Assembly (NCBI GenBank): GCA_041665485.1
Contig: JBAYIT010000002.1
Coordinates: forward strand, 197,867-261,866
DNA from: Candidatus Shapirobacteria bacterium
Lineage (GTDB): Bacteria; Patescibacteriota; Microgenomatia; UBA12405
Reading direction: 5' to 3'
DNA: 64,000 bases
Shown here: in pieces, positions 1 through 64,000 of the stretch
How the letters are laid out: each line of letters begins with the position of its first letter
How positions within the stretch are numbered: position 1 is the first letter of the stretch
Made by a program: the position numbers and the translations under genes
Notes under the pieces: generated by a model
The model's input: only the letters and a program-made list of their open reading frames with translations
What the model was told of the DNA's origin: nothing
The model's database searches: none

Positions 1-67
1 TAGTGTTTTTTAGTTTAGGTTCCGGAGTTTTCTTTATTAATACAAAGTAGCCGATTAAAAATAACAA

Positions 68-105
68 CAGGATTAAAGCTACTCCAAGCTGGAGTAGCTT
101 TCGTG
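68..105. terminator. Palindromic hairpin (agctactccaagctggagtagct) followed by a T-run; candidate intrinsic terminator at the window edge
   Basis: Perfect inverted repeat with a 3-nt loop followed by ttcgtgttttt on the + strand. Confidence 0.3.
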
Positions 106-146
106 TTTTTAAATTTAAAGGATTCAATTCAATGTCTGTCATATCA

Positions 147-917
147 TTATTGTATATAACCCAATGGATTAACCGCTCTCCAAGTATTTCCATCTTTAAT
201 ACGTATTTCGTAATGTACATGATCGCCGGTTGAAAAGCCGGTATCCCCCATAATTCCGACTGGTGTTCCTGATCTAACCATATTTCCATTTTCAACCAAA
301 GCCAAGCTGAAATGAATGTACTTTACTCTAAACGTATTATTTGTATTTGTTATTTCTACTGTTTCTCCCCCGTAGGTATCAATATAGTGATTAACACTAC
401 CACTAATCGTAGCAAATATAACGACTTTATGCGTTTCTTTATAAGTCAAGCTATTTTCATAATATGCTGAACTAGGAACAAGATCTATCGCTGGATGTTC
501 TTTCCCGTATTGGAGGTAGTAGCCGGGGTCCAAAAAATACGAGGTAATCGTAGTGTAAGACATACCACTACCACCAAAAGGGTTTTTCCTAGGTACTTGA
601 GTGTCTCCAAAACTAGAATCTGATGGAATGTTTGAGTTGTTTGAACCAAACACCGATGTAATGTTAGTTAAGATACTCGATCCTAAAATTACGGGTGACA
701 TAAAAATAGTGCCGATAACAGTAAGCATAAATAAGAAAAAGATAAGCAAAGTAACCAGTAAGGTAGCGATTGGCTTTTTAAACTGGGCTACCAGATCACC
801 GGCTAAAGGAAGTGGAATCAGTAAATTAACGATAAAAGCAATGATCTTATCTATAAAAAATCCAAAGGGATCATCTTTTATTCTATTTAGTTGCAGTGGG
901 AGTTTGGCAACTTTCAT
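147..917 (-). CDS. Membrane-anchored M23 (LytM-type) peptidase; probable cell-wall hydrolase of the adjacent T4SS-like cluster
   Basis: C-terminal GDTGFSTGDHVHYEI motif typical of peptidase M23; N-terminal hydrophobic helices; co-oriented and overlapping with the VirB4-like gene. Confidence 0.7.
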   Translation of the reverse strand: MKVAKLPLQLNRIKDDPFGFFIDKIIAFIVNLLIPLPLAGDLVAQFKKPIATLLVTLLIFFLFMLTVIGTIFMSPVILGSSILTNITSVFGSNNSNIPSDSSFGDTQVPRKNPFGGSGMSYTTITSYFLDPGYYLQYGKEHPAIDLVPSSAYYENSLTYKETHKVVIFATISGSVNHYIDTYGGETVEITNTNNTFRVKYIHFSLALVENGNMVRSGTPVGIMGDTGFSTGDHVHYEIRIKDGNTWRAVNPLGYIQ

Positions 918-3049
918 AACCCATTGTTTCCGCCATTAAATATTAAGGGTTCTTCAAAAGGCAGGACAACAATATTTAACCGGATATGCTCTTCCTCTCT
1001 GAATAAAACCACCTCGCCAATGTTGAGATACCCTAGTTGCTGTTTTTCATCATCAGTCATTGGATATATAGTTCCAATTTCTGAAAGAGCGGCATATGAT
1101 TGCTTAAGAAGAATTTTGGTTTCCGAGTTAGTAATAATTGCTTTACCGTATTCGTTATGTAAAAAGTCCTCCACATCTTGAGTCACAGAAATGACACCAA
1201 TATTGCGCTTCCTTGCTTGTTTGACTAATTCACGATAAAAGACGGCTACTTCTGGATCAATTAATAACTTATGAGCTTCATCAATAAATAATGCTCGTCT
1301 TCTGCCGTTGTGATTATTTACCAAATTCCAAATAAGAGAAGTTAATAAATACATTGCCGGATCTCGTTTTTCATCTTTTTTCAAATCGTGAAGATCAAGC
1401 ACAATAATGTCATTATCCAGCTCTAATCTTCTGGTTGAATTAAATACACCTCTTAAACTTCCACTGGATAAGACGCTTAAATCTTTTTGCATGGGATGAT
1501 CTCCCAGAAGATCAAGTAAATTTTCGAAGCTTGGGGTTCCGGCATCATATAGTTTAATTAACTTCTCATCAAGCAAAGCACTGTCAAAATGAGCTGGAGG
1601 AATAAAGAACTTGAAGAATGTTTTTAAAGTAGAAATATGATCTAAGATATCGTTTTCTTTTGAGCTATTAATATAAAAAGGATTGATGCCATTTTCTCTT
1701 GAAAACTGAATAACTTCACCGCCTAGAGCTTTAGCCAAATTTACATATTCCCCCTCAGGATCAATAGCTAGAATTTGAACTCCTCGCATATAAAGCCTAT
1801 TCATTAAAATCTTGGCAGTGACGCTTTTACCCGATCCTGAAACACCGAATATATTAACGTTATTATTTCTTGAGGTAAAAGGATCAATAAAAACTAAAGA
1901 GCTATTGTAGGCGTTTACTCCCATAAATATCCCGTTTGGATCTTGAAGTTGTTTGGAAACAAAAGGCATCAAATAAGAAGTCGCGGTTGATTGCAGAATT
2001 CTGTTTTCTTTTAGATGATCAGTGGCAAAGGGTAAAAAGTTTTTGTAGGCGGTTTTTTGACCGAAACTATAGCGGTTAAAAGTTAGATCCATTGATAAGC
2101 TTAAATCTTGGAGTTGTTTGTGAAGGAGGGATAATTCTTTTTCGTCCTTTGCTTCCAGTTGAAGATACAGTGAATAAATAATTCCTTTTTCTGCTTCATG
2201 AATTAATTCATCTACAAAACTGGATACCTCTTCGATATTTTTATCAATCTGTTGGTCACGGATTTTACCTAGCTTAAGTCGTTCGTTTTGTTGCATTTCC
2301 AAAACTGAAAGACGTTGTTTGGCCTTTTTGAGTAGTTCACTTGAAGGAGAGGGCTCAATAAAAATACTTAAAGTAAATGGAAGTGAAGAAGTCAGCAATC
2401 TAAAAAATATATATGGGCTAAGGTACGCCGGAATATCCGCCAGATAATAAAAGCTTTTTATCCTGTCGCCGGTTTGTACATAAGAATTGGTCTCTTTAAT
2501 ATATTCACTTTTATATGATCGGTTCTGTGTCTTTTCAACCATCAAAGTATCGATGTTTTTTTCTAAGGTCAGATGAAACTCTGATTTTCCGCTCTCTGCG
2601 ACAGCTTGTTTATAATTTTTTAACTCTTTTTGGAAATCTAAGTAATTTTTAATCAATTTAACTGGATTCTTATTTGGCCTAAGAGTAGGTCTGCGAATGT
2701 TGGAAATATCACTACTTAAGAAATTATCTTTTTTTATTATTTCCTCTTGACCGGCGACTATCTCCATTAGCCGTTTAACTTCTTCTTTTAAGGCCTCGGC
2801 AGTTGCATTTTTAGGGATATCGGATTGACCATTAAAAAATTCCTTTTCCGCTATTAGTAACCCTTCATTTTTCCTTTTTATTAGATTGTATTCCTGCTTC
2901 AATTTGGCAAGTTCTTCAATCTCGATATTTTTATCGTAGGAAAGATCGGTAATTTGTTCCTTTAATTTTTGGGTTAAACTAAAATTACGAATATATCTAT
3001 ATGTCCTAATAACTCGTTTATGGAATTTTTTTATCAGATTTGTTTTCAT
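914..3049 (-). CDS. VirB4/TrbE/CagE-family type IV secretion ATPase (C-terminal ATPase portion)
   Basis: Walker A GVSGSGKS followed by IDPEGEY; Walker B FIDEAHKLL; VTQDVEDF motif; size and neighbourhood fit. Confidence 0.75.
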   Translation of the reverse strand: MKTNLIKKFHKRVIRTYRYIRNFSLTQKLKEQITDLSYDKNIEIEELAKLKQEYNLIKRKNEGLLIAEKEFFNGQSDIPKNATAEALKEEVKRLMEIVAGQEEIIKKDNFLSSDISNIRRPTLRPNKNPVKLIKNYLDFQKELKNYKQAVAESGKSEFHLTLEKNIDTLMVEKTQNRSYKSEYIKETNSYVQTGDRIKSFYYLADIPAYLSPYIFFRLLTSSLPFTLSIFIEPSPSSELLKKAKQRLSVLEMQQNERLKLGKIRDQQIDKNIEEVSSFVDELIHEAEKGIIYSLYLQLEAKDEKELSLLHKQLQDLSLSMDLTFNRYSFGQKTAYKNFLPFATDHLKENRILQSTATSYLMPFVSKQLQDPNGIFMGVNAYNSSLVFIDPFTSRNNNVNIFGVSGSGKSVTAKILMNRLYMRGVQILAIDPEGEYVNLAKALGGEVIQFSRENGINPFYINSSKENDILDHISTLKTFFKFFIPPAHFDSALLDEKLIKLYDAGTPSFENLLDLLGDHPMQKDLSVLSSGSLRGVFNSTRRLELDNDIIVLDLHDLKKDEKRDPAMYLLTSLIWNLVNNHNGRRRALFIDEAHKLLIDPEVAVFYRELVKQARKRNIGVISVTQDVEDFLHNEYGKAIITNSETKILLKQSYAALSEIGTIYPMTDDEKQQLGYLNIGEVVLFREEEHIRLNIVVLPFEEPLIFNGGNNGL

Positions 3050-3858
3050 GGTCGTAAGGTAGAACTCATAAAGCGTATTAATTCTTGATTGACTAGTGGT
3101 TTGACCGTTATATTGCAGGCTGATAATGCTCCGGCAAAACTAATGCTTAAGTCGTTTAGCTTTTTAATTGCAATAGTAAACTCCGAAGTTTTTCTGGCAT
3201 TACAGCCCATGGATAACACCGCGTAATGGCGGGTAATAAATAAGGTGTCAGTACTTATGAATTTTGACAAATCATTGATATAACGGGTGATAAGGGATTC
3301 GCGGTTAAGTTTCGCCCCACCATAAAGTGAAAAGAAGTGTTTAGAATAATCCTTAATTTCGGCTTTTTCTTTTCGGACAATCAATTGTACCGGTGCAGGT
3401 AGTATATTTATCGCTTGTTTAAGTCTAATAAAGAAGTTTTCGCGATCTTGTTCGTTTAGCAAAGCTACATCAAATGGTTCAATCGCTAGCATTTTGACAA
3501 TACTGCCGTTTCTGACAATCAGATTATCCTGAATGGTAAAGTCAGTAAAATACGGCTCAATATCTTTGAAGCGTTTTTCTTTTCTTCCAGATTTAAAGGT
3601 AAGCAGGCGTGGTACAACTTTATAAATTGGCTGGTTATCAATATTTTGGGTAATAAAAGCGACAAAAAAGATGGTCGTTACAATCACCGATGAAATGTAA
3701 TAGCTCCACTGAAACAAGTGGAGAATATGGTGAAAAACTAAATATAAAGATATGGCTATGATTACAGTCCCAGCAATCACCAGAACAGAGTCTGTAAAAA
3801 ACAGACTTCGCAGTATATGAACCCTAATATCGTCTTTATATATTCTTACGTTTTTCAT
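3046..3858 (-). CDS. Membrane protein; possible VirB3 / VirB4 N-terminal domain-like component (split VirB4)
   Basis: Two N-terminal TM helices then a soluble domain; stop overlaps the start of the VirB4-like ATPase (atga), suggesting translational coupling. Confidence 0.35.
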   Translation of the reverse strand: MKNVRIYKDDIRVHILRSLFFTDSVLVIAGTVIIAISLYLVFHHILHLFQWSYYISSVIVTTIFFVAFITQNIDNQPIYKVVPRLLTFKSGRKEKRFKDIEPYFTDFTIQDNLIVRNGSIVKMLAIEPFDVALLNEQDRENFFIRLKQAINILPAPVQLIVRKEKAEIKDYSKHFFSLYGGAKLNRESLITRYINDLSKFISTDTLFITRHYAVLSMGCNARKTSEFTIAIKKLNDLSISFAGALSACNITVKPLVNQELIRFMSSTLRP

Positions 3859-5599
3859 AGTTTTTATGAGAATAAATCCTAATTATTGGATCAGTCCCTT
3901 TTTTAGCTTGACGCTCAACTATCACACCCGAAATACCATATGCTTGATTTCTGCTCTTTGCTATTTCCAAGAAATTTTTAACTCGGTGGGGTGGGCTAGC
4001 TTGATTGATAAAGGCATAATTAATTTCTTTACCCTGTCGTTTTGATTCTTCCATCGCATTAAAATTATGAGGGTTAGGGTTGTTTTTGCCAAAACTGGAG
4101 AGATCAATAAACTGCTCGTGATCAAAAGTCACTTTTTGCAGTTTATCTTCTGCTACGCCATCCTGTACTGCCTCTAATCTGGATGGATAGTATGAAACTA
4201 AAGCATTTTTCTTGTCTTCATATTTATACGCATCGCCGCTTACCGAAACTACTCCCTGCTTTGGGTTTTCTGTTTCTATCACAAATCCTTTACCTGTTAA
4301 ATTTTGAGAAAAAGGAGGAACGGTAACTTTTTCTTTACCTTGGGGATTTTGATTGTTACCCTTATTAAAGATGTTTGTTTTCTGATTCGAGTTGGTATTA
4401 TCGGAAGTTGCGGTTTGTTTACTATTATAATCACCACCCGAGTCTCTGTTTTGAAATAACGATCTGGTTTTATGTCCCAATTGACTGCTGATATTTCCAC
4501 CGATAAAGCCTCTGGAGAAATTACTAATGGGTGATGTTACCGCTTTAGATAATCCCCGATACGATATTGCTGCATACATGTTTCCAGACATAGCCGTCCA
4601 AACATCTCCAAACATTTTAGCCACCAGCACATTAACACTACCTAAAAAAAATAGGAAGCCGGTGTAAAAGAAAAGCATACCCACACTTGGACCTTTAGAA
4701 TTTAGAATGCTGGTAAAAATATCAGTAGCAATCGCAAACCCCAAAACAAAGGCAGGTTGCTCGATGAGAAAGGTAAACCACGATTTAAAAAAGGTATGCA
4801 CGATCCCTTCTGTTCGTTCTGACAGGGCAAAAGGGAGAATAATCGGATAAAGCACTCCCAAAAATAATAAAGAGGCGAAGCGAATTACAAACTGAAATCC
4901 TATGTAAATAAAGCCACATAGTAAAAAGACAAAGGTTAAAGCAAAAAGAAGAATTTGGACAATAAACTTACCAAGTGAATGGAAGATTCCACCCCGTAGC
5001 GAGATATCAAATGAGGGGATACCAAAAGTCTCTGACGGATTGTTATTTTCACTTATCGCTTCTTGAGATTTATTAAAGTAGTCATCTAAAAACCCGGTAA
5101 ACTTTTGGGTAGTTGAGATTTTATCAACCAAAAGATTGTTAAACTGGATACTGTAAGAAAGTACTGATGGTACGGTGACAAAAAGAACAATAACTATAAG
5201 TAAACGAACAAAAAAAGATTTTAGTTGTTGAGCATTATCAGAGCCGAGCTTTGTCATGGCAATACCGGCGATGATTATGGCAAGTATTGGGATAGCAATT
5301 TGATAGAACATATCTCTATATTTGGTAACTCCCGGAATTTCAGAGTTATCTTTTAGCTTGATGGTGTTAGCCAGCGGATCGGGAGTATAGAAAATAAAAC
5401 CACCTAAAAAGGAATCAAATCCGGCAATAAAGTTTTTTAGCAGTGAGATTATTGAAGACGGTTCGTTTTGAACAGTAAATTCATTTGTATACTGAATGAC
5501 GGGAGCAGGTGTTGGAGTCGGGGTTTCTTGAGCTAATACAATTTGTGAAGTTAAGAGAAAGGCAATTGTTGTAAAAGCGATTATTAATGCTATTTTCAT
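3836..5599 (-). CDS. Polytopic membrane protein with signal peptide; VirB6/TrbL-like candidate
   Basis: Signal peptide MKIALIIAFTTIAFLLTSQIVLA, PT-rich linker, multiple hydrophobic helices, C-terminal N/Q/S-rich tail; sits between pilin-like and VirB4-like genes. Confidence 0.4.
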   Translation of the reverse strand: MKIALIIAFTTIAFLLTSQIVLAQETPTPTPAPVIQYTNEFTVQNEPSSIISLLKNFIAGFDSFLGGFIFYTPDPLANTIKLKDNSEIPGVTKYRDMFYQIAIPILAIIIAGIAMTKLGSDNAQQLKSFFVRLLIVIVLFVTVPSVLSYSIQFNNLLVDKISTTQKFTGFLDDYFNKSQEAISENNNPSETFGIPSFDISLRGGIFHSLGKFIVQILLFALTFVFLLCGFIYIGFQFVIRFASLLFLGVLYPIILPFALSERTEGIVHTFFKSWFTFLIEQPAFVLGFAIATDIFTSILNSKGPSVGMLFFYTGFLFFLGSVNVLVAKMFGDVWTAMSGNMYAAISYRGLSKAVTSPISNFSRGFIGGNISSQLGHKTRSLFQNRDSGGDYNSKQTATSDNTNSNQKTNIFNKGNNQNPQGKEKVTVPPFSQNLTGKGFVIETENPKQGVVSVSGDAYKYEDKKNALVSYYPSRLEAVQDGVAEDKLQKVTFDHEQFIDLSSFGKNNPNPHNFNAMEESKRQGKEINYAFINQASPPHRVKNFLEIAKSRNQAYGISGVIVERQAKKGTDPIIRIYSHKNYEKRKNI

Positions 5600-5628
5600 A
5601 AGGCGGCAGAATGGACTTATGTTGGTCC

Positions 5629-5958
5629 TTAGTTAGTGCCACCGACAAACTGTTTCAAAATACTGGCCAAACTTGCCGCACCAAAGACTAGAAGACCTCC
5701 AATTAAAATATTAAAGATCCATCCTTTAAGTCGTGATTTTCTTTCGGTATCATCGCCACTGGCAATAAGAGCAATACCGAGTGCAGCAATTGAAAGCGCC
5801 ATAACAGGGAGTGAAAAATATTGAAGTGTTTTAACCACGCCCCATAACAACTGATCAAGACTAGTAAATTGGATGGGTTGAGCTGTATTATAAGCTGTAA
5901 TATCGTTTGCCATATTATTTGTGCGAATTATACTAAATAATATGAGGTATGTCAACAA
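5629..5958 (-). CDS. Small two-helix membrane protein; VirB2/TrbC pilin-like candidate
   Basis: 109 aa with two hydrophobic helices separated by a charged loop (SGDDTERKSRLK); first gene of the co-directional cluster. Confidence 0.4.
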   Translation of the reverse strand: MLTYLILFSIIRTNNMANDITAYNTAQPIQFTSLDQLLWGVVKTLQYFSLPVMALSIAALGIALIASGDDTERKSRLKGWIFNILIGGLLVFGAASLASILKQFVGGTN

Positions 5959-6089
5959 TAAGACCGTAGCGACAATGATTTATGCAATAAACTCCAATGT
6001 TTATGCTTCTTGCAATCAAAATTACTTAAGACTTGGAAGTTATTACTATAAACATAAATGTGCAATAATCGTTTGAATTATCAAGAACT

Positions 6090-8117
6090 TTACTCGTATC
6101 TTAAGGCGTTAAGAGCAGAGATTTTGGTGGCCCGTCTGGCCGGATAAATACCGGTAATAATCCCGACCAAAAGTGAGAGAAAGATGATTACAAAAACAAA
6201 CGATAGTGGTAAATATGAGATATCGACAAACCCAATCCCTTTAAAGATCGAAAAAATGGAAATAACGATTCCGGCAAACTTGCCCAAGATAAATCCTAAA
6301 ATAATTCCCAAAATCCCTCCGAAAAATCCCATAATCATGGATTCTGTTAAAAATAATTCCTGTACCTCAGAAGATTTCATTCCCATTGCTTTCATTAACC
6401 CTACTTCTCGAGTTCGCTCCAGAAGCGATACGGTGAGGGTGTTAAACATGCCCAAAGCGGCTACTGACAAAGCTACCATACCCAGAAGCATCAAAAGAGT
6501 TCTGGCTGTCGCAAAAAGCGAGTTAATTTGTTCTACCGTATCGGCAACCGATCTGGTTACGTACCCCATAGCTTCAACTTGTTTTCTGACTTTGGGAAGG
6601 TCTGTCTGGTTATTAACCACTACTTTTACTTGTGAGTAGTTCGTAATTCCCAAAGTGCGAAGGTCAATAAAAGGCACGTAAAAAACCGGTGTTTTTTCCT
6701 CTGGCGTCACTCCAATGATGGTATATTCTGCTGGAGCCGATTCAATTTTTTGGGTGGGATCAGTCAGAAGATCGCCAACAACAACAAACGAAGCCGTAAA
6801 CTTTTTCCCGACTGCTTCACTTTCTTTTATCCCAAGAACCGATAACATGGCACGGTTGACCACCGCTTGCTTTCTTGCTTCAGCAGCTAATTCAATTGTT
6901 TTTGTTTCCGGGGTTGCAATAACGCCGGCTTCAGAGGCAATTTCTACCCAACCAACCATATCGTCAACTTTTTTACCTGAAGCAGTTGAGTTATTAGTCG
7001 TTACACCTAAAACCTGTGGTTCAGTCACATTTACACCAGAGATTTTTATATTTATCTCGGCAAAAAAGCCGGTCTTTTGCACCTGCTTATTATCCTCATC
7101 CCGTAAAACAACATATTTTCCCTCCTCACAATCTCCTTGTGTTTCTGAATCACATTTTTCCTCTTTCCAAAGAAGCACTGGCGCTTTGATCCATTTCCCC
7201 AATGATGATCCTTCTTCTGTATTGCCGAATTCACCTGCGCCGTAGTCTGATAAATAACTGTCACCCCAAACTTCTTCGCCCGCAGACGTTCCTTCAACAC
7301 GCTTGGTATACCCTAAAACCTTAGCGGTAGTTGATGGGTTTTCCCGCACCCTAATCCAGGAAGAAGCATCTACAGCATAGTCTAATTTCTGTATTGACTC
7401 ACCTTGTTTACCAATCCGGTTTTCCGTTGTTGCACCGGCCACCTGCCCGGTCTTTTCCAATAATTCTGCCGTCAGCTCATTGCTGTCAAAGATTTTTCCC
7501 TCAACTGGCTTGATGGCTGATTGTTGGAGGTAGTCGGTCGTCACTCCGTAAACTGCCATATCGGACTGCGAATTTTGATAGTTGACTCGGCCAACAACGG
7601 CAATCAAGGGTAGTGCCATGTTAATCGCCGATATATCTTTAAAGTTGGAAAGAGTTTTGTCGTCAATTTTTATTTTTCCTCCCGATTGAGTGGTTATATC
7701 GGCTTGTCTCATCTCCTCAAGTCGGGCCACCCGGGTAATCACCAGTTGTTGCAAACCATAACCAATGGATACCAAAAACACAATCGCTCCAATGCCAATC
7801 ATCATCCCGCCGATAGTAACTATAGTTCTCGTTTTTTTGGATTTCATATTTCGAACCGAAAGTTCAATCAGGTCAACTCTTGAAATCGTGTTGCTGCGAT
7901 GTTGGTCTAAAAGCTTTGTTGCTTTGACGTAAAATGATAGAAGTGGAGAGGTTAATCGTGCTTTTACGCCTTTGGGAAATAATTTCCAATTAGAAATCGT
8001 AATTATTCCATTTGCGGTCACATAAAGCATGATAAGCAAGGCAAACGTTACCGCATGCCACAAAGCACCGGTAAAGTTTAAAAAACTAAATTTAGATTTT
8101 GATTGGTAATTTTGCAT
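6090..8117 (-). CDS. MacB/FtsX-family ABC transporter permease with large extracytoplasmic domain (SH3b-like insert)
   Basis: N-terminal TM, roughly 400-aa periplasmic domain, C-terminal FtsX-type 3-TM bundle; paralog of 28705..30582. Confidence 0.75.
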   Translation of the reverse strand: MQNYQSKSKFSFLNFTGALWHAVTFALLIMLYVTANGIITISNWKLFPKGVKARLTSPLLSFYVKATKLLDQHRSNTISRVDLIELSVRNMKSKKTRTIVTIGGMMIGIGAIVFLVSIGYGLQQLVITRVARLEEMRQADITTQSGGKIKIDDKTLSNFKDISAINMALPLIAVVGRVNYQNSQSDMAVYGVTTDYLQQSAIKPVEGKIFDSNELTAELLEKTGQVAGATTENRIGKQGESIQKLDYAVDASSWIRVRENPSTTAKVLGYTKRVEGTSAGEEVWGDSYLSDYGAGEFGNTEEGSSLGKWIKAPVLLWKEEKCDSETQGDCEEGKYVVLRDEDNKQVQKTGFFAEINIKISGVNVTEPQVLGVTTNNSTASGKKVDDMVGWVEIASEAGVIATPETKTIELAAEARKQAVVNRAMLSVLGIKESEAVGKKFTASFVVVGDLLTDPTQKIESAPAEYTIIGVTPEEKTPVFYVPFIDLRTLGITNYSQVKVVVNNQTDLPKVRKQVEAMGYVTRSVADTVEQINSLFATARTLLMLLGMVALSVAALGMFNTLTVSLLERTREVGLMKAMGMKSSEVQELFLTESMIMGFFGGILGIILGFILGKFAGIVISIFSIFKGIGFVDISYLPLSFVFVIIFLSLLVGIITGIYPARRATKISALNALRYE

Positions 8118-8125
8118 TGTTATTT

Positions 8126-8884
8126 TTACGCTTGGATTTTTAAATCTTTACCTCGCTTACTTTTAATTTCACTCATTAACTCTTTTTGGTCTTCCTTGTC
8201 ATAGACACCAACAACACTCCCGTTAAACATCTTTACCGCCGTAATGGCATACTTTAAATACTCTAAATCATGGGTGACCATCAAAATGGTTTTTTTGTGT
8301 TCTTTATTTAACTCCGTTAACAGTTTCATTAGTCCTTGTCCTGATTCATAATCCAAGTTTCCGGTTGGTTCATCAGCAATAATTACTTCAGGATTGGTAA
8401 CCAAGGCCCTAGCTAGTGCTACCCGCTGTTGTTGGCCGCTTGATAATTCAGTTGGGATGTACGTTGCCCAATTGATCATTTCCACCGTTTCCAATATAAC
8501 TCGGGCTTTTTCCAAACTATGAAAACGGTCAAGTCCCAAAAGCTGCAGGGGGAAGGCGACGTTTTCGACAACCGTAAGCGACCTAATCCAGTTTGGCTGT
8601 TGATAGACGATGCCGGTATGCTCTTTTCTAAAATCCGACCGGTCATCTTCGGTTAATCCATCGTAGAGATTTTTACCGGAAAAATACACACTTCCCTTAG
8701 TTGGTGCTTCCAGCCCCAGCATGGTATGTAACAGCGTTGACTTACCACAACCGGATGGGCCAAAAATAATGACAAAGTCACCACTTTTAATTTCCAAAGA
8801 AATATCTTTAAGTACCGGTACATCTTGGTCGCCGATATGGAACGACTTGGCCACATTTTGTATTTTAAAAAGATAATCATTCAT
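8126..8884 (-). CDS. ABC transporter ATP-binding protein (MacB/LolD-like)
   Basis: Walker A GPSGCGKST, signature LSGGQQQRVALARAL, Walker B IIADEPTGNLD, H-loop VTHD. Confidence 0.9.
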   Translation of the reverse strand: MNDYLFKIQNVAKSFHIGDQDVPVLKDISLEIKSGDFVIIFGPSGCGKSTLLHTMLGLEAPTKGSVYFSGKNLYDGLTEDDRSDFRKEHTGIVYQQPNWIRSLTVVENVAFPLQLLGLDRFHSLEKARVILETVEMINWATYIPTELSSGQQQRVALARALVTNPEVIIADEPTGNLDYESGQGLMKLLTELNKEHKKTILMVTHDLEYLKYAITAVKMFNGSVVGVYDKEDQKELMSEIKSKRGKDLKIQA

Positions 8885-8886
8885 AG

Positions 8887-11800
8887 TTATTTATTAGTTC
8901 CTCCCATAAATCCAAAGGCTTGCTGCAGGTTAGTAATCACCAGATTTAAAGCGTTATCGGTGGCCTTAGGTGTAATCGTTACCGTGTCAATTGAGTTGCC
9001 GACATTACCCACTTTGTCTTTGGAAGTTGACCGCACATGATAAACTTTTGCTGGCGTTAAGTTTGAAATTATTACCAAGTGGTTTATGGTCAAGTTAGTA
9101 TCTTCTTGCGTTTTTTGTGAGTAGGTTGTGCCGGTACCTTCGCCAAACTCTACTTGAGAAGTTGCCGGTTCATCCGTATTCCAGGATACGATTAGTTGGG
9201 CGGTTGATTCCTGGGCGGTTGAAGCGGTGGGTGGGATAGTTGCACCTTCAACATGAAGCTCTAAAACCTGCGGCGGTCTGGTATCGGTTGCTGTTGTCAG
9301 CCGCTGCGAATCAGAAGCAGCTTCGTTGCCGATTTTATCGCGCCCTCTTACCACCATAATATAATTTGTTTGGGGCAAAAGTCCGCGGATAATCATTCGG
9401 TGGTCACCTTTCGTTAAAGCGACATTAACTTCATCGCGGGCGTCAGCGGAATTACCCTCAGGATAGTAGGTGACAATTGAAGAGACTTCGGTGTTGGTAA
9501 TCCACGTCACTAAAAGAGTTGATTGAGCGGTGTTGGCTACTTGCTGAATCCTGACATTGCTAATTTTTGGCCTTGGTAGGGTAGTAAAGTCCAAGATTGT
9601 GCCTTCGTATTCGCTTGATTCGCTGTCAAAGGTATTGATTTTATAGTAATACTTTGTCCCATCCAAAAGTCCTGTGAGTTCGGCTGTGTAAGTGGTCTCA
9701 GTAGTTGAGGTTGAAATTTCTTTAGCTCCGCCAAAACTGGTGGTGGTGCCATAGTATATTTTGATTTTTGAGGCGTTGTTGGAAGTGAACTGGATAATAG
9801 CGGTAGTTAAACCAATGTTTTTAGCGCTGACGTCTTTAACGGTTGGCGCCGAAGAGGTAGAAAAGCTTTTTTCTTCACTGGCTCCAGTATTACCGTCTTC
9901 ATCTGTCCATTTGGTTTTATAGTAATAGGTTGTTCCCGGATTTAAGCCGGTCAACTGGATTGAATGCGAAGAAACCTGAGAGGAGTTGCTGGGCTCAACC
10001 GTATTATAACTACCGCTGGTTGTGCCGTACTGCACTTTGGAATCCGAGCTTCTGGAAGTTGTCCAGGTAATTGTGGCTTTTTTTGTGGTAATTGATCCGA
10101 CGTCTGGTCCGGTTGAGAGACTAGGGGCTGATGTCCATTTACCTGTAGGAGTGATTGAAACTGCATTAGATCCCGATGATTGGGCGTTAGCGCCGTCTTT
10201 GGCGTAAATCTTGTAGTAGTATTTGGCCGATGTAGGAGTGTTATCTACATAAGAAAGGCCCGAAGTTGTTCCGGTTTGAGCAAAAGTTGTGCCGTCAGTT
10301 GAGCGATAAACAAGATAGGTCAGATTTCCCGCACCTTTATAAGTTGGCGCCGTCCAAGTCAGGGTCACATTCCATTGGGATTGAGATTTAATCGAAGAAT
10401 CGGAAGCCACCAGATTCCCGGGATTGTCAGGATCAGTCGAGTCAAGAGTAAATGACGCCGAAATATAGTTTGAAGGCGAATAATTGGGAGTTGACGCATT
10501 ATCAATTGCCACAACATTGACGGTATTTGTGCCTTTGTTCACACCGGGCAAGGCTGCGGCCGAAACCGTTCGTGATGTTCCGTTGTCAATATAGGTAGTG
10601 GCGTTTCCTTGTAAAGTCGCCAAGGTTGAAGGCGGCGAAGTGTTGATCATATAATAATAATGGGCCACAGTTTTACCATTGGTCGGTGTTGCCTCTGGCC
10701 AGGATAAAGCATATGAATTAGAAGTTGAAGTTGATGGGGTTACGGTTACAGTCGCTAACCCGTCAAACGCCGGAGCTGCCCCGCCGTAATTGAGATTACA
10801 GGTTCGGATTGTCGCATCAGTTGAAATATTACCGGCAATATCGACTGTCCGGAAATAAATGATGTTATTGCCAGAATCAATTCCGTGCGGCAAACTATCA
10901 GACTTACCGTCCTGGGCCTGGGTTAATGTCCGCGAAGTGGCACTTGTGGGAACGTAATTATTGATACCAACCAGTGCTTCCGTGGTTGTCCCCAGCCATG
11001 TACCAGTTGTAGTATTAATCTGGTATTGCCAACCTAATATTCCCGATCCAACCACTTCGGTAACCGTATCAGAGGATGCCACGCTGTCAGTTGTCGGCCA
11101 GGAAAAGTTCATATCAGCAACATTGGAAAAACTACCCGAAGCGCAGGAAATATAGGCAGTATTTAAAGGCCGAGTATCGTCATACCTGAATTTAAAAGTA
11201 GCCGAGTTTCCGGCAAAAATATTACCTGATTTATCCACTACCTTGACAGCAAAAAGATAAGACTTAGGTGAGGTTGACAGAGGCGTTGTAAAATGACTTG
11301 CTAAATCAATACTGGTTCCGGTCACAATAAATTGGCAGGTCGTGCCGTCTGTTGGCACCGGACTGGTACTTAAAAGTCCCTTGGCTGTTGCCGGATCATT
11401 ATCTGGGATATCATCTCCGTTATTATCAAGGCTTAATGACAAACAATAGCCTTTAACTCCACTTTCGTTAGGATTATCGGCTCCGGCTGTCCAGGAAAAG
11501 TAAGGAGATGGGTTATTCGTCCAACCGTTTGAAGCCACCGTCGTTCCGCCGTTTGACCGAGACATTAAAATTGTAGAGGCATTACTTCCCCCGTTTGCAA
11601 CGTTTGGCGGGTTGGTGTCGGTGGTAAAACCAACTGATATATGAGGCAGTTTTGGTACATCAGCGCTTTCCGAGTTAAAAATAGCCTTAACTGAAATTTT
11701 ATGCGAAGTGGCAATAAGTGACGCATGTTGCATAATCGGGTTTTGTGCGTCCATTAGTTGTGCTGCCGTATTACCATCCGTTGCTCCGGCTACCACCCAA

Positions 11801-13767
11801 GAACTGCCGTTCCAATATTTCCAAGTGTTGCCGGACTCACAAGCTGTTCCCTGCCCGACACTTTTATTATCACTTCCAGCCGCGCCCAAATCATCGGTAC
11901 ATAATTGGTATTTGATGGTGGAGTTGCCAGTATGAGTGGCATCAGCCGTACAAACTGAACCAACCAGAGTTCCTTCACACAAATTGTCCCAGGTATTAAC
12001 CAGACCATTAAAATAACCGTCTTTATTGAAAACACTGTAGGTGCCTTGTTTTATCAAAGTCAGCTCATCAACTTTAACGGATTTGCCTCTTTTGACCAAA
12101 ACTCCGGCATCAACTGCGCTGTTAACACCGGTAACCGTGCCGGTTAATTTGTACCAGTTGCCGGTAACCGAAGTGTATGTGGGGCTGGTGATGGTGTTGC
12201 CGCCGTAATAAAGAGTAGCCACGGTGTCATCAACCACTCCACCAACCGGATCGGAACTCAAGTTATAGACATATGCTGAAATGGTGTAAGGAGCAGTATC
12301 GCCAACATTAACTGATTGATAGAGTTTGCCATCGACAATAGAGCCTATAGTAATTGTATTTCCACCGGCGCCGGGAAACCCGGAACTAGATGAGAAAGAT
12401 TGAGAGATTGCTACGGGACCACTGGCGCAGCGGAAACCAAGACTGTAGGCCGTACCCGTGGGCGCATAGATCAGATGCAAGGCGAACACACCCGCGCCCG
12501 TGGTATCGTTCCAAGCGCTGCCGCGTAAGAACGCGAAATTAGTGCCGTTTGTTCGAGCCCCCATATAATATTTACCCATGCCTTGAGCAGAGCCCCATGC
12601 AGTATTAGATGGCCTTAAAAGATCATAAGCTAAAGTACCGTAGTTACCGGCGCTGTTAAAGTACGGCCAATCAACATAAGCAGCAGTCTGAGCACTATCA
12701 GGTTTATTTTGTCCTAAAATTGAATCATTTGTCCACTCCCAGACGTTACCGGCCATATCCCAAATAATTTGTCCATTTGATAGAGTAAAAGTTCTTTTTT
12801 GTTTGCCTGAAGTATTATCGCAAACTGTTGCCCCTGTGGTTGTTTTATAACAGGCATAGGTGTCGTTGGTACTGGCATCAAGCGCCAGCCCCGTATCACC
12901 GTTTATGGCTTCGCTTACATTATCATTGTGGCCAGAGGCTAGCATGCCGGTTCCCGGCGTATTGCCGCATGGATAAACGCCATAACCGCCAACCGCAGTG
13001 CACCAGTTAGCGCTTTGACCTTCCGCATTGCGGGCAACTGTCATCCATTCGTTATTCGTAATCAGATGAGGGGCAGTAACTCCGACTCCCAATGACATAT
13101 TCGAACAGTAGCTTTCCGCATCGTTGGCGGTGCTGTCGTTTTGAGGAATATAGGCGATAGGAAAACCTTGGGCAGTTGAAACAACATGTTTTGCCCCAGT
13201 ACTATTACTACAGCTACATCCAGCTCCATTATTTCGGTACGTTCCGTATTGATCTCCCGTGCCATCTGCACCTGCCGAGCCATTACAGACATTACCTGAA
13301 GCGACCGTATTTCCCACATTGTCGCCGTCAGTGTCGCATTTGGCTTCATATTTCATTGCCAAAAAATTACCAGTAGGAGGATTATAGGTTGCGTTGGCGG
13401 GTACTTCTACCCAGCCGGAAGGGGGAACCGCGGCCACACTCCAAGAATCAGCATTATCTGTAAAGGCCGGATTAGCGAATTTATTAGCGCCAACTGTTCC
13501 GCCCGTTGGCTGTGCACCAGTATCATTAACCGTGGTTAAACTGGTCGTGTAGTCTGAAGCGGTCGCGCTTGAGAATGTCCATTCTTTTTTGCTGTCATTT
13601 AGGGCAAATACATTGGGAAATAGTTCTGATAAAGCCAGATAGGAACCGCCAAAAAGTCCGATTGTAATAAACAATATAGCCAACAGGTTAAACTGAAACC
13701 TGGAAAAATGAAATCGCGGCTCAAAGAAATACTTTTTAATGTTATGAATTAGGTTCATGTTGGTCAA
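8887..13767 (-). CDS. Giant (1626 aa) membrane-anchored surface protein: N-terminal signal-anchor, FGE-sulfatase/C-type-lectin-fold domain carrying the DGR variable region, long FN3/Ig-like repeat stalk; DGR target protein
   Basis: FGE/CLec motifs (NVWEWT, RGSAWN, GFRCAS); VR at codons about 411-450; C-terminal roughly 500 aa highly similar to the 23526..28031 protein. Confidence 0.8.
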   Translation of the reverse strand: MTNMNLIHNIKKYFFEPRFHFSRFQFNLLAILFITIGLFGGSYLALSELFPNVFALNDSKKEWTFSSATASDYTTSLTTVNDTGAQPTGGTVGANKFANPAFTDNADSWSVAAVPPSGWVEVPANATYNPPTGNFLAMKYEAKCDTDGDNVGNTVASGNVCNGSAGADGTGDQYGTYRNNGAGCSCSNSTGAKHVVSTAQGFPIAYIPQNDSTANDAESYCSNMSLGVGVTAPHLITNNEWMTVARNAEGQSANWCTAVGGYGVYPCGNTPGTGMLASGHNDNVSEAINGDTGLALDASTNDTYACYKTTTGATVCDNTSGKQKRTFTLSNGQIIWDMAGNVWEWTNDSILGQNKPDSAQTAAYVDWPYFNSAGNYGTLAYDLLRPSNTAWGSAQGMGKYYMGARTNGTNFAFLRGSAWNDTTGAGVFALHLIYAPTGTAYSLGFRCASGPVAISQSFSSSSGFPGAGGNTITIGSIVDGKLYQSVNVGDTAPYTISAYVYNLSSDPVGGVVDDTVATLYYGGNTITSPTYTSVTGNWYKLTGTVTGVNSAVDAGVLVKRGKSVKVDELTLIKQGTYSVFNKDGYFNGLVNTWDNLCEGTLVGSVCTADATHTGNSTIKYQLCTDDLGAAGSDNKSVGQGTACESGNTWKYWNGSSWVVAGATDGNTAAQLMDAQNPIMQHASLIATSHKISVKAIFNSESADVPKLPHISVGFTTDTNPPNVANGGSNASTILMSRSNGGTTVASNGWTNNPSPYFSWTAGADNPNESGVKGYCLSLSLDNNGDDIPDNDPATAKGLLSTSPVPTDGTTCQFIVTGTSIDLASHFTTPLSTSPKSYLFAVKVVDKSGNIFAGNSATFKFRYDDTRPLNTAYISCASGSFSNVADMNFSWPTTDSVASSDTVTEVVGSGILGWQYQINTTTGTWLGTTTEALVGINNYVPTSATSRTLTQAQDGKSDSLPHGIDSGNNIIYFRTVDIAGNISTDATIRTCNLNYGGAAPAFDGLATVTVTPSTSTSNSYALSWPEATPTNGKTVAHYYYMINTSPPSTLATLQGNATTYIDNGTSRTVSAAALPGVNKGTNTVNVVAIDNASTPNYSPSNYISASFTLDSTDPDNPGNLVASDSSIKSQSQWNVTLTWTAPTYKGAGNLTYLVYRSTDGTTFAQTGTTSGLSYVDNTPTSAKYYYKIYAKDGANAQSSGSNAVSITPTGKWTSAPSLSTGPDVGSITTKKATITWTTSRSSDSKVQYGTTSGSYNTVEPSNSSQVSSHSIQLTGLNPGTTYYYKTKWTDEDGNTGASEEKSFSTSSAPTVKDVSAKNIGLTTAIIQFTSNNASKIKIYYGTTTSFGGAKEISTSTTETTYTAELTGLLDGTKYYYKINTFDSESSEYEGTILDFTTLPRPKISNVRIQQVANTAQSTLLVTWITNTEVSSIVTYYPEGNSADARDEVNVALTKGDHRMIIRGLLPQTNYIMVVRGRDKIGNEAASDSQRLTTATDTRPPQVLELHVEGATIPPTASTAQESTAQLIVSWNTDEPATSQVEFGEGTGTTYSQKTQEDTNLTINHLVIISNLTPAKVYHVRSTSKDKVGNVGNSIDTVTITPKATDNALNLVITNLQQAFGFMGGTNK
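12364..12385 (-). promoter_or_regulatory. GC-rich hairpin (ggcgccgggaaacccgg) about 35 nt 3' of VR on the coding strand; candidate DGR target-recognition hairpin
   Basis: Stem ccggg/cccgg with aaa loop in otherwise AT-rich DNA; absent next to TR. Confidence 0.4.
12420..12535 (-). repeat. DGR variable repeat (VR), 116 bp, inside the giant surface protein gene
   Basis: 99 of 116 identity to TR at 15381..15496; all 17 mismatches are where TR has A on the coding (minus) strand; encodes ...APTGTAYSLGFRCAS. Confidence 0.85.
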
Positions 13768-14009
13768 TTCAGTTACATATAAATGTAACTGCTATCAGTA
13801 TGGCAAATTATCAATGTATATTCAATAGCATTTGAGATATCTACTCATCCCGACTTCTCCCTTTTTTGAGGTTGATAAATAATGTCTAAAAGACTAAAAA
13901 GACATTTGCAAATTTTTTCTGGCTTGCCATTTCTTTTTAACCCCCATATCTTCCCCTCGTGTTACAGATTCAGCATAACAAATAGCTGATCAAAACTAAA
14001 GGTGTGTTT

Positions 14010-15167
14010 TTAAGAAATAAATAAAAACCAGAGTATTATTGAGAACAACTTAAGTTGTTCATTAATTTTGGTTTTAATTTTCTCTTTTGATTTAATAATA
14101 GTTTTTTCAGTAGTGATATTTCTTTCAAATAGGTTTTTTTCTAACCCATAAGCATTGGCACGTTTTAGGTGCCCCCGAATCGAGCTGTAAGTTGCCTCAA
14201 GTTTATGCTCCTCGCCGTTCTTTAAGTTTTCATTTCTTCTCAACTTCAGCTTTTGTCTCATTCTTAAAAGTGTCTTCCCTCTAACAAGGACATGATCATA
14301 GAAAATAAGGTAGCCGACAAACGGTATCCCGCTTTTGACATTTTGGATTATGACTTTTTTAGGATGAAGACTAAGATGTAAATGACATTCCAAGAATGAT
14401 TTAAAATCCTCTTTAGTCTGTTTCAAATATTCTTTGTCAGAGTCAATAACCAAAAAGTCATCCATGTAGCGGGCATACCATCTGATATGTAAGGTTTCTT
14501 TGGCAAAATGATCAAGCTCGTTAAGATAAATATTGGCAAACAGTTGACTGGTTAAATTACCAATCGGTACACCCCGGCGCAGATCCGGATTAACCACATC
14601 TTCCGGTGCTTCAATCGGGCGGCCCTTGATATTAAAACATTTATGTTTAGTGATAATTTTTTCAATGAGCCTCTTTGTCTTATCACAAGGCACGGTTTTA
14701 TTGACAAGTGTCAGTAAGACATCCCAGGAAATGCTGGCAAAATATTTTTGAATATCCATCCTCAAACAATAAATTTGCGCGTCCTTTCCGTAAATTGACC
14801 TGGCCGCCTGTAAAAACTTTTTAATTCTGGATAAGCCGAAATGGGTGCCTTTATTCTTTCGGCAAGCGAAAGAATCGTAAATAAATTTTGATTCAAAAAG
14901 GGGCTCGATCCGAGAAACTAAAGAATGTTGGAGCACTCGGTCGCGAAATGCCGGTGCCGCCACCTTTCTTAGTTTAGGATCAGATACGGTAAAACAAACA
15001 TAGGATGAAGGTAAATAAGTCTCCAGTATTAATTCCCGTTGTAATTTAAACAAGTTGCTTTCCAGAAAAAAGCCATAATTGACGATATTACTTTTATACC
15101 GTTTGCATTTTCTGGCTGCCTGGTAGGCTGATAGCAGGTTGTTAAAATCATAGATTTCTTCATACAT
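14010..15167 (-). CDS. DGR reverse transcriptase
   Basis: RT motifs including PIGNLTSQLFANIYLNELD and YARYMDDFLV (YxDD); 385 aa with no maturase/endonuclease domain; TR and Avd-like gene immediately upstream. Confidence 0.85.
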   Translation of the reverse strand: MYEEIYDFNNLLSAYQAARKCKRYKSNIVNYGFFLESNLFKLQRELILETYLPSSYVCFTVSDPKLRKVAAPAFRDRVLQHSLVSRIEPLFESKFIYDSFACRKNKGTHFGLSRIKKFLQAARSIYGKDAQIYCLRMDIQKYFASISWDVLLTLVNKTVPCDKTKRLIEKIITKHKCFNIKGRPIEAPEDVVNPDLRRGVPIGNLTSQLFANIYLNELDHFAKETLHIRWYARYMDDFLVIDSDKEYLKQTKEDFKSFLECHLHLSLHPKKVIIQNVKSGIPFVGYLIFYDHVLVRGKTLLRMRQKLKLRRNENLKNGEEHKLEATYSSIRGHLKRANAYGLEKNLFERNITTEKTIIKSKEKIKTKINEQLKLFSIILWFLFIS

Positions 15168-15380
15168 ATTGATTCAACAAAAAGCGGGCCGGTTGTTAAG
15201 CCGGCCCACATACACTTAATCAGGTACCTATTTACCTTATCCCTGGTGTTTAATACAAGAATAAGAATACAGGCTTTATGTTCTCCCGCCATAAGCAGGA
15301 CAGAGAAAACCTGGTGATCGTTTGGACACCGAGTATATATCCTTGGACATATACCACTCCATCCTGGCGCATTATTTGGT

Positions 15381-15496
15381 CACTGGCGCAGCGGAAACCA
15401 ATATTGTTGTTCGTATTCGTGGGCGCATTGTTCAGATTCAAGGCGAACACACCCGCGTCTGTGGTATTGTTCCAATTGCTGCCGCGTTAGAACGCG
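15381..15496 (-). repeat. DGR template repeat (TR), 116 bp
   Basis: Homologous to VR at 12420..12535; Asn (AAY)-rich when read in the VR frame (NAPTNTNNNIGFRCAS); lies between the Avd-like gene and the RT. Confidence 0.85.
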
Positions 15497-15561
15497 TTAC
15501 GGTTTTCCCTAAGTATTTAGAATAACAGAATTTAACTTTTTATGCAGGGTTATCTGGCAGC

Positions 15562-15903
15562 TTAGTTTAGGTTTGTCCAACCGTAGAGGATTTTTCCTAT
15601 CTCATTTATTTTTTCAGCAGCATGTTTGTATTGGATAATACTCATGAAGTGAAGATCTTTTGTTAAACGGATAAGAATTCTTAGTTCATCCAGTTGATCG
15701 GACATTTGAAGTTGAATAACCTTTCTGGTGTTGTCCCTAATTTTATTAGCTTGAACCGAAGAAAGTAAAATCTTTAATCCCAACTCTTCCAAATGTTTCC
15801 CCAAAACCAGCCGATGACTTTTAGGAATCCTATTTATCAATGGATACAGCCAAAGGAGAAAGTCGTAAATTTTCTGGAAAATGATAAGTTTTTCGGCACC
15901 CAT
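15562..15903 (-). CDS. avd: Avd-like DGR accessory protein (four-helix-bundle family)
   Basis: 113 aa; KIYDFLLWLYPLINRIPKSHRLVLGKHLEE pattern resembles Avd/PF05635-type proteins; position immediately 5' of TR-RT. Confidence 0.5.
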   Translation of the reverse strand: MGAEKLIIFQKIYDFLLWLYPLINRIPKSHRLVLGKHLEELGLKILLSSVQANKIRDNTRKVIQLQMSDQLDELRILIRLTKDLHFMSIIQYKHAAEKINEIGKILYGWTNLN

Positions 15904-16022
15904 GTTTCCAGTGTAGTCCCTTGTAAGAAAAATTCCTATGTCTAATTAAAAGAACTAAAAACAAACGATCTTCACTCTTCGAGTGGCGCTTGAAGCGCCG
16001 CGATTAAAAATTTAGAAAGGGA

Positions 16023-16853
16023 TTAAAAACTAACTTCTCTACCAACTTCACCTTCAAAACTATTGGCATAATTTAACAATTGCCCATGGCTGTTAAAAGC
16101 TATTTGGATGATTAGCTGTCTCATATCCTCATAGGTTTTATAACATGGCGTCCCGTCTGCCTGGTAATAAATACCTTTGGTATCTTTAGCAATGTCTTTG
16201 CTACAGGTAACCGATGGCGGATCAAGCTTAACAATTTGTTTTGCTCCCTTCCATGTAAAAAAGTAATTAGTGACTTTTTGACCTGTTTCTAACGTGTATT
16301 GGCCAATATTGATATTTCCCAAAGCCAAACTGTGGTTAGTGATAAAACTTTTTGCCAAGTCTTCTGCTTCTTTAGCAGACAGAACTTTAGCAACGGTTTC
16401 AAATTCCTGGATATTGGCGGAAACGACATGATTAGTCTGGGGATTAACCAACAAGGTGTTTAAGCCAACAGTATAAGTTTCGGATCGGGCTGGTACCAAT
16501 TTATTATTTGTTGCGTCATAAAAAGCGTCACTACACTGATATTTCACTTCAACCGTTGGTTTATCCAAAAAGTTTCTAATGGCGGTAATGGCCCGATTTT
16601 GTTCTGCTGCTGTCCGGGCAGTTAACTGGCAGATTTCTTTCCTGGCAGCTTGAGCACTCTTTTCGTCTGGATATCCGGCTGAACTTAAACTATTTTCGGT
16701 TAATTCTTTAATTCTTTTTAGATTGAGCTCTTGAGTAGAGACTAATTTTACGTTTTTAAATTCTCTATTAAATATTTTGTAAACGCCAATAGATACAAAG
16801 ATGATTAGGATTAACCCGAGTATTAGTCTCGTCCGTATAAAGTTTTTCTTCAT
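16023..16853 (-). CDS. Hypothetical N-terminally membrane-anchored protein
   Basis: Single N-terminal TM then a roughly 240-aa soluble domain; no recognisable motif. Confidence 0.4.
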   Translation of the reverse strand: MKKNFIRTRLILGLILIIFVSIGVYKIFNREFKNVKLVSTQELNLKRIKELTENSLSSAGYPDEKSAQAARKEICQLTARTAAEQNRAITAIRNFLDKPTVEVKYQCSDAFYDATNNKLVPARSETYTVGLNTLLVNPQTNHVVSANIQEFETVAKVLSAKEAEDLAKSFITNHSLALGNINIGQYTLETGQKVTNYFFTWKGAKQIVKLDPPSVTCSKDIAKDTKGIYYQADGTPCYKTYEDMRQLIIQIAFNSHGQLLNYANSFEGEVGREVSF

Positions 16854-17172
16854 AACAATATATTACGCCTTTTTAAGTATTTATAACTCTTTTTTGATTC
16901 TTTGTCCTGTCCTGCTTTCTCATTATATGGGGTCCAAACCAGCTATCAAAAGGTGGGTGTTTAAGCCTGTAGAAAAATGCCATTAGGAATAATGCTTATT
17001 ATTTAAGGAATGCATTTTTCTAACAGGCATTAAAATCCTTTTTTCTCAAACTCCGTTTTTCGAAAAAACTTTTGACATCTGTTTTTCACCCCATACCCCT
17101 CTTTCAATGGACAGGACAAAAACATGTCTATCCAGATCATTATTAGTTTTTAAGAAAGGAGGTGAAAAGCGT

Positions 17173-17616
17173 ATGTATGTGCTGCCTAGTTTCAAAGGTT
17201 ACACCGTAGATGAAAGACTGAGCGAATTTCGCAAAGCAAAATACGGTGAAAGTTTAGAGTTTATAAGTTTCAAGAGCATTAAGGGTAAAAACCTGCTCTC
17301 AAAATATAGAAAGGAACAAACTATGATGATACTTACCAAAGAAATAATAAATAAATTGCCACCGCTCTACTCTCAAGAAAATGAGCCGGATCCGATGGTA
17401 ATCTGTAAATTCTTTTTCCCTGATTTCAGCTGGACCTGGTATGTAATCGAGTTTGACGGTAAAGATACCTTCTATGGATTAGTGGACGGCTTTGAGGAAG
17501 AGTTGGGATACTTTACTCTTACTGAACTTCTGGCTAACAGAGGTCAGCTTGGGCTTCCGATAGAACGGGATCGATTCTTTACACCCAAAAGACTATCAGA
17601 AGTCAGAAAGTCCTAA
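17173..17616 (+). CDS. DUF2958-family protein (typical of conjugative and mobile elements)
   Basis: LTKEIINKLPPLYSQENEPDPMVICKFFFPDFSWTWYVIEFDG matches the DUF2958 pattern; strong RBS aaaggaggtg 8 nt upstream of ATG 17173 (track ORF starts at 17107). Confidence 0.6.
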   Translation: MYVLPSFKGYTVDERLSEFRKAKYGESLEFISFKSIKGKNLLSKYRKEQTMMILTKEIINKLPPLYSQENEPDPMVICKFFFPDFSWTWYVIEFDGKDTFYGLVDGFEEELGYFTLTELLANRGQLGLPIERDRFFTPKRLSEVRKS

Positions 17617-17620
17617 AACT

Positions 17621-17660
17621 AAACCGCAGGCGAGGGAAACCTTGCTTGCGGTTTTTTTAT
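17621..17660 (+). terminator. Intrinsic terminator after the DUF2958 gene
   Basis: Imperfect hairpin aaaccgcaggcgagg / ccttgcttgcggttt followed by a T7 run. Confidence 0.5.
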
Positions 17661-17664
17661 AGTC

Positions 17665-18426
17665 CTAATTGATTTCTGCTTTTTTGAACAAGCTGATTTC
17701 CATACCATTTTGATCAATTTGATCTGTAGTAGTTGTGTAGAAATTGGCATTGATACCGCCTTCATCTCTGATATGTCTATAGATATGTTTTTCTATAAAT
17801 GCTCTAGTTAAATCATTCCTACAGATAAAGACGATATTAGTAGGTCTGTCTTCATCATTTTCAAAGTACTCCATAAATTTGTTAATTCTGCCTCTAATGG
17901 CATAGCGAGGCATCTTTTCGCTAAATATCTCCCCGACAAAATGCTCTAAGTGTTTTTCAGCTTTATATACATAGGCAAAATCAGGGAGTAATACCCTGAT
18001 AACTCCGTCTATAGGAAAGTCTTGCTGGGTATAAAATTTAAAATCAGCATGGTCTAAAGTATCAATGTTTAAGAGTTTGAGGTAAATATCCGCGATCAAA
18101 ATTGACTTATCAATAAAGCCGTTTGATCGTCGTTTTTCCTGACGAAATTTTTTTAGTAAGGAAACATTTATATCTTTTAGAGTTTTGAGATATTTAATCG
18201 AGTTAGTTGTTAAGTAGTATTTAGCCGGTAGTGTATTTTTCTGATAAGAGTTGTCGTAGATACGGCCAACATAGTTTTTTGCAGTTAAATCTTTTAGCCA
18301 GACATTGATATTTCGGTGATCTTTATTTTTAAGTAGTTTTTGAATTTGAATTCTATTTAAGAAGCGGAATCTATATAACAAGAGAATAATCTCTTTTTGT
18401 TTATTAGTTATATTAGGTATAGTCAT
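17665..18426 (-). CDS. Replication-relaxation family protein (plasmid/ICE-associated, N-terminal wHTH)
   Basis: N-terminal NKQKEIILLLYRFRFLNRIQIQKLL wHTH-like segment and about 250 aa length typical of PF13814-like proteins; adjacent to the coupling ATPase. Confidence 0.45.
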   Translation of the reverse strand: MTIPNITNKQKEIILLLYRFRFLNRIQIQKLLKNKDHRNINVWLKDLTAKNYVGRIYDNSYQKNTLPAKYYLTTNSIKYLKTLKDINVSLLKKFRQEKRRSNGFIDKSILIADIYLKLLNIDTLDHADFKFYTQQDFPIDGVIRVLLPDFAYVYKAEKHLEHFVGEIFSEKMPRYAIRGRINKFMEYFENDEDRPTNIVFICRNDLTRAFIEKHIYRHIRDEGGINANFYTTTTDQIDQNGMEISLFKKAEIN

Positions 18427-18578
18427 ATTAATTTTTAGTAACCTACCTGTATCCTCCCTTTATTTAGGGAGGAGTGTGTTCTCTCCTTATATATAAGGAT
18501 ATAGAGACTACAGAATATTTATTTATTGCCTTTATATAGCGCTAATATTATATCCTATTATCCCAGCCTGCTGGGATA

Positions 18579-21248
18579 TCAAAGTGCCTTGATTTGTTCA
18601 AACTTATTCTCATTACCCGCGATAGTTTTCTTTGTTTTGAGAGTTACTGGTACACCTTGTTTAATCCCTGTTTTAGTGCCGTACAATGATCTTGAGTTGC
18701 TAATAGCTTTTTCCTTTGTGGCATTACTTCCGGTAATTGTAAAATCGTCAATCTCACCAGTAAAAGAATCTTGAGGTTCGAGGGCGTTTATTTTGATATA
18801 GAAATGATATGAGGGTAGGTTGCCAATTTGGCCTTCTTCTACTTGGGGCGCAAAAATTGGCAGGATTTTACTTTCATCCTTAGGGCTTGAGGTTCTAAAA
18901 GAGATAATTGTTCCGCTATTTCCAATGATCGTATCCAATAGATCGTCATCTAACTGGACAGTGTTTTGATGGGCTAGAATGGCACATAGTCGGTATTTTC
19001 GAGCCTCAGATAACACTTGAGCAAAGGTGGTTGTAGCAAAGTTTTGGAATTCATCAACATATAGGAAAAAGTCGGTTCGGTTACTTTCCAATAGATTAAT
19101 TCTTCGAAAAGCAGCCAGTTCCAGTTTGGCAATTATTAAGCTACCTAAAAAGAAAGAATTGTCCTCACCGATTTTTCCCTTGGACAGATCACATAAAAGT
19201 ATCTTCTTATTATCCATAATATCGTTAAAATCCAGCTTAGTTTTGGGTTGATTCAAAATATTACGCGTTAGGGTAGTGGTTAAGAATCGACCCAATTTAT
19301 TGGTAATGGGTGAAATTTGTTCCGCTCTCTGGTAACTTCCGGCAGCCCCAAACTCATTTTTCCAAAAGGTCTTTAAGACTTCATCAGTTAATTCATTTAC
19401 AACTCGTTTACGGTATTTGGTATCAGTTAGAAGTTCATATATGGTAAATAGAGTCGGTGTTTCAAGTTCTAAGGCAGTTAAAATGACATTTCTTAATATA
19501 TGCTCCATTCGGGGACCGGAATATCTGGCTTCGTATAGCTTATGAAATACGGATATAAGACTTGAGGTAATAAAATCTTTTTCCCGCTCTCTTTCAACTG
19601 GTGGTAAATCTTTAGGTAATTCCAGAAAATTTAGACCAATCGGATATTCGATATCATAGGGATTAAAGTAAACCACATCTTCGATTCGGTCTTTGGGGAT
19701 TATTTCCAGAAGTCTTTTTGATAAATCTCCATGAGGATCTATCACTGCCAAACCTTTACCATGGCCTAAATCTTGATAAATCATTTGTAGAAGTAAGGTA
19801 GTTTTACCTGTACCAGTTGCTCCGATCATGTAGGTATGGCGTCTTCGTTCTTCCAGTGTTTGACCAATAACTGTTTCTGTCTCGCCGTATTTGTTTTTGG
19901 CAAAAGTAATGTCAAAACCAATATCGGCTTTTTTTAATGATAAAGGAGGTGGTAATTGAGGACTTTTTATTTTTTGTAAATCTTCTGTTTGCGTAGTTGT
20001 AGTAAAAGGAAAGTGATACAAAGAAGAAAGTTCAGTTACCGATAAAATCGAGCTATTTGTAAGTACAGATAGGCGGTCAGTTAAAAGAATTTTGAAAATG
20101 TTGTCAAAAACCTTATTATGAAAAATCAAAGCTGATGAATCCTTAACCTGAAACGACTGATTGGGAGTGGCAAAAGTGTCAAAAGACGAGGTAAGACCGC
20201 TTAAACGTCTCTTATTGTTTTCTTGATCTTTAGTTTGGGAAATAAACCGAATGGTAACATCAAATAACGGCTGGTTAATCTTATCTTGAATGGTTTGATA
20301 AAGCTGTTGTTTTGGTAAACCAATTTCGTTTAAGCGTTTATTATTACCACCATCAAAGACCCACCAAGCGAGAAGTTGGGCATGATTATCTTTATCGAGA
20401 AACCAATCGATAAGAGTAAATGGTGAAAGAATTAAAACCAAAAATAGTCTAAAAATTAGATTAATAGCATCATAAAGTAAATTAACAACTGAAAGATTCA
20501 AACCGTTTCTAATTTTGTGTGAGATATCAGTGTTTCCCATAAATAACTCGCTAATTTCCCTGTTGTGGTGAGTAATTCTCGGATAGGTATTTTCTTGAAT
20601 CGGTGAACAGATGAATTGAAGAGAAACTAGCTCATTCTCAAGCAGTTTAGTCATGTGGGCTGTCACATATGCAATTGGATCATACTCATTAAGAGATGCT
20701 TGGCTTTGAAGCGGATATACATAAGAGCTTTTTAAACTAATTTCTTTGATACCAATAGGAAAACTAGTTAAACTATCATTTAAATAATCGGTAGTTTCTC
20801 TGATCTCAACTCCCGGAAGATAAGCTAACAGTGTTTTTTTAACAACGGATTTATCTTTATCTGAAATTCGTAGAATATACCTAATACCCAGTTGTTTGGT
20901 GGATACTAATTCAAAAGTTAGTTTTCTTTTAAAACCTATTATCCGCTCAATAAATGAATTTTGTTTTCCCAGCGAATGAAATAGGGTATAAAGCTCATTG
21001 GTTGATAAGGGGCTTTTTAAGGTTTTATCTGTTGGTCTGACTTCTAGGTATGCATAGCTTTCTGTAATTGCTTTTTTTATCCTGATATAGAGCAAAATGA
21101 CAGATACAACTCCTAAAAAGGAAAATATCGTTATCAGTAATACGGGAAGTGCAGATAAATATTGGCTAATTGGTGCGGTAAATAACCATGAGAGATAGCT
21201 TGGAAAAACTTTGGAATAATCTATAGTGGCAATGTTGCTGTCCATCAT
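18579..21248 (-). CDS. Type IV coupling protein (VirD4/TraG/TraD-like ATPase) with N-terminal TM helices
   Basis: Two N-terminal TM helices; Walker A GATGTGKTT followed by IDPHGDL; Walker B-like LYVDEFQNF; 889 aa. Confidence 0.7.
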   Translation of the reverse strand: MMDSNIATIDYSKVFPSYLSWLFTAPISQYLSALPVLLITIFSFLGVVSVILLYIRIKKAITESYAYLEVRPTDKTLKSPLSTNELYTLFHSLGKQNSFIERIIGFKRKLTFELVSTKQLGIRYILRISDKDKSVVKKTLLAYLPGVEIRETTDYLNDSLTSFPIGIKEISLKSSYVYPLQSQASLNEYDPIAYVTAHMTKLLENELVSLQFICSPIQENTYPRITHHNREISELFMGNTDISHKIRNGLNLSVVNLLYDAINLIFRLFLVLILSPFTLIDWFLDKDNHAQLLAWWVFDGGNNKRLNEIGLPKQQLYQTIQDKINQPLFDVTIRFISQTKDQENNKRRLSGLTSSFDTFATPNQSFQVKDSSALIFHNKVFDNIFKILLTDRLSVLTNSSILSVTELSSLYHFPFTTTTQTEDLQKIKSPQLPPPLSLKKADIGFDITFAKNKYGETETVIGQTLEERRRHTYMIGATGTGKTTLLLQMIYQDLGHGKGLAVIDPHGDLSKRLLEIIPKDRIEDVVYFNPYDIEYPIGLNFLELPKDLPPVEREREKDFITSSLISVFHKLYEARYSGPRMEHILRNVILTALELETPTLFTIYELLTDTKYRKRVVNELTDEVLKTFWKNEFGAAGSYQRAEQISPITNKLGRFLTTTLTRNILNQPKTKLDFNDIMDNKKILLCDLSKGKIGEDNSFFLGSLIIAKLELAAFRRINLLESNRTDFFLYVDEFQNFATTTFAQVLSEARKYRLCAILAHQNTVQLDDDLLDTIIGNSGTIISFRTSSPKDESKILPIFAPQVEEGQIGNLPSYHFYIKINALEPQDSFTGEIDDFTITGSNATKEKAISNSRSLYGTKTGIKQGVPVTLKTKKTIAGNENKFEQIKAL

Positions 21249-21347
21249 AATTTAATAAGACTTGGCAGAACAATCTTTCCCGTTAAATTAGTGTGGAGTA
21301 TACCAAATCCTATAAGAATATTAAAGCGACGTAGTGCATAAATCCAC

Positions 21348-21695
21348 TTGACAACTATCCCGAACAAGATATATACTATCTCTAACGAGATAGTTATGGA
21401 AACACTAAAACTACAACAATATCCAGCATTTGAAACACCGCAGAAGTTAGCTACTTCGTATAATCCGCAGCAATCAATCGAAACAGCGATAAATAACATA
21501 TTCCCGTTACAGTCAGAAGAAAACAAAACTTCAAGGATGAGAAAAACTTTGGGAGAATCTGCCCAGTCTCTTTCAAACGAACAAATAGAAACAATCACGT
21601 CAGAATTTCAGTTTTTAATTGACTCCTGGATGGATGAGTTCGAAAAGGAGGTCTTTTGTGGATCGACGTTAAAAGAAATTTTAAATGAAGGCTGA
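21348..21695 (+). CDS. Hypothetical small protein upstream of the serine recombinase (possible directionality factor)
   Basis: ORF with ordinary composition co-directional with the recombinase; the opposing ORF 21245..21598 looks spurious (Cys-rich, odd composition). Confidence 0.3.
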   Translation: MTTIPNKIYTISNEIVMETLKLQQYPAFETPQKLATSYNPQQSIETAINNIFPLQSEENKTSRMRKTLGESAQSLSNEQIETITSEFQFLIDSWMDEFEKEVFCGSTLKEILNEG

Positions 21696-21697
21696 AT

Positions 21698-23230
21698 ATG
21701 GAAATCATCAAAAGCGATAACAGTATTAAAGGAGCAATCATGTATCTAAGGGTATCGACCGAAGAACAAGTCGATAATTTTTCGCTGGAAACTCAAGAAA
21801 AGATTTGTAGACAAGAAGCGGAACGTCGAAACATGGAAGTCATTCAAATCTTTAAAGAGGAAGGTCGATCAGCAAAAAACATTACAGGCAGACCCGTATT
21901 AATTGAAATGCTTGAGTTTTGTCGAAAAAATAAACGGACTGTTGATGCTTTGATCGTGTATCGTTTAGACCGTCTTTCTCGTCAAACCGTTGACTTCCTC
22001 GCTATTCGGAAAAAACTATCAGAAAATCAAATCGCTATTATTTCGACATCAGAGCCAACAGGAAACAGCCCGACAGAAAGATTTATTGAAACGATGTTGG
22101 CGAGTTTCGCTCAAATGGATAACGATGTCCGAAGTGAAAGAACAAAAAATGGCTTAAAAGCACGATTTATGTCTGGTTTAACCAGTGGCGTACCACCAAT
22201 TGGATATATAAGCGAAAATGGCTACGCAGTCAAAGACCCTAAAACTTGGGATAATATCAAAAAGTCCTGGGAACTCATGGGAACAGGAACAAAATCACTC
22301 AAAGAAATGGCTGTTATCATGAATGCATGGGGAGTAAGGCAGCATTTTCATGGCAAGGAACATATTGTAAGGCATCAGGCCATTGGTCGAATGTTTCGGA
22401 ACAAATACTACATCGGTATATTGACTTCAGAGAGATATCCCGAAGAAGTCAAAGGACAACATCTTCCCATGGTTACAGAAGCCCTCTTCTATCGCATTCA
22501 AGCCATCATTGACGGTAGAAATACCAATATTAATGTACCAAACGTACGACATAATCGTGATAACCCGGAATTTCCCCTTAGAAGAATCGTAAAATGTGGT
22601 CTTTGTGACAACCCTATGACTGCTGGATGGAGCAAAGGGAAAAATGCCCGCTATGCTTATTATCGTTGTCAAAGATGTAATAAAGCTCCATCAATTCCAG
22701 CAGATAAAATTAACAATTCCGCCATTAGCTTTTTATCAACCATTTCTCCGACTGACGAGGCTCTTAAAGCTTTTGTTGGTCTTCTTCGTCACACTTACTA
22801 TCAAAGGATTGCTCGACTCCAAAAACGCAAAGATGAGGCAGATGGCGAGTTGAAACGCTTAAAAACCCTTCGACAGTCTTTAATTGAAAAGAATCTTAAC
22901 GGAATATATTCAGACGAGATTTTTCGTGAACAAAATAAACTGATTGAGGAACAGATTGCTAATGTCCAAGTTACCAAAGATGACACATTACTTGCAAAAT
23001 TTAATCTCCAAGATATCGTCAAATTTATGCTGGATAAATTCGCCAATTTGGGAAGAACGTATCAAATGTCAAACCTAAACCAGATCAGAATGCTTCTGTG
23101 TTCAATATGCCCCTCTGGATTGAAGTGGGACAATTTAAGCTACTCGAACACCGAGATTAGCCCGATATATAAATCAATTCGTATGTTTGAAGCAGAGGTC
23201 TGCTCCTTTGGTGCCGGGAAGAGGACTTGA
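21698..23230 (+). CDS. Large serine recombinase (integrase), probable true start at ATG 21740
   Basis: N-terminal resolvase domain with catalytic Ser motif YLRVSTEEQ; recombinase domain; zinc ribbon CGLCDN...YYRCQRC; coiled-coil; 3' end overlaps tRNA-Leu. Confidence 0.8.
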   Translation: MEIIKSDNSIKGAIMYLRVSTEEQVDNFSLETQEKICRQEAERRNMEVIQIFKEEGRSAKNITGRPVLIEMLEFCRKNKRTVDALIVYRLDRLSRQTVDFLAIRKKLSENQIAIISTSEPTGNSPTERFIETMLASFAQMDNDVRSERTKNGLKARFMSGLTSGVPPIGYISENGYAVKDPKTWDNIKKSWELMGTGTKSLKEMAVIMNAWGVRQHFHGKEHIVRHQAIGRMFRNKYYIGILTSERYPEEVKGQHLPMVTEALFYRIQAIIDGRNTNINVPNVRHNRDNPEFPLRRIVKCGLCDNPMTAGWSKGKNARYAYYRCQRCNKAPSIPADKINNSAISFLSTISPTDEALKAFVGLLRHTYYQRIARLQKRKDEADGELKRLKTLRQSLIEKNLNGIYSDEIFREQNKLIEEQIANVQVTKDDTLLAKFNLQDIVKFMLDKFANLGRTYQMSNLNQIRMLLCSICPSGLKWDNLSYSNTEISPIYKSIRMFEAEVCSFGAGKRT

Positions 23231-23293
23231 ACCTCCATGGATTGCTCCACACGCACCTCAAGCGTGCTTGTCTACCAATTTCAACATCCCGGC
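23209..23293 (-). tRNA. tRNA-Leu (anticodon GAG), long variable arm, CCA encoded
   Basis: Acceptor gccggga/tcccggc, anticodon stem cacgc/gcgtg with loop ttGAGgt, T-arm ggttcaagtcc. Confidence 0.75.
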
Positions 23294-23388
23294 TCTAGTC
23301 GCTATTATACCTAATGATTTATCAATTTTATACTTCTTCGTAATCTGACAACACGTTTACGACAACTGCAAACTGTAAACCGATCTAG

Positions 23389-23461
23389 TGGCTGTTGAGG
23401 GACTCGAACCCCCGACCGCCCCGATGTAAACGGGATGCTCTACCAACTGAGCTAAACAGCC
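23389..23461 (-). tRNA. tRNA-Val (anticodon TAC)
   Basis: Acceptor ggctgtt/aacagcc, D-arm gctcagttggtagagc, anticodon loop ttTACat, T-arm gggttcgagtccc. Confidence 0.75.
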
Positions 23462-23525
23462 TATTAGGTTAAAACATCCAAATTTTATCAAATTCTCCAT
23501 TAATAATCTCTAAAAACAAAGCCAT

Positions 23526-26500
23526 ATGCAATATCAACTATGTATAAAATACATATTAGATATACGTTATTATCTCCCCAAACATCGGACAAAAGACTTG
23601 CCTTTCTCTCGGATAACTGACACAATGATAATGGTCTTTATTCAGACCATTTTTGTCATGCCCATAACCCTTTTTCATCATTTTTTAACCAAAAAAATCA
23701 CCATTGCCAGATGGCAACTTAATTTCTTTGCCTTTATTTGTCTAACCACCGGTCTAATTACAGGATCCTATCTCGCCCTAAAAGGAATCACGGGCATTTT
23801 TGCCACTTCCAACTCTTCAATAACCAAAACTACCGATACTGATTTTAATCAGGGAACATTGTCCTCACTTTCAATTTCCGGTACCGGAAATTCTGCCACC
23901 GTTCTCCTTTCCGGAACAAGTGGATTTTATAACCGTAATTGGGGTTATCGAAAACAAATAATAATCGACCACACTAAAGTGTCAGCCGATTTAACGGACT
24001 TCCCTGTCCTCATCTCCATAACCAACGCCAGCCTCAAAAGCACCTCCAACGGCGGTCATGTCAGTCAAGACGATGGTGACGATATCTTATTTATCGCCTC
24101 CGACAATCTAACCAAACTAAGTCACGAAATTGAAAAATATGACAGCGCCACTGGGCAATTAACTACTTGGGTCAAAATACCCACTCTTTCAAGCTCTGTT
24201 GACACCACCATCTACCTCTACTACGGCAATGTCAGCACCGCTTCAATGCAAAACCCCACCGATGTTTGGAGTAACGGTTATGTTGGTATCTGGCATTTTT
24301 CTACCGGAGCCACCGGCCTTTCCGGAATAGATTCAACTTCCAATGAATACAACATGACTTTAAATGGAGTCACCGCCGGATCAGGCACCATCAACGGTGG
24401 AGCCAATTTTGACGGTAATCACTATTTATCAATTGGAACAAACATTTCTGCCCTGGACAACGCTAGTAATCTCACCATTGAACTTTGGACAAACTTAAAT
24501 GCCTATGGTTCTTATGGAACTGCTTTTTTTCAAAAACTGTCAATCAATAACTGGTCTAACGACATTTTATTTTTCGTCGGTAATGACTCATCTGTAAACC
24601 TTCAAATTGACAAAGGCGCCGACGGAGGGCCTTCTTATCTCGCCACCGACCTTCGCAACAGACAAGTTCACTTGGTAGGTACTTTTGATGGCACTCAAAC
24701 TGGAAACGCCAACCGAATGAAAATCTACGAAAACGGAGTCCAAAAAACACTCTCGTTTGGCTCCTGGTCGGCACCAACAACAACGGCTGATATGAACGGT
24801 TATAGTCAAAAAATCGGCCAATATACCAACGACGGTCCATATAACGCCTATGGTGTTTTTGATGAATTTCGTCTTTCTAGTGTTGCCCGCACCGCCGAAT
24901 GGGTAACCACAGAATACAACAACCAGCTTTCTCCAGCCACTTTTGTTTCTTTCGGTTCGGAAGAATCAGTTTTAGCCACTTCCGGCACTTGGGAATCGCC
25001 AACAAATTCAAATATTATCGATCTAATTTGGAATGGTGGTTGGGGTATCGGAACAAGTGAATCTACCGCCTTTTCGGCAACAATCTCCGGTGTTGGCGCC
25101 AGCAACACTATCGCCTTCGCCATCAAAACAGCCAATTCAGTCGCCAACCTCACTTCAGCCAATTACATTAATCTCGGCACGGCCAATTCCGGCACCACAT
25201 TTACCAAAACAAAGGCTGAATTAGATGCCCTAGGCGTTGCCACCGGCACGGCCAGATATGTTCAGGTCAAAGCCACTTTTGCCCAAACTTCCGACATCAC
25301 TCCTCAATTACATAGTTTTACTCTTTCCTATCTTTCCGACAACTCTGGCCCGGAAACTAACGCTACCAACATTGTCATGCTTCGCGATGTTGGCGGATCA
25401 GCTGTCGCTCAAAATGGTTGGACCAACAACTCCGCTCCTTACTTTTCCTGGACCGCCGGAGCCGACTCTCAATCCAATATTAAAGGATACTGTCTCTCTA
25501 TCACTGCCGGCAATACTAACCCCAATCTGGGAACCGTAATTAGTGACTTTCTCTCCGACAATACCCCATCCACTCTCGATAGCACTCATATTTCATCAGC
25601 CGGCACTCAATGTGGCAACGGCGCCGGATTTCTGGTCACCACCAACAACATTGATTTTGCTCAAACTAAATACCGGGGAACCGCCGTAAGTAAATCATGG
25701 TTAACTTCCTCAAATACCGCCTACTATCTATATATCAAAGCCATCGATAATACCGGAAATATCGCCCCCGATCCCAACACCTCATTCTATTTTCGTTTTG
25801 ACAACACTAATCCGACTAACCCCACTTATTTCTCCATGCCCAGCGACTGGGTTTCTACCCGATCCGTCTCACTTTTATGGGCCTCATCAGGCGACGATGG
25901 CCCGCAAGACAGCAATTCTGATATTGCCGGCCTCCAATATCGAATCGGCACCACTGGTCTCTGGTATGGTGATTCTCATTCCGGAACACAAGACAACACT
26001 GACCTATTAGCCAACGACGGCAATTACAGCATCCAACAGACTCCTGATTTTACTTCTCTGTCTGAAGGAACAAACAATATCTATTTACGCACCTGGGACA
26101 ACGCCGGAAACGCCTCCTCCTCCTATATTTCCGGAACTTTAAAAATCAACACCATCTCTCCCTCTGCCCCCAGAAATTTAAATGTCGAACCAACCGACAA
26201 CACCAGTAATTCCTACTCTTTTACTTGGGACACTCCTTCTACCTTTACCGGCCAAGCCAGCAATCTTAGTTATTGTTACACCATCAATACTCTTCCCACT
26301 TCCACCACCTGTACATATACCGGAATTGGCACCACCTCACTTTCCGCTGATGCCTTTGCCACCCAGCCGGAAACAAACACTCTTTACCTTGTCGCCAAAG
26401 ACGAGGCAGGCAACATTAATTACAATGCCTATACCTCCATTGCTTTCACTTATTCCGGTACTGCCCCGGGGTTGCCACGAAACGTTGACGTCTCAGACAT

Positions 26501-28031
26501 CTCTATTAAGTCAACTTCCAACTGGAAGTTAGCTATTTCTTGGGATATTCCTTCCTCGGTTGGCGCCGGAGTTTCCTCATATAAAATTTATCGTTCAACC
26601 ACCAACACCACTTGTTCCGCCAGTCCTTCCTTGTTTACTTTAATTGGAACCAGTGCCGGAACCTCCTATTCAGACATTAGTCTCTCTCAAGTTACTTATT
26701 ATTACTGCATTAAAGCCTGTGACAGTGCCTCAAATTGTTCTGCCTATTCTTCAACTGTTTCCAAGATTCCAACCGGAAAATACTTCACCTCAGCCGGCCT
26801 CACTTCCGGTCCAGCAGCCGGATCAATTACCACCAAAAAAGCCACTATCACCTGGAGTACTGACCGTTCTTCGGATTCAAAAATTGCTTTCGGCACAGCC
26901 AGCAATTCTTATGGATCCGACGAAGTCTCAAACTCCTCCCAAGTCACTTCTCACACTGTCAATCTAACCAACCTTAAGGCAGGAACAACCTACTACTACA
27001 AAGCCAAGTGGACAGACGAAGATGGTAACACCGGCACCTCCGACGAGAAAACTTTTACCACCGAATCAGCTCCCACCGTCAAGGACGTTTTAGCAAAAAA
27101 TATTGGTCTATCCACTGCTACCATCCAATTTACTTCCAAAGGCGCCACCAAAATCAAAATTTATTACGGAACAAACACTAGTTTTGGAGGTGGCAAAGAA
27201 ATTTCTACTTCTACTACTGAAACTACCTATACTACCGAATTAGTTGGCCTCAACGATGGCACTAAATACTATTACAAAATTAATACTTTCGATAGCGAGT
27301 CGGGTGAGTATGAAGGAACTATTCTCGATTTCACCACCCTTCCTCGTCCCAAAATCAGTAATGTTCGAATCCAGCAAGTCGCCAATACCGCCCAATCTAC
27401 CATTCTGGTTACCTGGTCCACCAACACCGAAGTCTCTTCAATTATCACTTATTACCCTCAGAATCAACCAGATGGTGCCAAAGATGAAGTCAACATCGCT
27501 CTTATTAAAGGCGATCACCGTTTGATTATTCGCGGTCTTTTACCCGAAACCGACTATATTTTAGTAGTTAAAGGTCGTGACAAAATTGGCAATGAAGCCA
27601 CCAGCGATTTTCAAAGTCTAACCACCGCCACCGACACTCGTCCGCCACAAATTTCTGAACTTCGGGTTGAAAGTTCAAATATTCCTCCCGTAACTCAAAC
27701 CGCTCAAAACCAAACGGCCCAGCTCGTAGTTTCTTGGAACACCGACGAGCCGGCTACCACCCAAGTTGAATTCAGTGAAGGTACTGGCGTCACTTACAGC
27801 CAAAAAACCCAAGAAGACAGCAATCTAACCCTCAATCATATCGTCATTATTTCCAATCTCTCTCCCTCAAAGGTTTATCACCTCCGTGCCATTTCCCGCG
27901 ACAAAGCCGAGAACTTAAGTAGCTCGATTGATGTTGTCACCATCACTCCTAAGGCCACTGAAAACGCCCTTAATCTCGTTATCACCAACCTTGAACAAGC
28001 CTTCAGCTTTTTGGGGGGGTTAAAAGACTAA
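23526..28031 (+). CDS. Giant (about 1500 aa) membrane-anchored surface protein paralog with N-terminal LamG/ConA-like domain and FN3-like repeats; no DGR variable region
   Basis: TM segment with GSYLAL motif as in the 8887..13767 protein; LamG-like region; C-terminal roughly 500 aa near-identical in pattern to the paralog; true start possibly downstream of 23526. Confidence 0.75.
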   Translation: MQYQLCIKYILDIRYYLPKHRTKDLPFSRITDTMIMVFIQTIFVMPITLFHHFLTKKITIARWQLNFFAFICLTTGLITGSYLALKGITGIFATSNSSITKTTDTDFNQGTLSSLSISGTGNSATVLLSGTSGFYNRNWGYRKQIIIDHTKVSADLTDFPVLISITNASLKSTSNGGHVSQDDGDDILFIASDNLTKLSHEIEKYDSATGQLTTWVKIPTLSSSVDTTIYLYYGNVSTASMQNPTDVWSNGYVGIWHFSTGATGLSGIDSTSNEYNMTLNGVTAGSGTINGGANFDGNHYLSIGTNISALDNASNLTIELWTNLNAYGSYGTAFFQKLSINNWSNDILFFVGNDSSVNLQIDKGADGGPSYLATDLRNRQVHLVGTFDGTQTGNANRMKIYENGVQKTLSFGSWSAPTTTADMNGYSQKIGQYTNDGPYNAYGVFDEFRLSSVARTAEWVTTEYNNQLSPATFVSFGSEESVLATSGTWESPTNSNIIDLIWNGGWGIGTSESTAFSATISGVGASNTIAFAIKTANSVANLTSANYINLGTANSGTTFTKTKAELDALGVATGTARYVQVKATFAQTSDITPQLHSFTLSYLSDNSGPETNATNIVMLRDVGGSAVAQNGWTNNSAPYFSWTAGADSQSNIKGYCLSITAGNTNPNLGTVISDFLSDNTPSTLDSTHISSAGTQCGNGAGFLVTTNNIDFAQTKYRGTAVSKSWLTSSNTAYYLYIKAIDNTGNIAPDPNTSFYFRFDNTNPTNPTYFSMPSDWVSTRSVSLLWASSGDDGPQDSNSDIAGLQYRIGTTGLWYGDSHSGTQDNTDLLANDGNYSIQQTPDFTSLSEGTNNIYLRTWDNAGNASSSYISGTLKINTISPSAPRNLNVEPTDNTSNSYSFTWDTPSTFTGQASNLSYCYTINTLPTSTTCTYTGIGTTSLSADAFATQPETNTLYLVAKDEAGNINYNAYTSIAFTYSGTAPGLPRNVDVSDISIKSTSNWKLAISWDIPSSVGAGVSSYKIYRSTTNTTCSASPSLFTLIGTSAGTSYSDISLSQVTYYYCIKACDSASNCSAYSSTVSKIPTGKYFTSAGLTSGPAAGSITTKKATITWSTDRSSDSKIAFGTASNSYGSDEVSNSSQVTSHTVNLTNLKAGTTYYYKAKWTDEDGNTGTSDEKTFTTESAPTVKDVLAKNIGLSTATIQFTSKGATKIKIYYGTNTSFGGGKEISTSTTETTYTTELVGLNDGTKYYYKINTFDSESGEYEGTILDFTTLPRPKISNVRIQQVANTAQSTILVTWSTNTEVSSIITYYPQNQPDGAKDEVNIALIKGDHRLIIRGLLPETDYILVVKGRDKIGNEATSDFQSLTTATDTRPPQISELRVESSNIPPVTQTAQNQTAQLVVSWNTDEPATTQVEFSEGTGVTYSQKTQEDSNLTLNHIVIISNLSPSKVYHLRAISRDKAENLSSSIDVVTITPKATENALNLVITNLEQAFSFLGGLKD

Positions 28032-28034
28032 TTT

Positions 28035-28742
28035 ATGAACAAAACTGTCATTCAGATCCAAAACCTTTCCAAATCCTTTCCTGTCGGCAATCAAAAGGTG
28101 CCGGTTCTTAAAAATCTTAACTTCGGGATTGAAAGTGGTGACTTCTGTATTATCGTCGGTCCTTCTGGTTGTGGTAAATCAACTCTGCTTCACACTATTC
28201 TTGGGCTGGAAAAGCCCACCTGGGGCACCTGTCACCTTTTATCACAAGACCTTTATCACGACATGGATGAAGACCAAATAAGTGAGTTTCGTAAAAACCA
28301 TATCGGCATGATTTATCAACAGCCAAATTGGATAAAGTCACTCACTGTTCTGGAAAATGTTGCTTTTCCCTTGGTTTTAATGGGCAAACCCCACTCCGAA
28401 AATTTGATCAACGCCAATAACTTACTTACCGCCATCAAAATGGATCCCTGGGCCTCCTACCTTCCCACTCAACTCTCAAGCGGTCAGCAACAAAAGGTTT
28501 CTTTAGTTCGCGCATTAATTAGCAACCCCGAAATAATCATTGCCGATGAGCCCACCGGTAATCTGGATTTTGAATCAGGTCAGGAACTAATGCAACTTCT
28601 GGTCGATCTTAACCATCAAAAAGGCAAAACTATTCTTATGGTTACTCACGATCTTGAATACCTTAAATTCGCCAAAACGATACTAAAAATGTTCGACGGC
28701 AACATTGTCAGTAAATATAAACAAAAGCAACATGATCGATAG
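28035..28742 (+). CDS. ABC transporter ATP-binding protein (paralog of 8126..8884)
   Basis: GPSGCGKST, LSSGQQQKVSLVRAL, IIADEPTGNLD, VTHD. Confidence 0.9.
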   Translation: MNKTVIQIQNLSKSFPVGNQKVPVLKNLNFGIESGDFCIIVGPSGCGKSTLLHTILGLEKPTWGTCHLLSQDLYHDMDEDQISEFRKNHIGMIYQQPNWIKSLTVLENVAFPLVLMGKPHSENLINANNLLTAIKMDPWASYLPTQLSSGQQQKVSLVRALISNPEIIIADEPTGNLDFESGQELMQLLVDLNHQKGKTILMVTHDLEYLKFAKTILKMFDGNIVSKYKQKQHDR

Positions 28743-30582
28743 AACACGTAAAATTATCAGTTTTATTCTTCTTCTTACTGTTTATTTATTTACCAAACTA
28801 GGAAAATATATTTTTCCCAAACTAAGGCTTAATCAACGATTAATCTCCATTTTAGACATCCACAGCTCCAATTCCATTTCCGGTATCGAGATTATTGATC
28901 TTGCTCTACGAAACATGAAATCAAAGAAAACAAGAACTTTAATAACTATCGGTGGAATGACTCTAGGCATTGGCGCTATTGTTTTTCTTGTTTCTATTGG
29001 TTATGGTTTCGAAAAACTTGTCATCACCAGAGTTGCCAGGCTCGAAGAAATGCGTCAGGCAGACATCACCACCCAACTCGGAGGCAAAGTGAAAATTGAC
29101 GACAAAACCCTTTCCGATCTCAAAGGAATTCAAACCGTCGAGTCCGTTTTTCCTTTAATTGCTGTTGTCGGTCGTGTCAGTTACCAGAAATCGGTCACCG
29201 ACACTGCCGTCTACGGTGTCACTAGTGAGTATCTCAATCAATCAGCCATCAAACCCGTTAGTGGTCAAATTTTTAATAGTAACGATCTCTCTCTTGATGT
29301 TTATCAGCCAATTGGAAAAGTTGCCGGAATTACCAGCGAAACAGAAGTTGGAACCATCGGTGAAAAAATTCAAGATGTTGACTTCACTATTAATCCGGAA
29401 AGTTGGATTAAAGTTCGGGCCAATCCAAACACAAATTCTCAAATTTTAGGTTACACCAAAAGAGTTGAAGGCCAATCAAGCGGGCAGGAAGTATGGGGAG
29501 GGGAATACCAAATCGATAACAACCAAAAGCTTGAAAAATGGATTAAAGCCCCCGTTCTTCTCTGGAAGAAAGAGGGAGCTCAATATTTAGTTATCAACGG
29601 CCAAGACAACAGCCAAATTCAAGAAACTGGCTATTTTGCCGAAATCAATTTACAAATCTCTGGCGCCAGTCTAAAAGAACCTGATGTTTTAGGGGTTGTC
29701 AGTAACCAAAGCAATCTCGATTGGGTAGAGATAGCTTCAGAATCAGCCACTCTGTCTCCTCCGGCCACAAAAATTGTCGATCTCTCTTCTCAAGCCAAAC
29801 GGCAAGCCGTTGTCAACCGGGCCATGCTCTCTGTCTTGGGAATTAAAGAAAGCGAGGCCCTTACTAAAAGGTTTAACGCCTCCTTTATTGTTGTCAGCGA
29901 TCTCCTTAACGACCCCACCACCAACATCGAGTCAAGTCAGGCAGAATATTCCATTGTTGGTGTCACTCCCGACGAAAAAACACCTGTCTTTTATGTTCCG
30001 TTCATTGACCTTAGAACCCTCGGTATCACCAACTTTTCTCAAGTTAAAGTCGTCGTTAAAAATCAAAACGAACTTTCCAAAACCAGGCGCCAAATCGAAT
30101 CAATGGGCTACATCACCCGTTCTGTTGCTGACACTGTTGCCCAAATCAATTCACTGTTCGCCACCGCCCGAACTATTCTCATGGTTTTAGGTATGGTTGC
30201 CCTGGGAGTTGCTGCCTTGGGAATGTTCAACACCCTAACTATTTCTCTTTTAGAAAGAACCCGTGAAGTTGGATTAATGAAAGCAATGGGCATGAAATCT
30301 TCTGAAGTTCAGGAGTTGTTTTTAGCAGAGTCAGTAATTATGGGTTTTCTCGGAGGTGTTTTTGGTATTCTTCTCGGCTGGATTTTAGGAAAATTTATTG
30401 GTCTTTCTCTCTCTTTCTTTTCTTTTTTTAAGGGAGTTGGAGTTATCGATGTTGCCCACATTCCCACTCCTTTTATTATCACTATTGTTTTCCTTTCTCT
30501 CTTAGTTGGTCTATTAACCGGCATTTATCCCGCCAAAAGATCAACCAGAATTTCCGCCCTCAACGCCCTAAGATACGAATAA
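28705..30582 (+). CDS. MacB/FtsX-family ABC permease (paralog of 6090..8117)
   Basis: Same architecture and long stretches of identity with the 6090..8117 product. Confidence 0.75.
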   Translation: MSVNINKSNMIDRTRKIISFILLLTVYLFTKLGKYIFPKLRLNQRLISILDIHSSNSISGIEIIDLALRNMKSKKTRTLITIGGMTLGIGAIVFLVSIGYGFEKLVITRVARLEEMRQADITTQLGGKVKIDDKTLSDLKGIQTVESVFPLIAVVGRVSYQKSVTDTAVYGVTSEYLNQSAIKPVSGQIFNSNDLSLDVYQPIGKVAGITSETEVGTIGEKIQDVDFTINPESWIKVRANPNTNSQILGYTKRVEGQSSGQEVWGGEYQIDNNQKLEKWIKAPVLLWKKEGAQYLVINGQDNSQIQETGYFAEINLQISGASLKEPDVLGVVSNQSNLDWVEIASESATLSPPATKIVDLSSQAKRQAVVNRAMLSVLGIKESEALTKRFNASFIVVSDLLNDPTTNIESSQAEYSIVGVTPDEKTPVFYVPFIDLRTLGITNFSQVKVVVKNQNELSKTRRQIESMGYITRSVADTVAQINSLFATARTILMVLGMVALGVAALGMFNTLTISLLERTREVGLMKAMGMKSSEVQELFLAESVIMGFLGGVFGILLGWILGKFIGLSLSFFSFFKGVGVIDVAHIPTPFIITIVFLSLLVGLLTGIYPAKRSTRISALNALRYE

Positions 30583-30825
30583 AAAACAAGAGCTGGTAAC
30601 CGTAATTGGCTCGGACCTATTTGATCTTGATGACGATATCAAACAATATCTACTCGACCCCGAATTGCCACTTATTTTTAAAACAAAAATCGGTCTTCGC
30701 TATTACATTACAGCTGACCTTATTTTACAACTTCAAGTTCTAAAAGACCATCTAAATATCGAAAGTTTCGAAAAAATTTCTTTATACTATCCAAAGTCGT
30801 ATAATCGTATTAAGAAGATAACAAT

Positions 30826-31557
30826 ATGAAAACAAAATTATTACTAGGATTATTGATAGTGGTCGTTATAGGAGGAATCATCTTGTGGAATTCAGGAAAA
30901 AAGACTCAATCTTTAACTACAAATTCTGAGCCTACCCCTCTTCAGGAAGAAAACTCCCAACAAAAAGACATTGACGCGATAAGATCCTTCATGAGTGAGC
31001 CCAATCTTGAATTATCTTTCATCAACATCGGTTTACCGACACAATATTTTAGAGTCGGGAAAATCACAAAAGTAGGGAACGGTGAAAATATGGATGCAGT
31101 TGACACTTGGACCCGCAACATTAACGTCTATGACCAGAAAGAATTAATTAATAAAGAATGTTCTGTTTATGAATTTAATACTGATGCCAGAAATCACAAT
31201 TTAACTGCCGTAATTATCCGTGGTTTGCGACAAAATGAAATTGAAAACCTTAAAAATTCAGGAAAAACGTGCGATTTCAATTCTAAAAATGTTCAAAAAT
31301 TAACCAAAACACAGGCAGAAACTATTGCCATGGGTTATCTAAAACGAGCATTACCAAATTTCGATCAAATTAAAGATCAATTCGTCTATTCCTCCCAAAA
31401 CAACGGCGAATCACACGAATGGCTTTGGCAGGATAAAAACTACAAATTACCAGAAGGTTTAAGTAGCCGACCATACCCAGGCCCAATTATCCGGATATCT
31501 TTTTATGGTGATAATCAGATTCAATATTGGAACACCACGTCACTTTTTGCAAATTAA
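30826..31557 (+). CDS. Hypothetical protein with N-terminal TM/signal anchor
   Basis: ORF with N-terminal hydrophobic segment; no motif recognised. Confidence 0.4.
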   Translation: MKTKLLLGLLIVVVIGGIILWNSGKKTQSLTTNSEPTPLQEENSQQKDIDAIRSFMSEPNLELSFINIGLPTQYFRVGKITKVGNGENMDAVDTWTRNINVYDQKELINKECSVYEFNTDARNHNLTAVIIRGLRQNEIENLKNSGKTCDFNSKNVQKLTKTQAETIAMGYLKRALPNFDQIKDQFVYSSQNNGESHEWLWQDKNYKLPEGLSSRPYPGPIIRISFYGDNQIQYWNTTSLFAN

Positions 31558-31571
31558 ATGCAAAAAACTAA

Positions 31572-33818
31572 TTATGAGTCGAACGTAATTGTCTCTTTAG
31601 CTTTATTGAAAATTTCAACTCTATTATCTATATCAACTCTGCTTACTAGCCAGCCGCGCAGCTCACATTGACGAGTAAAGTCATTAATTCTATTAACTCC
31701 GTTAATTTCTTTTAGCGTCACTACTAGACCAAATTTCGTACCTACTCCAAGCCGCTTAATTAGCCTTTCTTTTGTTTTGATACTTATTCCCCACAAACCA
31801 TGTTCGTAAACTTTACGCGCACCAATTTTGTCTGTGTACAATTCACTTATATGTTTCGTATTGTCCCATTTTCGATAGAATTGCCTTGCATTACCCTCAT
31901 ATATATAATGTCTCTCACCGTCGTCGGCACTTTGTACGTTTTTATTTATAGATTTAATCCCATCTTTCACCACTCTTCCTACATATATATCTAATTCGGT
32001 GTTCGTATAATCAACACCCTGATTGACTGAACAACTAGGGAAATAGCACAGAGTGGCCTTTGCAACAAAGGGGTGTTTTTCATTATGTATAGGGACAGGT
32101 AAATTGTAAGTATACGTATCCCACTTTTCTGAAATACCACTAATGACAAACTTTATTTCGCTATCACTTGACTTGACAATATCATCAATTTTCTTTGGCA
32201 CTACACCATGTCCTACCAGTGGCGCTAGTTTAAGATCGTTTCCCACACCATTCCATCCAGCTGCAGCATCTACAATTAACGCTTTCGCAACCTCACGACT
32301 AAGACCCAGCACTTCTATTAGGTATGCAACTTTTCGAGCCACCCATGGTGCAGCAAATGAAGTACCACAATGAAGTTCTCTGCCAGTTGGAGTATAAACA
32401 CAAACATAATCATTTGTGTCACCGCCAAAACTACTAACATCTGGTTTGTTAAAAAATGATAAAACCAAGCCTTTTCTAGTATAAGATGCAGGAGTTCCAG
32501 CACTATTGACCGAATTTACTACTATAGCGTTAATTGAATCGGCTGGTGAACCTATCATCTTCTCAACTTTAGGATCATCATAGCGCTTATTAGTTCCAGC
32601 AATCACAAAAATAACGTCATTTTCATACTGAATCTGATCCAATATTGCCGCTTCTGGTGATATAAAATTAGGATTAATTTCCCTATCAGATCCCAACGAT
32701 AAATTCCACACCTTTATATCAGTATTAGCCACAACAATCTCCTTTATTGCCTTCATTATAGAAAAAGAACTATACTGGCCTTGAGCAGCTACACCAAAAT
32801 GTCTCACTCTAAATCTTCCGCAACCATCATCTAATTCAGGGTTAATGGTCGGTCCATCAACAATAATTGAACTTACAGAGGTTCCATGGACATAGTCATC
32901 AGAAACTGTTGGTATTTCATCGTTAATCATTTTTCTAAAATCAACCCATTCAGAAAAATAGACTCGCTCGTCAAATAGCGTATCAATAACACCAATAATA
33001 GGTTCACCATTTGGAGGATCAATTGTAATTGTTGGATCGTTCACTGTACTACCAACAATATCATCATGACTTAGTTTAGATAAATCCTCAGTTGCCATAG
33101 CTATTAGATATGGCGCCTTTTCAGACAACAAAGTAATTTGATCTGGGTATAGGAGTAGAGTAGTTTCACTTATTATTTTATCTGGCTGTACATTAATACC
33201 AATTTTTTTCATTAAGCCAACCAAATCTACACTAGTTTTATATATAGTAATTATTGACTGGTTGGTAGTGTTTGCACTATTGTCAGGTATAGTAAAATCT
33301 TCTACGTAGTGAGAGTCGACAATCAGATTGCAAAAAGTAGTTTTAGCAATCCTATAATGCGAATATTTTATATCTTTTTTTTGTAGATTCTCAATCAAGT
33401 CATGAGTAATTGATCCAGCAAACTCTTCATTCAAGAGCTTTATGCAACTTTGTATATTTTCAATTGTATGATTGATAACTTCTTTGCCAACATAATGAGT
33501 AATAATATGTTTTATCTTCTTATCATTAGCAAATCTCGCACCAACAACTGTATTATTTATAGAGTCACCGCCTCCCGAAAGGAAACCTTTTATTCTATTA
33601 CTCTTAGCTATAACATCGGTATAACAGACATCAATAAGACAACCCCCGATAATATTTTGACCTACCCAATAATTATACAAATTCTTAAACTCGTCCAACA
33701 ACGACTGAAGTTTTTTGGAGGTAATAGGCGTGGCATTCTTGGGTATGTTTCTATAACCTGGTTTGTTATCACTTGATCGCTGTTGGAATGTTCCTTTCAA
33801 TTGAAGAATGTTATTCAT
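31572..33818 (-). CDS. Subtilisin-like (S8) serine peptidase with roughly 270-aa N-terminal domain of unknown function; IetS-like
   Basis: Catalytic triad contexts GVIDTLFDE (Asp), HGTSVSSII (His), GTSFAAPWVA (Ser); directly downstream of the AAA ATPase gene. Confidence 0.7.
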   Translation of the reverse strand: MNNILQLKGTFQQRSSDNKPGYRNIPKNATPITSKKLQSLLDEFKNLYNYWVGQNIIGGCLIDVCYTDVIAKSNRIKGFLSGGGDSINNTVVGARFANDKKIKHIITHYVGKEVINHTIENIQSCIKLLNEEFAGSITHDLIENLQKKDIKYSHYRIAKTTFCNLIVDSHYVEDFTIPDNSANTTNQSIITIYKTSVDLVGLMKKIGINVQPDKIISETTLLLYPDQITLLSEKAPYLIAMATEDLSKLSHDDIVGSTVNDPTITIDPPNGEPIIGVIDTLFDERVYFSEWVDFRKMINDEIPTVSDDYVHGTSVSSIIVDGPTINPELDDGCGRFRVRHFGVAAQGQYSSFSIMKAIKEIVVANTDIKVWNLSLGSDREINPNFISPEAAILDQIQYENDVIFVIAGTNKRYDDPKVEKMIGSPADSINAIVVNSVNSAGTPASYTRKGLVLSFFNKPDVSSFGGDTNDYVCVYTPTGRELHCGTSFAAPWVARKVAYLIEVLGLSREVAKALIVDAAAGWNGVGNDLKLAPLVGHGVVPKKIDDIVKSSDSEIKFVISGISEKWDTYTYNLPVPIHNEKHPFVAKATLCYFPSCSVNQGVDYTNTELDIYVGRVVKDGIKSINKNVQSADDGERHYIYEGNARQFYRKWDNTKHISELYTDKIGARKVYEHGLWGISIKTKERLIKRLGVGTKFGLVVTLKEINGVNRINDFTRQCELRGWLVSRVDIDNRVEIFNKAKETITFDS

Positions 33819-33821
33819 ATA

Positions 33822-34862
33822 TTAAGTGTTTAACTCTCTTGATACTTGACTCTTGGAGACACCCGTCAATATTTCTATTTCTCTGACGGTAAAGCCACCA
33901 TTTTGTAATGTTTTTAAGTCTAGATTTCTTCTTTTCGAGTTGATAGATTCGTACAATTTTTTTAGATAGTCATATTCATTAGTCGGATCACTGAATGCAA
34001 TGGAAGTCTTAATTATGTTTTTTAAATCACCTGGATAAGGAATATCGTTCATGGTTGAGATTATCTTCTTGAATAGCCTCATATTACGTCCAACAAACTT
34101 AAATCTCACCAACAGATCATTCAATATAGAATCGGCAACTTCAAGCAATTCTTCTCTACTGTATCTATTGAAGTTAATAATCGAGTCAAATCTCCTAAGT
34201 AGTGCCTTATCAAACTGCCCAAATAAATTGGTCGTGGCTATAAGCACGACACTGTCAGTTAAACCATCTAGACCTTTTAGAACCGAAGATGTTACTCGTC
34301 CCATTTCTCGCAAATCATTAGAATTTACTCTATCTAGAGCTATTGCATCTATCTCATCAAATAAAATAATTACCTTTTCTGGTTGCGGTAGACTTCGCAA
34401 CTCCATAAAAACAGAAGCAATATTTTTCGACGTTTGTCCCAATTTACTGTCAATGATACTATCAAAATCTATTACATATAATTCACGTTCAAGAATACGA
34501 GCAATTTGTTTTGCAGTCTCCGTTTTACCCGTCCCAGGGTCACCTTCAAACAAGAATTTGTTCACTCCTGCATTGTGATTAATCGAATTAATAACACCAA
34601 CAATGTCATTTTTTATTAAAATCGGAAGAGGAAAAGAGTTTCCATTGGTTAAGTTTACCTTTGTAAAAAATGAGGAATTATATTCATTATTCTGTGGAAC
34701 AAAGGTATTTGTACCAGATAATAAAGCCATAATATATTGAGCCAACTCCGAGTCACCAAGAGAGTCAAGGTATCTAGCTATATCATAAGCTTCGTTCCTA
34801 AAACCAGCCTCGTTTTTCTCGGCATGATATTTTATTAAATTCAAAATATTTTTTTTACGCAT
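33822..34862 (-). CDS. AAA+ ATPase with C-terminal HTH-like tail; IetA-like
   Basis: Walker A GDPGTGKTETAKQIA, Walker B ILFDEIDAIA, arginine finger region; 3-bp gap to the S8 peptidase gene. Confidence 0.7.
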   Translation of the reverse strand: MRKKNILNLIKYHAEKNEAGFRNEAYDIARYLDSLGDSELAQYIMALLSGTNTFVPQNNEYNSSFFTKVNLTNGNSFPLPILIKNDIVGVINSINHNAGVNKFLFEGDPGTGKTETAKQIARILERELYVIDFDSIIDSKLGQTSKNIASVFMELRSLPQPEKVIILFDEIDAIALDRVNSNDLREMGRVTSSVLKGLDGLTDSVVLIATTNLFGQFDKALLRRFDSIINFNRYSREELLEVADSILNDLLVRFKFVGRNMRLFKKIISTMNDIPYPGDLKNIIKTSIAFSDPTNEYDYLKKLYESINSKRRNLDLKTLQNGGFTVREIEILTGVSKSQVSRELNT

Positions 34863-35084
34863 CTGTAAATTAATTTAACCATATTAACAACAATGGGACA
34901 AGTACTCAATAAAGTGGGACATATTATTGAAATTAAAAACTGGATTATCAGATATAGGTCCGACTCCGGTTACCGGTATGAATTTTTCCAGGCTAAAGAC
35001 AAAACGCTAAAAATAGTGGCTAGAACTCGGGATAATGTTGATTTCTTGAGGAAAATAGGAGAAAACACAAAACCATTTCGCTAT

Positions 35085-35159
<75 letters not shown>

Positions 35160-35245
35160 AAAACCAGTTAACAGTTTTCAGTTCACCGTTTACCGTAAAA
35201 TTTCTTTTTACTGTTAACTGTTAACGGTAAACTATAAACGGTAAT

Positions 35246-35318
35246 GTGCCGAAGGTTGGACTCGAACCAACATCCCAGGTTTTTCAGACCAGTGCCGTGA
35301 CCATCTTGGCTACTTCGG
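35246..35318 (-). tRNA. tRNA-Phe (anticodon GAA), copy 1
   Basis: Acceptor gccgaag/cttcggc, anticodon loop ctGAAaa with a U-U mismatch in the anticodon stem, T-arm ggttcgagtcc. Confidence 0.65.
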
Positions 35319-35391
35319 CTAGAAGTGACTTTATTATATCAATTCAATCTTTAATTCGTAATTCTAAGTTGAAGATTGAAGATTGATCTAG

Positions 35392-35473
35392 TGCCGCTAG
35401 TGGGACTTGAACCCACACGCCTTTCGGCATACGCTTCTGAGACGTACGTGTATACCAATTTCACCACAGCGGC
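35392..35473 (-). tRNA. tRNA-Leu (anticodon CAG), long variable arm
   Basis: Acceptor gccgctg, anticodon stem tacgt/gcgta with loop ctCAGaa, T-arm gggttcaagtccc. Confidence 0.7.
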
Positions 35474-35527
35474 TTACCCCCTATTTTACCCCAAACTCAC
35501 CTCAACTCCTATTTATGCATTTTCAAG

Positions 35528-36238
35528 TCAAGCATTTTCAAACGCTTCCAAGTTAGCTAAAAACCAAGGACTATTTACATCCCCTGATTTTGAGCACATT
35601 TCAATCGGGCCAAGATAATTAAACATTCTTCCAATTCTAATCATCTTTTTACCAAAAACAATGTCATATTTTGTATCCAGCTTTTTTCGAACAGTCAAAT
35701 AGCACTCCTCTAGTTCGTCCTGCCAGCCCAAAGGGTAATATTTTTTCTGCCAGTTTGGATTCGTACAATGCAAATCACCCAAAAATCGGCCAATATCATG
35801 TTCCGCAAACCCTCCTCTCATATTTTCCCAATCAATTATTTTAACCACCCGGCCGTCTGTAACCACATTTTGAGGTAGGAAATCATCATGAATCAACTGA
35901 TAATTACTCTCAATGATTTCGAGTGATCTTTTAAGTTCATTCATCTGCTTTTCTGGTAAGTTCAAATTCAAATCAAGCGAATTAGCATAATACTTTTTAT
36001 CAAACTTAATAAAATCACATTTTATTTCTTTAACGAAATGGTGAAATTTGGCTATAGCCTCAACCGCCATTAGATAATATTTCTTTTCTTTACCAATTAA
36101 ATCTCCTCCCTCAAACCAGGGAAAATAGCCAATATTATTTTCTATTTTTTCCGGAAACAAGACAAAATCAAACCTCGAATCTCCCTTTAATAGTTCATAA
36201 AATCGAATTTCACTGGAATTAAGAGCCTTTTGCTTCAT
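35528..36238 (-). CDS. Aminoglycoside/small-molecule phosphotransferase (APH)-family kinase-like protein
   Basis: HDDFLPQNVV (catalytic-loop HxDxxxxN) and IIDWEN (DxE-type) motifs. Confidence 0.55.
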   Translation of the reverse strand: MKQKALNSSEIRFYELLKGDSRFDFVLFPEKIENNIGYFPWFEGGDLIGKEKKYYLMAVEAIAKFHHFVKEIKCDFIKFDKKYYANSLDLNLNLPEKQMNELKRSLEIIESNYQLIHDDFLPQNVVTDGRVVKIIDWENMRGGFAEHDIGRFLGDLHCTNPNWQKKYYPLGWQDELEECYLTVRKKLDTKYDIVFGKKMIRIGRMFNYLGPIEMCSKSGDVNSPWFLANLEAFENA

Positions 36239-36483
36239 TATTTTTCGACCAATCTTTTATAAACAAAAGCTTTACCAGATCCCGACTTAAGGTAAAGTTC
36301 AAATTCTTCAGCTTTTTGCTTATCTTTAAAGCCACAAAACCAAACTAACTTCCAAGGAACGTGACCTTTTGTAAATTTCGACTGGCCGTTATTATGCTCC
36401 TCAACTCTTTTTTTTACATCTCTCGTATACCCATAGTATAAAAGTCCAGATTTCAAACTCCTAAGTATATAAACGTAATACAT
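36238..36483 (-). CDS. GIY-YIG nuclease-domain small protein
   Basis: MYYVYILRSLKSGLLYYGYT...RVEEHN GIY-YIG motifs; ATG at 36483 (track ORF extends to a TTG at 36495). Confidence 0.7.
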   Translation of the reverse strand: MYYVYILRSLKSGLLYYGYTRDVKKRVEEHNNGQSKFTKGHVPWKLVWFCGFKDKQKAEEFELYLKSGSGKAFVYKRLVEK

Positions 36484-36492
36484 TTTCTTTCG

Positions 36493-36635
36493 CAATCGTC
36501 CGAAGCTTTAAATAGAGCAATCGTCCGAAGCTTTAAATAGAGCAATCGTCCGAAGCTTTAAATAGAGCAATCGTCCGAAGCTTTAAATAGAGCAATCGTC
36601 CGAAGCTTTAAATAGAGCAATCGTCCGAAGCTTTA
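36493..36635. repeat. Perfect tandem array of a 25-bp unit (caatcgtccgaagctttaaatagag), about 5.7 copies
   Basis: Five identical head-to-tail copies plus a partial sixth, starting 10 bp upstream of the GIY-YIG start codon. Confidence 0.9.
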
Positions 36636-36647
36636 GCGTAGGACGAG

Positions 36648-36718
36648 AGCGGGTAGGGGGAATCGGACCCCCGCCGAGAGATTGGAAATCTTTCGTTCTA
36701 CCACTAAACTATACCCGC
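36648..36718 (-). tRNA. tRNA-Gly (anticodon TCC)
   Basis: Acceptor gcgggta/tacccgc, anticodon loop ttTCCaa (one A-C mismatch in stem), T-arm ggggg tccgatt ccccc. Confidence 0.6.
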
Positions 36719-36763
36719 ACTACTGCTTATTTTATCAGAACTTCTGCTTTATAATACACCTAG

Positions 36764-36849
36764 GCCGCTGTGGCGAAACTGGTATACGCGCAAGACTTAA
36801 AATCTTGTGGTCTCAAAAACCGTGTGGGTCCGATTCCCGCCAGCGGCAC
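36764..36849 (+). tRNA. tRNA-Leu (anticodon TAA), long variable arm
   Basis: Acceptor gccgctg/cagcggc, anticodon stem caaga/tcttg with loop ctTAAaa. Confidence 0.7.
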
Positions 36850-36916
36850 ACCGTCTGTTACTGCAAACACACTTAGCGGGTTTACCCGCCGTAGTCCCGC
36901 AGTAGCGGGACGTAGG

Positions 36917-36990
36917 CGGGGATTGGCGCAATTGGCTAGCGCGCACGGTTTGGGACCGTGAGGTTGCTGGTTCGAATCCAGTATCCCCGA
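36917..36990 (+). tRNA. tRNA-Pro (anticodon TGG)
   Basis: Acceptor cggggat/atccccg, anticodon stem cacgg/ccgtg with loop ttTGGga, T-arm gctgg ttcgaat ccagt. Confidence 0.7.
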
Positions 36991-37023
36991 CTTCGACCGC
37001 CGTAGTTTTTAAAACGAAGGCGG

Positions 37024-38139
37024 TTGTATTTTATGCGCCCCACCCACTTCAAAACCATCACCGGCCAGAGTATCCCCTTGCCTGTCTTTTTTCCCGATGC
37101 CACTCGGGCCGTTCTCAAGGCTCTTGACAGCGCCGATATTGTCGGCACCAAAACTCCCGGTATCTTAGTCAACACTTTTCATCTTTTCTCTCAACCTGGG
37201 CTTTCGGTAATTAAGCAGTTCAAAGGTGTCAGGCCCTTCATGGACTGGGGTGGGGGAGTCATCTCCGATTCCGGCGGCTTTCAAGTCATGTCTTTAGCCA
37301 AGGCCGACGGCAATAAAAACGCCGTCACCGACAAGGGTGTCACTTTCAAAACCCAAAATCTTGGCAAAGTTTTTTTTACTCCGGAAATGTCGATCAATAT
37401 GCAATTTGCCATTAAGTCCGACATGATCGTCGCTTTAGACGACTTCACCCCACCCAACGCCAGTCCCGCCGAAAGTCGAGAAACAGTTGAGCGAACTATT
37501 CTCTGGGCCAAAGTTTGCAAAAAGATATTTACTAAAACTTGTCAGGAACGAAAAATTGACCCCGAAAATCAACCCTATCTTCTTGGGGTTGTCCAGGGTG
37601 GTGATGATCTAAAGCTTCGAACCGAATGCACAGAGCGTCTAGTTGATATCGGTTTTGACGGTCTTGGTTATGGTGGCTGGCCTCTTAATGAAGATGGCTT
37701 TAATTACGACGTTGCCAAAACTATAGCTAAAAATTCCCCCAACAACTATCTCCTTTACGGCCTCGGAGTTGGCAAACCCGACGAAATCGCCGGTTGCGCT
37801 CGTCTGGGTTGGCAAATTTTTGATTGTGTCTTGCCCACCCGCGATGCCCGTCACCGCCGTCTATATGTTTATAATGCCGATAATATAGATCATATAGATA
37901 TTAATCAATCTAAGTTCTACTCCTATTACACCCCCGACAAAGAAATTCATTATCGCAGTCAGAAGCCGGTTAGTACTGCCTGCGACTGTCATCTTTGCAC
38001 CCACTACTCCCGAGCCTATTTAGGCCATCTTTTCCGTATCGGCGATATGACCGCCGGCCGCTTGGCCACCATTCACAATCTTCGTTTTTACTCGATTTTA
38101 ATGGACAAAATCCGTGAACAAGTTAACCCGAATTCTTAA
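37024..38139 (+). CDS. tgt: Queuine tRNA-ribosyltransferase
   Basis: Tgt motifs VQGG, DGLGYGG, zinc site CDCHLCTHYSRAYLGHL. Confidence 0.8.
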   Translation: MYFMRPTHFKTITGQSIPLPVFFPDATRAVLKALDSADIVGTKTPGILVNTFHLFSQPGLSVIKQFKGVRPFMDWGGGVISDSGGFQVMSLAKADGNKNAVTDKGVTFKTQNLGKVFFTPEMSINMQFAIKSDMIVALDDFTPPNASPAESRETVERTILWAKVCKKIFTKTCQERKIDPENQPYLLGVVQGGDDLKLRTECTERLVDIGFDGLGYGGWPLNEDGFNYDVAKTIAKNSPNNYLLYGLGVGKPDEIAGCARLGWQIFDCVLPTRDARHRRLYVYNADNIDHIDINQSKFYSYYTPDKEIHYRSQKPVSTACDCHLCTHYSRAYLGHLFRIGDMTAGRLATIHNLRFYSILMDKIREQVNPNS

Positions 38140-39160
38140 TCGGCTCCCACCCCATGCCACTTTTGAAACCATCACTTTTGGTTGCCGGGTCAACGCCGCC
38201 GAATCCCACCAATTTTCCCAACTACTAATCGACAATGGTCTTTATCCCTGTTGTAATAATCCCAATCTGTTTATTATCAATACTTGTGCCATCACCCAAA
38301 AAGGGGAGTATGAATCTACTGCTAAAATCCGCCACCTTTTAGATCTTCACCCTCAATCTCTAATTATCGCCACCGGCTGTGCTTCTCTAAAGATCAAGCA
38401 TCCCCGTCTTTTTGTTTTATCCAACACCGAAAAAGAAGCTCTGCTTGATGCCCTCAATAGTTCCTATTCTCCAGAAATCACCGATAAATACACCCATAGT
38501 CACCGTTTTCTTCTCAAAATCCAGTCCGGTTGCACTGCCAATTGCTCCTATTGTGTCGTCCCCACCCGTCGTTCCTATCTCAAATCGTTACCTATCGATA
38601 AGGCCATCATTACGGTCAATAAGGCCGTCGAAAACGGCTATAAAGAAGTGATTATCACCGGCGTTAATCTGGCTCAATATACTCCTGGCCTTTCTAATCT
38701 GCTCGAAGCCCTCCTCACCCAAACCCAAATCCCTCTCATCTCTTTTGGCTCCCTCCCCCTCCTCTGCATAGACGACAAATTCTTATTTTTAATTAAAAAT
38801 TTCAAATTAAAAATTAAAAATTTTCTTCATATTCCCATTCAGTCCGGCTCCGACCGTATTCTCAAACTCATGTCCCGCCCCTATACTCAAAAAGATATTT
38901 TATTTAAAATTAAAAATTTAAAATTAAAAATTAAACATTTAAAACTTGGCACCGACATTATCATCGGTTTCCCCTCCGAAACCGAGGATGATCTTCAAGA
39001 AACCCTTAATTTGTGTAAATCTTTATCATTCACTAAAATCCACACCTTCCGTTTCTCCCCCCGCCCCGGCACCCCTGCCTGGGATCTCAACCAAAAATTC
39101 CCCGTCAAACCCTCCGACATCAACTCCCGCTCCCGCCTCCTCCGCAAATTAGTTTCGTAA
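38114..39160 (+). CDS. Radical-SAM methylthiotransferase (MiaB/RimO/MtaB family) with two AT-rich low-complexity insertions
   Basis: N-terminal MTTase domain (TFGCRVNAAES), radical-SAM CxxxCxxC (SGCTANCSYCVVP), C-terminal TRAM-like region. Confidence 0.65.
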   Translation: MNKLTRILNRLPPHATFETITFGCRVNAAESHQFSQLLIDNGLYPCCNNPNLFIINTCAITQKGEYESTAKIRHLLDLHPQSLIIATGCASLKIKHPRLFVLSNTEKEALLDALNSSYSPEITDKYTHSHRFLLKIQSGCTANCSYCVVPTRRSYLKSLPIDKAIITVNKAVENGYKEVIITGVNLAQYTPGLSNLLEALLTQTQIPLISFGSLPLLCIDDKFLFLIKNFKLKIKNFLHIPIQSGSDRILKLMSRPYTQKDILFKIKNLKLKIKHLKLGTDIIIGFPSETEDDLQETLNLCKSLSFTKIHTFRFSPRPGTPAWDLNQKFPVKPSDINSRSRLLRKLVS

Positions 39161-39209
39161 TTTTTTTCAAATTCTAGATTCGTACATTCGTATATTCGTA
39201 GATTCTTAA

Positions 39210-40298
39210 TTATCTCCCAAACCACACCTCCATCTCATCAAACACCGGGTAGCTAAACGACACTTCTTGGCCGGCGAAGCGCGCTTCTTTCCCCCACACA
39301 AACGCTCGATTAACATCCTCGCTCATTTGTCCCGATATTTTCCTCAACACCTCTTTTAACGTCTGTCCCCGTTTCATCACTAATGGCTCTTTTCTATCTC
39401 CTTCGCTCGTTCTCTCTCTTTTCAAATACACCCTCACCCGTCCTAATTTTTGCCACACCTTTTCCTTAAACTCTTCTATCCCTGTTCCCTTATCCGCACT
39501 GATATACACTCTATCTTTTGACATTGGAAATTTGGCATTAGAAATTTCGTCAATCTTAGTTACTACCTCCAGTAAGGGGATATATGTTCTCGATTTGGCC
39601 AAACCATCGATAAATCGGTCTATAGTTTCAATTTTTTCTTGTAGCTGTATCACTACATTTTCCAGCCCCATTTCTCGGGCCACTGTTTCCATCATCTCCA
39701 CCGGTAATACCCCAAAAGCATCCATAATTCGAATACTCCCCGCTCCACTTCGATCAACTTGCATTTTTGGTGGCCTTTGATTAAGCCTCACCCCTGCCTC
39801 CTCCATTTCCCTCCTAATCTTGTCAAGCCAGGCAATTCTCTTGATATCAATCATCAACACCACTAAATCCGAGGCTCTAATCACCGACAGCACCTTTTTT
39901 CCAAAACCCTTACCCGAGGCTGCCCCTTCAATAATTCCCGGTAAATCCAACATCTGAATTCTTATTCCCTTATATTCCATCATCCCCGGCACCACTCCTA
40001 AAGTCGTAAAATCATAGTTGCCGACTTTCGATTCAGCGTTAGTCACCGCATTAAGTAAAGTTGATTTCCCCACCGATGGTAAACCTACTAAAACCACCGA
40101 AGCATCGCCTGAATGCTTAATTGCATACCCGCCTCCGCCACCCCCTCCGCTGGCAATTTTAGCCTCCAACATGTCTCTTAATTTGGCCAACTTGGCCTTC
40201 AACACTCCATGATGAAATTGGCTACTTTTGTCATAAGGAGTGTCATGGATCTCCTTTTCCACCGCTATTATTTTGGCTGATATTTCCTCTTTAATCAT
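39210..40298 (-). CDS. DRG/Obg-like GTPase (OBG-HflX superfamily) with C-terminal TGS-like region
   Basis: G1 GLPSVGKST, G3 DLPG, glycine-rich stretch preceding the G domain. Confidence 0.7.
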   Translation of the reverse strand: MIKEEISAKIIAVEKEIHDTPYDKSSQFHHGVLKAKLAKLRDMLEAKIASGGGGGGGYAIKHSGDASVVLVGLPSVGKSTLLNAVTNAESKVGNYDFTTLGVVPGMMEYKGIRIQMLDLPGIIEGAASGKGFGKKVLSVIRASDLVVLMIDIKRIAWLDKIRREMEEAGVRLNQRPPKMQVDRSGAGSIRIMDAFGVLPVEMMETVAREMGLENVVIQLQEKIETIDRFIDGLAKSRTYIPLLEVVTKIDEISNAKFPMSKDRVYISADKGTGIEEFKEKVWQKLGRVRVYLKRERTSEGDRKEPLVMKRGQTLKEVLRKISGQMSEDVNRAFVWGKEARFAGQEVSFSYPVFDEMEVWFGR

Positions 40299-40331
40299 CT
40301 TTAAGGTAAAATCGTCAAGACTTATTATATT

Positions 40332-41717
40332 ATGAAAAAGCTTTTTCTTACTGTTTCCATTCTAGTTTCTTGTTTCATGTTTCTGGTTTCTAACATTTTT
40401 GCTAATAACAAAAATGTTTTTGGCCTTCATCTTACCCAAATTTCCGACGTTGACAAGGCTAAAAACATCATTAACAGTAGTGGTGGCGATTGGGGCTATG
40501 TCACTATCGTTCTTCCCTTAAACCAAATGGATAAAAATGCCTGGCAGGATTTTTTCAACAATTGCCGTTCCTCCCACCTTATTCCCATTGTTCGCTTAGC
40601 CACCATTATCGATAATGACGATTGGATTCAGCCATCCTTTTCTAATATCGACAACCAAGCTGACTTTTTGGCTTCTCTTAATTGGCCAACCTCTCAAAAA
40701 CATATCATTCTTTTTAATGAAATTAACCACGCCTCCGAATGGGGTGGGGGAGTCGATGTCAAGAAATACGTTGACTTGGCTCTTTACGCCATCGGTAAAT
40801 TCAAATCCCTTGACCCTAATTTCTTTATTATGGGAGCTGGGCTCGACCTGGCCGCCCCCAGCTCTCCCCCCAATTTTCTTTCTGCCAGTGATGTTTATAA
40901 TCAAATTTACCAATATAATCCAGACTATTTCAATCAAGTCGACGGATTGGCTTCCCACTCTTACCCTAATCATGGCTATGTTGGCACTCCCTCCGACACT
41001 GGCCAACACAGTATTAAAGGCTATCTTTGGGAACTAAAATTCCTCAAAAATCTCGGAGTTTCAAAAACTCTTCCTGTTTACATCACCGAAACCGGCTGGC
41101 CTCATCGGGAAGGGGTCGTTAAAAACAACTCTTTTTATTCGGTCACTACCAGCGCCAAGTTTCTCGAACAAGCTATAAGCTTCTGGTCCAAGGATCCGCA
41201 AGTTGTCGCCATAACTCCATTTATATTTAATTATCCTAATGAGCCTTTTGATCATTTTTCCTGGCTCGACCGCTCTGAATCTCTTTATCCACCGTATCAA
41301 AATTTAATATCTCTCCCTAAAACCGCCAACGCCCCCGTCCAAACCAATAGCTATAAAATCGGTAATTTTTTAATTCCACTTGTTCTCTTCCCTGATGTTG
41401 ACTATCGGGGCAAAATTATTCTCACCAACACCGGCCAGAGTATCTGGGGGGCAGGGGAAACAAAGTTTTGTCTTAAATCCATTTCCAGCTCCAATCTTTC
41501 CGTTACCAATCTCTGTGTCGACGACAATCTAATTCCTCCTCAAAAAAGCACCGAAATTGTTTTTAACTTTAAGATTGTCGACCCCAAAGCCCACTCCTTC
41601 CTCCAATGGGAAAATACTCCCCAATACCCCATTGAAGCTTTTTATACCAACGCCACCATCTATCATCCTCAATACTCTCTCTGGCAATCCCTCAAAATGC
41701 TTTTTACTCGAATTTAA
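40332..41717 (+). CDS. Secreted glycoside hydrolase (clan GH-A, GH5-like)
   Basis: Signal peptide; catalytic-type motifs FNEINHASEW (acid/base NE) and VYITETGWPH (nucleophile). Confidence 0.55.
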   Translation: MKKLFLTVSILVSCFMFLVSNIFANNKNVFGLHLTQISDVDKAKNIINSSGGDWGYVTIVLPLNQMDKNAWQDFFNNCRSSHLIPIVRLATIIDNDDWIQPSFSNIDNQADFLASLNWPTSQKHIILFNEINHASEWGGGVDVKKYVDLALYAIGKFKSLDPNFFIMGAGLDLAAPSSPPNFLSASDVYNQIYQYNPDYFNQVDGLASHSYPNHGYVGTPSDTGQHSIKGYLWELKFLKNLGVSKTLPVYITETGWPHREGVVKNNSFYSVTTSAKFLEQAISFWSKDPQVVAITPFIFNYPNEPFDHFSWLDRSESLYPPYQNLISLPKTANAPVQTNSYKIGNFLIPLVLFPDVDYRGKIILTNTGQSIWGAGETKFCLKSISSSNLSVTNLCVDDNLIPPQKSTEIVFNFKIVDPKAHSFLQWENTPQYPIEAFYTNATIYHPQYSLWQSLKMLFTRI

Positions 41718-42049
41718 CCCTTATTAACCCACACCCGCTTCTTATTTATTTCTTCTTTCTCCCGAAAAACCTCTTCCAAGTCGATGTTAAATCGATTACA
41801 AATACATAACAAATAGAAAAATACATCAGCAACTTCGTGTTCAAGTAAAAATTTCTCCGACTTATTATCAATCTTTATATTTTGAGTCTTTCTTGCCGCC
41901 TTAGCCATTTCCCCACATTCTTCAAGAAAAAGCATAAAAATCTCAGGAACAGTTTCTTTATCGAAACCACGTTGCTTAACCATTTTTCCAACATACTTCT
42001 GAAAATCTTGAAGGGTTGGCCTTTTCTTAAAAATAAGACTATGTTGCAT
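41714..42049 (-). CDS. MazG-like nucleotide pyrophosphohydrolase
   Basis: EECGEMAKAARK and EHEVADVFFYLLCICNRFNIDLEE motifs; start set at ATG 42049 because the longer track ORF runs into tRNA-Lys. Confidence 0.55.
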   Translation of the reverse strand: MQHSLIFKKRPTLQDFQKYVGKMVKQRGFDKETVPEIFMLFLEECGEMAKAARKTQNIKIDNKSEKFLLEHEVADVFFYLLCICNRFNIDLEEVFREKEEINKKRVWVNKG

Positions 42050-42057
42050 ATTATTAG

Positions 42058-42130
42058 TGGGTTGCGCGAGACTCGAACTCGCGACCGATCGCTTAAGAGG
42101 CGATTGCTCTACCAACTGAGCTAGCAACCC
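42058..42130 (-). tRNA. tRNA-Lys (anticodon CTT)
   Basis: Acceptor gggttgc/gcaaccc, anticodon stem atcgc/gcgat with loop ctCTTaa. Confidence 0.75.
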
Positions 42131-42131
42131 G

Positions 42132-42203
42132 TACGCCTAGGAGGAATTGAACCTCCATCACTAGTTCCGAAGACTAGTACTCTATCCATTGAGCTATAGG
42201 CGC
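42132..42203 (-). tRNA. tRNA-Arg (anticodon TCG)
   Basis: D-arm gctcaatggatagagt, anticodon stem ctagt/actag with loop ctTCGga, T-arm ggaggttcaattcctcc. Confidence 0.65.
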
Positions 42204-42204
42204 G

Positions 42205-42278
42205 TATCCCCAGCAGGAATCGGACCTGCGACCTCTTCCTTAGAAGGGAAGCGCTCTATCCAACTGAGCTATGGGGAC
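42205..42278 (-). tRNA. tRNA-Arg (anticodon TCT)
   Basis: D-arm gctcagttggatagagc, anticodon stem cttcc/ggaag with loop ctTCTaa, T-arm gcaggtccgattcctgc. Confidence 0.7.
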
Positions 42279-42326
42279 AAGACAGCTTATTGTAGCAAAA
42301 TATTGATAAAATAGGCTTACACACGA

Positions 42327-42408
42327 GCCGCAGTGGTGAAATTGGTATACACGTACGCTTTAGGAGCGTATGCCGAAAGGCGTGGAGGTTCAAGTCCTCT
42401 CTGCGGCA
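42327..42408 (+). tRNA. tRNA-Leu (anticodon TAG), long variable arm
   Basis: Acceptor gccgcag/ctgcggc, anticodon stem tacgc/gcgta with loop ttTAGga. Confidence 0.7.
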
Positions 42409-42429
42409 CATTTCTGCTACACTATTCTT

Positions 42430-43257
42430 ATGCTCTGGTTAATCCTCTTAACCTTCTTTTGTCACCCGGTGGTTTTTGCCCAGAATATCCCCAGCCCCCT
42501 CGTCACCCAAGATCTAGGATCTACCATCCAAGAACCAATCCCCACACCAACCCCAAACATCCTCCTCCAATATCAAACCGACTATCTATATCAGCGCGAT
42601 CTTTACCAGCAAGCCTACCTCACCTACATCAATAAGCGCCAAGTTCACACCAAATATCAAAGTCTAACTACTCAAAAAGACAAGCTCGAAGCCACTAAAA
42701 ACGCCCTTTTGGCTAGAAACAATCTTCTCAAAAGTTATCTTCTGGCCCTCCGTGTTAGCCTTGACCCCTACAAAACTCAGAACCCCACTGAAACCGAGAA
42801 AAATCAAATTGAAATCAGTAAATGGGAAACTTATTTTGACGAACAGAACTCGATTGTCTCCGCTCTTAATAACGAAGCAGACATCAGCCGTTGGGCCAAT
42901 GATTTCAAAACTAAATACATCTCCATCCAGCAGGTTATTTACGCCGCCCTAGTCCGCCAAGAGGTCAATCAAAAAAGTTCCATCATTGCCGATATCGAAA
43001 CCCTGGCCACCACTATTCAATCAAACCCCAACCTCAAACCCGAAGGTCAAAACTGGTTTAGCAACCTCCCCATTAAAATAGATTTAGTCAAAACCGCCAC
43101 CAATGACGCTTTTAATCAAAGCCAACGCCAACAAAATCAAAACAACTTTATTAATTTCTACCCCAGCGCCAAAGTTGAGCTAAATAAAGCCACCGGCTAT
43201 CTTACCGAAATCAACGACAACCTTAAATCAATCGTCATTAAATTTTGGCAAAAATAA
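42430..43257 (+). CDS. Hypothetical secreted protein (signal peptide), Q/N-rich
   Basis: Start placed at MLWLILLTFFCHPVVFA downstream of the tRNA; the longer track ORFs begin inside tRNA-Leu. Confidence 0.45.
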   Translation: MLWLILLTFFCHPVVFAQNIPSPLVTQDLGSTIQEPIPTPTPNILLQYQTDYLYQRDLYQQAYLTYINKRQVHTKYQSLTTQKDKLEATKNALLARNNLLKSYLLALRVSLDPYKTQNPTETEKNQIEISKWETYFDEQNSIVSALNNEADISRWANDFKTKYISIQQVIYAALVRQEVNQKSSIIADIETLATTIQSNPNLKPEGQNWFSNLPIKIDLVKTATNDAFNQSQRQQNQNNFINFYPSAKVELNKATGYLTEINDNLKSIVIKFWQK

Positions 43258-43629
43258 ATGGACACCTACCAAAACCCCCTCTATACTTCCTCTACTCCAA
43301 TTAAAACCACTGAAGTTGGTTCTCAAACTCCGATTAAATCAAAGTTTAATCTTCCTAAAGACCGAAAAATTATCGCCATTATCGGCCTTTTTGGTTTTAC
43401 TTTAATTCTTCTTCTTATTAGTACTATTGTCAGTGCTGGCAAAAAAACAAAAGTCACTGTCAACCAAGTTACTCCAACTCCGATTCCTTCAATTATCCTC
43501 CCGACTCCTAACTTTCAGCTTATTCCCGAAACGCTCAAGCCATCGTTTGATTCAATTGATCAAAAAATCAAAAACCCGGGCAACTTTCTACCTATCCACC
43601 AAATCGACCCAGACATCGGCCTAAACTAA
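43258..43629 (+). CDS. Hypothetical small membrane protein
   Basis: One TM helix (IIAIIGLFGFTLILLLISTIV); adjacent to the previous ORF. Confidence 0.35.
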   Translation: MDTYQNPLYTSSTPIKTTEVGSQTPIKSKFNLPKDRKIIAIIGLFGFTLILLLISTIVSAGKKTKVTVNQVTPTPIPSIILPTPNFQLIPETLKPSFDSIDQKIKNPGNFLPIHQIDPDIGLN

Positions 43630-43657
43630 GATCTAGGATCTAAGAACTAAGATCTAA

Positions 43658-44221
43658 TTACTTCCTCGACAAATATGCTCCTGTTTCCGTACTTATTGAA
43701 ATGTCATCTCCCAACTTCACAAATAATGGCACTTGAATTTTCGCTCCCGTGTCCACTACCGCCGTTTTCATGGCATTGGTCGCTGTATCTCCCTTAACTG
43801 AATTCTCCGTATCCACCACCTTGCAAATAATACTCTTTGGCAAAGTCAATCCTACTGGTTTCTCTTCATAAAACTTAATTCGGTAAAGAAGACCTTCTTT
43901 CAAATAAACCTTATCATCTCCCACAATTTCGGATGGCACCGGGTATTGCTCAAAAGTTCTTGGCTCAATAAAAACATAATTACTACCGTCAAAATACGAA
44001 TATTCTGCTTCATGTGTTTCCACCATCACTTCTTCAACTTTTTCTCCCGATTTGTAGGTATATTCCACCACCCTCCCTGTAAACAATGATTTTAATTTCG
44101 TTCTATAAAATGCCGACCCCTTTCCCGGAGACACAAAGCCAATGTCCACCACAATATGTGGCTCATCATGAAAAATAATATAAATGCCTTTTTTGAATTG
44201 CGCCGTGCTTATCATTCCCAT
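43658..44221 (-). CDS. efp: Elongation factor P
   Basis: 187 aa; KGSAFYRTKLKSLFTG and KOW-like N-terminus typical of EF-P. Confidence 0.8.
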   Translation of the reverse strand: MGMISTAQFKKGIYIIFHDEPHIVVDIGFVSPGKGSAFYRTKLKSLFTGRVVEYTYKSGEKVEEVMVETHEAEYSYFDGSNYVFIEPRTFEQYPVPSEIVGDDKVYLKEGLLYRIKFYEEKPVGLTLPKSIICKVVDTENSVKGDTATNAMKTAVVDTGAKIQVPLFVKLGDDISISTETGAYLSRK

Positions 44222-44260
44222 AAGGCCTATTTTACCTCAACCGCCACCAATTTCCCACCC

Positions 44261-44677
44261 CTATTTTTTCAATCCCTCTAATCTCCCTTTGACAAGGGAG
44301 ACTTCTAAAACATTTTTTATATGAGCAGGATCATTTAACACTTCACCATTTGTAAATCTAATTGTTTTAATTCCAATTTGTTCTAAAAACTTATCTCGCT
44401 TGCGGTCATATTCTATTTTTTTAATATGAGAACCACCGTCAATTTCGATGGCTAAATTTAACTCTGAACAGTAAAAGTCAACTATAAATCTATGGATTGG
44501 TTTCTGGCGCAAAAATCTGAACCCTGTCTTATTCCTAGCCAAATAATCAACCCACATTTTACGTTCTGCCTCAGTTGGATTGTTCCTATTTTTCTTTGCC
44601 ACAAAAGCCAACTGACTCAAATATCTCACACATCCTCTCTCCGAATGTATCGCCTCCGATTCAATTTTCTTTCTCAC
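44261..44677 (-). CDS. DUF559 / Vsr-like endonuclease-domain protein
   Basis: RQKPIHRFIVDFYCSELNLAIEIDGGSH...IRFTNGEV matches the DUF559 pattern. Confidence 0.6.
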   Translation of the reverse strand: MRKKIESEAIHSERGCVRYLSQLAFVAKKNRNNPTEAERKMWVDYLARNKTGFRFLRQKPIHRFIVDFYCSELNLAIEIDGGSHIKKIEYDRKRDKFLEQIGIKTIRFTNGEVLNDPAHIKNVLEVSLVKGRLEGLKK

Positions 44678-44699
44678 AACACAATTGTATTCATATTAT

Positions 44700-44857
44700 C
44701 CCCCTCCTTGTCAAAGGGGGGGGTAGGGGGGAAGATTGAACACAAACTTGTCAAAGTTTATCCACCAATGGTGAAGAGGGGGTAGGGGGGAAGATTGAAC
44801 ACAAACTTGTCAAAGTTTATCCACCAATGGTGGAGAGGGGGTAGGGGAAAGGGTTTA
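44700..44857. repeat. G-rich dispersed repeat element: palindrome ccccctccttgtcaaagggggg plus two tandem roughly 57-bp units (gggggtaggggggaagattgaacacaaacttgtcaaagtttatccaccaatggtg) and a partial third
   Basis: Direct reading; related copy at 54786..54920. Confidence 0.7.
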
Positions 44858-44966
44858 GGCCAAAAAAAATCCCAGAGCGTGCTTTTAGAGGAGCCACCCC
44901 GGGATCTAAGGAGTCACTATAGCACTATCTACTACAACTGTCAACTACCCAATTGTTACACATCAC

Positions 44967-45578
44967 CTAAAAATCTCCCGTACTCAATTGTCCAATGAAT
45001 TTACTTACTCCAAACGCCCAAGATCCATTAGAGCTCGGGCAATATTTTTTCATAATCAACTCCGGCGTATTAAGGCCCTTATCGAAATATTGCTTCTTTA
45101 AATATTCGGCATAACTATTCAACGCTAGCTCATAATTATCAAAGCCCAATGTCCCCTTACTATGAATTCCATAACCCCAGCAATTGTGGGAACCATCAGG
45201 AATCTTCTTACACAAATTCGACTCTTGTTGAGCAATCGCCACCATCCAGTAAAAATCAAACTGATATCTGTCCGATAACTCCACTATCATTTCTGCATAA
45301 GGCAATAGGGGGGAATTATATTTTTTCAAATACCGTCTGACTATCTCTGCCCTGGCATCTTTGCCTCTAATGTCACTTTTAACCTCAACTTCACTATTTT
45401 CCGTTTCCATTGCTCTGGCCACTTCCACCGGTTGTGATGGCTCTTGCCACCCCAGCCAACCAAGTTCTACTGATTCTACTTTTTTTGGTCCAATCAAGCT
45501 CATTGCCTCCCAATACATCAGGCCACCACCACCCAAAACCACCATTATGACAAAGAAAATTCTCGCAATAAATCTCAC
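44967..45578 (-). CDS. Membrane-anchored lytic transglycosylase/lysozyme-like protein
   Basis: N-terminal TM; MVAIAQQESNL resembles the SLT active-site region. Confidence 0.45.
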   Translation of the reverse strand: MRFIARIFFVIMVVLGGGGLMYWEAMSLIGPKKVESVELGWLGWQEPSQPVEVARAMETENSEVEVKSDIRGKDARAEIVRRYLKKYNSPLLPYAEMIVELSDRYQFDFYWMVAIAQQESNLCKKIPDGSHNCWGYGIHSKGTLGFDNYELALNSYAEYLKKQYFDKGLNTPELIMKKYCPSSNGSWAFGVSKFIGQLSTGDF

Positions 45579-45606
45579 CTTGTATCTATGGTATCATAAC
45601 CACCAA

Positions 45607-46362
45607 ATGATGTCAGCCCCACTTAAATTGAAACTTGATCCCGATCAAAAATTTACTTTAACTGGCGAAATTAAGGCCGAAGATGTTCGCTCTGCCTATC
45701 AAAAAAACCTCGTTCATCATCAGCAACATTTAAAACTTGATGGTTTCCGCCCCGGCAAAGTTCCCCTAAATCTCGTCACTCAAAACACCGATCCCCAAGA
45801 ATTACTTGAAGAAACTATTAACGAATCGGTTTCTCAAATTTACCAATTATCTTTAGACCACCATCAATTAAAACCTATTATCCCGCCCCAGGTTAGCTTT
45901 CTCTCCACCAAATTCGAACTCGACAAAGACTGGCCACTTGAAATAACCTCCTGTCTTGTTCCCAAGATAGAGCTCAAGCCCACCCTCTATTCTCTAATTG
46001 CCAAACTCGACTCGAAATTAGAATTAAAGGCCAAAACAGAAAAAGTAATTTCACTTTTAGAAAAGTCCACCAAAATCACTGTTCCTCAAATTCTTCTTGA
46101 TTATGAATTTTCTCGACAAAAGCCAGATTCAAAAAAACCAACTCCCCAAGACAAGGCTGAGTTTGAGGCTAAACTAACCAATGAATGGGCTGTCAATTTG
46201 GCCATCAATCAAATCGCCACAAACGAAAAGATTAGTGTTTCTCCAGAAGAGATGAAAGCTGTCATTTCTCAAAACCCTTCTTTGTCCCAAAATCCAAATC
46301 TTGTTTATTACCTTCTCTTGCAACAGAAAGCTATCGACTTTCTCCTGGCTAAAATCAGCTAA
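45607..46362 (+). CDS. tig: Trigger factor-like chaperone (short form)
   Basis: LDGFRPGKVPLNLV matches the trigger factor N-terminal ribosome-binding signature region; start moved to ATG 45607 to avoid overlap with the opposing gene. Confidence 0.5.
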   Translation: MMSAPLKLKLDPDQKFTLTGEIKAEDVRSAYQKNLVHHQQHLKLDGFRPGKVPLNLVTQNTDPQELLEETINESVSQIYQLSLDHHQLKPIIPPQVSFLSTKFELDKDWPLEITSCLVPKIELKPTLYSLIAKLDSKLELKAKTEKVISLLEKSTKITVPQILLDYEFSRQKPDSKKPTPQDKAEFEAKLTNEWAVNLAINQIATNEKISVSPEEMKAVISQNPSLSQNPNLVYYLLLQQKAIDFLLAKIS

Positions 46363-46364
46363 GT

Positions 46365-46967
46365 TTGCTAGAATCATTGCCAATGGCAGGTGGTTTTGCT
46401 GTAAAGCTAGACCCCAATAAGGTCAAAAACCTTCGTAATGGTTTAAGTGGCGAGTTCGACTCGAAAACTTACTCGTCTCAAAATTCTCCCGACACTCCCA
46501 AATTTTCTCTCCGTGGTATCCTCGGTCTTGGTCAGTCAGTAGAAATTAGCCATTCTCCTAAAACCAATTGGGGGGAAAAGCTTTATTTTGGAGGCAATCA
46601 TCTTGATGTTGAAATTCAGCGCCTCCGCGACAACCAAAAAGAAGATCTGGAAAAAGTCATCAAACAGCTTCAGGAAGAAATAAAACTTATGAAAACCGCC
46701 CTAGGCACCATGGAAAAAGTTGGCGACGAGATTGTTCTCCAGCCTATTTCTGAAATTAGCGAATATCAGCTTAATTTTATTTCCCGTATCAGAAACTTTC
46801 TCTCATCTCTCCGCCAAAACATCAATCAGGCCACTATTTGGATGGAAACTTTCAACCGTAAAAAGAAAAAGAAAAATTATTTTTGGTCAACCGCCAAGGA
46901 CAAGAAAAAAGGTGGCCAACAATATATGTTTAGCAATGAGCACTCCGCCGCCCGTTCCGGTACCTAA
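46365..46967 (+). CDS. Hypothetical coiled-coil protein
   Basis: ORF immediately downstream of the tig-like gene; no motif recognised. Confidence 0.35.
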   Translation: MLESLPMAGGFAVKLDPNKVKNLRNGLSGEFDSKTYSSQNSPDTPKFSLRGILGLGQSVEISHSPKTNWGEKLYFGGNHLDVEIQRLRDNQKEDLEKVIKQLQEEIKLMKTALGTMEKVGDEIVLQPISEISEYQLNFISRIRNFLSSLRQNINQATIWMETFNRKKKKKNYFWSTAKDKKKGGQQYMFSNEHSAARSGT

Positions 46968-46991
46968 AAGTTTTGCTATAATCCCTTTGTT

Positions 46992-47067
46992 GACCGCTTA
47001 GCTCAGTTGGCTAGAGCATTCCGTTGACATCGGAAAGGTCGGTGGTCCGAGTCCACTAGCGGTCACA
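46992..47067 (+). tRNA. tRNA-Val (anticodon GAC), CCA encoded
   Basis: Acceptor gaccgct/agcggtc, anticodon stem ttccg/cggaa with loop ttGACat; extended -10 tgctataat 17 nt upstream. Confidence 0.8.
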
Positions 47068-47236
47068 AGAAGGCAAAGTCGAAGGGGAGTTTATCCGCCT
47101 TTGGCGGAATCCCTTCCAGACTCACAAGTTTAATGTTATAATCTCTCAATGTACTCAAAAGTTTTAGTCACTACTACCACTACCAACTCCCTTTTCGGGG
47201 GATGTGTTAGTGGCTAAAACCAAAATTTTAACCTTT

Positions 47237-47270
47237 AAGACGCCTCCCGAAAAACGGGAGGTTTTTTATT
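47237..47270 (+). terminator. Intrinsic terminator/attenuator in the thrS leader (cctcccg aaaaa cgggagg tttttt)
   Basis: Perfect 7-bp GC-rich stem, 5-nt loop, T6 run, about 115 nt upstream of the thrS ATG. Confidence 0.55.
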
Positions 47271-47384
47271 CGTTTCTTTAGGTGGAATTTTGGACTAAAA
47301 GGACAAAATTCTCCTAAAGACACAATCCCGATGGTGCGAAGCATAATATCGGGATTAGTTATTATTTTTTGTTAAAATACAACT

Positions 47385-49154
47385 ATGTCACAAATAGATG
47401 CCAAAAGCCATCAAAATGATGAACTTTATAAAATTCGTCACAGCGCCGAACACGTTTTGACTCAAGCCGTCGAAACACTTTATCCCAATCAAACTGTTAG
47501 AGTCATGGGTCCGGCCACCGATGACGGTTTTTACATGGACTTCGAACCTCTCGGCGATCTCAAAATCTCCGATGCTGATTTTCCTAAAATCGAAGCCGAA
47601 ATGGCTAAAATCATCAAAGCCAATTTACCTATAGTTAGGAAAGAAATTAGTCTAGATGAAGCCAAAAAAATCTTTGCCGATAATCCATACAAAATGGACT
47701 GGCTTAATTCCATTACCGATAGGGGAGAAGTGATTAGTGTTTACCATACCGCCGATCAATATTTTGACCTCTGTGCCGGCCCCCACGCCGCCTCTACGGG
47801 TGAAATCAAAGCCTTCAAACTTCTTTCTATTGCCGGCGCTTACTGGCACGGCGACGAGAAAAACAAAATGCTTACTCGTATTTACGCCACCGCCTTTGAA
47901 TCTCAAAAAGAATTAGATTCCTATTTGTTCATGATTGAAGAGGCCAAAAAACGCGATCATCGCAAATTAGGCCCGCAATTAGGCTTATTTTTCCTCGACG
48001 AAACTGCTCCAGGCATGCCCTACTGGCTACCCAAGGGCACAATTATCATCAACGAGTTATTAAGTTTTTGGCGTCAAGAACACGCCAAACGTGGTTATCT
48101 TGAAACTATTACTCCTCTTTTGAACAAAAATTCACTTTACATCACTTCCGGCCACTGGGAGCATTATCGCCAACACATGTTTATCGCCGATATGAAAGAA
48201 GACGGCCTTTACTGTCTTAAACCCATGAATTGTCCCAACGCCATGACTATTTATTCTAAAAGCAAACATAGCTATCGAGAGTTACCCCTCCGTCTCTCCG
48301 ATTGCGACACTCTTCATCGTCACGAAAAATCTGGCGAATTAAATGGCCTTCTTCGTGTTCAAAAGTTTGCCCAAGATGACGCTCATATTTTCGTCACTGA
48401 AAGCCAAATTGCCGACGAATACAAAAGAATACTTGAAATTGCCAACCTCTTTTATTCCATTTTTGGCATTAAATTTAAAATTCGTTTAGGCACTCGACCA
48501 GATGATTTTATGGGTGACATCGAAACCTGGAACAAAGCCGAAAAAGAACTGGAACAAATTTTAGTCGACAACAAGTTCGATTATTTTGTTGGTGAAGGAG
48601 AAGGAGCTTTTTACGGCCCTAAACTCGATATTCTTATGGATGATTGCCTTGGGCGCCAATGGCAAACCGGCACCATCCAACTCGACTTCCAATTACCCCG
48701 TAATTTCGACCTAAAATACACTGACTCTGACGGCACCGAAAAAACTCCAGTTGTCATTCATCGGGTAATTTATGGATCGCTTGAACGTTTCATGGGAATT
48801 TTAATTGAGCAATTTGCCGGGGCGTTTCCTGTCTGGCTTTCTCCACTCCAAGCCAAAATTATTCCCATCACCGATGCTCAACACGAGTATGCCAATAAAG
48901 TTTTGGCCAAATTGATAGGGGAGGGGATTAGAGTCGAAATTGACGACCGTGGTGAAAAAATGCAGGGAAAAATCCGCGATGCCCAATTAGAAAAAATCCC
49001 TTATATGTTAATTATTGGCCAACGCGAAATCGATGCTGGTGCTGTCGCCGTTCGTCAACGCGACGGCCAAGATCTGGGGGCGATAAGTATTGATGACTTT
49101 ATTGCCAAAGTTAAGGACCAAATCACCACCAAGTCTTTAAATTTGATACAATAA
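47385..49154 (+). CDS. thrS: Threonyl-tRNA synthetase (short form without the N-terminal TGS domain)
   Basis: Editing-domain start HSAEHVLTQAV, class II motifs, RDHRKLG motif, anticodon-binding C-terminus. Confidence 0.9.
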   Translation: MSQIDAKSHQNDELYKIRHSAEHVLTQAVETLYPNQTVRVMGPATDDGFYMDFEPLGDLKISDADFPKIEAEMAKIIKANLPIVRKEISLDEAKKIFADNPYKMDWLNSITDRGEVISVYHTADQYFDLCAGPHAASTGEIKAFKLLSIAGAYWHGDEKNKMLTRIYATAFESQKELDSYLFMIEEAKKRDHRKLGPQLGLFFLDETAPGMPYWLPKGTIIINELLSFWRQEHAKRGYLETITPLLNKNSLYITSGHWEHYRQHMFIADMKEDGLYCLKPMNCPNAMTIYSKSKHSYRELPLRLSDCDTLHRHEKSGELNGLLRVQKFAQDDAHIFVTESQIADEYKRILEIANLFYSIFGIKFKIRLGTRPDDFMGDIETWNKAEKELEQILVDNKFDYFVGEGEGAFYGPKLDILMDDCLGRQWQTGTIQLDFQLPRNFDLKYTDSDGTEKTPVVIHRVIYGSLERFMGILIEQFAGAFPVWLSPLQAKIIPITDAQHEYANKVLAKLIGEGIRVEIDDRGEKMQGKIRDAQLEKIPYMLIIGQREIDAGAVAVRQRDGQDLGAISIDDFIAKVKDQITTKSLNLIQ

Positions 49155-49218
49155 TGAAGTCTATCGTCCATAACTTTTTGGACTTTATAACTTTTAACTT
49201 TAAACTTTCAACTAAATA

Positions 49219-49791
49219 GTGGCTACTTACCGTAAAACTAATCACAGCAAAATTTTTTACAAAATTAATCAGTATATCTCTGCTCCCGAAGTTCGTCTGG
49301 TCGACGAAGATGCCAAACAAATCGGTGTTCTTTCTATCGCCGAAGCCCGGGCTAAATCAGCCGAAACCGGCCTTGATCTGGTTGAAATCGCCCCGCTAGC
49401 TAAACCACCGGTTGTCAAACTAATTGAATTTGCCAAATTTAAATATCAAGAATCAAAAAAGCTTAAGGCTGAAAAGAAAGGTGTTCGTGGTGGTGAGCTC
49501 AAAGAAGTTCAAATGACCCCCTTTATTGGCGCTCAAGACTTTATCACCCGCGTCAAACGCTCACGCGAATTTCTAACTACTGGAAATAAAGTTAAATTAA
49601 GTATAAAATTCCAAGGTCGCCAAATCCAGCGTAAGGAGTTTGGCTATCAGTTAGCCGACAGATTCACTCAGGAGCTATCCGATATTTCCGCTCGCGAAGG
49701 CGAGCCACGGCTTATCGGTAAGCAACTAATTCTAACCTTGACTCCTGTCAAGAAAAAAAATGAAAAAAGCAAGCCAGAGACTAAAAATTAG
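49219..49791 (+). CDS. infC: Translation initiation factor IF-3 (start codon uncertain, likely non-ATG)
   Basis: EVRLVDEDAKQIGVLSIAEARAKSAETGLDLVEIAPLAKPPVVKLIEFAKFKY matches IF-3. Confidence 0.8.
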   Translation: MATYRKTNHSKIFYKINQYISAPEVRLVDEDAKQIGVLSIAEARAKSAETGLDLVEIAPLAKPPVVKLIEFAKFKYQESKKLKAEKKGVRGGELKEVQMTPFIGAQDFITRVKRSREFLTTGNKVKLSIKFQGRQIQRKEFGYQLADRFTQELSDISAREGEPRLIGKQLILTLTPVKKKNEKSKPETKN

Positions 49792-49969
49792 AAAGTCGGT
49801 TAGTAACCGCTTTGAGGTCACTAAAAACGGCAAAGTTCTTCGCCGGAGTTCTTTCGACCGCCATCTTCGCTCCAAAAAATCAAAAAAACAACTTCGCCGT
49901 CTTAAAGGTAAAAAATTAGTCTTAGGTAAATTTGCCAAAAAAGTTAAACAAATACTTGGCATGGCCTAA
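49760..49969 (+). CDS. rpmI: 50S ribosomal protein L35
   Basis: MKKASQRLKIRKSVSNRFEVTKNGKVLRR... basic 69-aa protein in the conserved infC-rpmI-rplT order. Confidence 0.8.
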   Translation: MKKASQRLKIRKSVSNRFEVTKNGKVLRRSSFDRHLRSKKSKKQLRRLKGKKLVLGKFAKKVKQILGMA

Positions 49970-49989
49970 ACCCAAAATTATTTATTAAA

Positions 49990-50117
49990 TTACAATTTCC
50001 AAACTAACAATTTCCAAACAAGTAACAAATAATCAAATAACAATTTCCAATTTGGAATTTGTAAATTTGAAATTTGTTTGGAACTTGTAAATTTGTTCTT
50101 TGGAACTTAAATAAAAT
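49990..50117 (+). promoter_or_regulatory. Long imperfect inverted-repeat structure (3 copies of acaatttccaa then 3 copies of ttggaa(t/c)ttgt) in the rplT 5' leader
   Basis: Direct reading; could form a roughly 55-nt-arm hairpin immediately upstream of the rplT ATG. Confidence 0.35.
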
Positions 50118-50468
50118 ATGCGCGTTAAAACAGGTATCGTCAGACACCGAAAACATAAAAAAATCCTCGAACAGGCCAAGGGTTTTTGGATGACCCGCCA
50201 CAAACGGTTTAAGGTCGCCAAAGAAGCTGTTATGCACTCCGGCCAATACGCCTACGAAGGTCGTCGTATTCGTCGCCGTGACATGCGCCAAATTTGGATT
50301 GTTCGGCTCAATGCTGCTCTTGCCTCCTACAATCTAAAGTACTCAGTCTTTATCGCCAAACTTAAAGAAGTCAAAGTCGAGCTTAATCGAAAAATGTTGG
50401 CCGATATTTCCGTCACTGACCCAGCTACCTTCAAATCAATTATCAACACTCTTTTTCCTACTAAGTAG
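50118..50468 (+). CDS. rplT: 50S ribosomal protein L20
   Basis: MRVKTGIVRHRKHKKILEQAKGF... Confidence 0.9.
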   Translation: MRVKTGIVRHRKHKKILEQAKGFWMTRHKRFKVAKEAVMHSGQYAYEGRRIRRRDMRQIWIVRLNAALASYNLKYSVFIAKLKEVKVELNRKMLADISVTDPATFKSIINTLFPTK

Positions 50469-50599
50469 GAAACATCTTCTTGACTTCACTATTTATCCGC
50501 TTTAACATACCCCCAATGACCAAAGCAGTCTCTTTATCTTTTGCTTTCTTTTTCTTTACCGGCCCTCGCGGGAGAATTGCTTAGTCATTACAAGAAATC

Positions 50600-50630
50600 A
50601 CTAAGACCTCCCGCAAGGGAGGTTTTTTGT
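50600..50630 (+). terminator. Intrinsic terminator after rplT (cctcccgcaagggagg tttttt)
   Basis: GC stem-loop with T-run; immediately precedes tRNA-Phe. Confidence 0.55.
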
Positions 50631-50632
50631 TG

Positions 50633-50708
50633 GCCGGAGTAGCCAAGTTGGTCACGGCACTGGTCTGAAAAACCTGGGATGTTGGTTCGATTCCAACCTC
50701 CGGCACCA
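50633..50708 (+). tRNA. tRNA-Phe (anticodon GAA), copy 2, CCA encoded
   Basis: Acceptor gccggag/ctccggc, anticodon loop ctGAAaa (U-U mismatch in stem as in copy 1), T-arm gttgg ttcgatt ccaac. Confidence 0.7.
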
Positions 50709-50737
50709 ACCTTAAAATAAGTTAAAATATATAAAAT

Positions 50738-51724
50738 ATGGATCTAAATACAATTAAAATCGAAGTCAACGATTGTCAAAATCAATCTGACCTTGAGGCT
50801 GTTCGAATTAAATATCTCGGCCGCCAAGGCCTAATTAACCAAGAATTCTCCAAAATCAAAACTGCTACAGATCCAAAAAAATTTGGTCTAGAATTGAACA
50901 AACTAAAAAACAACGTTGAAGGAATAATTAAAAATAAATTATCAACCATAAGGACATTGCCCACAAAGTATCTACCTGAAAAAAGGGAAAAAAATATTAT
51001 TTCTCTTCCAAAAATAGGTCATTTGCACCCCATCACCCAAACCGAACGTGAACTAAACGAAGTTTTCCGTAAGTTAGGCTTTTCTATTTACGGTGGACCA
51101 GAGCTGGTTACTGACGAATATAATTTCAGACGCCTTAATGTTCCTGTCAATCATCCTGCCCGCGACATGCAAGACACCATTTACATTAAAGAACCCGAAC
51201 TGCTTCTACAAACTCAGGGTTCAGCTATTGAATCACAATTATTAGCCAGTCATAAACCCCCCATTCGTTGTGCTTTCCCTTGTAAAGTTTTTCGTAACGA
51301 AAAAGTTACCAAAAGCAATCACTTCGTTTTTCATCATTATCAGGCTGTCGTCGTTGATAAAGGTATTACCATGAAAGATTTAATCGGCACTATGGATCTA
51401 ATGTTTAAAACCATCTATGGACCCAACGTCATCGTCCGTTATCGTTGTAAATATTATCCAGAAATTGAACCCGGTGTCGGCCCCGACATGCAATGCTTTA
51501 ATTGTAAGGGCACCGGTTGCGCTCTCTGCAAGTACGCTGGTTGGATCGAAATGGGTGGCTCGGGTATGATTCACCCTAAAGTTCTGGAAATGGCTGGTAT
51601 CGACCACCATGTTTACTCTGGTTTCGCCTTTGGCATGGGTCTTGATCGTTGGACTATGGCTCAAAAAAATATTAAAGATATTCGCACCCTTATGGGTGGA
51701 AATCTCGCTTACAAACCCAACTAA
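50738..51724 (+). CDS. pheS: Phenylalanyl-tRNA synthetase alpha subunit
   Basis: HPARDMQDTIYI, FRNE, GFAFGMGLDRWTMA class II motifs. Confidence 0.9.
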   Translation: MDLNTIKIEVNDCQNQSDLEAVRIKYLGRQGLINQEFSKIKTATDPKKFGLELNKLKNNVEGIIKNKLSTIRTLPTKYLPEKREKNIISLPKIGHLHPITQTERELNEVFRKLGFSIYGGPELVTDEYNFRRLNVPVNHPARDMQDTIYIKEPELLLQTQGSAIESQLLASHKPPIRCAFPCKVFRNEKVTKSNHFVFHHYQAVVVDKGITMKDLIGTMDLMFKTIYGPNVIVRYRCKYYPEIEPGVGPDMQCFNCKGTGCALCKYAGWIEMGGSGMIHPKVLEMAGIDHHVYSGFAFGMGLDRWTMAQKNIKDIRTLMGGNLAYKPN

Positions 51725-51726
51725 TT

Positions 51727-54243
51727 ATGAAATTAATCTATTCCTATCTCCAAAAATTTCTTCCTGACTTAAATGTCGAACCTCAAAAGCTTCGTGATGA
51801 TCTGACCATGATTGGCCATTTCACCAATTTTTATGAAAAAATTGATAATGAAATTGTTTTTGATTTAGATATTAAAATTAATCGCGGCGATTGCCTTGGC
51901 TATTATGGCTTAGCCAACGATCTTTCTGTTCTTTACAATATTCCACTGGTTTTACCCCAAAATTTTTCTTATCCTGCATCTAATTGTTCCCTACCAATTC
52001 AAGTTACTACTGACAATGTCACCCGTATCATGGCGGTTAAAATTGTCCACCTAAAAAACTCAACTTCACCTCAATGGTTGCAAACTTTTTTAAAATTACA
52101 TGGAGTTAATTCAATTAATACATTAGTTGATCTAACCAACTATGTCATGTTCATGTATAGTATACCAAATCATGCCTTCGATACCGCTAAATCTAATGAT
52201 AATCTTATTTGGGAAATGAATTCTAAATATTCAGAATTTACTAGTCTTGATGGTACTGTTTTAAAACTTGACCCCAGTATTTTAATGATCAATAATCCCC
52301 AACGGCCTTTGAGTCTTAGTTTCTGGGGAGGAGAAGATTGTGCTATCGACAATCAAACCACCAGTACTATTATTGAAATGGCTATCTACAAGCCCACCAC
52401 TGTTCGTCAAAACAGTCGTGGCTTAAAAAGTGTTACCGAAGCTTCAATTCGTCTTGAAAAACAATTGGACCCCGATTTAATTCCTACTGCTCTTGACCAT
52501 TTAGTTAAATTAATTAATGAAAATTGTGGTGGCCAAATTACTTCGCAAGTTTTTGATTATTACCCCAATCCCATCACTCCGCCAACCATTGAATTTAATT
52601 TAGATTTACCATCAATCATGTCTGGCATCAACATACCTCAGGATGTCTCTCTGGACATATTAAAACGTCTTGGTTGCACTATTAGAGGTAAGTTCATTAC
52701 TCCTCCTAGTCTCCGTCTAGACATTACCCAAGAAGAGGATTTAGTTGAAGAAGTTGTTCGATTCTATGGCTACAACAAAATTCCCATAAATGAACCACTA
52801 ACTCTTAAACAACTTCCAGATATTACCCCCAAAGAAATTTACCAAATTGAGGAACTTAAGGATAAACTAGTTGCATTAGGTTATGATGAAATTTTATCTT
52901 GGCCAATTATTTCAAAACCATCTAACCCTAAAACTGTCGTTACCACTCAAAACAGCATCAACTCTGAATCCATTTATCTTCGTCAAAGTATGACCCAATC
53001 CCTTCGTGGTCAACTGGATCAATATACCCGCTACAATCTTCCCCGTCCCCAATTTTTTGAAATTGGTGAAGTTTTTTCCAAAGAGGGAGACAAAATTACC
53101 GAACAAACTTCTCTCGCTCTATACAATCAGGATTCCGATCAGTTGCATACCGACACTTTACGATGCCTTTCTTCTGAAAATTGGCTCTTTCAAGATAACT
53201 TCGCCGAAATAATCCTCGACAATCTCCCCAAACCCGAAAGCTATATCCCCCAAACCATCAACAATGAGGCCATCGAGCTTACCTCCCAAATCATTACTCT
53301 CGACGCCAATATCACTCTTCCCCAAAAACGCGATCATCAAGAATTGATCCGCGAATATCGGTCTAAAATCAGTGAAAATATTTTATGGTCGATGGACATC
53401 GTCGATATCTTTAATAACAAATACACCTTCCGTGTTTCCTACTACAACTGCACCGACAAACTGGCCAAATCCACCCACCTTTCCGCCTTTGGACTACTCG
53501 ACCAGACCAAAACAACCACCATCGCCATTGACCCCAACACTGAAACTAAACTTCTCTATTACGATGATATGTACCAAACCACCGCTAAAGCCCAAATTAT
53601 TGATATTAGAAAGGTTAATAATCAGAATTATTTGATACTAGACCAAACCGTTTTCTTCCCCGAAGGCGGTGGTCAGCCCGGCGACCAGGGCACGATTTCC
53701 AACTCTTCAAATAACCTAAAAATTAAAGTTATTTTATACAAGGATGGTCAGATCTTACATGCCACCAGCAACAACACCCTTTCGATTGGTGATCAAATTG
53801 ATCTAAAGATAGATTGGAATCGGCGATACAAATACATGAAAATTCATTCCGCCGGACACCTGCTCCATGAGATTTTAATGGAAGTTGATTCTACTCTTGT
53901 CCCTCTTAAGGGCTACCATCACGACGAATCATATTTAATCTACTCTGGATATATTGATCCTAAATCCATTTCTCAAATTGAATCTAAATTATCAACCGCC
54001 ATTACGGCCGATTTACCAATCATTTGCGACTATACCGATTTAGAAACGCTAAAAAAAGATGCCAGATCGGTCCCCCAAAATCTCCCCCTTCACAAAAAAC
54101 TCCGCCGTCTTAAAATCGGCAACTTTCCCAGTATGGCTGACGGCGGTGTCCAAGTCAAATCAACCGAAGAAATCGGCCAAGTTAAAATTACCGCCATTGA
54201 AAATACTCAAAATCAGTGTAAAATATCCTACCAAGTACTATGA
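51727..54243 (+). CDS. pheT: Phenylalanyl-tRNA synthetase beta subunit with a C-terminal AlaX/ThrRS-SAD-like (putative editing) domain fusion
   Basis: B3/4 and B5 region motifs; C-terminal roughly 230 aa with FFPEGGGQPGDQG and HSAGHLL...H motifs characteristic of AlaX-type editing domains. Confidence 0.8.
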   Translation: MKLIYSYLQKFLPDLNVEPQKLRDDLTMIGHFTNFYEKIDNEIVFDLDIKINRGDCLGYYGLANDLSVLYNIPLVLPQNFSYPASNCSLPIQVTTDNVTRIMAVKIVHLKNSTSPQWLQTFLKLHGVNSINTLVDLTNYVMFMYSIPNHAFDTAKSNDNLIWEMNSKYSEFTSLDGTVLKLDPSILMINNPQRPLSLSFWGGEDCAIDNQTTSTIIEMAIYKPTTVRQNSRGLKSVTEASIRLEKQLDPDLIPTALDHLVKLINENCGGQITSQVFDYYPNPITPPTIEFNLDLPSIMSGINIPQDVSLDILKRLGCTIRGKFITPPSLRLDITQEEDLVEEVVRFYGYNKIPINEPLTLKQLPDITPKEIYQIEELKDKLVALGYDEILSWPIISKPSNPKTVVTTQNSINSESIYLRQSMTQSLRGQLDQYTRYNLPRPQFFEIGEVFSKEGDKITEQTSLALYNQDSDQLHTDTLRCLSSENWLFQDNFAEIILDNLPKPESYIPQTINNEAIELTSQIITLDANITLPQKRDHQELIREYRSKISENILWSMDIVDIFNNKYTFRVSYYNCTDKLAKSTHLSAFGLLDQTKTTTIAIDPNTETKLLYYDDMYQTTAKAQIIDIRKVNNQNYLILDQTVFFPEGGGQPGDQGTISNSSNNLKIKVILYKDGQILHATSNNTLSIGDQIDLKIDWNRRYKYMKIHSAGHLLHEILMEVDSTLVPLKGYHHDESYLIYSGYIDPKSISQIESKLSTAITADLPIICDYTDLETLKKDARSVPQNLPLHKKLRRLKIGNFPSMADGGVQVKSTEEIGQVKITAIENTQNQCKISYQVL

Positions 54244-54324
54244 AAGTCATTATCCGTTCTATTTTGTTTTTCCCCAAAGCCCTCAAGTGGGAGACTTTAA
54301 CTTAACCTCAAACATCCAATGATC

Positions 54325-54356
54325 AAGTTAAAAGCTCCCAAATGGGAGCTTTTTTA
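54325..54356 (+). terminator. Intrinsic terminator after pheT (agctcccaaatgggagct ttttt)
   Basis: Perfect stem-loop plus T-run. Confidence 0.55.
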
Positions 54357-54435
54357 TTATCTCTACTTTCTGTTCTTTCCCCGAAAGGGGATAACATGAA
54401 AGTATTTTTAACTTTTTTATATATTAATTTTAATT

Positions 54436-54672
54436 ATGTCTCAAACATTAAAACTTGAAACTTGCAGTGGCGCCTGTGTCAACTGCAATGTCTTGGGCAT
54501 TGCCCAACGGCGAATTGGTAATCGCCAAATTACCGATGAAACCAATATGATTGCAGTTGCCCGACAACTCCAATTAGAACGTTGTCCTGAAGGTCAGGAG
54601 ATGAAGATTGGCTTACTAAATCCCGCCAATCTTTCCAGACAAAATCTTGCTGACCTACCCACTTGGTTCTAA
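54436..54672 (+). CDS. Hypothetical small Cys-containing protein (78 aa)
   Basis: ORF only; CSGACVNCNV and ERCPEG segments; no RBS evident. Confidence 0.2.
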   Translation: MSQTLKLETCSGACVNCNVLGIAQRRIGNRQITDETNMIAVARQLQLERCPEGQEMKIGLLNPANLSRQNLADLPTWF

Positions 54673-54785
54673 TAGGTAAAGCTTCACCCCGGCTTCGGCC
54701 GGGGTGTTAGCACTCTCCCACCTCGACTGCTAACAACTACCTCAAACTCAATCTTTCCTATACATCGGCACTTTCTATATCATAA

Positions 54786-54920
54786 TATATAGATATATAT
54801 TGTTCCCCCTCCTTGTCAAAGGAGGGGGTTAGGGGGAAGATTGGACATCACCCCCGTCTTGCCTGCCCGGCCGGCAGACGGGTTAAAGAAGGGGGTAGGG
54901 GGAAGATTGAAAATCAGGGT
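54786..54920. repeat. Second copy of the G-rich dispersed repeat family (ccccctccttgtcaaaggagggggttagggggaagattgg ... gggggtagggggaagattgaaaatcagggtgaggggtttaggg)
   Basis: Shares the palindrome ccccctcc...ggaggggg and the gggggtagggggaagattga core with 44700..44857. Confidence 0.6.
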
Positions 54921-54927
54921 GAGGGGT

Positions 54928-57543
54928 TTAGGGAAGAGTCGAACCCGTTCCCGTTGGGCTCACCGCCGGCACTGCTGTCGGCGCCACTGTCACCGTCGGC
55001 ACCGGGGTATTAGTTGGTAGGGGGGTTGGGGTAGGAGTAGGGGAGGGCGTCCAATCCCAAGGCTTATTGACGCCAATCTTTATCTCTCTTTCCGCCGTAT
55101 TTCCATCTTTATCAGTTATCTTTGCCTTAAGGGTATACAAACTATCATCCAATTTTAAGCTAACCTCAAATGGTCTTTCTGTCCACGTCTTTTTCTCTTC
55201 GCCATTGACCCACAGTTTAGCCTCAACCACCTTTGTTAAAGAGCTAGTTCCAAGCCTTATTGTCACATCGTTACCCACCGTTGATTTATCCGATGGCGCA
55301 TCAAAATTAACCACCAGCCTCCCATCCTGTCGGCAATAACTCTCCGGCGGCTGATATTTTCCCTTATCACTTTGTTGATTAATCCAAGCGTCGATTCCCT
55401 CCTGCCAGCGATTTTTACCATCAGTCGACACTTTGTCATCTTCCCTAAATCGGAAATATTCTTTTTCTTCATAATTGCCATTGGCCACATCTTCCGGTGG
55501 CGCTAACCCTGACTGTCCCCGGCAAATTTTTAATTTAAGGTGAATTGGATCGGATGTCTTTGGTTGCGTCCCTTCAATAAAATAACTCCCTCGAGCAGCA
55601 AATCCGTCATGAGCCACAAACCCGGAAACCCGGTCAACTTCCATGTTAACAATACTGGCGGGAATGGGAAAATCCTGTTTTGGTCGTCTGGGTAGCACGC
55701 TCTGTGTTATTCGTTTCCAAATCGGGCTGGCTCCGCTTACTCCGGAGGCAACCTTCAGCATCGGGCTATTATCATTATTGCCCACCCAAGTCGCCACCAA
55801 CAAATTCGGCGTCCAGCCAATACACCAATTATCCCTTTTATCATTCGTCGTTCCTGTTTTCACTGCCACTTGATAGTTAGGAATTATCAGTCCGTTAACC
55901 GCCCCGAAAGTTATTTCTCTCATGGCGTTATCAGTCAGAATATTAGAAATTATAAATACTTCCTGCGGGCTGGCCACCTGTTTTCCCGGCACTGATTTAA
56001 ACTCTTCCAAAACCTTACCATTTCTATCCTCAACTTTTAGTATCCCCACCGCTTCCACCTTCCTCCCTCCATTAGCAAAGGCCGAGTAAGCCGCCGCCAA
56101 GTCAATCATTTTTACTTCCGCCCCTCCCAAGGTCACCGCCAAACCAAACCTCTTCAGATTTTCCGGAGTCGGTTCCAAAGTCGACAAACCCATATCCGAT
56201 GCCTGTTGCAACATACTTGTCAAGCCAACATTGGCCAGCATCTTTACCGCCACCGTATTAATCGAATTCCCTAGTGCCTCCCCCAAACTCATTGGACCGT
56301 TAAATTTACCGCTGTAATTTTGCGGGCTATAATCTTTTTGCCCTCCGCTTCCCGGAAAAGTAACTGGTGTATCCATCACCAGGCTACTGGCTGTCCACCC
56401 CCGCCTAATTGCCGTCAAATAAGTCACCGGTTTAATAGCACTTCCCGGTTGCCTTAATCCCTGAGTCACCACATTAAAATTACCATCAGTTTTATCGGAA
56501 AAATAATCCCGCGACCCCACCATCGCTAATACTTCTCCCGTCGTTGGGTCCAAAACCAAAGCTGCCCCATTACTAATTCCCTTACTCTCTGCTTTATCTA
56601 TTTCTTCACCCACTATTTTCTCTGCCTCCTGTTGCATTTCCAAATCTAATGTCGTTGTTACTCGTAAGCCCCCGCCATCCACCATTTCCGCTCCATAGGT
56701 TTTTTCCAGTAAATCCTTCACCCAGAAAACAAAATGGGGTGCCGTTATAATAGTCTTGTTTTGGCGAAAATTATAATTTTTTACTTCCTCCATCGTTTTT
56801 GTTTTTTCTTCCAAAGTTATGTTTCCCATTGCCACCATCCTATCCAACACGTGATCAGTTCGATCAACATAAGCCTTGGGGGTTTTTGAAAATGGCGAAT
56901 AAACATTTGGTCTTTGGGGTAAACCAGCCAAAATCGCCGCTTCCGCCAAAGTTAGGTCTTTGGGACTTTTACCAAAATAATGCTCACAAGCCGTTCCCAC
57001 CCCCCAATCGGCCCCCCCATAAGGAGCTTCGTTTAAATACATTAAAAGTATCTCATCCTTTTTGTATCTAGCCTCAATTTGAACCGCCAAAATAAACTCT
57101 CGAATTTTCCTTGTCACACTCCGCTCCGATGTTAGTAAAACATTTTTGACCAATTGTTGGGTTAAAGTCGAGCCGCCGATTAGCCGGTGATAAACCACCA
57201 CATTTTTTATAATTCGAAGCGGTGTTAGCGGATCAAAACCTTGATGATTATAAAAATCTTTATCTTCCACCGCCACCGTCGCCTTCTTTAAATTATCAGA
57301 AACTTCTTCCCAAGTTACCGGATTTCTTTTCTCATCCTTATAAACATCGTAAAGCAATTTACCATTCCTGTCAAAAATTCTTGAAGCAAAGCCATCTCTT
57401 CTTACTACTTTTGTTGGCGTTGGCAAATCTTTTGAATACCAGGCAAACACCACTATTATTCCAATATATCCCACCACCATCGCCACCAAAAAACCGGTCA
57501 TTAATCGCAACCAAAACCTTTTACTTTTTAGTTTCTCTCTCAC
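54928..57543 (-). CDS. Class A penicillin-binding protein (PBP1A; glycosyltransferase + transpeptidase) with PT-rich C-terminal tail
   Basis: GT51 motifs (EDKDFYNHQGFD, RQPGSAIKP), transpeptidase SxxK/SxN/KTG contexts, N-terminal TM. Confidence 0.85.
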   Translation of the reverse strand: MREKLKSKRFWLRLMTGFLVAMVVGYIGIIVVFAWYSKDLPTPTKVVRRDGFASRIFDRNGKLLYDVYKDEKRNPVTWEEVSDNLKKATVAVEDKDFYNHQGFDPLTPLRIIKNVVVYHRLIGGSTLTQQLVKNVLLTSERSVTRKIREFILAVQIEARYKKDEILLMYLNEAPYGGADWGVGTACEHYFGKSPKDLTLAEAAILAGLPQRPNVYSPFSKTPKAYVDRTDHVLDRMVAMGNITLEEKTKTMEEVKNYNFRQNKTIITAPHFVFWVKDLLEKTYGAEMVDGGGLRVTTTLDLEMQQEAEKIVGEEIDKAESKGISNGAALVLDPTTGEVLAMVGSRDYFSDKTDGNFNVVTQGLRQPGSAIKPVTYLTAIRRGWTASSLVMDTPVTFPGSGGQKDYSPQNYSGKFNGPMSLGEALGNSINTVAVKMLANVGLTSMLQQASDMGLSTLEPTPENLKRFGLAVTLGGAEVKMIDLAAAYSAFANGGRKVEAVGILKVEDRNGKVLEEFKSVPGKQVASPQEVFIISNILTDNAMREITFGAVNGLIIPNYQVAVKTGTTNDKRDNWCIGWTPNLLVATWVGNNDNSPMLKVASGVSGASPIWKRITQSVLPRRPKQDFPIPASIVNMEVDRVSGFVAHDGFAARGSYFIEGTQPKTSDPIHLKLKICRGQSGLAPPEDVANGNYEEKEYFRFREDDKVSTDGKNRWQEGIDAWINQQSDKGKYQPPESYCRQDGRLVVNFDAPSDKSTVGNDVTIRLGTSSLTKVVEAKLWVNGEEKKTWTERPFEVSLKLDDSLYTLKAKITDKDGNTAEREIKIGVNKPWDWTPSPTPTPTPLPTNTPVPTVTVAPTAVPAVSPTGTGSTLP

Positions 57544-57653
57544 TTCGCCAGCAAAACACTAAAGGTTGGCACCAAACCCGACAGAAGCAACACCAACATC
57601 GTTATAATTAAAACTAGCTTTTTAAGTTGTTTGCGTTTAACACTCATATATAG

Positions 57654-59645
57654 ATGATAACACTAAAAGGAGTGGGGCCAGGCTCTCGGCAAAAGTTGGC
57701 CCGCCTCAAAATTATTGAATCCAGAGATCTCCTTTATCATTTTCCCCATCGCTACCTCGATTTTTCCCACCACCTTCCCATCAATAAAGCCACTCCTAAT
57801 CAAAATATCACCGTTTCCGGCAAACTAACTAGCCTTAAAAATATCTATACTAAAACCGGTAAAAATATTCAAATTGGCACCCTTGCTGACGAAACCGGTA
57901 GTCTCAATTTGATGTGGTTTAGCCAACCCTATCTTATTAAAAATTATTTTATAGGCGCAACCTATCTTTTTGCTGGCACCATTGTCCTCGTCAACAATCA
58001 CCCCACCCTTATCCACCCTTATTCGGGGCAGGGGAGTGCTGGCAAAATCATCGGCATCTACCCCGCCACGGCCGGGCTTACCTCCGCCTGGTTTCGTCGT
58101 CTTTTTCAAAACCATCTCATCTCTCTTCTCTCCACTCAAACAGAAACCCTTCCCCTAGAAACTCAAAATAAATTTAAACTCTTACCCCTAAATCAGGCAC
58201 TAAATTACATCCACCAGCCCCCAAATCTAACTCTTTTGAAACAGGCCAGAAGTCGCCTAAGCCTCGACGAAATTATTTCTCTTGAAGCTCAAAGTTATCT
58301 CCTCAAAAAGAAGGGTCAAGATTTGTCTCCCGCCAAAATCTTTAAAGAAAGCCCCCTTATCAATAAAAAAATTGACAAACTAATTAGTTCTCTTCCTTTC
58401 ACTCTCACCCCCTCTCAGCTTCAAGCTTGGCAAGAAATAAAAGCCGATCTTCTTTCCCTTAATCCTGCCAATCGGTTGCTTCTTGGCGACGTTGGTTCCG
58501 GTAAAACCATCATTGCCCTCCTTGCTTGTTATTTGGCCCACCTCAATCATGCCACCTCGCTAATTATCGCTCCCACCACCATTCTCTGTCATCAACACTT
58601 CAACAATCTTCAAAAACTTTTTTCCAATCTTCCTTTTTCTTTAATTACCGCCAAAACAGTCAAAAATCATCTACCTCTCCAGGGTTCAATTATTATTGCC
58701 ACCCATACGGCTATCCACCGTTCCAAAATTCTTTCCTCAAGTCTCGGCTTGGTTATTTTCGACGAACAACACAAATTTGGCGTCGACCAAAGGCAAGCTT
58801 TTTCTACCTCCTCGCCACCTCATTGTCTCACCATGAGTGCCACTCCCATCCCCCGAACCGTCAGCCTTACCCTCTTGTCTCACCTGCCCGTCTCCCGTCT
58901 TGAACCTCGGGAAAACTCTCATCCCCAAAAAACATTTCTTGTTCCCAGCTCCAAACAAATCGACTGTTACCGCTGGATGGAAAAAACTATCAATTCAACC
59001 CACCAACAAGCATTTATTGTCTGCCCGTTTATTGAAACTTCTCCCGATCTTCTCGGTGTTAAATCCGCTGTCGATGAATTCAAACGTCTCCAGCAAGATA
59101 TTTTTCCTAATCTCAAACTTGGTCTTCTTCATAGTCAGTTAAAAACTAAGGATAAAGAAGAATTAATGGCCAAGTTTGTTAAAAACGAAATTAATATCCT
59201 CGTCACCACACCTATTATCGAAGTCGGTATCGATATTCCCAACGCCAATATTATTGTCATCCAATCCGCCGAAAGGTTTGGTCTGGCTCAACTCCACCAA
59301 CTTCGGGGGCGGGTGGGGAGGGGAGAAAACCCCGGTTTCTGTTATCTTTTTGCCTCCTCTACCAGCCCTAAAAGTCGGCAACGTCTTAGTTTTTTCTCCT
59401 CTCATCACTCTGGCAATCAAATTGCCGAATATGATCTTAAAACCCGTGGTCCGGGAGAAGTCTTCTCCTCCCTCCAGCATGGTTTCCCCAATCTCAAGCT
59501 GGCCAATATCGAAGACCTGGCCCTCCTCTCCCTCGCCAAAGACGTCTTTCAGCATCTTCTTATTAATCACAATTCACTTGTCACTGATCACAGTTCACTG
59601 ATCACAAATCTCCCCCATTCCCAGCATTACACCACCACCAATTAA
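57654..59645 (+). CDS. recG: ATP-dependent DNA helicase RecG
   Basis: Wedge/OB domain then helicase motifs GDVGSGKT, DEQHKFGV, QLRGRVGRG. Confidence 0.85.
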   Translation: MITLKGVGPGSRQKLARLKIIESRDLLYHFPHRYLDFSHHLPINKATPNQNITVSGKLTSLKNIYTKTGKNIQIGTLADETGSLNLMWFSQPYLIKNYFIGATYLFAGTIVLVNNHPTLIHPYSGQGSAGKIIGIYPATAGLTSAWFRRLFQNHLISLLSTQTETLPLETQNKFKLLPLNQALNYIHQPPNLTLLKQARSRLSLDEIISLEAQSYLLKKKGQDLSPAKIFKESPLINKKIDKLISSLPFTLTPSQLQAWQEIKADLLSLNPANRLLLGDVGSGKTIIALLACYLAHLNHATSLIIAPTTILCHQHFNNLQKLFSNLPFSLITAKTVKNHLPLQGSIIIATHTAIHRSKILSSSLGLVIFDEQHKFGVDQRQAFSTSSPPHCLTMSATPIPRTVSLTLLSHLPVSRLEPRENSHPQKTFLVPSSKQIDCYRWMEKTINSTHQQAFIVCPFIETSPDLLGVKSAVDEFKRLQQDIFPNLKLGLLHSQLKTKDKEELMAKFVKNEINILVTTPIIEVGIDIPNANIIVIQSAERFGLAQLHQLRGRVGRGENPGFCYLFASSTSPKSRQRLSFFSSHHSGNQIAEYDLKTRGPGEVFSSLQHGFPNLKLANIEDLALLSLAKDVFQHLLINHNSLVTDHSSLITNLPHSQHYTTTN

Positions 59646-59667
59646 GTCAATTGGGGAAAGCAAACAT

Positions 59668-60531
59668 TTATTTATTTACCAATCCCCATAGAAATCCGAT
59701 AAGTTTTCTATGAAATTCGTGTCCCGGCCTAATAAAACTCATATCTGCCTGTATCGGAAAACCCAACGTAGTCAAATCACCAATAATATCAAGTATTTTG
59801 TGACGAACGGGCTCCATTGGTTTTATTCCAGTAACCCAAACTCCATTGCTTCTAACCATGGCAGGGGAATCTTCCATTTTTTTAGGAAAAGCCCTAAGTA
59901 ATCTGATTGCCTTCAAATAATCGTCATTGGTCGGACAATCAACTCTGACAAACGGCCTCGCCCACATAATCTCACTCCAATAATTTTCCTGATTTAATTC
60001 TATCTTAAGATATTGATCTTCAAATAAACTTGAAAATTGGATTAATGCCGAAATTTTTGTCGTATCACACGGCCGGAAAATAACAAAAGACCCTAACCCA
60101 TCAGTAAAATAAATATCTTTCACCACCTTGGCACACAGCAAATCCTCCCTCGTATCTTTAATTCCGACCTTTTTAATCTCCCTACAAAATATTTTGGCAG
60201 TTCTGTCTGGAACCGGAACCTGACTACTACCTTCCAAATAAATATCCGCCGCAGTGACACCCATACCAGTTAAGGCTGACAACAAATGTTCCGTTAATCG
60301 AACCTCCTTTCCACTTCTGTTGGTCAAATAAGTGGCATGTATTCCATCCGTTGACTTAGTATTGGCACCAATAACTTTTATCTCTCCACCTCTAACAAAA
60401 AACCTAAATCCTGATTGGGCGGGCACAACCTTAACCCGAGTAGTATGGTTGTCTAGATATGGTGTTGGACCATCAACAATAAACGGTTCCCTAACGGTAC
60501 GTTGTTTACCAATCTTAATTAACTCAATCAT
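59668..60531 (-). CDS. LpxC-family (UDP-3-O-acyl-GlcNAc deacetylase-like) protein
   Basis: EHLLSALTGMG and VRHKILDIIGDL...GHEFHRKLI resemble LpxC signature regions. Confidence 0.55.
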   Translation of the reverse strand: MIELIKIGKQRTVREPFIVDGPTPYLDNHTTRVKVVPAQSGFRFFVRGGEIKVIGANTKSTDGIHATYLTNRSGKEVRLTEHLLSALTGMGVTAADIYLEGSSQVPVPDRTAKIFCREIKKVGIKDTREDLLCAKVVKDIYFTDGLGSFVIFRPCDTTKISALIQFSSLFEDQYLKIELNQENYWSEIMWARPFVRVDCPTNDDYLKAIRLLRAFPKKMEDSPAMVRSNGVWVTGIKPMEPVRHKILDIIGDLTTLGFPIQADMSFIRPGHEFHRKLIGFLWGLVNK

Positions 60532-61268
60532 AATTGTGAATGTGCCAACCTAAATCCGACACGGGGATTTCTATCAATAACGTCAAAAACACGGCGACGA
60601 TGGACTCCGGGAGAAAATTTACACCTCCCCCAAGAACCTCCCTTCGCAATATAATAAGTTCCATCAGATTCAAACCCATTGGTTCCAGGTATTTCATATG
60701 TACCTTGGGTCATTTCGATCACATTGTATCCTATTTGATCTAATCCAAGATAATTCGGCTTCCATCTCAAATCCCCAACAGGAGCGCATCCAAACTCGTG
60801 ACCATCATTAAAAATATGACCAGCACCCATATCTGGTTCTTGTCCGTGCGGATATTCCCAACCATAAGGGGCAGCCACATAAACCCATTCAACCTCATTC
60901 GGAAGACGAAAAGTCATTCCGGTCACTTCGTTCAATCTTCTACAATATTCCATCACCTCATTATAAGTAACATCAACTACCGGATGATCATCTAGTTGAG
61001 AATGTGGCGATCGTTTATGTTTAGGAAAAAATATTTCAAAATCTTCATTCGTTACTTTGAACTTACAAATCCAAAAAGAGTCAACCGCTGCCATGTGGAC
61101 AGGTGTTTCATTGTGTCGATAACCTTCCACCCCACCAGACAAAGGTTTTCTAGTTCCTAATACCAAATCACCATCTGAAACTAAAATAAAATCCATTTGT
61201 CGCAACAGCTCCACCTTCTTTTGGTTATCCACCAATGGCTCTGCGGGCCTCTCAACACCTCTATACAT
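60528..61268 (-). CDS. Formylglycine-generating-enzyme (FGE/SUMF1)-family protein, stand-alone
   Basis: VTYNEVMEYCRRLNE...RLPNEVEWVYVA...GGSWG...RVGFRLA pattern of PF03781. Confidence 0.7.
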   Translation of the reverse strand: MYRGVERPAEPLVDNQKKVELLRQMDFILVSDGDLVLGTRKPLSGGVEGYRHNETPVHMAAVDSFWICKFKVTNEDFEIFFPKHKRSPHSQLDDHPVVDVTYNEVMEYCRRLNEVTGMTFRLPNEVEWVYVAAPYGWEYPHGQEPDMGAGHIFNDGHEFGCAPVGDLRWKPNYLGLDQIGYNVIEMTQGTYEIPGTNGFESDGTYYIAKGGSWGRCKFSPGVHRRRVFDVIDRNPRVGFRLAHSQL

Positions 61269-61404
61269 GTCTTTTTTAATCTAACGTTATTCTACCACTA
61301 AATACCGCTAAAAACAACAGTACGGCCCATACATATCAGATATATCATTTTTTATTATTTCTTAGTTCTTGTCTCTTATCTCTGATTTACGCTATAATTC
61401 CCCC

Positions 61405-61557
61405 ATGACTGCTTTACCTAAACATTGGCCGAGTTCCCGCCGACAGGGAAAACGTCGGGCTACATTCAAAACCAAAAAAGTCGCCACTACCATAATTTGC
61501 CGTAACTGCGGTCAGCCCAAAAGGCCTAACTTCCGTTGCCAAAACTGCAATAAATAG
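61405..61557 (+). CDS. rpmF: 50S ribosomal protein L32
   Basis: Basic N-terminus SSRRQGKRRATFK and CxxC...CxxC zinc ribbon (CRNCGQPK...CQNCNK); track ORF begins at an upstream TTG. Confidence 0.6.
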   Translation: MTALPKHWPSSRRQGKRRATFKTKKVATTIICRNCGQPKRPNFRCQNCNK

Positions 61558-61937
61558 TGAAAAGCTCCAAAGATCCACGCCATCTCCACCGGATTCGATT
61601 AATGCGCTCTCTTTTTGCCAAAAGTCTCTCCAGTGCTTCTCAAAACCCGGAAATCGATCCTATTGTCGCCAAACTCGACCAAATCGACGCCAAAATCACT
61701 CTCTATGCTCCCAAATGGCCAATAAATCAAATAAATAAAATTGACTTGGCCATCCTCCGTCTAAGTATTTGGGAACTACATTATGAAACTCAAACTCCTC
61801 CCAAAGTTATCATCGATGAAGCTGTCGAAATGGCCAAAACCTTTGGTAATGATGCCAGCCCGGGTTTCATCAACGGCGTTCTTGGCGCCGTTTTAAAACA
61901 GTTATCTAATCCCCATGAATCAACTCCCACATCTTGA
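61557..61937 (+). CDS. nusB: Transcription antitermination factor NusB-like
   Basis: EAVEMAKTFGNDASPGFINGVLGAVLK C-terminal NusB signature. Confidence 0.7.
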   Translation: MKSSKDPRHLHRIRLMRSLFAKSLSSASQNPEIDPIVAKLDQIDAKITLYAPKWPINQINKIDLAILRLSIWELHYETQTPPKVIIDEAVEMAKTFGNDASPGFINGVLGAVLKQLSNPHESTPTS

Positions 61938-62610
61938 AGCCAACCTCGGCTATCAATTTAAAGACAAAGTTCTCCTTCAACAGGCTCTAACTCATCGCTC
62001 TCATCTCAATGAAAATCGAAGTCTCAACCTTGTCTCCAACGAAAGGCTTGAGTTTTTAGGTGATGCCGTTCTTGAAACCTGGGCCTCAATTCGCCTTTAC
62101 CATCAGTTTCCCACCTCTCCTGAGGGCGATCTTACCAATCTTCGCTCTCTTTTAGTCCGCACCGAAAGTCTTTCCCAAACAGCCATTAAAATCGACCTTG
62201 GCAAGTTTGTTCTTCTAAGTAAAGGTGAAGAGGCCCACGGCGGTCGTCTTAATCAGTCAATTTTGGCCGATACTTTCGAAAGTATTATTGGTGCCATTTA
62301 CCTCGACGGCGGTTTTGCCAATAGTGATGCTTTTCTCGATCGTCTACTTCTCCCCAGCCTTGAAGTTATCCGCAACCAAAAAAACATCAAAGATCCCAAA
62401 AGCTATTATCAGGAAATTGCCCAAAACAAATTTAACCTCACCCCTCACTATCTTTCTCTCTCCGAATCCGGCCCCGATCACGCCAAAACCTTTGTTGTTG
62501 GTGTTTATCTTGGAGATAAGCTTATTGCCCAAGGCTCGGGAAACTCAAAACAAAAAGCTGAAGAATCCGCCGCCATTCTCGCCACCGAATTAACCCTTGA
62601 AACCAGATAA
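61915..62610 (+). CDS. rnc: Ribonuclease III
   Basis: ERLEFLGDAVLE catalytic signature, C-terminal dsRBD. Confidence 0.9.
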   Translation: MNQLPHLEANLGYQFKDKVLLQQALTHRSHLNENRSLNLVSNERLEFLGDAVLETWASIRLYHQFPTSPEGDLTNLRSLLVRTESLSQTAIKIDLGKFVLLSKGEEAHGGRLNQSILADTFESIIGAIYLDGGFANSDAFLDRLLLPSLEVIRNQKNIKDPKSYYQEIAQNKFNLTPHYLSLSESGPDHAKTFVVGVYLGDKLIAQGSGNSKQKAEESAAILATELTLETR

Positions 62611-62615
62611 ACTCT

Positions 62616-62730
62616 ATGTACGTCATTGCGAGGACTCCGAAAGCTTTCGGAGGACGAAGCAATCTCGTCGAGATCACCACGGCCTTCGGCCTTCCGTCTG
62701 AGCCGGACGCGGCGCGATGACGTAAAGTTA
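62616..62730 (+). other. GC-rich structured element (multiple hairpins closed by a long-range inverted repeat) between rnc and rpsP; candidate small RNA or leader
   Basis: tacgtcattgcg ... cgcgatgacgta outer pairing; internal palindromes ctccgaaagctttcggag and gacgaagcaatctcgtc; GC content far above flanks. Confidence 0.25.
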
Positions 62731-62779
62731 TTAATTTTGGTTATTGGATATTAATCGATATTTGGTATAATTCCCCAGT

Positions 62780-63010
62780 ATGTTGAAAATCAAACTTTTC
62801 CCCAAAGGCAAAAAACATCAACGAACCTTCCGTATTGTCATTGCCGAAAATACAAGTAAATATAATGGAAATGTTGTCGATGACATTGGTTTCTTCACTC
62901 CTCAAACCGATACTTTAACTATCGATCAAGAGAAACTCAACTCCTGGATTAAAAAAGGCGCCAAGGCGACTGCCGGTGTCGACAAACTTCTTAAATCAAA
63001 GTCAAAATGA
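62780..63010 (+). CDS. rpsP: 30S ribosomal protein S16
   Basis: MLKIKLFPKGKKHQRTFRIVIAE... Confidence 0.85.
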   Translation: MLKIKLFPKGKKHQRTFRIVIAENTSKYNGNVVDDIGFFTPQTDTLTIDQEKLNSWIKKGAKATAGVDKLLKSKSK

Positions 63011-63282
63011 ACTCCCTCGTTAGCACTCTTGAACACATCATCAACGGTATAGTTTCCGATCCCTCCCAAATCGCCATCACCCAATCGGAAACCGACAACC
63101 CCCTCACCATCACCGTCACCGCTCCCGACGAAATTGTTGGCCAAATAATTGGTAAAGAAGGCAAGATAATCAAATCAATTCGCGCCATACTTAATCTCTG
63201 TTACCCCACCCAAAGATACATTCTTGATGTTAATCCGGATTCGAAAACTGCGACGCAAACGGATCAGCCCGATCATACCTAA
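63007..63282 (+). CDS. KH-domain RNA-binding protein (YlqC-like)
   Basis: GQIIGKEGKIIKSIRAIL KH GxxG motif; conserved position after rpsP. Confidence 0.7.
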   Translation: MNSLVSTLEHIINGIVSDPSQIAITQSETDNPLTITVTAPDEIVGQIIGKEGKIIKSIRAILNLCYPTQRYILDVNPDSKTATQTDQPDHT

Positions 63283-63994
63283 TAAACTGCCCCTGATTCT
63301 CTTTGTTGTCACCCACCTTGTCTGGCAAAACAACTTTAAATCCATCCAAAAGCGATAATAAATCCATTTCCGAAGCACTTAGCTTTAGTTCCGATAATGC
63401 TATTTTGTCTACTTTGGTTAGTGTTGTTGCTGGTACAAAATAAGCGTTAACTTCCATTTCAAGAGAGGTTAAATCACCACTCGATTTGGCTTTCAAACTC
63501 TCAATTGAAACCACCGGCAAGCCCTTCTCCATCGCCACTAAATAATCTTCATATTTTTCCCTCGGCCCAACCAAACCGACTTTGATTCTCAATGGCACCG
63601 CCTGATTGGCCTTAACCATTTCTCCACCCCTAACCAATTCTCCCGGAGAAAGATCAAAGCTATCAACTTGGTAGCCAAACACCCCAGCCACACTTCTAAC
63701 CGTATCTAATAAATAATAAGCCTTATTATCGGAAAAAACAGCTTCGTTCAACAAATTAACCAGCTTCCCAATTTCTGTTTGATCAACCGATTCCAGATAA
63801 TCAACTTTAGCCTTTACTGCCACTAATTCTGTTCTTGCTCTACTGCTATCCTGGGAATACTCCATAATCTTGGCCACCATTCTTTGTCCCAAAACTAGAT
63901 AAAACAACACCCCTCCTCCTAAAATTACGCCCGGCAACCAGGCCAATTTCACTAATTGCCAATCTAAACTAAATATCGGTAATTTCTTTTTCAT
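63230..63994 (-). CDS. Hypothetical membrane-anchored protein (PilN/PilO-like topology)
   Basis: N-terminal TM followed by coiled-coil and soluble domain; 3' end overlaps the KH gene by about 50 nt. Confidence 0.35.
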   Translation of the reverse strand: MKKKLPIFSLDWQLVKLAWLPGVILGGGVLFYLVLGQRMVAKIMEYSQDSSRARTELVAVKAKVDYLESVDQTEIGKLVNLLNEAVFSDNKAYYLLDTVRSVAGVFGYQVDSFDLSPGELVRGGEMVKANQAVPLRIKVGLVGPREKYEDYLVAMEKGLPVVSIESLKAKSSGDLTSLEMEVNAYFVPATTLTKVDKIALSELKLSASEMDLLSLLDGFKVVLPDKVGDNKENQGQFIRYDRADPFASQFSNPD

Positions 63995-64000
63995 TTTTTT

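Follow-up and report, generated by a model that had tools for sequence, protein, structure and literature searches.

The 64,000-nucleotide stretch of Candidatus Shapirobacteria DNA analysed here (the window) carries a genuine diversity-generating retroelement (DGR) that has been recently active. It is very probably a functional system on the chromosome of this Patescibacteria (CPR) bacterium, where it rewrites the predicted binding tip of a giant, putative surface protein. Its mechanism is that of an ordinary DGR, and the type of system is well known; what is particular here is a variable repeat (VR) inside the target gene and a conjugation-like gene cluster around the element.

In the proposed mechanism, a transcript of the end of avd, the template repeat (TR) and a spacer of roughly 210 nt would fold into a conserved structure. 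In it, the TR would pair through its 3' end with the spacer motif GAUCAC, and the sequence immediately 5' of the TR would find its partner in the spacer 2 nt past that motif. The reverse transcriptase (RT) together with Avd would make a cDNA of the TR, misincorporating opposite its 31 template adenines, and this cDNA would replace the VR, codons 411-450 of the 1626-residue target. Sequence specific to the VR would direct homing, along with a GC hairpin in the linker-coding DNA that immediately follows the VR. Up to roughly 1e16-1e17 variants could result, affecting about 19 residues of the face with which an FGE/C-type-lectin head would bind its ligand; this head would follow an N-terminal segment serving as signal or anchor and precede a rod of Fn3-like domains, about 1150 residues long.

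Patescibacteria, which have very small cells, live attached to other organisms' cells, and little is known of how they recognize these partners. The locus offers a concrete and widespread candidate for such recognition, a rod-like protein of about 1600 residues with a lectin-fold tip rewritten by a DGR. Genes for a MacB-type ABC transporter accompany it throughout, and in many cases it lies amid type IV secretion genes.

Table 1. Features of the retroelement and the linked transporter module (positions in the window)
Feature	Position	Strand	Description
avd, accessory variability determinant	15562-15903	minus	113 aa; Pfam bAvd PF22296, E 1e-21
Stop duplex, 5' strand AGGGAAAACC	15501-15510	minus	ends 4 nt before TR; analogue of the Bordetella 'cPRT Stop'
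Template repeat (TR)	15381-15496	minus	116 nt, non-coding; has 31 adenines and, when read in the VR frame, 10 AAY codons
Spacer of DGR RNA	15168-15380	minus	conserved structured non-coding RNA, about 210 nt
GAUCAC, invariant in clade	15314-15319	minus	in spacer; candidate primer-duplex strand pairing with the TR 3' end
Stop duplex, 3' strand GGUUUUCUCU	15302-15311	minus	in spacer; partner of 15501-15510
Terminator-like hairpin and T-run	15184-15209	minus	in spacer, between DGR RNA and RT gene; from terminator scan
DGR reverse transcriptase	14010-15167	minus	385 aa; RVT_1; YMDD present
Target gene	8887-13767	minus	1626 aa; domains from Pfam and AF2/Foldseek
Variable repeat (VR)	12420-12535	minus	codons 411-450 of target, last strands of the C-type-lectin head
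36-nt stretch GTCCCGTAGCAATCTCTCAATCTTTCTCATCTAGTT	12384-12419	minus	between VR and hairpin; candidate IMH-like determinant
GC hairpin CCGGG-TTT-CCCGG	12371-12383	minus	36 nt past VR end; linker codons 462-466; candidate target-recognition hairpin/cruciform
ABC ATPase	8126-8884	minus	Pfam; directly downstream of target; linked module, outside DGR proper
MacB/FtsX-type permease	6090-8117	minus	Pfam; after ABC ATPase; linked module, outside DGR proper

Repeat pair, reverse transcriptase and Avd

The TR is flanked by avd and the RT gene, and the VR lies inside the 1626-residue ORF. In an ungapped comparison on the minus strand the two agree at 100 of 116 bases; the 16 positions that disagree are without exception adenines in the TR (A>G 8, A>T 4, A>C 4), so that 16 of the 31 TR adenines are altered in the VR. 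The initial annotation had also placed every mismatch at a TR adenine, which stands, but its count of 17 mismatches (99/116) was one too high. The chance of every mismatch falling on A is p = 2.6e-12 (hypergeometric). With A replaced by N, the TR pattern occurs twice in the window, as the TR and a single VR, with 0 copies expected by chance. Codon positions 1 and 2 of the VR frame hold 29 of the 31 TR adenines, and the peptides read in this frame, ...NAPTNTNNNIGFRCAS from the TR and ...HLIYAPTGTAYSLGFRCAS from the VR, were on retranslation those given earlier. The flanks of the two repeats diverge completely past CCAGTGA(T).

Coordinates and YMDD motif of the RT, described at the outset as sitting between TR and target, were confirmed, and the enzyme also has PIGNLTSQ (IGxxxSQ, motif 4). 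Its best solved relative is the Bordetella bRT (8ub7_A, E 1.3e-42), at an identity of only about 35-40% over the aligned regions, and the alignment shows that equivalents of bRT K29, F66, R74, I181, G182, Q187, D138 and D215/D216 are kept. Group II intron RTs matched at 2.5e-13 and retron RTs at a similar level of about 1e-13. Against NCBIfam the RT scored 116 with the group II maturase model TIGR04416 (cutoff 300) and 47 with the retron model (cutoff 235). E-values and model scores thus place it on the DGR side, as a check of its family had been meant to establish. The Avd-like protein noted 5' of the TR is Avd; it passes the curated model NF033474 (DivGenRetAVD) with 88.2 bits over a cutoff of 80, and its sequence weakly matches Bordetella Avd, 4dwl and 8ub7_B.

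Another reading, in which the repeat is an ordinary duplication of part of a gene or the RT is a bystander from a group II intron or retron, is refuted by these tests and has a negligible probability. Such a reading could draw on the weak matches of the RT to models for group II introns, retrons and Drt and on the labels 'retron-type' or 'group II intron' RT carried by some RT homologues in database entries, but it is contradicted by the adenine-only mismatches, by a bRT match that is 30 orders of magnitude better, by the low maturase score and by the presence of Avd. No intron RNA domains were found, and the TR and spacer RNA gave no Rfam family, intron and retron RNAs included, at the gathering threshold or at E<=1.

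A giant target with an internal variable repeat

The target has one hydrophobic segment, at its N terminus (residues about 24-48), followed by an FGE/C-type-lectin head (residues about 100-451) that ends with the VR, then a Ser/Gly linker and about 1150 residues of Fn3/Ig-like beta-sandwich domains. Pfam matches were to FGE-sulfatase and to Fn3/Pur_ac_phosph_N, and the beta-sandwich assignment of the rod is based on an AF2 model of residues 461-1200 that was searched with Foldseek. The AF2 model of the head reached a pLDDT of 80.5 and a pTM of 0.83, with pLDDT above 90 across the VR and below 50 directly past GFRCAS. Its best PDB matches in Foldseek were the DGR variable protein TaqVP (5vf4, E 3e-7), FGE, TvpA (2y3c) and Mtd, all of them weak as structural matches (TM-scores 0.2-0.44, identity 14-18%). 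The predicted head has the FGE-subtype C-type-lectin fold, with the VR supplying the final strands up to GFRC. Thus, Pfam, AF2 and Foldseek bear out the earlier proposal that the VR ends at the GFRCAS of an FGE-sulfatase/C-type-lectin-type fold. This predicted fold is shared with TaqVP, TvpA, Mtd (1yu0) and FGE (2q17, 1z70), whereas the head here is larger (about 350 residues), has long insertions and is followed by about 1176 residues where the others stop. Judged by its domain make-up alone, the target would be located at the cell surface. It likely binds ligands there, and diversification would serve to change which cell or surface ligand gets bound.

The stated rule is that VRs are C-terminal so that homing signals avoid coding constraints. 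The locus is a natural test of this rule. The VR forms the C-terminal end of its own domain, though not of the protein, and 1176 residues follow it; with the homing signals apparently placed in the linker, the locus illustrates how a domain inside a protein can be diversified by a DGR. A VR at the C terminus of the target has been called a DGR hallmark (PMC8144416, PMC11661182), but internal VRs are a documented minority (PMC5758913), so that this position is no argument against a DGR; it is in this respect that the system departs from the textbook layout. The possibility that the 1626-residue ORF is a false fusion of two ORFs was rejected, because the same unbroken ORF, with 1116-1163 residues after the VR, occurs in at least 14 independent genomes. 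This matters for genome annotation, where automated pipelines may break up or overlook such targets, and for engineering DGRs to mutagenise segments in the interior of proteins.

The TR contains an in-frame TAA (15486-15488) at the position of the Leu414 codon, and some fraction of homing events is therefore expected to truncate the target. With the VR internal, a sizeable share of homing events would do so, which leads to the question whether the DGR, besides diversifying the head, also acts as an ON/OFF switch, in which homing stops or RT-made indels truncate the protein before its 1170-residue rod and later homing restores it. This addition to the main explanation is unlikely. The same codon is TAA in the TRs of three relatives (L011, L017 and L048); in the VR of L017 both adenines of the codon are changed, which places it inside the mutagenised tract, and the VR of L048 has TGA at this codon plus a 1-nt indel. 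Most TRs of the clade, on the other hand, have Leu or Gln at codon 414, and both alleles at the window locus are in frame. Among database proteins, seven head clusters end exactly in ...AF, at least 10 others enter a frame-shifted VR, and many rod gene calls begin in or just past the VR; yet about 40 of 48 assembled VRs are intact, and the stops and indels may be no more than a harmful by-product of mutagenesis, or may stem from misassembly where a population is mixed.

RNA structure and candidate homing signals

The spacer has three covarying hairpins. For 19 loci, RNAalifold predicted 41 pairs, 26 of them with compensatory changes; 93.2% of cells were paired, compared with 40-46% when the partners were slid, and 0 of 500 shuffles equalled the observed value. 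The long-range stop duplex (8-13 bp) was formed in 16 of 16 related loci tested, with different sequences. The primer duplex between TR and spacer is invariant across the clade, so that covariation is neutral on it, and in the window 1 of its 6 pairs is mismatched. Spacer and stop duplex match the RNA layout of the Bordetella RNP (bioRxiv 10.1101/2023.10.23.563531), and by analogy reverse transcription may be primed in cis.

Past the VR, the 36-nt stretch is conserved at the nucleotide level across the clade (alignment of 20 loci) and is absent after the TR. The hairpin that follows it ranks in the top 2.2% of 28-nt windows in the target gene for stability. Its equivalents in 20 related loci are the most stable in about 4.4 kb in roughly half of the cases and in the top ~2% in about 13, whereas in 5 they are weak or absent; they differ in stem sequence, so that position is conserved and sequence is not. 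The hairpin after the VR of phage BPP-1 is likewise conserved in position rather than in sequence (PMC3240598). With 5 bp in its stem and TTT as its loop, the hairpin in the window is small next to the phage DGR hairpins of proven function, whose stems measure 7-10 bp and whose loops are GRNA. By this likeness to the phage systems the GC hairpin may guide homing, and the conservation of the 36-nt stretch suggests an IMH-like function. The homing signals appear to be written into DNA that codes for the flexible Ser/Gly linker.

The resemblance to the BPP-1 DGR (mtd-avd-TR-brt) extends over most of the system. Both have avd-TR-RT on one strand, an Avd, the same catalytic and adenine-mutagenesis residues in the RT, adenine-only divergence of TR and VR, AAY-rich TR codons, a VR that ends a C-type-lectin-fold domain and a GC hairpin after it; in the spacer RNA they share the primer strand, a 2-nt linker, the long-range stop duplex, a small stem-loop and an A-rich stretch. 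In contrast to the phage-borne BPP-1 element with its target upstream of the RT and its C-terminal VR, the system here is cellular, its target is downstream and its VR is internal. Its hairpin also differs in lying 36 nt from the VR within coding sequence and in its 5-bp stem and 3-nt loop, and the homology of TR and VR ends abruptly, without an IMH/IMH* pair of near-identical 21-mers.

Alleles, relatives and neighbouring genes

The heterogeneity of the VR that had been proposed as a check was found in public metagenome contigs, where a second assembled allele differs at adenine sites only. Two contigs, L001 and L002, both from JGI sample 3300037810, are concerned. Outside the VR, L001 has 3 mismatches to the window in about 12.6 kb (21494, 16002 and 14657), giving flanks that are 99.98% identical; none of the three is inside the TR, which is identical. 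In the VR, where the contig ends, it has 16 mismatches in the 105 bp covered (15%), all at adenine sites, and about 11 of about 12 affected codons are altered at the amino-acid level. L002 bears the VR allele of the window. Recent activity is read from these two assembled alleles, and assemblers may blend alleles in hypervariable stretches. A mis-join of TR and VR as the source of the L001 sequence was rejected, as it has 10 adenine-site differences from the TR and retains the VR-specific flanks. A scan of a metagenome contig collection with the TR pattern (A->N) for further alleles gave no match; the source sample is evidently outside that collection. Paul et al. in 2017 reportedly described activity of CPR DGRs in natural populations already.

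A complete DGR that is now an inactive relic, its TR/VR differences and two alleles being old inherited strain variation, is a very improbable alternative. It would agree with there being just two alleles, both assembled, with the stop codon in the TR and with the terminator-like hairpin ahead of the RT gene, but not with strains that differ by 0.02% over 12.6 kb as against 15% in the VR, in adenine columns only, nor with the intact state of all ORFs and catalytic motifs and the clear purifying and compensatory selection on the cis RNA and DNA elements across the clade.

The initial annotation had regarded the order avd-TR-RT-target and the very large multi-domain target as unusual. Neither is: the order recurs in at least 17 related loci from Patescibacteria, with targets of about 1550 residues of which about 1150 follow the VR, and such targets are typical of the clade. 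Scanning metagenome contigs with the clade-wide VR/linker junction retrieved 30 of them; the cassette is present in most of these as well as in at least 17 GTDB genomes, and each copy has an adenine-biased TR/VR pair of its own. Judged by eye, about 8 of these 30 contigs break off no more than about 250 nt from the VR, an enrichment too mild to count as evidence of heterogeneity. RT homologues at 49-81% identity all come from Patescibacteria MAGs (WWE3, Roizman-, Woese-, Shapiro-, Nomura-, Dojkabacteria and others), and two of the relative genomes (L003 and L009) are from groundwater data sets used by CPR DGR surveys. In a plasmid collection no close annotated relative was present, only distant RTs of at most 39% identity.

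Among DGR architectures, B1 with its core order avd-TR-RT is the most frequent (Wu et al., PMC5758913). DGRs from the same host group have been described as DGR clade 2 (Roux et al. 2021, PMC8144416) and as the 'CPR set' (Wu et al. 2018, PMC5758913). In the latter, 90% are of type B3, in which avd is encoded on the other strand, whereas the clade described here is B1. The CPR targets of Roux et al. (PMC8144416) typically are without recognisable transmembrane or other domains and have a C-terminal VR, in contrast to the hydrophobic segment, FGE-type head, internal VR and Fn3 rod of the present target.

In 17 of 17 related genome loci that had sufficient flank, as well as in 13 metagenome contigs, the target is followed by the ABC pair, whose closest solved relatives are YtrF, MacB and LolC/E/F. 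The genes around the cassette include P-loop_TraG/AAA_10 (VirB4-like), a TrwB/TraD-like T4CP, an M23 peptidase and Replic_Relax, together with a weak TrbL/VirB6 match (E 8e-4, under the gathering score) and a large serine recombinase adjoining tRNA genes. No canonical MOB relaxase was identified among these genes, and in a search for att repeats the tRNA-Leu/Val region was not repeated elsewhere in the window, save for similarity between tRNAs.

A 2025 survey of the type IV secretion machinery of Patescibacteria found no adhesin for it (PMC12102498), and its supplements yielded none of the terms RVT, Avd, FtsX and FGE. One speculative and rather doubtful proposal is that the giant target and its MacB-type ABC partner are the partner- or host-cell recognition adhesin of a T4SS/ICE-like machinery, with the DGR retuning docking and the internal VR and TR stop adding reversible ON/OFF control of a 1600-residue fibre. 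A cellular parallel is the Legionella pneumophila DGR (ldtA) on an ICE, which also diversifies a surface protein of C-type-lectin fold among conjugation/ICE genes (PMC5758913). LdtA, however, is a small lipoprotein of a diderm with a C-terminal VR, whereas the protein here is giant and rod-like, has its head near the N terminus and belongs to a monoderm-type cell.

Adenine-specific variation between template and variable repeats

The template repeat (TR) is in non-coding DNA, with avd on one side and the reverse transcriptase (RT) gene on the other; the variable repeat (VR) is inside the target gene. Their ungapped alignment of 116 nt has 100 identical positions. The initial annotation had counted 17 mismatches, but the actual number is 16. 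As it had claimed, however, they are confined to TR adenines (16/16; A>G 8, A>T 4, A>C 4), and with 31 adenines in TR the probability of this outcome is 2.6e-12. A search with TR in which every A was replaced by N returned only two copies in the 64 kb, TR and VR, with a chance expectation of 0. In the VR frame, 29 of the 31 TR adenines occupy codon position 1 or 2, and ten codons are of the type AAY. Calculated from the codon table, about 1e16-1e17 peptides would be possible when only the 19 codons with adenines inside the repeat are counted. The positions first assigned to the target, RT and Avd reading frames were reproduced and are listed with the neighbouring genes in the table.

Features of the window (positions in nt; an empty cell means that no value was given)
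Feature	Positions	Strand	Remark
M23 peptidase	147-917
VirB4-like ATPase	914-3049
TrbL/VirB6-like protein	3836-5599		weak match
Target gene	8887-13767	-	1626 aa
VR	12535-12420	-	inside target
RT	14010-15167	-	385 aa
TR	15496-15381	-
Avd	15562-15903	-	113 aa
DUF2958	17107-17616
Replic_Relax	17665-18426
TrwB/TraD-like coupling protein	18579-21248
Large serine recombinase	21698-23230		abuts tRNA-Leu and tRNA-Val
Paralogous module across the tRNAs	23526-30582	+	1501-aa protein: DUF2341 head and same Fn3-like rod as target
ABC ATPase of paralogue	28035-28742	+
MacB/FtsX permease of paralogue	28705-30582	+

Contig L001 (16.4 kb) from JGI metagenome 3300037810 encodes a 100% identical RT protein, and part of the target is found on contig L002 (2.6 kb) of the same sample. 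L001 differs from window 25167-12431 at 19 positions, 3 in ~12.6 kb outside VR vs 16 in the 105 bp of VR covered, and all 16 are at TR-adenine columns. In this comparison of assemblies, not reads, VR divergence thus exceeds flank divergence more than 600-fold, at adenine sites only. L001 terminates inside VR, at window 12431, and L002 begins 8 bp ahead of VR (window 12543) and carries the VR allele of the window; ~11 amino acids differ between the two alleles. The adenine-site heterogeneity envisaged for the population is therefore seen in two assembled alleles, and on present evidence the diversity-generating retroelement (DGR) of the window is complete and active. A TR/VR mis-assembly as the source of the L001 allele was rejected, as this allele has 10 adenine-site differences from TR. 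The assembly of 3300037810 breaks at VR, where L001 and L002 overlap yet remain unjoined because their alleles differ.

In seven related loci (L010, L013, L018, L019, L021, L023 and L030), TR ends in ...CCAGCGAT and VR in ...CCAGTGAT. This fixed C/T difference is at a non-adenine site and recalls the Bordetella element, where differences between IMH* and IMH determine which way sequence is transferred. The window instead has a difference in the last codon, which is GAC in TR vs GGT in VR.

Reverse transcriptase, Avd and the DGR RNA

The solved structure nearest to the 385-aa RT is that of the Bordetella phage DGR RT (8ub7, E 1.3e-42), whereas group II intron and retron RTs reach ~1e-13, and the assignment of this YMDD protein to the DGR type is supported. 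The alignment contains the DGR motif PIGNLTSQ together with YMDD, and equivalents of bRT K29, F66, R74, I181, G182, Q187, D138 and D215/216 are kept. A group II maturase model scored 116 bits against a cutoff of 300. The C-terminal tail (aa ~350-385; window 14010-14110) is Lys-rich and then hydrophobic, …KEKIKTKINEQLKLFSIILWFLFIS; it lies outside the alignment in most homologues, many of which align over only ~90% of the query. The 113-aa protein, initially called Avd-like, is Avd according to Pfam bAvd (E 1e-21) and the NCBIfam model 'diversity-generating retroelement protein Avd' (88.2 bits, curated cutoff 80).

The 213-nt spacer between TR and RT is alignable across 19 loci, with a consensus of 41 pairs, of which 26 show compensatory changes. 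In the alignment, 93.2% of the cells are paired vs 40-46% when partners were slid by 1-3 columns, and 144 cells are doubly changed vs 20-38 in the slid controls; none of 500 shuffles reached the observed values. An Rfam search gave no family matching the DGR RNA. The TR 3' end, GUGAU(C), has its complement in an invariant GAUCAC (15319-15314), with one of six pairs mismatched in the window; because GAUCAC never varies, covariation speaks neither for nor against this pairing. Two nucleotides past GAUCAC, GGUUUUCUCU (15311-15302) forms a duplex with AGGGAAAACC (15510-15501), a segment whose end is 4 nt ahead of TR. An equivalent duplex of 8-13 bp is present in 16 of 16 loci tested, formed by differing sequences such as GGGAGGGCU/AGUCCUCUC and GGAGGAUAUC/GAUAUUCUUUCC. 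Against matched controls, this duplex mostly falls in the best 0-2.5%, but it reaches only 0.07-0.13 in three loci, among them L004, L007 and the nearest relatives of the window. Next come a short stem-loop and an A-rich stretch, AACAUAAAG, that is conserved.

In the Bordetella bRT-Avd-RNA structure, too, the primer strand is followed in turn by a 2-nt linker, a stop duplex with the region 5' of TR, a stem-loop and adenosines (bioRxiv 10.1101/2023.10.23.563531). By analogy, the layout supports a mechanism in which cDNA synthesis would be cis-primed and bounded by TR. A strong terminator-like hairpin, GGGCCGG...CCGGCCC with a T-run (15209-15184, minus), marks the end of the spacer, right ahead of the start codon of RT, and is conserved in closer relatives; RT expression would thus require read-through or a promoter of its own.

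The target protein and its internal variable repeat

The target has a single hydrophobic segment (aa ~24-48 of 1626), and the (V/I)FALNDT that follows, kept in homologues, could be a signal-peptidase cleavage site. The listed start codon is TTG, and an ATG three codons downstream (MNLIHN...) is equally plausible (13620-13767, aa 1-60). An AlphaFold2 model of aa 60-480, built on 89 homologues, has a pLDDT of 80.5 and a pTM of 0.83; VR residues exceed 90, and confidence collapses right after GFRCAS. In a Foldseek search of the PDB with this model, the Thermus DGR variable protein TaqVP ranks first (E 3e-7), followed by formylglycine-generating enzymes, Treponema TvpA and Bordetella Mtd, and Pfam assigns the head to FGE-sulfatase. 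VR with its GFRCAS motif thus forms the C-terminal end of an FGE/C-type-lectin (CLec) domain, as first proposed and as in classical DGR targets.

Directly after the head, a Ser/Gly linker, GPVAISQSFSSSSGFPGAGG, leads into 1150 further residues, the rod. The model of aa 461-1200 is a string of Fn3/Ig-like beta-sandwiches (pLDDT 85) with contactin, a relaxed cardiac thick-filament chain, fibronectin and gp130 as best structural matches, and Pfam identifies Fn3/Pur_ac_phosph_N repeats at aa 1200-1600. VR is internal because the variable head is N-terminal. This placement may be explained by an order of signal, binding head, long stalk and C-terminus like that of Gram-positive adhesins. The last ~30 residues (...TITPKATDNALNLVITNLQQAFGFMGGTNK; window 8890-8980) are conserved across the rod family and not hydrophobic; they may act as a signal for sorting or docking, perhaps one directed at the neighbouring MacB-type transporter.

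Roux et al. argued that VRs are C-terminal so that homing signals escape coding constraint (PMC8144416), and according to Wu et al. internal VRs are rare and mostly in Ig-class targets (PMC5758913). In the window, TR/VR homology stops at CCAGTGA(T), with unrelated flanks beyond. The 36 nt 3' of VR are conserved at the nucleotide level across the clade and are followed by a GC hairpin (in the window CCGGG-TTT-CCCGG, 12383-12371, codons 462-466). In about half of 20 related loci, the equivalent hairpin surpasses every other 28-nt hairpin of ~4.4 kb in stability; it ranks within the top ~2% in ~13 of the 20 and is weak or absent in five. The stems vary in sequence, as does the encoded peptide (GRAGGG, GREAAGG, GFPGAGG and others), which fits the rule from BPP-1 that what counts is the structure of the stem, not its sequence (PMC3240598). 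The BPP-1 hairpin has a GRNA loop, whereas those of the clade have shorter stems and 3-nt loops. Read in this way, the linker is a candidate site for accommodating DNA homing signals.

In the VR frame, TR reads N-A-F-TAA-R-G, the TAA being at 15488-15486 (minus), and both VR alleles have TTA (Leu414) at this codon. TAA occupies the same TR codon in the related loci L011, L017 and L048, and in L016 the TR stop is at another codon. Mutagenesis extends to the TAA codon, because the VR of L017 has TGT in its place; in L048, the closest relative, VR has TGA there and a 1-nt indel. Seven head clusters in the protein database end exactly at ...AF, at least 10 run into a frame-shifted VR (..WLSLRQ or ..AAPVIP), and many rod gene calls start inside or just after VR. 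With VR internal, stop and frameshift alleles remove the whole rod. Such truncated alleles may be a cost of mutagenesis, an assembly artefact or a reversible switch.

Genomic neighbourhood and relatives

The DGR is within a conjugative-T4SS/ICE-like cluster (window 147-23461). An ABC ATPase and a MacB/FtsX-type permease, whose closest solved relatives are YtrF, MacB and LolC/E/F, directly follow the target with a 2-nt gap. In each of the 17 genome loci whose flank is long enough, and on 13 metagenome contigs, this pair likewise comes after the target. Where the upstream flank is long enough, ~10 of 16 relatives have the coupling protein, Replic_Relax, DUF2958 and the recombinase in the same positions; a search of the window for att repeats found none. 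A 2025 survey of Patescibacteria T4SS detected no adhesins and makes no mention of DGRs, RTs or ABC partners (PMC12102498).

A TR-pattern search of the window found no VR in the 1501-aa paralogue, the CLec-headed copy alone having one. In some relatives, the target rod is 62-71% identical to the window paralogue vs 47-50% to the window target rod, which suggests exchange of sequence between the rod copies. In a third group of rod proteins, the N-terminal part consists solely of a signal peptide and a small region of a different kind.

All RT homologues in the range of 49-81% identity belong to Patescibacteria. In 17 GTDB loci, TR and VR form an adenine-biased pair and the order is TR-RT-target, with avd upstream of TR on the same strand in related loci. 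The target ORF is intact in 14 of the 17 (1360-1628 aa), with VR at aa ~345-485 and 948-1163 residues after it, and a scan for the VR/linker junction yielded 30 further metagenome contigs with identical gene order. The gene order and giant target, initially regarded as unusual, are thus typical of this clade. In more distant RT relatives (L025, L026, L031-L039), the layout is the classical one, in which the target lies upstream and VR is C-terminal.

CPR bacteria (Patescibacteria) are rich in DGRs, and the data sets of earlier surveys included genomes of this clade; the window element belongs to a known kind, and its interpretation as a DGR is supported. The avd-TR-RT arrangement is the commonest DGR architecture, B1, but 90% of the CPR set is B3 (PMC5758913), so the clade is a minority among CPR DGRs. 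As far as checked, the literature holds no description of the less ordinary features, namely a clade-wide internal VR with homing signals apparently in the linker, a Bordetella-like RNA layout in a distant phylum, an obligatory MacB partner with a T4SS/ICE-like neighbourhood, and a template-encoded stop codon. Several MAGs titled Gammaproteobacteria or Pseudomonadales (among loci L006, L010, L014 and L019-L024) carry the typical Patescibacteria cassette and are probably mis-binned or mislabelled.

Follow-up and report, generated by a model that had tools for sequence, protein, structure and literature searches.

Most targets of diversity-generating retroelements (DGRs) carry their variable region (VR) at the C-terminus (PMC5758913, PMC8144416, PMC11661182), as an earlier note on this DNA had stated, and the usual explanation is that the retrohoming signals need non-coding DNA (PMC8144416; compare PMC3240598). 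The locus analyzed here, from a Candidatus Shapirobacteria (CPR) genome, raises the question of how a VR can lie deep inside the gene of a giant surface protein, and what a protein diversified in this way would do for its host. The window, by which we mean the whole 64-kb stretch of DNA that was analyzed, contains the following parts of a DGR and its target:

8887..13767, (-) strand: DGR target gene, a single open frame of 1626 codons encoding a secreted multi-domain surface protein of 1626 aa
12419..12538, (-) strand: VR, codons 411-450, with all TR/VR mismatches at TR adenines; hotspot of differences from the contig L116
14010..15167, (-) strand: DGR reverse transcriptase (RT), 385 aa, Pfam RVT_1 5.9e-17, YMDD motif seen in the translation
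15380..15499, (-) strand: TR, 120 nt with 34 adenines, between avd and the RT gene, a direct repeat with the VR
15562..15903, (-) strand: avd, accessory variability determinant, 113 aa, Pfam bAvd PF22296 (E = 1.2e-21), GenBank 'diversity-generating retroelement protein Avd'

The target is entered in GenBank as MFA6518616.1, a 'fibronectin type III domain-containing protein' with an ATG start at 13758. The cassette, with an RT adjoining the TR and an accessory protein of the bAvd family, lies immediately upstream in the order avd-TR-RT-target. The direct repeat was initially detected as the pair 12420-12535 / 15381-15496 and refined to a VR at 12419-12538 and a TR at 15380-15499. Over these 120 nt the two copies differ at 19 positions; all 19 coincide with the 34 TR adenines, and none of the 86 non-A positions is changed. 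These results bear out the proposal that the VR is N-proximal, at about codons 411-450 of the 1626-codon frame. VR and TR have ...TTCCGCTGCGCCAGTG in common at the 3' end and diverge afterwards. The VR ends at codon 450, with 1176 residues left before the stop codon, and no second VR was found elsewhere in the 64-kb window. With roughly 30 mutable adenines among the 34 in the TR, the theoretical repertoire amounts to ~4^30 DNA variants. In the TR, moreover, the triplet that matches VR codon 414, a conserved Leu codon, is an in-frame TAA, so that many retrohoming events could inactivate the target gene.

A second contig, from another sample (L116) and reached via the RT cluster of metagenome contigs, allowed a comparison between near-identical strains. 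It is 99.85% identical to the window over 12,737 nt, with 19 differing bases, and 16 of these lie inside the VR, every one at a TR-adenine position (binomial P about 7e-31). The two TRs are identical, and the L116 contig breaks off inside the VR. Since the differences concentrate at the mutable sites, diversification by the DGR is, as judged from these two contigs, ongoing or recent. A Logan contig with the same RT stops short of the VR and is uninformative on it, and an exact 31-nt scan of metagenome contigs for the window's post-VR sequence gave no match.

The same architecture was found in 17 species-level genomes and 32 metagenome contigs; the loci are phylogenetically related, and locus counts are thus not independent. 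A-only TR/VR pairs are present in 17 genome loci, with 9-18 mismatches each and the VR at about aa 330-450, and 11 of these loci have intact genes (ORFs of 1360-1560 aa). The RT of the window is 46-74% identical to the RTs of orthologous loci, compared to 34-45% for the RTs of short-target CPR DGRs. These data bear directly on whether the long frame could be an artefact, either an assembly chimera or the read-through of a short target into its neighbour, or a decaying relic with a dead DGR. Such a reading would fit the in-frame TAA of the TR, the contig breaks at the VR, and the stops or frameshifts in or near the VR of related MAG loci (L001, L027, L029, L030, L039, L065, and L089). However, when mixed populations are assembled, a hypervariable site is expected to show breaks and frameshifts. 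At least 11 independent genomes, as well as many metagenome contigs, have the architecture uninterrupted, the junction is the same in two assemblies made independently from near-identical strains, and the differences between strains cluster at the TR-adenine sites of the VR. A chimera is rejected because many independent contigs keep the architecture, and we regard this explanation as a whole as very improbable. [quoted passage not shown]

C-terminal to the export signal, three regions of the protein were recognized:

12415..13467, (-) strand: FGE-sulfatase / C-type-lectin fold domain with the VR, ~aa 101-451 (Pfam FGE-sulfatase 24.2 bits, AF2, Foldseek)
12040..12366, (-) strand: CBM-like beta-sandwich domain, ~aa 468-576, directly past the linker (AF2 model 1, Foldseek)
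8980..11577, (-) strand: FN3/Ig-like stalk of ~9 beta-sandwich domains, ~aa 731-1596 (Pfam, AF2 model 2, Foldseek)

From N- to C-terminus, the layout is thus a lectin domain carrying the VR, a CBM-like domain, a poorly modelled stretch (aa 577-730), ~9 FN3/Ig-like domains, and a conserved C-terminal helix. The VR region belongs to the FGE/C-type-lectin fold, as had been proposed from the sequence. The Pfam FGE-sulfatase match is weak (aa 213-356, 24.2 bits vs a cutoff of 23.3); the AlphaFold (AF2) head model is confident over aa 101-576, with pLDDT mostly above 80 in the lectin domain and 89-96 over the VR, and its best PDB matches by Foldseek, TaqVP (5vf4), TvpA (2y3c), and Mtd (1yu4), are all DGR variable proteins. 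More than 80 short homologues terminate at the equivalent of aa 446-452 of the target. The description of everything after the VR as ~1150 aa of FN3/Ig repeats holds for the stalk of ~9 domains and fails for its beginning, which consists of the CBM-like sandwich, matched by Foldseek to CBM16, CBM35, CBM4, and CBM6, and of the poorly modelled stretch. The tail model (aa 690-1626; pLDDT 89) shows only beta structure, as sandwich domains in a chain, up to a helix at the end; Foldseek matched it to titin, gp130, contactin, and fibronectin chains, and Pfam places Pur_ac_phosph_N and fn3 at aa 1215-1600.

Two elements follow the VR within the codons that link the lectin and CBM-like domains:

12388..12425, (-) strand: IMH-like 38-nt block CCAGTGGTCCCGTAGCAATCTCTCAATCTTTCTCATCT, overlapping the final 7 nt of the VR and translated as A-S-G-P-V-A-I-S-Q-S-F-S-S
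12371..12383, (-) strand: short GC hairpin CCGGG-TTT-CCCGG in linker codons, weak in the window and stronger in relatives

The 38-nt block is near-invariant in nucleotides across 20 loci. At codons 448-460 the synonymous codon identity (identical residues) reaches 0.84, compared to a median of 0.39 over 231 blocks, and is the highest of any block in the gene; in the DGR-less orthologs L015, L018, and L020 the block has diverged. In the 32 metagenome contigs the motif is in frame, typically with ~390-465 codons before it and 1117-1146 after it where contig and frame are intact. A similar motif, GTAGC.ATCT..ATCT, is intergenic, past the stop codon, in several short CPR targets with a C-terminal VR. 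As to the hairpin, 11 of 21 loci have, at offset 42-45, a GC-rich stem that pairs perfectly over 5 bp or more, compared to 0.7% of background windows; the stems are of at least 6 different sequences, so that about half of the loci have a post-VR GC hairpin with covarying stems whose stem and loop lengths vary by locus. A clear hairpin was not found in five DGR-bearing loci. The claim rests on this cross-locus comparison because the window's own post-VR DNA, with a stem of just 5 bp, folds no better than shuffles (z = 0.26). BPP-1 is known to require an IMH and a hairpin located 4-34 bp past the VR (PMC3240598), and canonical DGRs share with this locus the succession of a GC-rich VR 3' end, an IMH-like sequence, and a GC hairpin. 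By analogy with that system, we infer that the 38-nt block and the hairpin are the retrohoming signals (IMH, hairpin/cruciform) that usually are intergenic behind a C-terminal VR. They would be tolerated in the gene as a Ser/Gly-rich linker joining the two domains, and an internal VR would be possible because the signals themselves are translated.

Internal VRs are already on record, since 2017, as rare exceptions. Wu et al. 2017/2018 (PMC5758913) described a minority of DGRs with such VRs, which map to clades of the RT tree, and pointed out that the IMH must then overlap coding sequence. Those VRs belong mostly to the 'Ig1/Ig2' classes, with single CLec cases, and at least some Ig-linked VRs were later re-read as phage tail fibres by Roux et al. 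(PMC8144416); here, in contrast, FGE-type CLec VRs in a giant cellular protein are found throughout a CPR clade. What the codon comparison adds to PMC5758913 is that it shows how the coding constraint appears to be met, through frozen synonymous sites in the linker. Canonical DGR variable proteins (Mtd of Bordetella phage BPP-1, TvpA of Treponema denticola, TaqVP of Thermus aquaticus, LdtA of Legionella) likewise have Avd, RT, and TR, adenine-specific changes, and the VR in a CLec/FGE fold. Unlike them, the present target has an internal VR, coding cis elements, a position downstream of the RT with the TR 2961 nt from the VR, and a protein ~4-5 times larger.

The two ends of the protein and the genes that follow it bear on its orientation at the cell surface:

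13603..13767, (-) strand: N-terminal export signal, aa 1-55, with a basic n-region, hydrophobic aa 26-47, and then PNVFA/LND, the slash marking the boundary (hydrophobicity scan)
8890..8979, (-) strand: conserved C-terminal module TITPKATDNALNLVITNLQQAFGFMGGTNK at the extreme C-terminus, with a predicted helix at ~aa 1606-1618
8126..8884, (-) strand: ABC ATPase of LolD/FtsE/MacB type (Pfam ABC_tran 7e-35; best NCBIfam models LolD, DevA, FtsE)
6090..8117, (-) strand: FtsX/MacB-family permease (Pfam FtsX and MacB_PCD; TM scan), with a large extracytoplasmic domain at ~aa 129-532

The N-terminus had been read in the earlier note as a signal-anchor that would keep the variable domain close to the membrane. 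The hydrophobic segment is present, and its core of 21 residues (aa 26-47, KD 2.18) is long enough for a membrane anchor; the membrane-proximal head is less supported. A boundary of the form P-x-[VI]-F-A / [LA]-N-D-T is conserved after the segment in orthologs, presenting a canonical -3/-1 site with Pro ahead, and strong conservation restarts right behind it. At the same position the orthologs L009 and L011 have short classical signal peptides, and the variant L016 has an extra C-terminal TM helix with an RRKR tail. The segment is therefore best read, on sequence comparison, as a predicted cleaved Sec signal peptide, which would place the lectin head at a free distal end; the diversified head is probably distal on the fibre. 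With a type II topology, the signal-anchor would stay uncleaved and the lectin membrane-adjacent, the FN3 stalk would extend outward, and the C-terminal helix would form a tip that docks, for example, on a VirB2-like pilus or a partner cell. The core does have the length of a TM helix, and F-x-PR-[FW]-HFSR-x-QFN before it and GSYL within it are conserved in many orthologs and weakly in the paralog, to a degree that is unusual for signal peptides. However, besides the conserved site and the signal peptides of L009 and L011, the TM anchor of L016 would mean anchoring at both ends, and a hypervariable ligand face under a stalk of ~40 nm (an estimate for nine FN3-size domains) is hard to rationalise, so that we judge this topology unlikely.

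The arrangement that we favour, in which the lectin head would form the free distal tip, resembles that of Gram-positive adhesins. MSCRAMM-type adhesins and PrgB of pCF10 have a signal peptide, an N-terminal ligand-binding head, a stalk of beta-sandwich repeats, and a C-terminal attachment module, and the target has the same order of parts. It differs from them in having no LPXTG/sortase signal and no similarity to PrgB, its attachment module being a short amphipathic helix linked to an ABC pair. The C-terminal module is kept at the very C-terminus of more than 100 family fragments, and its helix (KD 0.44) is too weakly hydrophobic for a TM helix. No NCBIfam model matches the target or its C-terminal motif. 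Some other modes of surface display were rejected. The target N-terminus has neither a PF07963 match nor a G/F-T-L-I-E-like prepilin cleavage/methylation motif, which many of the short homologues do carry (N_methyl PF07963), and a pilin-like target of the CPR N_methyl plus FGE-sulfatase type is excluded. A sortase-anchored adhesin is excluded by a C-terminus (...TPKATDNALNLVITNLQQAFGFMGGTNK) with no LPXTG, its low hydrophobicity, and no match to an NCBIfam sorting domain. An adhesin of type I secretion (RTX-type) such as LapA or SiiE is excluded by the separate LolD/FtsE-like ATPase and FtsX/MacB permease, the N-terminal signal, and the lack of RTX matches.

The ABC ATPase gene comes next after the giant gene in every locus whose contig continues. 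Behind proteins with an FGFLGG C-terminus an ABC match is always found, and an FtsX match too where the contig continues; both are missing after variants without FGFLGG. The pair thus comprises an ATPase and an FtsX-family permease with a large extracytoplasmic domain, encoded with their partner. FtsEX-PcsB/EnvC, LolCDE, and MacB are mechanotransmission ABC systems with extracellular partners. They share with the present pair the separate ATPase, a permease that combines FtsX and MacB_PCD with a large extracytoplasmic domain, and obligate genetic coupling to one extracellular protein; their partners are a hydrolase activator, a lipoprotein, or a toxin, whereas here the putative partner is a fibre of 1500-1600 aa. 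The end of the fibre nearest to the cell would be the C-terminal helix, which the co-encoded pair would hold or process, and the pair is perhaps the anchor of the C-terminal motif, through a putative contact between helix and permease. An attachment by the C-terminus, possibly through the ABC system, is the alternative that the earlier note had raised, and it is the one we favour.

The window contains a second gene set of this kind:

23526..30582, (+) strand: non-diversified paralogous operon encoding a giant protein, an ABC ATPase, and an FtsX permease

The giant protein of this operon (23526..28031(+), 1501 aa) has a DUF2341 head and its own ABC ATPase (28035-28742) and FtsX permease (28705-30582). 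As anticipated, the C-terminal part is shared: the paralog aligns to aa 687-1623 of the target at 52% identity, visibly higher over the last ~430 aa (estimate about 85%), and the two permeases are 62% identical. A literature search yielded no report describing CPR giant FN3 proteins with ABC transporters.

Beyond what the earlier note had covered (the conserved clade, the active DGR, and the translated cis-elements are also new to it), the module lies in a type IV secretion/ICE-like cluster:

147..5958, (-) strand: T4SS genes downstream, namely TrbC/VirB2-like pilin 5629-5958, TrbL/VirB6 3836-5599, VirB4 N-terminal part 3046-3858, VirB4/TraG ATPase 914-3049, and M23 peptidase 147-917
17665..23293, strand (.): mobility genes upstream, namely Replic_Relax 17665-18426(-), type IV coupling protein (T4CP) 18579-21248(-), and large serine recombinase 21698-23230(+)

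The ICE-type genes of the window thus comprise VirB4, VirB6, a VirB2-like pilin, T4CP, a Replic_Relax protein, and the serine recombinase, which overlaps tRNA-Leu (23209-23293(-)). Among related loci, 8 keep the order of T4CP and Relax genes, and L013 has a recombinase with 70% identity to that of the window. A search with the tRNA-Leu/recombinase junction for att-like direct repeats returned only other tRNA genes, with no att repeat inside the window; the far end lies beyond position 1. Since the module sits in such a cluster in the window and ~8 relatives, the fibre most likely contacts host or recipient cells, with a specificity that the DGR would shift. A literature search found nothing connecting a DGR to a CPR type IV secretion cluster.

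It is possible, although we hold it to be the less probable case, that the fibre is adaptive cargo and not part of the T4SS, that is, a general adhesin, a nutrient- or particle-binding fibre, or a phage decoy that travels with mobile elements, the ABC pair serving export or turnover. The core set Avd-TR-RT-giant-ABC-FtsX occurs in L003 and L007 with no T4SS genes detected around it, as in several other loci with enough upstream sequence, and neither the non-diversified paralog nor the DGR-less orthologs L014, L015, L018, and L020 have T4SS neighbours. In Bacteroides, moreover, transfer does not need the DGR-diversified adhesin that an ICE carries (bioRxiv 10.1101/2024.11.15.621889), so that location in an ICE is no proof of a role in conjugation, and most patescibacterial T4SSs are thought to be non-conjugative (PMC12102498). 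Against cargo stands the co-orientation of the module between T4CP/relaxase-like genes and VirB2/VirB6/VirB4 in the window and, with the same T4SS gene order, in L005, L008, L012, L013, and L029, and no other adhesin has so far been found in patescibacterial T4SS clusters (PMC12102498).

The reading as a contact fibre has parallels in other mobile elements. Genes for PrgB-type adhesins sit within T4SS operons. The shufflon of the IncI plasmid R64 makes variants of the PilV tip adhesin by site-specific recombination among a few cassettes. It is a functional analogy, a mobile element diversifying its own cell-contact adhesin, here by retroelement mutagenesis instead; R64 pili are cited in PMC12102498, and PrgB homologues were not found in Patescibacteria (PMC12102498). 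ICE-borne DGRs, those of Legionella LdtA (cited in PMC5758913) and of the type V pilus tip adhesins of Bacteroides (bioRxiv 10.1101/2024.11.15.621889), are alike in that a DGR with conjugation/integration genes diversifies a surface adhesin-like protein. Their targets differ in having C-terminal VRs, being diderm lipoproteins or pilins, lacking a MacB-type ABC pair, and not lying inside a T4SS operon. A bolder proposal, which we advance tentatively and regard as rather doubtful in its full form, is that CPR bacteria have in Avd-TR-RT-giant protein-ABC-FtsX a 'retargetable grappling fibre' that is complete in itself and moves horizontally. After Sec export the fibre would be held by an anchor of a kind not described before, in which its C-terminal amphipathic helix docks on a MacB/FtsX-type ABC system that perhaps also actuates it mechanically; the DGR would rewrite the tip lectin so that the T4SS or mobile element engages new cells, and the fibre would be the adhesin missing from patescibacterial T4SS clusters.

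Together, these results suggest that this clade satisfies the constraint imposed by retrohoming signals inside the gene, with the signals translated as an inter-domain linker. If the signals can be coding, a fibre attached by its C-terminus could carry a DGR-diversified head at its tip, and the targets of engineered DGRs could lie elsewhere than at a C-terminus. Through the conserved C-terminal motif, a giant surface protein is linked to an ABC machine of the MacB/FtsX type. Ultra-small CPR bacteria are believed to rely on type IV secretion clusters; in the single CPR bacterium examined for this, epibiotic growth requires T4SS genes (PMC10633639). For these clusters, the locus offers a specific candidate as contact or adhesin component.

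The target gene occupies positions 8887-13767 of the minus strand as a single unbroken ORF of 1626 codons, and the exact protein, counted from the ATG at 13758, is present in GenBank as MFA6518616.1 ("fibronectin type III domain-containing protein") on a 335-kb contig of a Candidatus Shapirobacteria MAG (Microgenomates, CPR/Patescibacteria). Three parts of a diversity-generating retroelement (DGR) lie directly upstream on the same strand, and the fourth lies inside the gene:

15562-15903, minus strand, bAvd protein (PF22296, 1e-21)
15380-15499, minus strand, template repeat (TR), 120 nt
14010-15167, minus strand, RVT_1 reverse transcriptase (RT) with YMDD
12419-12538, minus strand, variable region (VR), the partner of the TR, ORF codons 411-450

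TR and VR differ at 19 positions, all of them among the 34 TR adenines, while none of the 86 non-adenine positions differs, and no second VR matching the TR was found within the 64-kb window. Both the coordinates and the codon numbers of the earlier note proved correct. The TR carries an in-frame TAA (15486-15488) where VR codon 414 (12525-12527) reads TTA, the Leu of a conserved F-L-R-G motif, so that a faithful copy of the TR would end the protein at residue 413. The same TAA was seen in the TRs of the related loci L065 and L089; the L011 TR has a TAG at another codon, and the L027 VR has a TAG at VR codon 414. Stops at an internal VR would cut off the whole stalk, and they may represent an on/off switch or decay of the TR. 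Between a relaxase-like gene and avd (16023-16853 and 17107-17616), we also observed a 276-aa protein that has a TM segment at its N-terminus and matched no family, together with, on the opposite strand, a DUF2958 protein; both are kept in the near-identical contig L116.

In Pfam searches, aa 213-356 matched FGE-sulfatase at a borderline score, and FN3-type domains were recognized at aa 1215-1600. The AlphaFold model covering aa 101-717, built with 103 homologues, was confident over aa 101-576 (VR pLDDT 89-96), and the best PDB matches of the head were the DGR variable proteins TaqVP (5vf4), TvpA (2y3c), and Mtd (1yu4), together with FGE-like enzymes. The outcome named in the earlier note as a refutation, a VR outside a CLec fold, therefore did not occur: domain search and model agree with the earlier reading that the VR, at codons 411-450 of 1626, lies within an FGE/CLec fold. 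Beyond the VR, the domain at about aa 468-576 resembled carbohydrate-binding modules CBM16, CBM35, CBM4, and CBM6 in structure comparison; aa 577-730 were poorly modelled. A second model (aa 690-1626, pLDDT 89) showed an all-beta chain of about nine sandwich domains matching the FN3/Ig chains of titin, gp130, contactin, and fibronectin, with a short helix at the end (about aa 1606-1618).

The observation of an N-proximal VR is correct and significant well beyond chance. More than 80 of 120 head homologues stop at the equivalent of aa 446-452 ("...GFRCA[SR]" followed by a stop); such proteins are the ordinary, short DGR targets of CPR bacteria, and many of them begin with a prepilin N-terminus. 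VRs have been described as C-terminal in "the great majority" of cases, with few internal exceptions, mostly Ig classes and single CLec cases (PMC5758913); this placement has been called near-universal and ascribed to cis-acting elements having to be intergenic (PMC8144416), and 87% of VRs lie at the gene end (PMC11661182). Homologues and literature together bear out the rarity of the internal arrangement, which has precedents, and the target is a DGR family member that fails one customary feature, the C-terminal VR.

We scanned one genome per species for matches to both the head and the post-VR domains, which recovered about 20 loci. In 11 of them the ORF is intact, measures 1360-1560 aa, and has its GFRC motif near aa 330-420; 17 had both Avd and RT upstream, along with a TR/VR pair whose 9-18 mismatches were all at TR adenines. 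The clade loci share the order avd-TR-RT-target, whereas short-target DGRs are arranged target-avd-RT, and RT identity to that of the window was 46-74% in the clade compared to 34-45% in short-target DGRs. A motif scan of metagenome contigs added 32 with the motif in frame, typically with about 390-465 codons before it and 1117-1146 after it where contig and frame were intact. The L001 ortholog is broken in two by a frameshift (L001 11300-11400); stops or frameshifts in or just after the VR were seen in L027, L029, L030, L039, L065, and L089, and L030 has a TGA at a conserved Trp codon in TR and VR alike. Such lesions in related MAG loci could stem from faulty assembly of a hypervariable site or from true inactivation. 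Among database homologues sharing the N-terminus, many "short" ones, for example P0013 (the L089 contig), may be fragments of giant genes of this kind.

Some related proteins have other architectures. The phage-like contig L002 encodes, next to an SU10 portal protein, a 616-aa protein (9943-11793) composed of a lectin head, an in-frame IMH-like motif (IMH, the retrohoming signal 3' of the VR), and a CBM-like domain, and in L007 an SU10 major capsid gene (19668-20837) lies downstream of the DGR/giant-protein module; the head, linker, and CBM unit may be of phage origin. Proteins of 1090 and 1254 aa in L022 (2249-5521) and L023 (6477-10241) have an internal FGE-type lectin and ends that by eye resemble DUF1566-type lectin domains (...GGGY.DWYLPS..EL...), so each may contain two lectin-fold domains.

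Direct evidence of DGR activity came from contig L116, found through the 90% cluster of the window's RT by an RT protein from a different JGI sample. It aligns without gaps to window positions 25167-12431 (12,737 nt) with 19 mismatches, of which 16 fall inside the VR (12441-12516), every one at a TR-adenine position (binomial P about 7e-31 for the concentration in the VR alone). The TRs are identical, and only 3 sites differ in the 12.6 kb outside the VR. Both L116 and another JGI fragment of the target gene end inside the VR, as expected from a site that is heterogeneous within the population. These results are direct evidence of mutagenic retrohoming, ongoing or very recent, at the internal VR.

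Retrohoming in BPP-1 requires an IMH located at the VR 3' end and, 4-34 bp downstream, a GC-rich hairpin/cruciform in which stem structure matters and stem sequence does not (PMC3240598). In the window, VR and TR are in common up to ...TTCCGCTGCGCCAGTG and diverge beyond. Across 20 loci with only 35-55% identity in the flanking protein domains, the 38 nt that come next in the target, CCAGTG(A/G)TCCCGTAGCAATCTCTCAATCTTTCTCATCT, are near-invariant. We aligned 11 DGR-bearing orthologues by codon: at codons 448-460 (A-S-D-P-V-A-I-S-Q-S-F-S-S), 84% of identical-residue pairs used the same codon, compared to a median of 39% over 231 equally conserved 13-codon blocks, and all top twelve blocks of the gene overlapped this spot; third positions are free to vary in invariant Gly and Arg codons close by. 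Both the nucleotides of the block and its peptide have been lost from the orthologues that have no DGR (L015, L018, and L020). A similar GTAGC.ATCT...ATCT motif, compared by eye, follows the stop of several ordinary short targets in intergenic DNA, indicating a signal common to short-target CPR DGRs that is translated in the giant target. Perfect GC-rich hairpins (stem 5-9 bp, loop 3-4 nt) occur 42-45 nt past the anchor in 11 of 21 loci and in only 0.7% of same-size windows elsewhere in the same genes, although these loci are related, so that neither hairpin nor conservation counts are independent events. At least 6 distinct stems were found (CCGGG/CCCGG, CTGGCC/GGCCAG, CCGGC/GCCGG, GGCCGC/GCGGCC, CCGGTCGC/GCGACCGG, and GCCGCGCCG/CGGCGCGGC), and the stretch codes for a Ser/Gly/Arg/Ala-rich linker joining the lectin and CBM domains. 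The window's own hairpin (12371-12383) has a stem of only 5 bp, its post-VR region folded no better than shuffles, and a clear hairpin is missing in five DGR-bearing loci. We infer that the 38-nt block and the hairpin act as IMH and cruciform.

The last 27 residues or so, TITPKAT[D/E]NAL[N/D]LVI.NL..[A/V]FGFLGG plus 1-4 residues, are conserved as the extreme C-terminal end in more than 100 fragments of the family (Microgenomates, WWE3, and Dojkabacteria), and contain neither a TM helix (KD 0.44) nor LPXTG. Every family member with an FGFLGG-type ending is followed by a LolD/FtsE-like ATPase and, wherever the contig continues, by an FtsX/MacB permease whose extracytoplasmic domain spans about 400 aa. 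Where an internal-VR protein ends differently (L002, L016, L019, L022, L023, and L098), neither was seen. In L016 (2486-6568; same signal, lectin head, internal VR, and DGR), a classical TM helix and RRKR replace the motif, and no ABC or FtsX match was found in 3.4 kb downstream. This co-occurrence suggests a joint role of the motif and the ABC pair, most likely anchoring or processing. The window contains a second such operon in divergent orientation:

23526-30582, paralogous operon: giant protein, ABC ATPase, FtsX permease
23526-28031, plus strand, paralog, 1501 aa, DUF2341 head in place of the lectin, followed by its own ABC pair

Alignment over target aa 687-1623 confirmed a C-terminal module shared with this non-diversified paralog, as the earlier note had claimed, and the two permeases are 62% identical. 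Overall identity of the giant proteins is 52%, with the last 430 aa or so far closer (estimate about 85%); gene conversion may explain this, as may a strong constraint imposed by the ABC partner. About 1 kb past this operon, the opposite strand encodes a 748-aa subtilase (Peptidase_S8) and an AAA ATPase (31572-34862).

The hydrophobic segment at aa 26-47, which had been described as a signal-anchor, was confirmed by a hydrophobicity scan. After the segment, orthologues conserve a Pro-x-[Val/Ile]-Phe-Ala | [Leu/Ala]-Asn-Asp-Thr boundary, and strong conservation restarts exactly behind it; in the same position, L011 (MYRIVAGLLLFLLLVVLVSRVLA|LNDT) and L009 carry signal peptides of the short, textbook kind, and L016 keeps the N-terminal segment alongside its C-terminal TM helix. 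These features make an uncleaved anchor unlikely and point to a cleaved Sec signal. Cleavage would put the diversified head at the free end, the layout of C-terminally attached Gram-positive adhesins, so that the alternative in the earlier note, a C-terminally anchored protein, is favoured.

The co-oriented avd-TR-RT-giant-ABC-FtsX module is set between two groups of type IV secretion system (T4SS)/mobility genes, with a recombinase beyond:

21698-23230, large serine recombinase, overlapping tRNA-Leu
18579-21248, upstream, coupling protein
17665-18426, upstream, Replic_Relax protein
5629-5958, downstream, VirB2-like pilin
3836-5599, downstream, VirB6
3046-3858 and 914-3049, downstream, split VirB4
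after the split VirB4, downstream, M23 peptidase

VirB4 appears to be split: the 270-aa VirB4-like ORF corresponds to the N-terminal portion of models for ICE VirB4 and TrsD, and it overlaps the beginning of a 711-aa TraG/VirB4 P-loop protein. The recombinase 3' end overlaps tRNA-Leu(gag), with tRNA-Val adjoining (21698-23293), which suggests that a tRNA gene was the integration site of the T4SS/DGR element; a search of the window found no att-like repeat, and the element would have its other end past position 1. The full gene order recurs in L005, L008, L012, L013 (recombinase 70% identical), and L029, and its upstream part in L027, L030, and L089. The core module lies amid unrelated genes in L003 and L007, and no T4SS neighbours were seen for the DGR-less orthologues L014, L015, L018, and L020 or for the paralog. 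No adhesin was reported in a survey of T4SS clusters from Patescibacteria (PMC12102498), and a Saccharibacterium needs its T4SS genes to grow epibiotically (PMC10633639), which makes a contact role for the fibre attractive. A diversified adhesin borne on a Bacteroides ICE is, however, dispensable for transfer (bioRxiv 10.1101/2024.11.15.621889), and a role of the giant protein as a T4SS adhesin is a tentative proposal, less likely than not.

Together, these results reveal a conserved, active clade of internal-VR targets, in which the cis signals appear to be translated as a linker and a giant fibre is coupled to an ABC pair of the MacB/FtsX type, often within a type IV secretion/ICE-like cluster.

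Follow-up and report, generated by a model that had tools for sequence, protein, structure and literature searches.

A probable 28-kb ICE-type element at a tRNA-Leu gene of a Patescibacterium, with a serine integrase gene that seems shortened by integration

Genes at the locus

The 7-kb stretch that we examined occupies positions 16023-23293 of the window, the 64,000 nucleotides of Candidatus Shapirobacteria DNA that were analysed, and is the right-hand portion of a probable 28-kb mobile element at a tRNA-Leu gene. Its first ORF (16023..16853, minus strand) encodes a 276-aa protein with an N-terminal membrane anchor, for which we found no family match, and no homolog among 80 related loci. A DUF2958 gene (17107-17616, plus strand; E 9e-13), which adjoins a Replic_Relax gene in 6 relatives, was described in the initial annotation as having a perfect RBS. 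The AAGGAGGTG box is present at 17157-17165, but it lies 8 nt ahead of an internal ATG at ~17174 and not before the annotated ORF start, and for this reason the internal ATG is the likelier start codon. A terminator-like hairpin with a 15-bp stem and a T run (17621..17654, plus strand) separates this gene from the convergent gene for a Replic_Relax protein (17665..18426, minus strand). Beyond it are the genes for an 889-aa VirD4-type coupling protein (T4CP; 18579..21248, minus strand) and, on the plus strand, for a conserved 99-aa helical protein (21396..21695) and a large serine recombinase (21698..23230). Two tRNA genes follow on the minus strand: the predicted tRNA-Leu(GAG) (23209-23293), which is the integration target, and tRNA-Val(TAC) (23388-23461), a chromosomal neighbour outside the element. 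ORFs, Pfam matches and tRNA genes thus agree with the gene list first given for this stretch, from DUF2958, Replic_Relax and the 889-aa T4CP to the large serine recombinase and the two tRNAs.

The coupling protein carries TrwB_AAD_bind, DUF87 and TraG-D_C domains, the first and last scoring above their cut-offs. The Replic_Relax protein is a candidate MOBC-type relaxase, since PF13814, the MOBC relaxase family (PMC5357655), matches it with 33.4 bits (cut-off 25.3), the match being confined to the N-terminal part of the protein. An alignment of 31 sequences revealed no clean nuclease motif, and a conserved P-D ... E pattern is partly present; a single-sequence AlphaFold model (pLDDT 41) was too poor for a fold search. 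No oriT was identified in the element.

A T4SS-like cluster stands at the start of the window, as initially annotated, entirely on the minus strand. It encodes an M23 peptidase that is a candidate T4SS cell-wall hydrolase (147..917; PF01551, E 3.6e-14), a VirB4-like ATPase (914..3049; P-loop_TraG, E 2.4e-25, with AAA_10 and DUF87), a 270-aa membrane protein (3046..3858), a VirB6/TrbL-like channel protein (3836..5599) and a VirB2/TrbC pilin-like protein (5629..5958; PF04956, 33.5 bits, cut-off 27.9). VirB4, VirB2 and M23 exceed their cut-offs, and the VirB6 assignment is weak (PF04610, E 8e-4, below cut-off; TrbL_3 also weak). The 270-aa protein, whose gene is kept beside VirB4 in related locus L026, is possibly TrsD-like, with a sub-threshold TraC_F_IV match only (E 0.012). 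VirB2, VirB6, VirB4, the hydrolase, the T4CP and the relaxase candidate, a full minimal monoderm-type set, all lie within one att pair. Judged by gene content, these proteins would drive conjugative movement, and the element may be self-transferring, with the Replic_Relax protein as its putative relaxase.

Between the two groups of transfer genes lies a DGR, confirming an earlier assignment. A MacB/FtsX-type permease and ABC ATPase (6090..8884, minus strand) are co-operonic with the gene for the DGR target, a 1626-aa protein (8887..13767, minus strand) with an FGE-sulfatase/C-type-lectin-like domain and FN3-type repeats. The VR within this gene (12420-12535) is 86% identical to the TR (15381..15496, minus strand), and all 16 of the 16 mismatches fall at TR adenines. 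Also on the minus strand are the genes for the DGR reverse transcriptase (14010..15167; RVT_1, E 6e-17) and the bAvd accessory protein (15562..15903; PF22296, E 1.2e-21). The operon has a reverse transcriptase, adenine-specific TR/VR differences, an accessory protein and a C-type-lectin-like target, as expected of a DGR, and looks active. Its presumed role as cargo would be to diversify a large surface protein exported with the MacB-type ABC system. The element also carries a candidate defence set of the ABC-3C-like kind.

Ends of the element and base composition

The initial annotation proposed that the left 23 kb of the window form one integrative conjugative or mobilisable element with the DGR as cargo, and that its other boundary lies upstream. 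We extended the source contig 9.9 kb upstream of the window (match over 10,917 nt with 0 mismatches). The right-hand core, attR, is TGGTGCC (23209..23215, plus strand), which corresponds to the CCA end and acceptor-stem start of tRNA-Leu, and the left-hand core, attL, is TAGTGCC, which precedes the window by 4,778 bp (15696-15690 of the extended contig, L001). A boundary therefore does exist upstream, but the tRNA-Leu 3' end is repeated there over only 7 bp, one of which differs. Neither the window and its upstream 10 kb nor the upstream 10 kb of relatives contained a long direct repeat of the tRNA 3' end. Exact attL/attR repeats do occur in related loci L021 (11 nt), L077 (14 nt) and L046 (at least 25 nt).

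The assignment of attL draws on a left-end motif common to relatives, T[GA]G-N20-T[CT]GAA-N12-TGG. This motif has 14 plus-strand matches, mostly adjoining an HTH gene, and 1 minus-strand match in 1.29 Mb, where 1.2 are expected. In the extended window (73.8 kb, both strands) its sole match is at -4778. The pattern replaced a looser one, TGG-N11-[CG]ACTT, because the latter was not strand-specific (36 versus 36 matches). Two other attL candidates, one at -4897..-4803, which aligns with gaps to the entire tRNA-Leu, and the other an 8-nt repeat, CTTTGGTG, at -4897, were dropped in favour of the motif-supported site.

Measured from attL to attR, the element is 27,987 bp long and sits between tRNA-Leu(GAG) and tRNA-Gln (L001 15847-15919), within a Val-Leu-Gln tRNA cluster of the Patescibacteria chromosome. 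The expected difference in composition from the host flanks was observed: base composition, tetranucleotides included, breaks at both ends. Inside the element GC skew is +0.024, as against -0.228 for the right flank and -0.303 for the left, and all six element chunks lie above all 10 host chunks (p 0.00025). The att assignment and these discontinuities together define the part of the element inside the window as 1..23215, with a leftward continuation to attL. A recombinase at the end, attL and attR, mating-pair-formation genes that include VirB4, and a coupling protein are features of an ICE. Junctions, composition and the recurrent gene module described below support the single-element proposal, and we give a probability of about three in four that positions 1-23215 and the 4,778 bp to their left are one 28-kb ICE-type integrative element.

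Related loci and the recombinase gene

We found 1,317 homologs of the recombinase, the best 120 of which are at least 57% identical to it. Related recombinases (52-72% identity) occur in 80 genome loci spread over Microgenomates, Berkelbacteria, Saccharibacteria and CPR2, with two copies in several genomes. The recombinase ORF of about 66 of these loci enters the 3' end of a tRNA gene convergent with it, and at least 12 amino-acid types are represented. The module of T4CP, Replic_Relax, small ORF, recombinase and tRNA recurs in the 80 loci at many different tRNAs. This distribution, with several copies per genome, answers the concern that the gene order might simply be conserved chromosomally without boundaries. 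Of the 47 relatives whose upstream flank reaches at least 9 kb, 34 carry Replic_Relax and 29 carry T4CP. IMG/VR holds one relative, likewise integrated. The family is large and apparently undescribed.

The integrated form of the recombinase has 510 aa and the three-domain architecture of large serine integrases: Resolvase (PF00239, E 1.6e-33), Recombinase (PF07508) and Zn_ribbon_recom (PF13408). It aligns to SPbeta SprA across residues 13-429; among solved structures, SprA (E 2.7e-6) and A118 Int are closest to it. The recombinase was said to abut tRNA-Leu. The two genes are adjacent, but they do more than abut: the ORF shares 22 nt with the tRNA 3' end, its stop codon lies inside the T-arm, and its final 7 codons are tRNA-Leu antisense sequence. 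Directly upstream, the gene for the 99-aa protein adjoins the recombinase gene in 77 of the 80 loci (47/47 of those with flank) and is preceded by a promoter-like site at 21348-21377 found by promoter scan. A single-sequence AlphaFold model of the 99-aa protein (pLDDT 63) was too poor for a fold search.

Past the att core the recombinase frame stays open into a conserved tail of ~48 aa, whose codons lie at the left end of the element, and this appears to place attP within the integrase gene. In the window element the 48-codon tail is intact and in frame, with the conserved stop. Of 16 automated reconstructions of the junction, 12 kept the frame continuous, and the window and L056, which a script had mis-joined, also gave in-frame junctions when checked by hand (about 14/17 in total). 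Among homologs of the tail, conservation starts exactly at the core and the position of the stop is conserved. The serine integrase gene of this family thus seems to be shortened by integration itself. We saw no uninterrupted recombinase-plus-tail ORF in the 80 loci, among the best 120 homologs or in a representative library, whose clustering at 50% identity could hide such an ORF; the library search with P0241 returned short ORFs only. Homologs of 550-582 aa were considered as tail-bearing forms and rejected, being tRNA read-through products.

These features suggest how insertion might have occurred. The 510-aa recombinase would have performed it, using as target half-site the 3' end of a tRNA gene, that is, the CCA/acceptor end and the T-loop box TCGAA, 18 nt from the end. 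On its left arm the element itself has the same box 5 bp further out; across the family, whose att cores are 6-14 nt, TCGAA is at +18 in tRNA arms versus +23 in left arms. With the attP core within the 3' end of its gene, the enzyme made from the excised form would have 554 aa, and integration would exchange the last 48 residues for 4-7 residues read from the tRNA.

Tentatively, and with the odds somewhat against so broad a claim, the loci may be a phylum-wide ICE/IME family whose integrase recognizes the universal T-loop/CCA end of any tRNA gene, with attP in its own gene and the tail swap acting as a switch of activity or directionality. Such elements, rather than the chromosome, might then lie behind many of the thousands of 'orphan' coupling proteins, the 'missing' relaxases and some of the T4SSs and DGRs of CPR bacteria. 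If this is true, they would be a main route of gene flow in reduced CPR genomes.

Alternative readings and known systems

The function of the T4SS could be read differently. The island might be moved by its recombinase while the T4SS serves epibiotic or host contact, through effector or DNA uptake; the T4CP and Replic_Relax protein would then confer mobilisability, making the element an IME or a 'symbiosis island'. T4SS genes are reported to be essential to epibiotic growth in Saccharimonadia, relaxases are missing from most Patescibacteria clusters, and the cargo here is a DGR-diversified surface protein. Moreover, VirB4 occurs within 10 kb in just 10 of the 47 flanked relatives, compared with 39/47 for Replic_Relax or T4CP, and relatives delimited at both ends are mostly 5-12 kb long and without a T4SS. 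However, the window element holds VirB2, VirB6, VirB4, hydrolase, T4CP and relaxase candidate together between its att sites, and VirB4 and M23 are combined with the recombinase also in L026 and five other loci. We regard this reading as rather unlikely. A survey of Patescibacteria T4SS and T4CP genes describes the systems as mostly chromosomal, for the most part without relaxases, and possibly serving other roles, and has no mention of recombinases or tRNA junctions (Quinonero-Coronel et al. 2025, PMC12102498). The window system resembles those surveyed in its VirB4, VirB2-like pilin, divergent VirB6 and T4CP encoded apart from virB4, and differs in that its T4SS genes reside in att-delimited DNA with a relaxase candidate.

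Less likely again is that a once-mobile element is now fixed, its shortened recombinase inactive and its inheritance vertical. Neither the circular junction (attP), a sign of mobility named in connection with the initial annotation, nor the empty site (attB) had any exact match among JGI metagenome contigs, and the site is occupied, with identical sequence, in 4/4 strain-bearing samples. Searches for an empty site through flanking genes returned no relatives of the exosortase among genome contigs, homologs of the prenyltransferase-like/GIY-YIG protein that are at most 61% identical in non-syntenic contexts, and, for the right-flank ABC ATPase, the same strain only, with its site occupied. The mismatch in the 7-bp att core and the decayed-element remnants common at the left ends of relatives also fit a fixed element. 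On the other hand, all element ORFs are intact, including the in-frame tail, GC skew has not drifted toward the host value, and recombinase identity is high across the family. A wholly non-mobile, conserved chromosomal arrangement, in which a resolvase or invertase acts, for example, on the segment between inverted paralogous operons (6-13.7 kb and 23.5-30.6 kb, flanking 13.8-23.5 kb) and the skew change, with a cumulative maximum near 23 kb, marks an inversion or replication landmark, is very improbable and largely refuted: the anomaly covers -4.8 to 23.2 kb, its skew is about zero instead of mirrored and returns to the host value on the left, the operon paralogs are just 52-62% identical (protein), the flanking genes lack conserved synteny in the nearest relatives found, and the enzyme has integrase architecture in a family with at least 12 tRNA types and variable cargo and copy number.

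Classical mobile elements are considered scarce in CPR/Patescibacteria. An att-delimited family that combines integrase, coupling protein and MOBC-type candidate would give these bacteria a concrete, testable route of horizontal transfer, and suggests a home for orphan T4CPs. The module of VirD4, MOBC and serine integrase is known from streptococcal IMEs (Coluzzi et al. 2017, PMC5357655). As judged by module content and gene order, 17665-23230 resembles IME_Class_8, in which a compact VirD4-type coupling protein, PF13814/MOBC and a small gene are combined with a serine integrase at one end; the adjacent VirD4 coupling protein, PF13814 and serine integrase are all present here. Unlike IME_Class_8, the window element belongs to another host phylum and to a family that targets the 3' ends of many tRNA genes, and it has T4SS genes, a DGR and an attP apparently inside the integrase ORF.

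The recombinase itself resembles phage and ICE integrases of the large serine type (SPbeta SprA, A118/LI Int, TP901-1, Bxb1) in its Resolvase, Recombinase and zinc-ribbon domains with an embedded coiled coil, and in its short common core with the same motif at different spacing on P-type and B-type arms. Rutherford and colleagues, in 2013, reportedly gave a 5-bp figure for this spacing. Known enzymes usually target one protein-coding or intergenic site, whereas the window family uses tRNA 3' ends of many identities, and shortening of the gene by integration is not known to us from any other large serine integrase. A distinct positioning of domains on the two arm types has been described for large serine integrases (PMC5499577). 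An integrase that reads any tRNA end, with a C-terminus dependent on integration state, would be a new mode of control for this enzyme class, and the family might supply integrases whose target is broad and predictable.

Placement of attP within a coding sequence is said to occur in the SSV-type archaeal integrases of She and colleagues, where integration alters the C-terminus of the product, and in the integration-dependent immunity of mycobacteriophages reportedly described by Broussard and colleagues in 2013, where the gene that is cut encodes the repressor. The window system shares this logic but not homology: the known systems use tyrosine recombinases and the window enzyme is a serine recombinase, so the likeness is one of analogy only.

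ICE-borne DGRs are already known in Legionella pneumophila and Bacteroides, where, as here, a surface or adhesive protein is diversified by a DGR carried as cargo. Those cases involve other ICE families and integrases; the host of the window element is a reduced-genome Patescibacterium, and its target, FN3-rich and 1626 aa long, is associated with an ABC system of the MacB type. DGR reverse transcriptases are present in 9 of the related loci, and the recurring cargo of DGR, surface protein and ABC exporter suggests that lineages exchange hypervariable host-attachment functions.

Junctions of the element

The initial annotation interpreted the left part of the window as an integrative element, conjugative or mobilizable, that ends at tRNA-Leu. 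Its observation is confirmed, and our results support an ICE or IME that pairs a large serine integrase with a MOBC-type module. The 510-aa recombinase (21698-23230, + strand) has Resolvase, Recombinase and zinc-ribbon domains according to Pfam, and a tRNA scan places tRNA-Leu(gag) at 23209-23293 and tRNA-Val(tac) at 23388-23461, both on the - strand. Recombinase and tRNA-Leu are indeed neighbours, but the recombinase ORF runs on into the tRNA gene instead of ending before it, and its last 7 codons and stop codon are the antisense of the tRNA-Leu acceptor and T arms.

The source contig (ENA ERZ27249449 k141_819467; 334,682 bp) was recovered by exact-protein look-up and extends the window upstream by 9,854 bp; the 10,917-nt overlap contains 0 mismatches. 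The other boundary, which had been expected upstream, is present there. Located by comparison with related elements, the left junction, attL, is TAGTGCC at position -4778, counted leftward from the window start (15696-15690 of L001, the longer source-contig sequence). Beyond TAGTGCC, the left arm gives an ungapped alignment with left ends elsewhere in the family, and a search of both strands of the 73.8-kb extended sequence for the family's left-end pattern matched attL alone. The right junction, attR, is TGGTGCC at 23209, and the element from attL to attR is 27,987 bp. Long repeats of the tRNA end are absent, as expected of a serine recombinase. Base composition, proposed as a check, gives shifts in GC skew (window + strand) at both ends: skew is strongly negative in the left (-0.30; -9853 to -4779) and right (-0.23; 23216 to 64000) flanks and near zero (+0.02) in the element, and all 6 of its 4-kb chunks exceed all 10 host chunks.

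The reconstructed empty site consists of tRNA-Leu, a spacer of ~150 nucleotides and tRNA-Gln. Its predicted junction (attB) is GTTAACGGTGAACGGTAAT(A/G)GTGCCGGGAAGAGGACTTGAACC, and that of the circle (attP) is GAGGTCTGCTCCTTTGGTGCCCCGGAGGAGCTTGTATTTGAAC. JGI contigs gave 0 exact matches to attB and 0 to attP; the tRNA-Leu site is occupied in all four samples holding the strain.

A promoter-like box, CAACTGC(A/C)AAC(T/G)GTAAAC on the + strand, is found upstream of both tRNA-Leu and tRNA-Gln. Its copies, alike at 16 of 18 positions, lie between tRNA-Val and tRNA-Leu (23363-23380) and in the empty-site spacer (L001 15716-15733; window -4815 to -4798). The box could be a tRNA promoter element that recurs in the host. 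Two Logan contigs of SRR6484324 break close to the element junctions, not at them: one (L002) ends at L001 15792, ~100 nucleotides outside attL, and another (L006) begins at 23433, inside tRNA-Val.

Recombinase family and target recognition

We counted 1,317 homologs of the recombinase in databases; identity to it is at least 57% for the top 120. SPbeta SprA and A118 Int are the nearest solved integrases. Scanning a single genome per species yielded 80 related loci at 52-72% recombinase identity in Roizman-, Levy-, Gottesman-, Davies-, Curtiss- and Woesebacteria, as well as in Berkelbacteria, Saccharibacteria and CPR2; several genomes have two copies. At ~66 of these 80 loci, the recombinase reading frame enters a convergent tRNA gene from its 3' end, and the tRNA type varies by locus (Leu, Glu, Pro, Gly, Phe, Arg, Lys, Ala, Ser, Met, Gln or Ile). 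Some records, including those of L008, L010, L012, L013 and L023, carry the title "uncultured Gammaproteobacteria bacterium"; for such Patescibacteria-type loci, this label was probably mistaken at submission. Small GIY-YIG genes adjoin tRNA genes in the window (~36238-36483) and in L017, L019, L027 and L029. One GIY-YIG in the window's genome (L001 15955-17166) is fused to a prenyltransferase-like domain, and homologs of that domain in other genomes have no GIY-YIG portion.

Exact attL/attR repeats of 11 (L021), 14 (L077) and at least 25 (L046) nucleotides each lie just outside an HTH_3/31 gene. All recognizable left ends have the same order: a tRNA-end-like TGGTNNN, (C/G)ACTT, and TTCGAAC at a fixed distance. 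Within 1.29 Mb, 1.2 matches to the pattern T[GA]G-N20-T[CT]GAA-N12-TGG are expected; 14 are present on the recombinase strand, mostly adjoining an HTH gene, and one on the other. Large serine integrases are positioned differently on attP-type and attB-type half-sites (PMC5499577). The T(C/T)GAA box lies at +18 from the tRNA end, which is the T-loop, and at +23 in the element left arm at every site that has the box. A 5-bp offset between arm types was reportedly described by Rutherford et al. in 2013. From these patterns we infer that the integrase may recognize the T-loop and acceptor end common to all tRNA genes, which would explain its wide target range and how attR could be reused as a target.

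Tandem left-end sites occur in L077 (-8065 and -4847) and L080 (-8997 and -7648), and degenerate remnants of recombinase 3' ends precede the left ends of L046 (-9966), L092 and L093. This arrangement suggests repeated insertion at one tRNA, with the older copy then decaying.

A predicted attP within the integrase gene

If the two element ends are joined at the core, the reconstructed recombinase frame stays open: in the window, SFGA runs on as PEELVFEHFLPWIQKIMLAYEIRSTDETDPFPPKGTMFSKGYYTKNVN and a stop codon, giving 554 instead of 510 amino acids. Among relatives, 12 of 16 automated reconstructions remain open, leading in each case to a conserved tail, ALExLxFEHLLxWL... The window and L056, both mis-joined by the script, are in frame on inspection by hand (overall ~14 of 17). 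The database ORFs P0241-P0249 match the tail: their similarity starts precisely at AP(E/D), the core, and extends to a shared stop, and their N-termini are unrelated. Over 49 tail codons, the window and L093 have 8 synonymous and 7 non-synonymous differences. An uninterrupted ORF of recombinase plus tail was not observed among the 80 loci, the best 120 homologs or a 50%-identity representative library. Judged from sequence, the tail is best explained as the integrase C terminus translated in the excised form; attP would then lie within the integrase gene, and integration would truncate the enzyme. Our guess is that the tail acts in activity or directionality.

In full-text searches, whose coverage is incomplete and leaves novelty unproven, we found neither this element family nor any serine integrase gene truncated on integration described. 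Targeting of tRNA 3' ends across the family goes beyond the published descriptions that we found, as the predicted attP position also appears to do.

Putative transfer module and cargo

The genes named by the initial annotation are all present (ORF list, tRNA scan and Pfam searches). ORF and Pfam data identify a 276-aa protein of no family (16023-16853, -), a DUF2958 protein (17107-17616, +) and an 889-aa VirD4-type coupling protein (T4CP; 18579-21248, -), and Pfam detects a Replic_Relax protein (PF13814; 17665-18426, -; 33.4 bits versus a cut-off of 25.3). The ribosome-binding site ascribed to the DUF2958 gene exists as a AAGGAGGTG box at 17157-17165, but it precedes an internal ATG, and therefore the gene probably starts at ~17174. 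PF13814 represents the MOBC relaxase class, and streptococcal IME_Class_8 is defined by a compact module of VirD4, MOBC and serine integrase (PMC5357655). Gene content points to a candidate relaxase activity, a putative oriT and possible conjugation of the element; no clean catalytic motif was found in the Replic_Relax protein alignment. In the gap that separates the T4CP stop from the start of Replic_Relax, an inverted repeat with an 8-bp stem and no T run (18452-18473) may be a nick-site hairpin.

Upstream flank of 9 kb or more is available for 47 loci: within it, all 47 have a small ORF (21396-21695 in the window), 34 have Replic_Relax, 29 T4CP, 39 one or the other, 10 VirB4 and 7 a DGR-type RT. 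A 2025 survey of Patescibacteria T4SSs counted 5,713 T4CPs, mostly distant from virB4, and only 109 relaxases; recombinases and tRNA junctions go unmentioned in its text (PMC12102498).

Left of the transfer module are the DGR components: Avd, TR (15381-15496), RT and a 1626-aa target protein whose gene contains VR (12420-12535); all 16 of 16 TR/VR differences are at TR adenines. A MacB-type ABC pair and VirB2-, VirB6-, VirB4-like and M23 genes also lie to the left. As an alternative to transfer, the element's T4SS may be used for host contact. RT is present in 9 and Avd in 8 of all 80 loci. Gene order in L009 equals that of the window from target gene through recombinase, and in L040 and L048, from other classes, the cargo is again an ABC exporter, a large FN3 protein and RT, with Avd also in L048. 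DGRs are carried on an ICE in Legionella (PMC5758913) and in Bacteroides, where transfer was demonstrated (bioRxiv 10.1101/2024.11.15.621889).

Outward from the window, the left extension encodes a 280-aa protein, an ABC-3C-like trio (DUF2326/PDC-M68B by PADLOC, MC6 and a CTD9-like 341-aa protein) that is a candidate defence system, an HTH_3 regulator and a PLDc_2 nuclease, beyond which are tRNA-Gln(ttg), oriented like tRNA-Leu and tRNA-Val, and then ordinary-looking genes. The trio, PLDc_2 and HTH_3 occupy the element's left end (L001 11641-15533), and the left ends of L021 and L093 are likewise marked by PLDc_2 and HTH.

An inverted paralog of the DGR-target operon (6090-13767, -) resides on the opposite side of the tRNA-Val/Leu pair (23526-30582, +). 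This chromosomal operon encodes a 1501-aa FN3/DUF2341 protein, an ABC ATPase and an FtsX permease at 52-62% protein identity to the element operon, and has neither a C-type-lectin domain nor a DGR.
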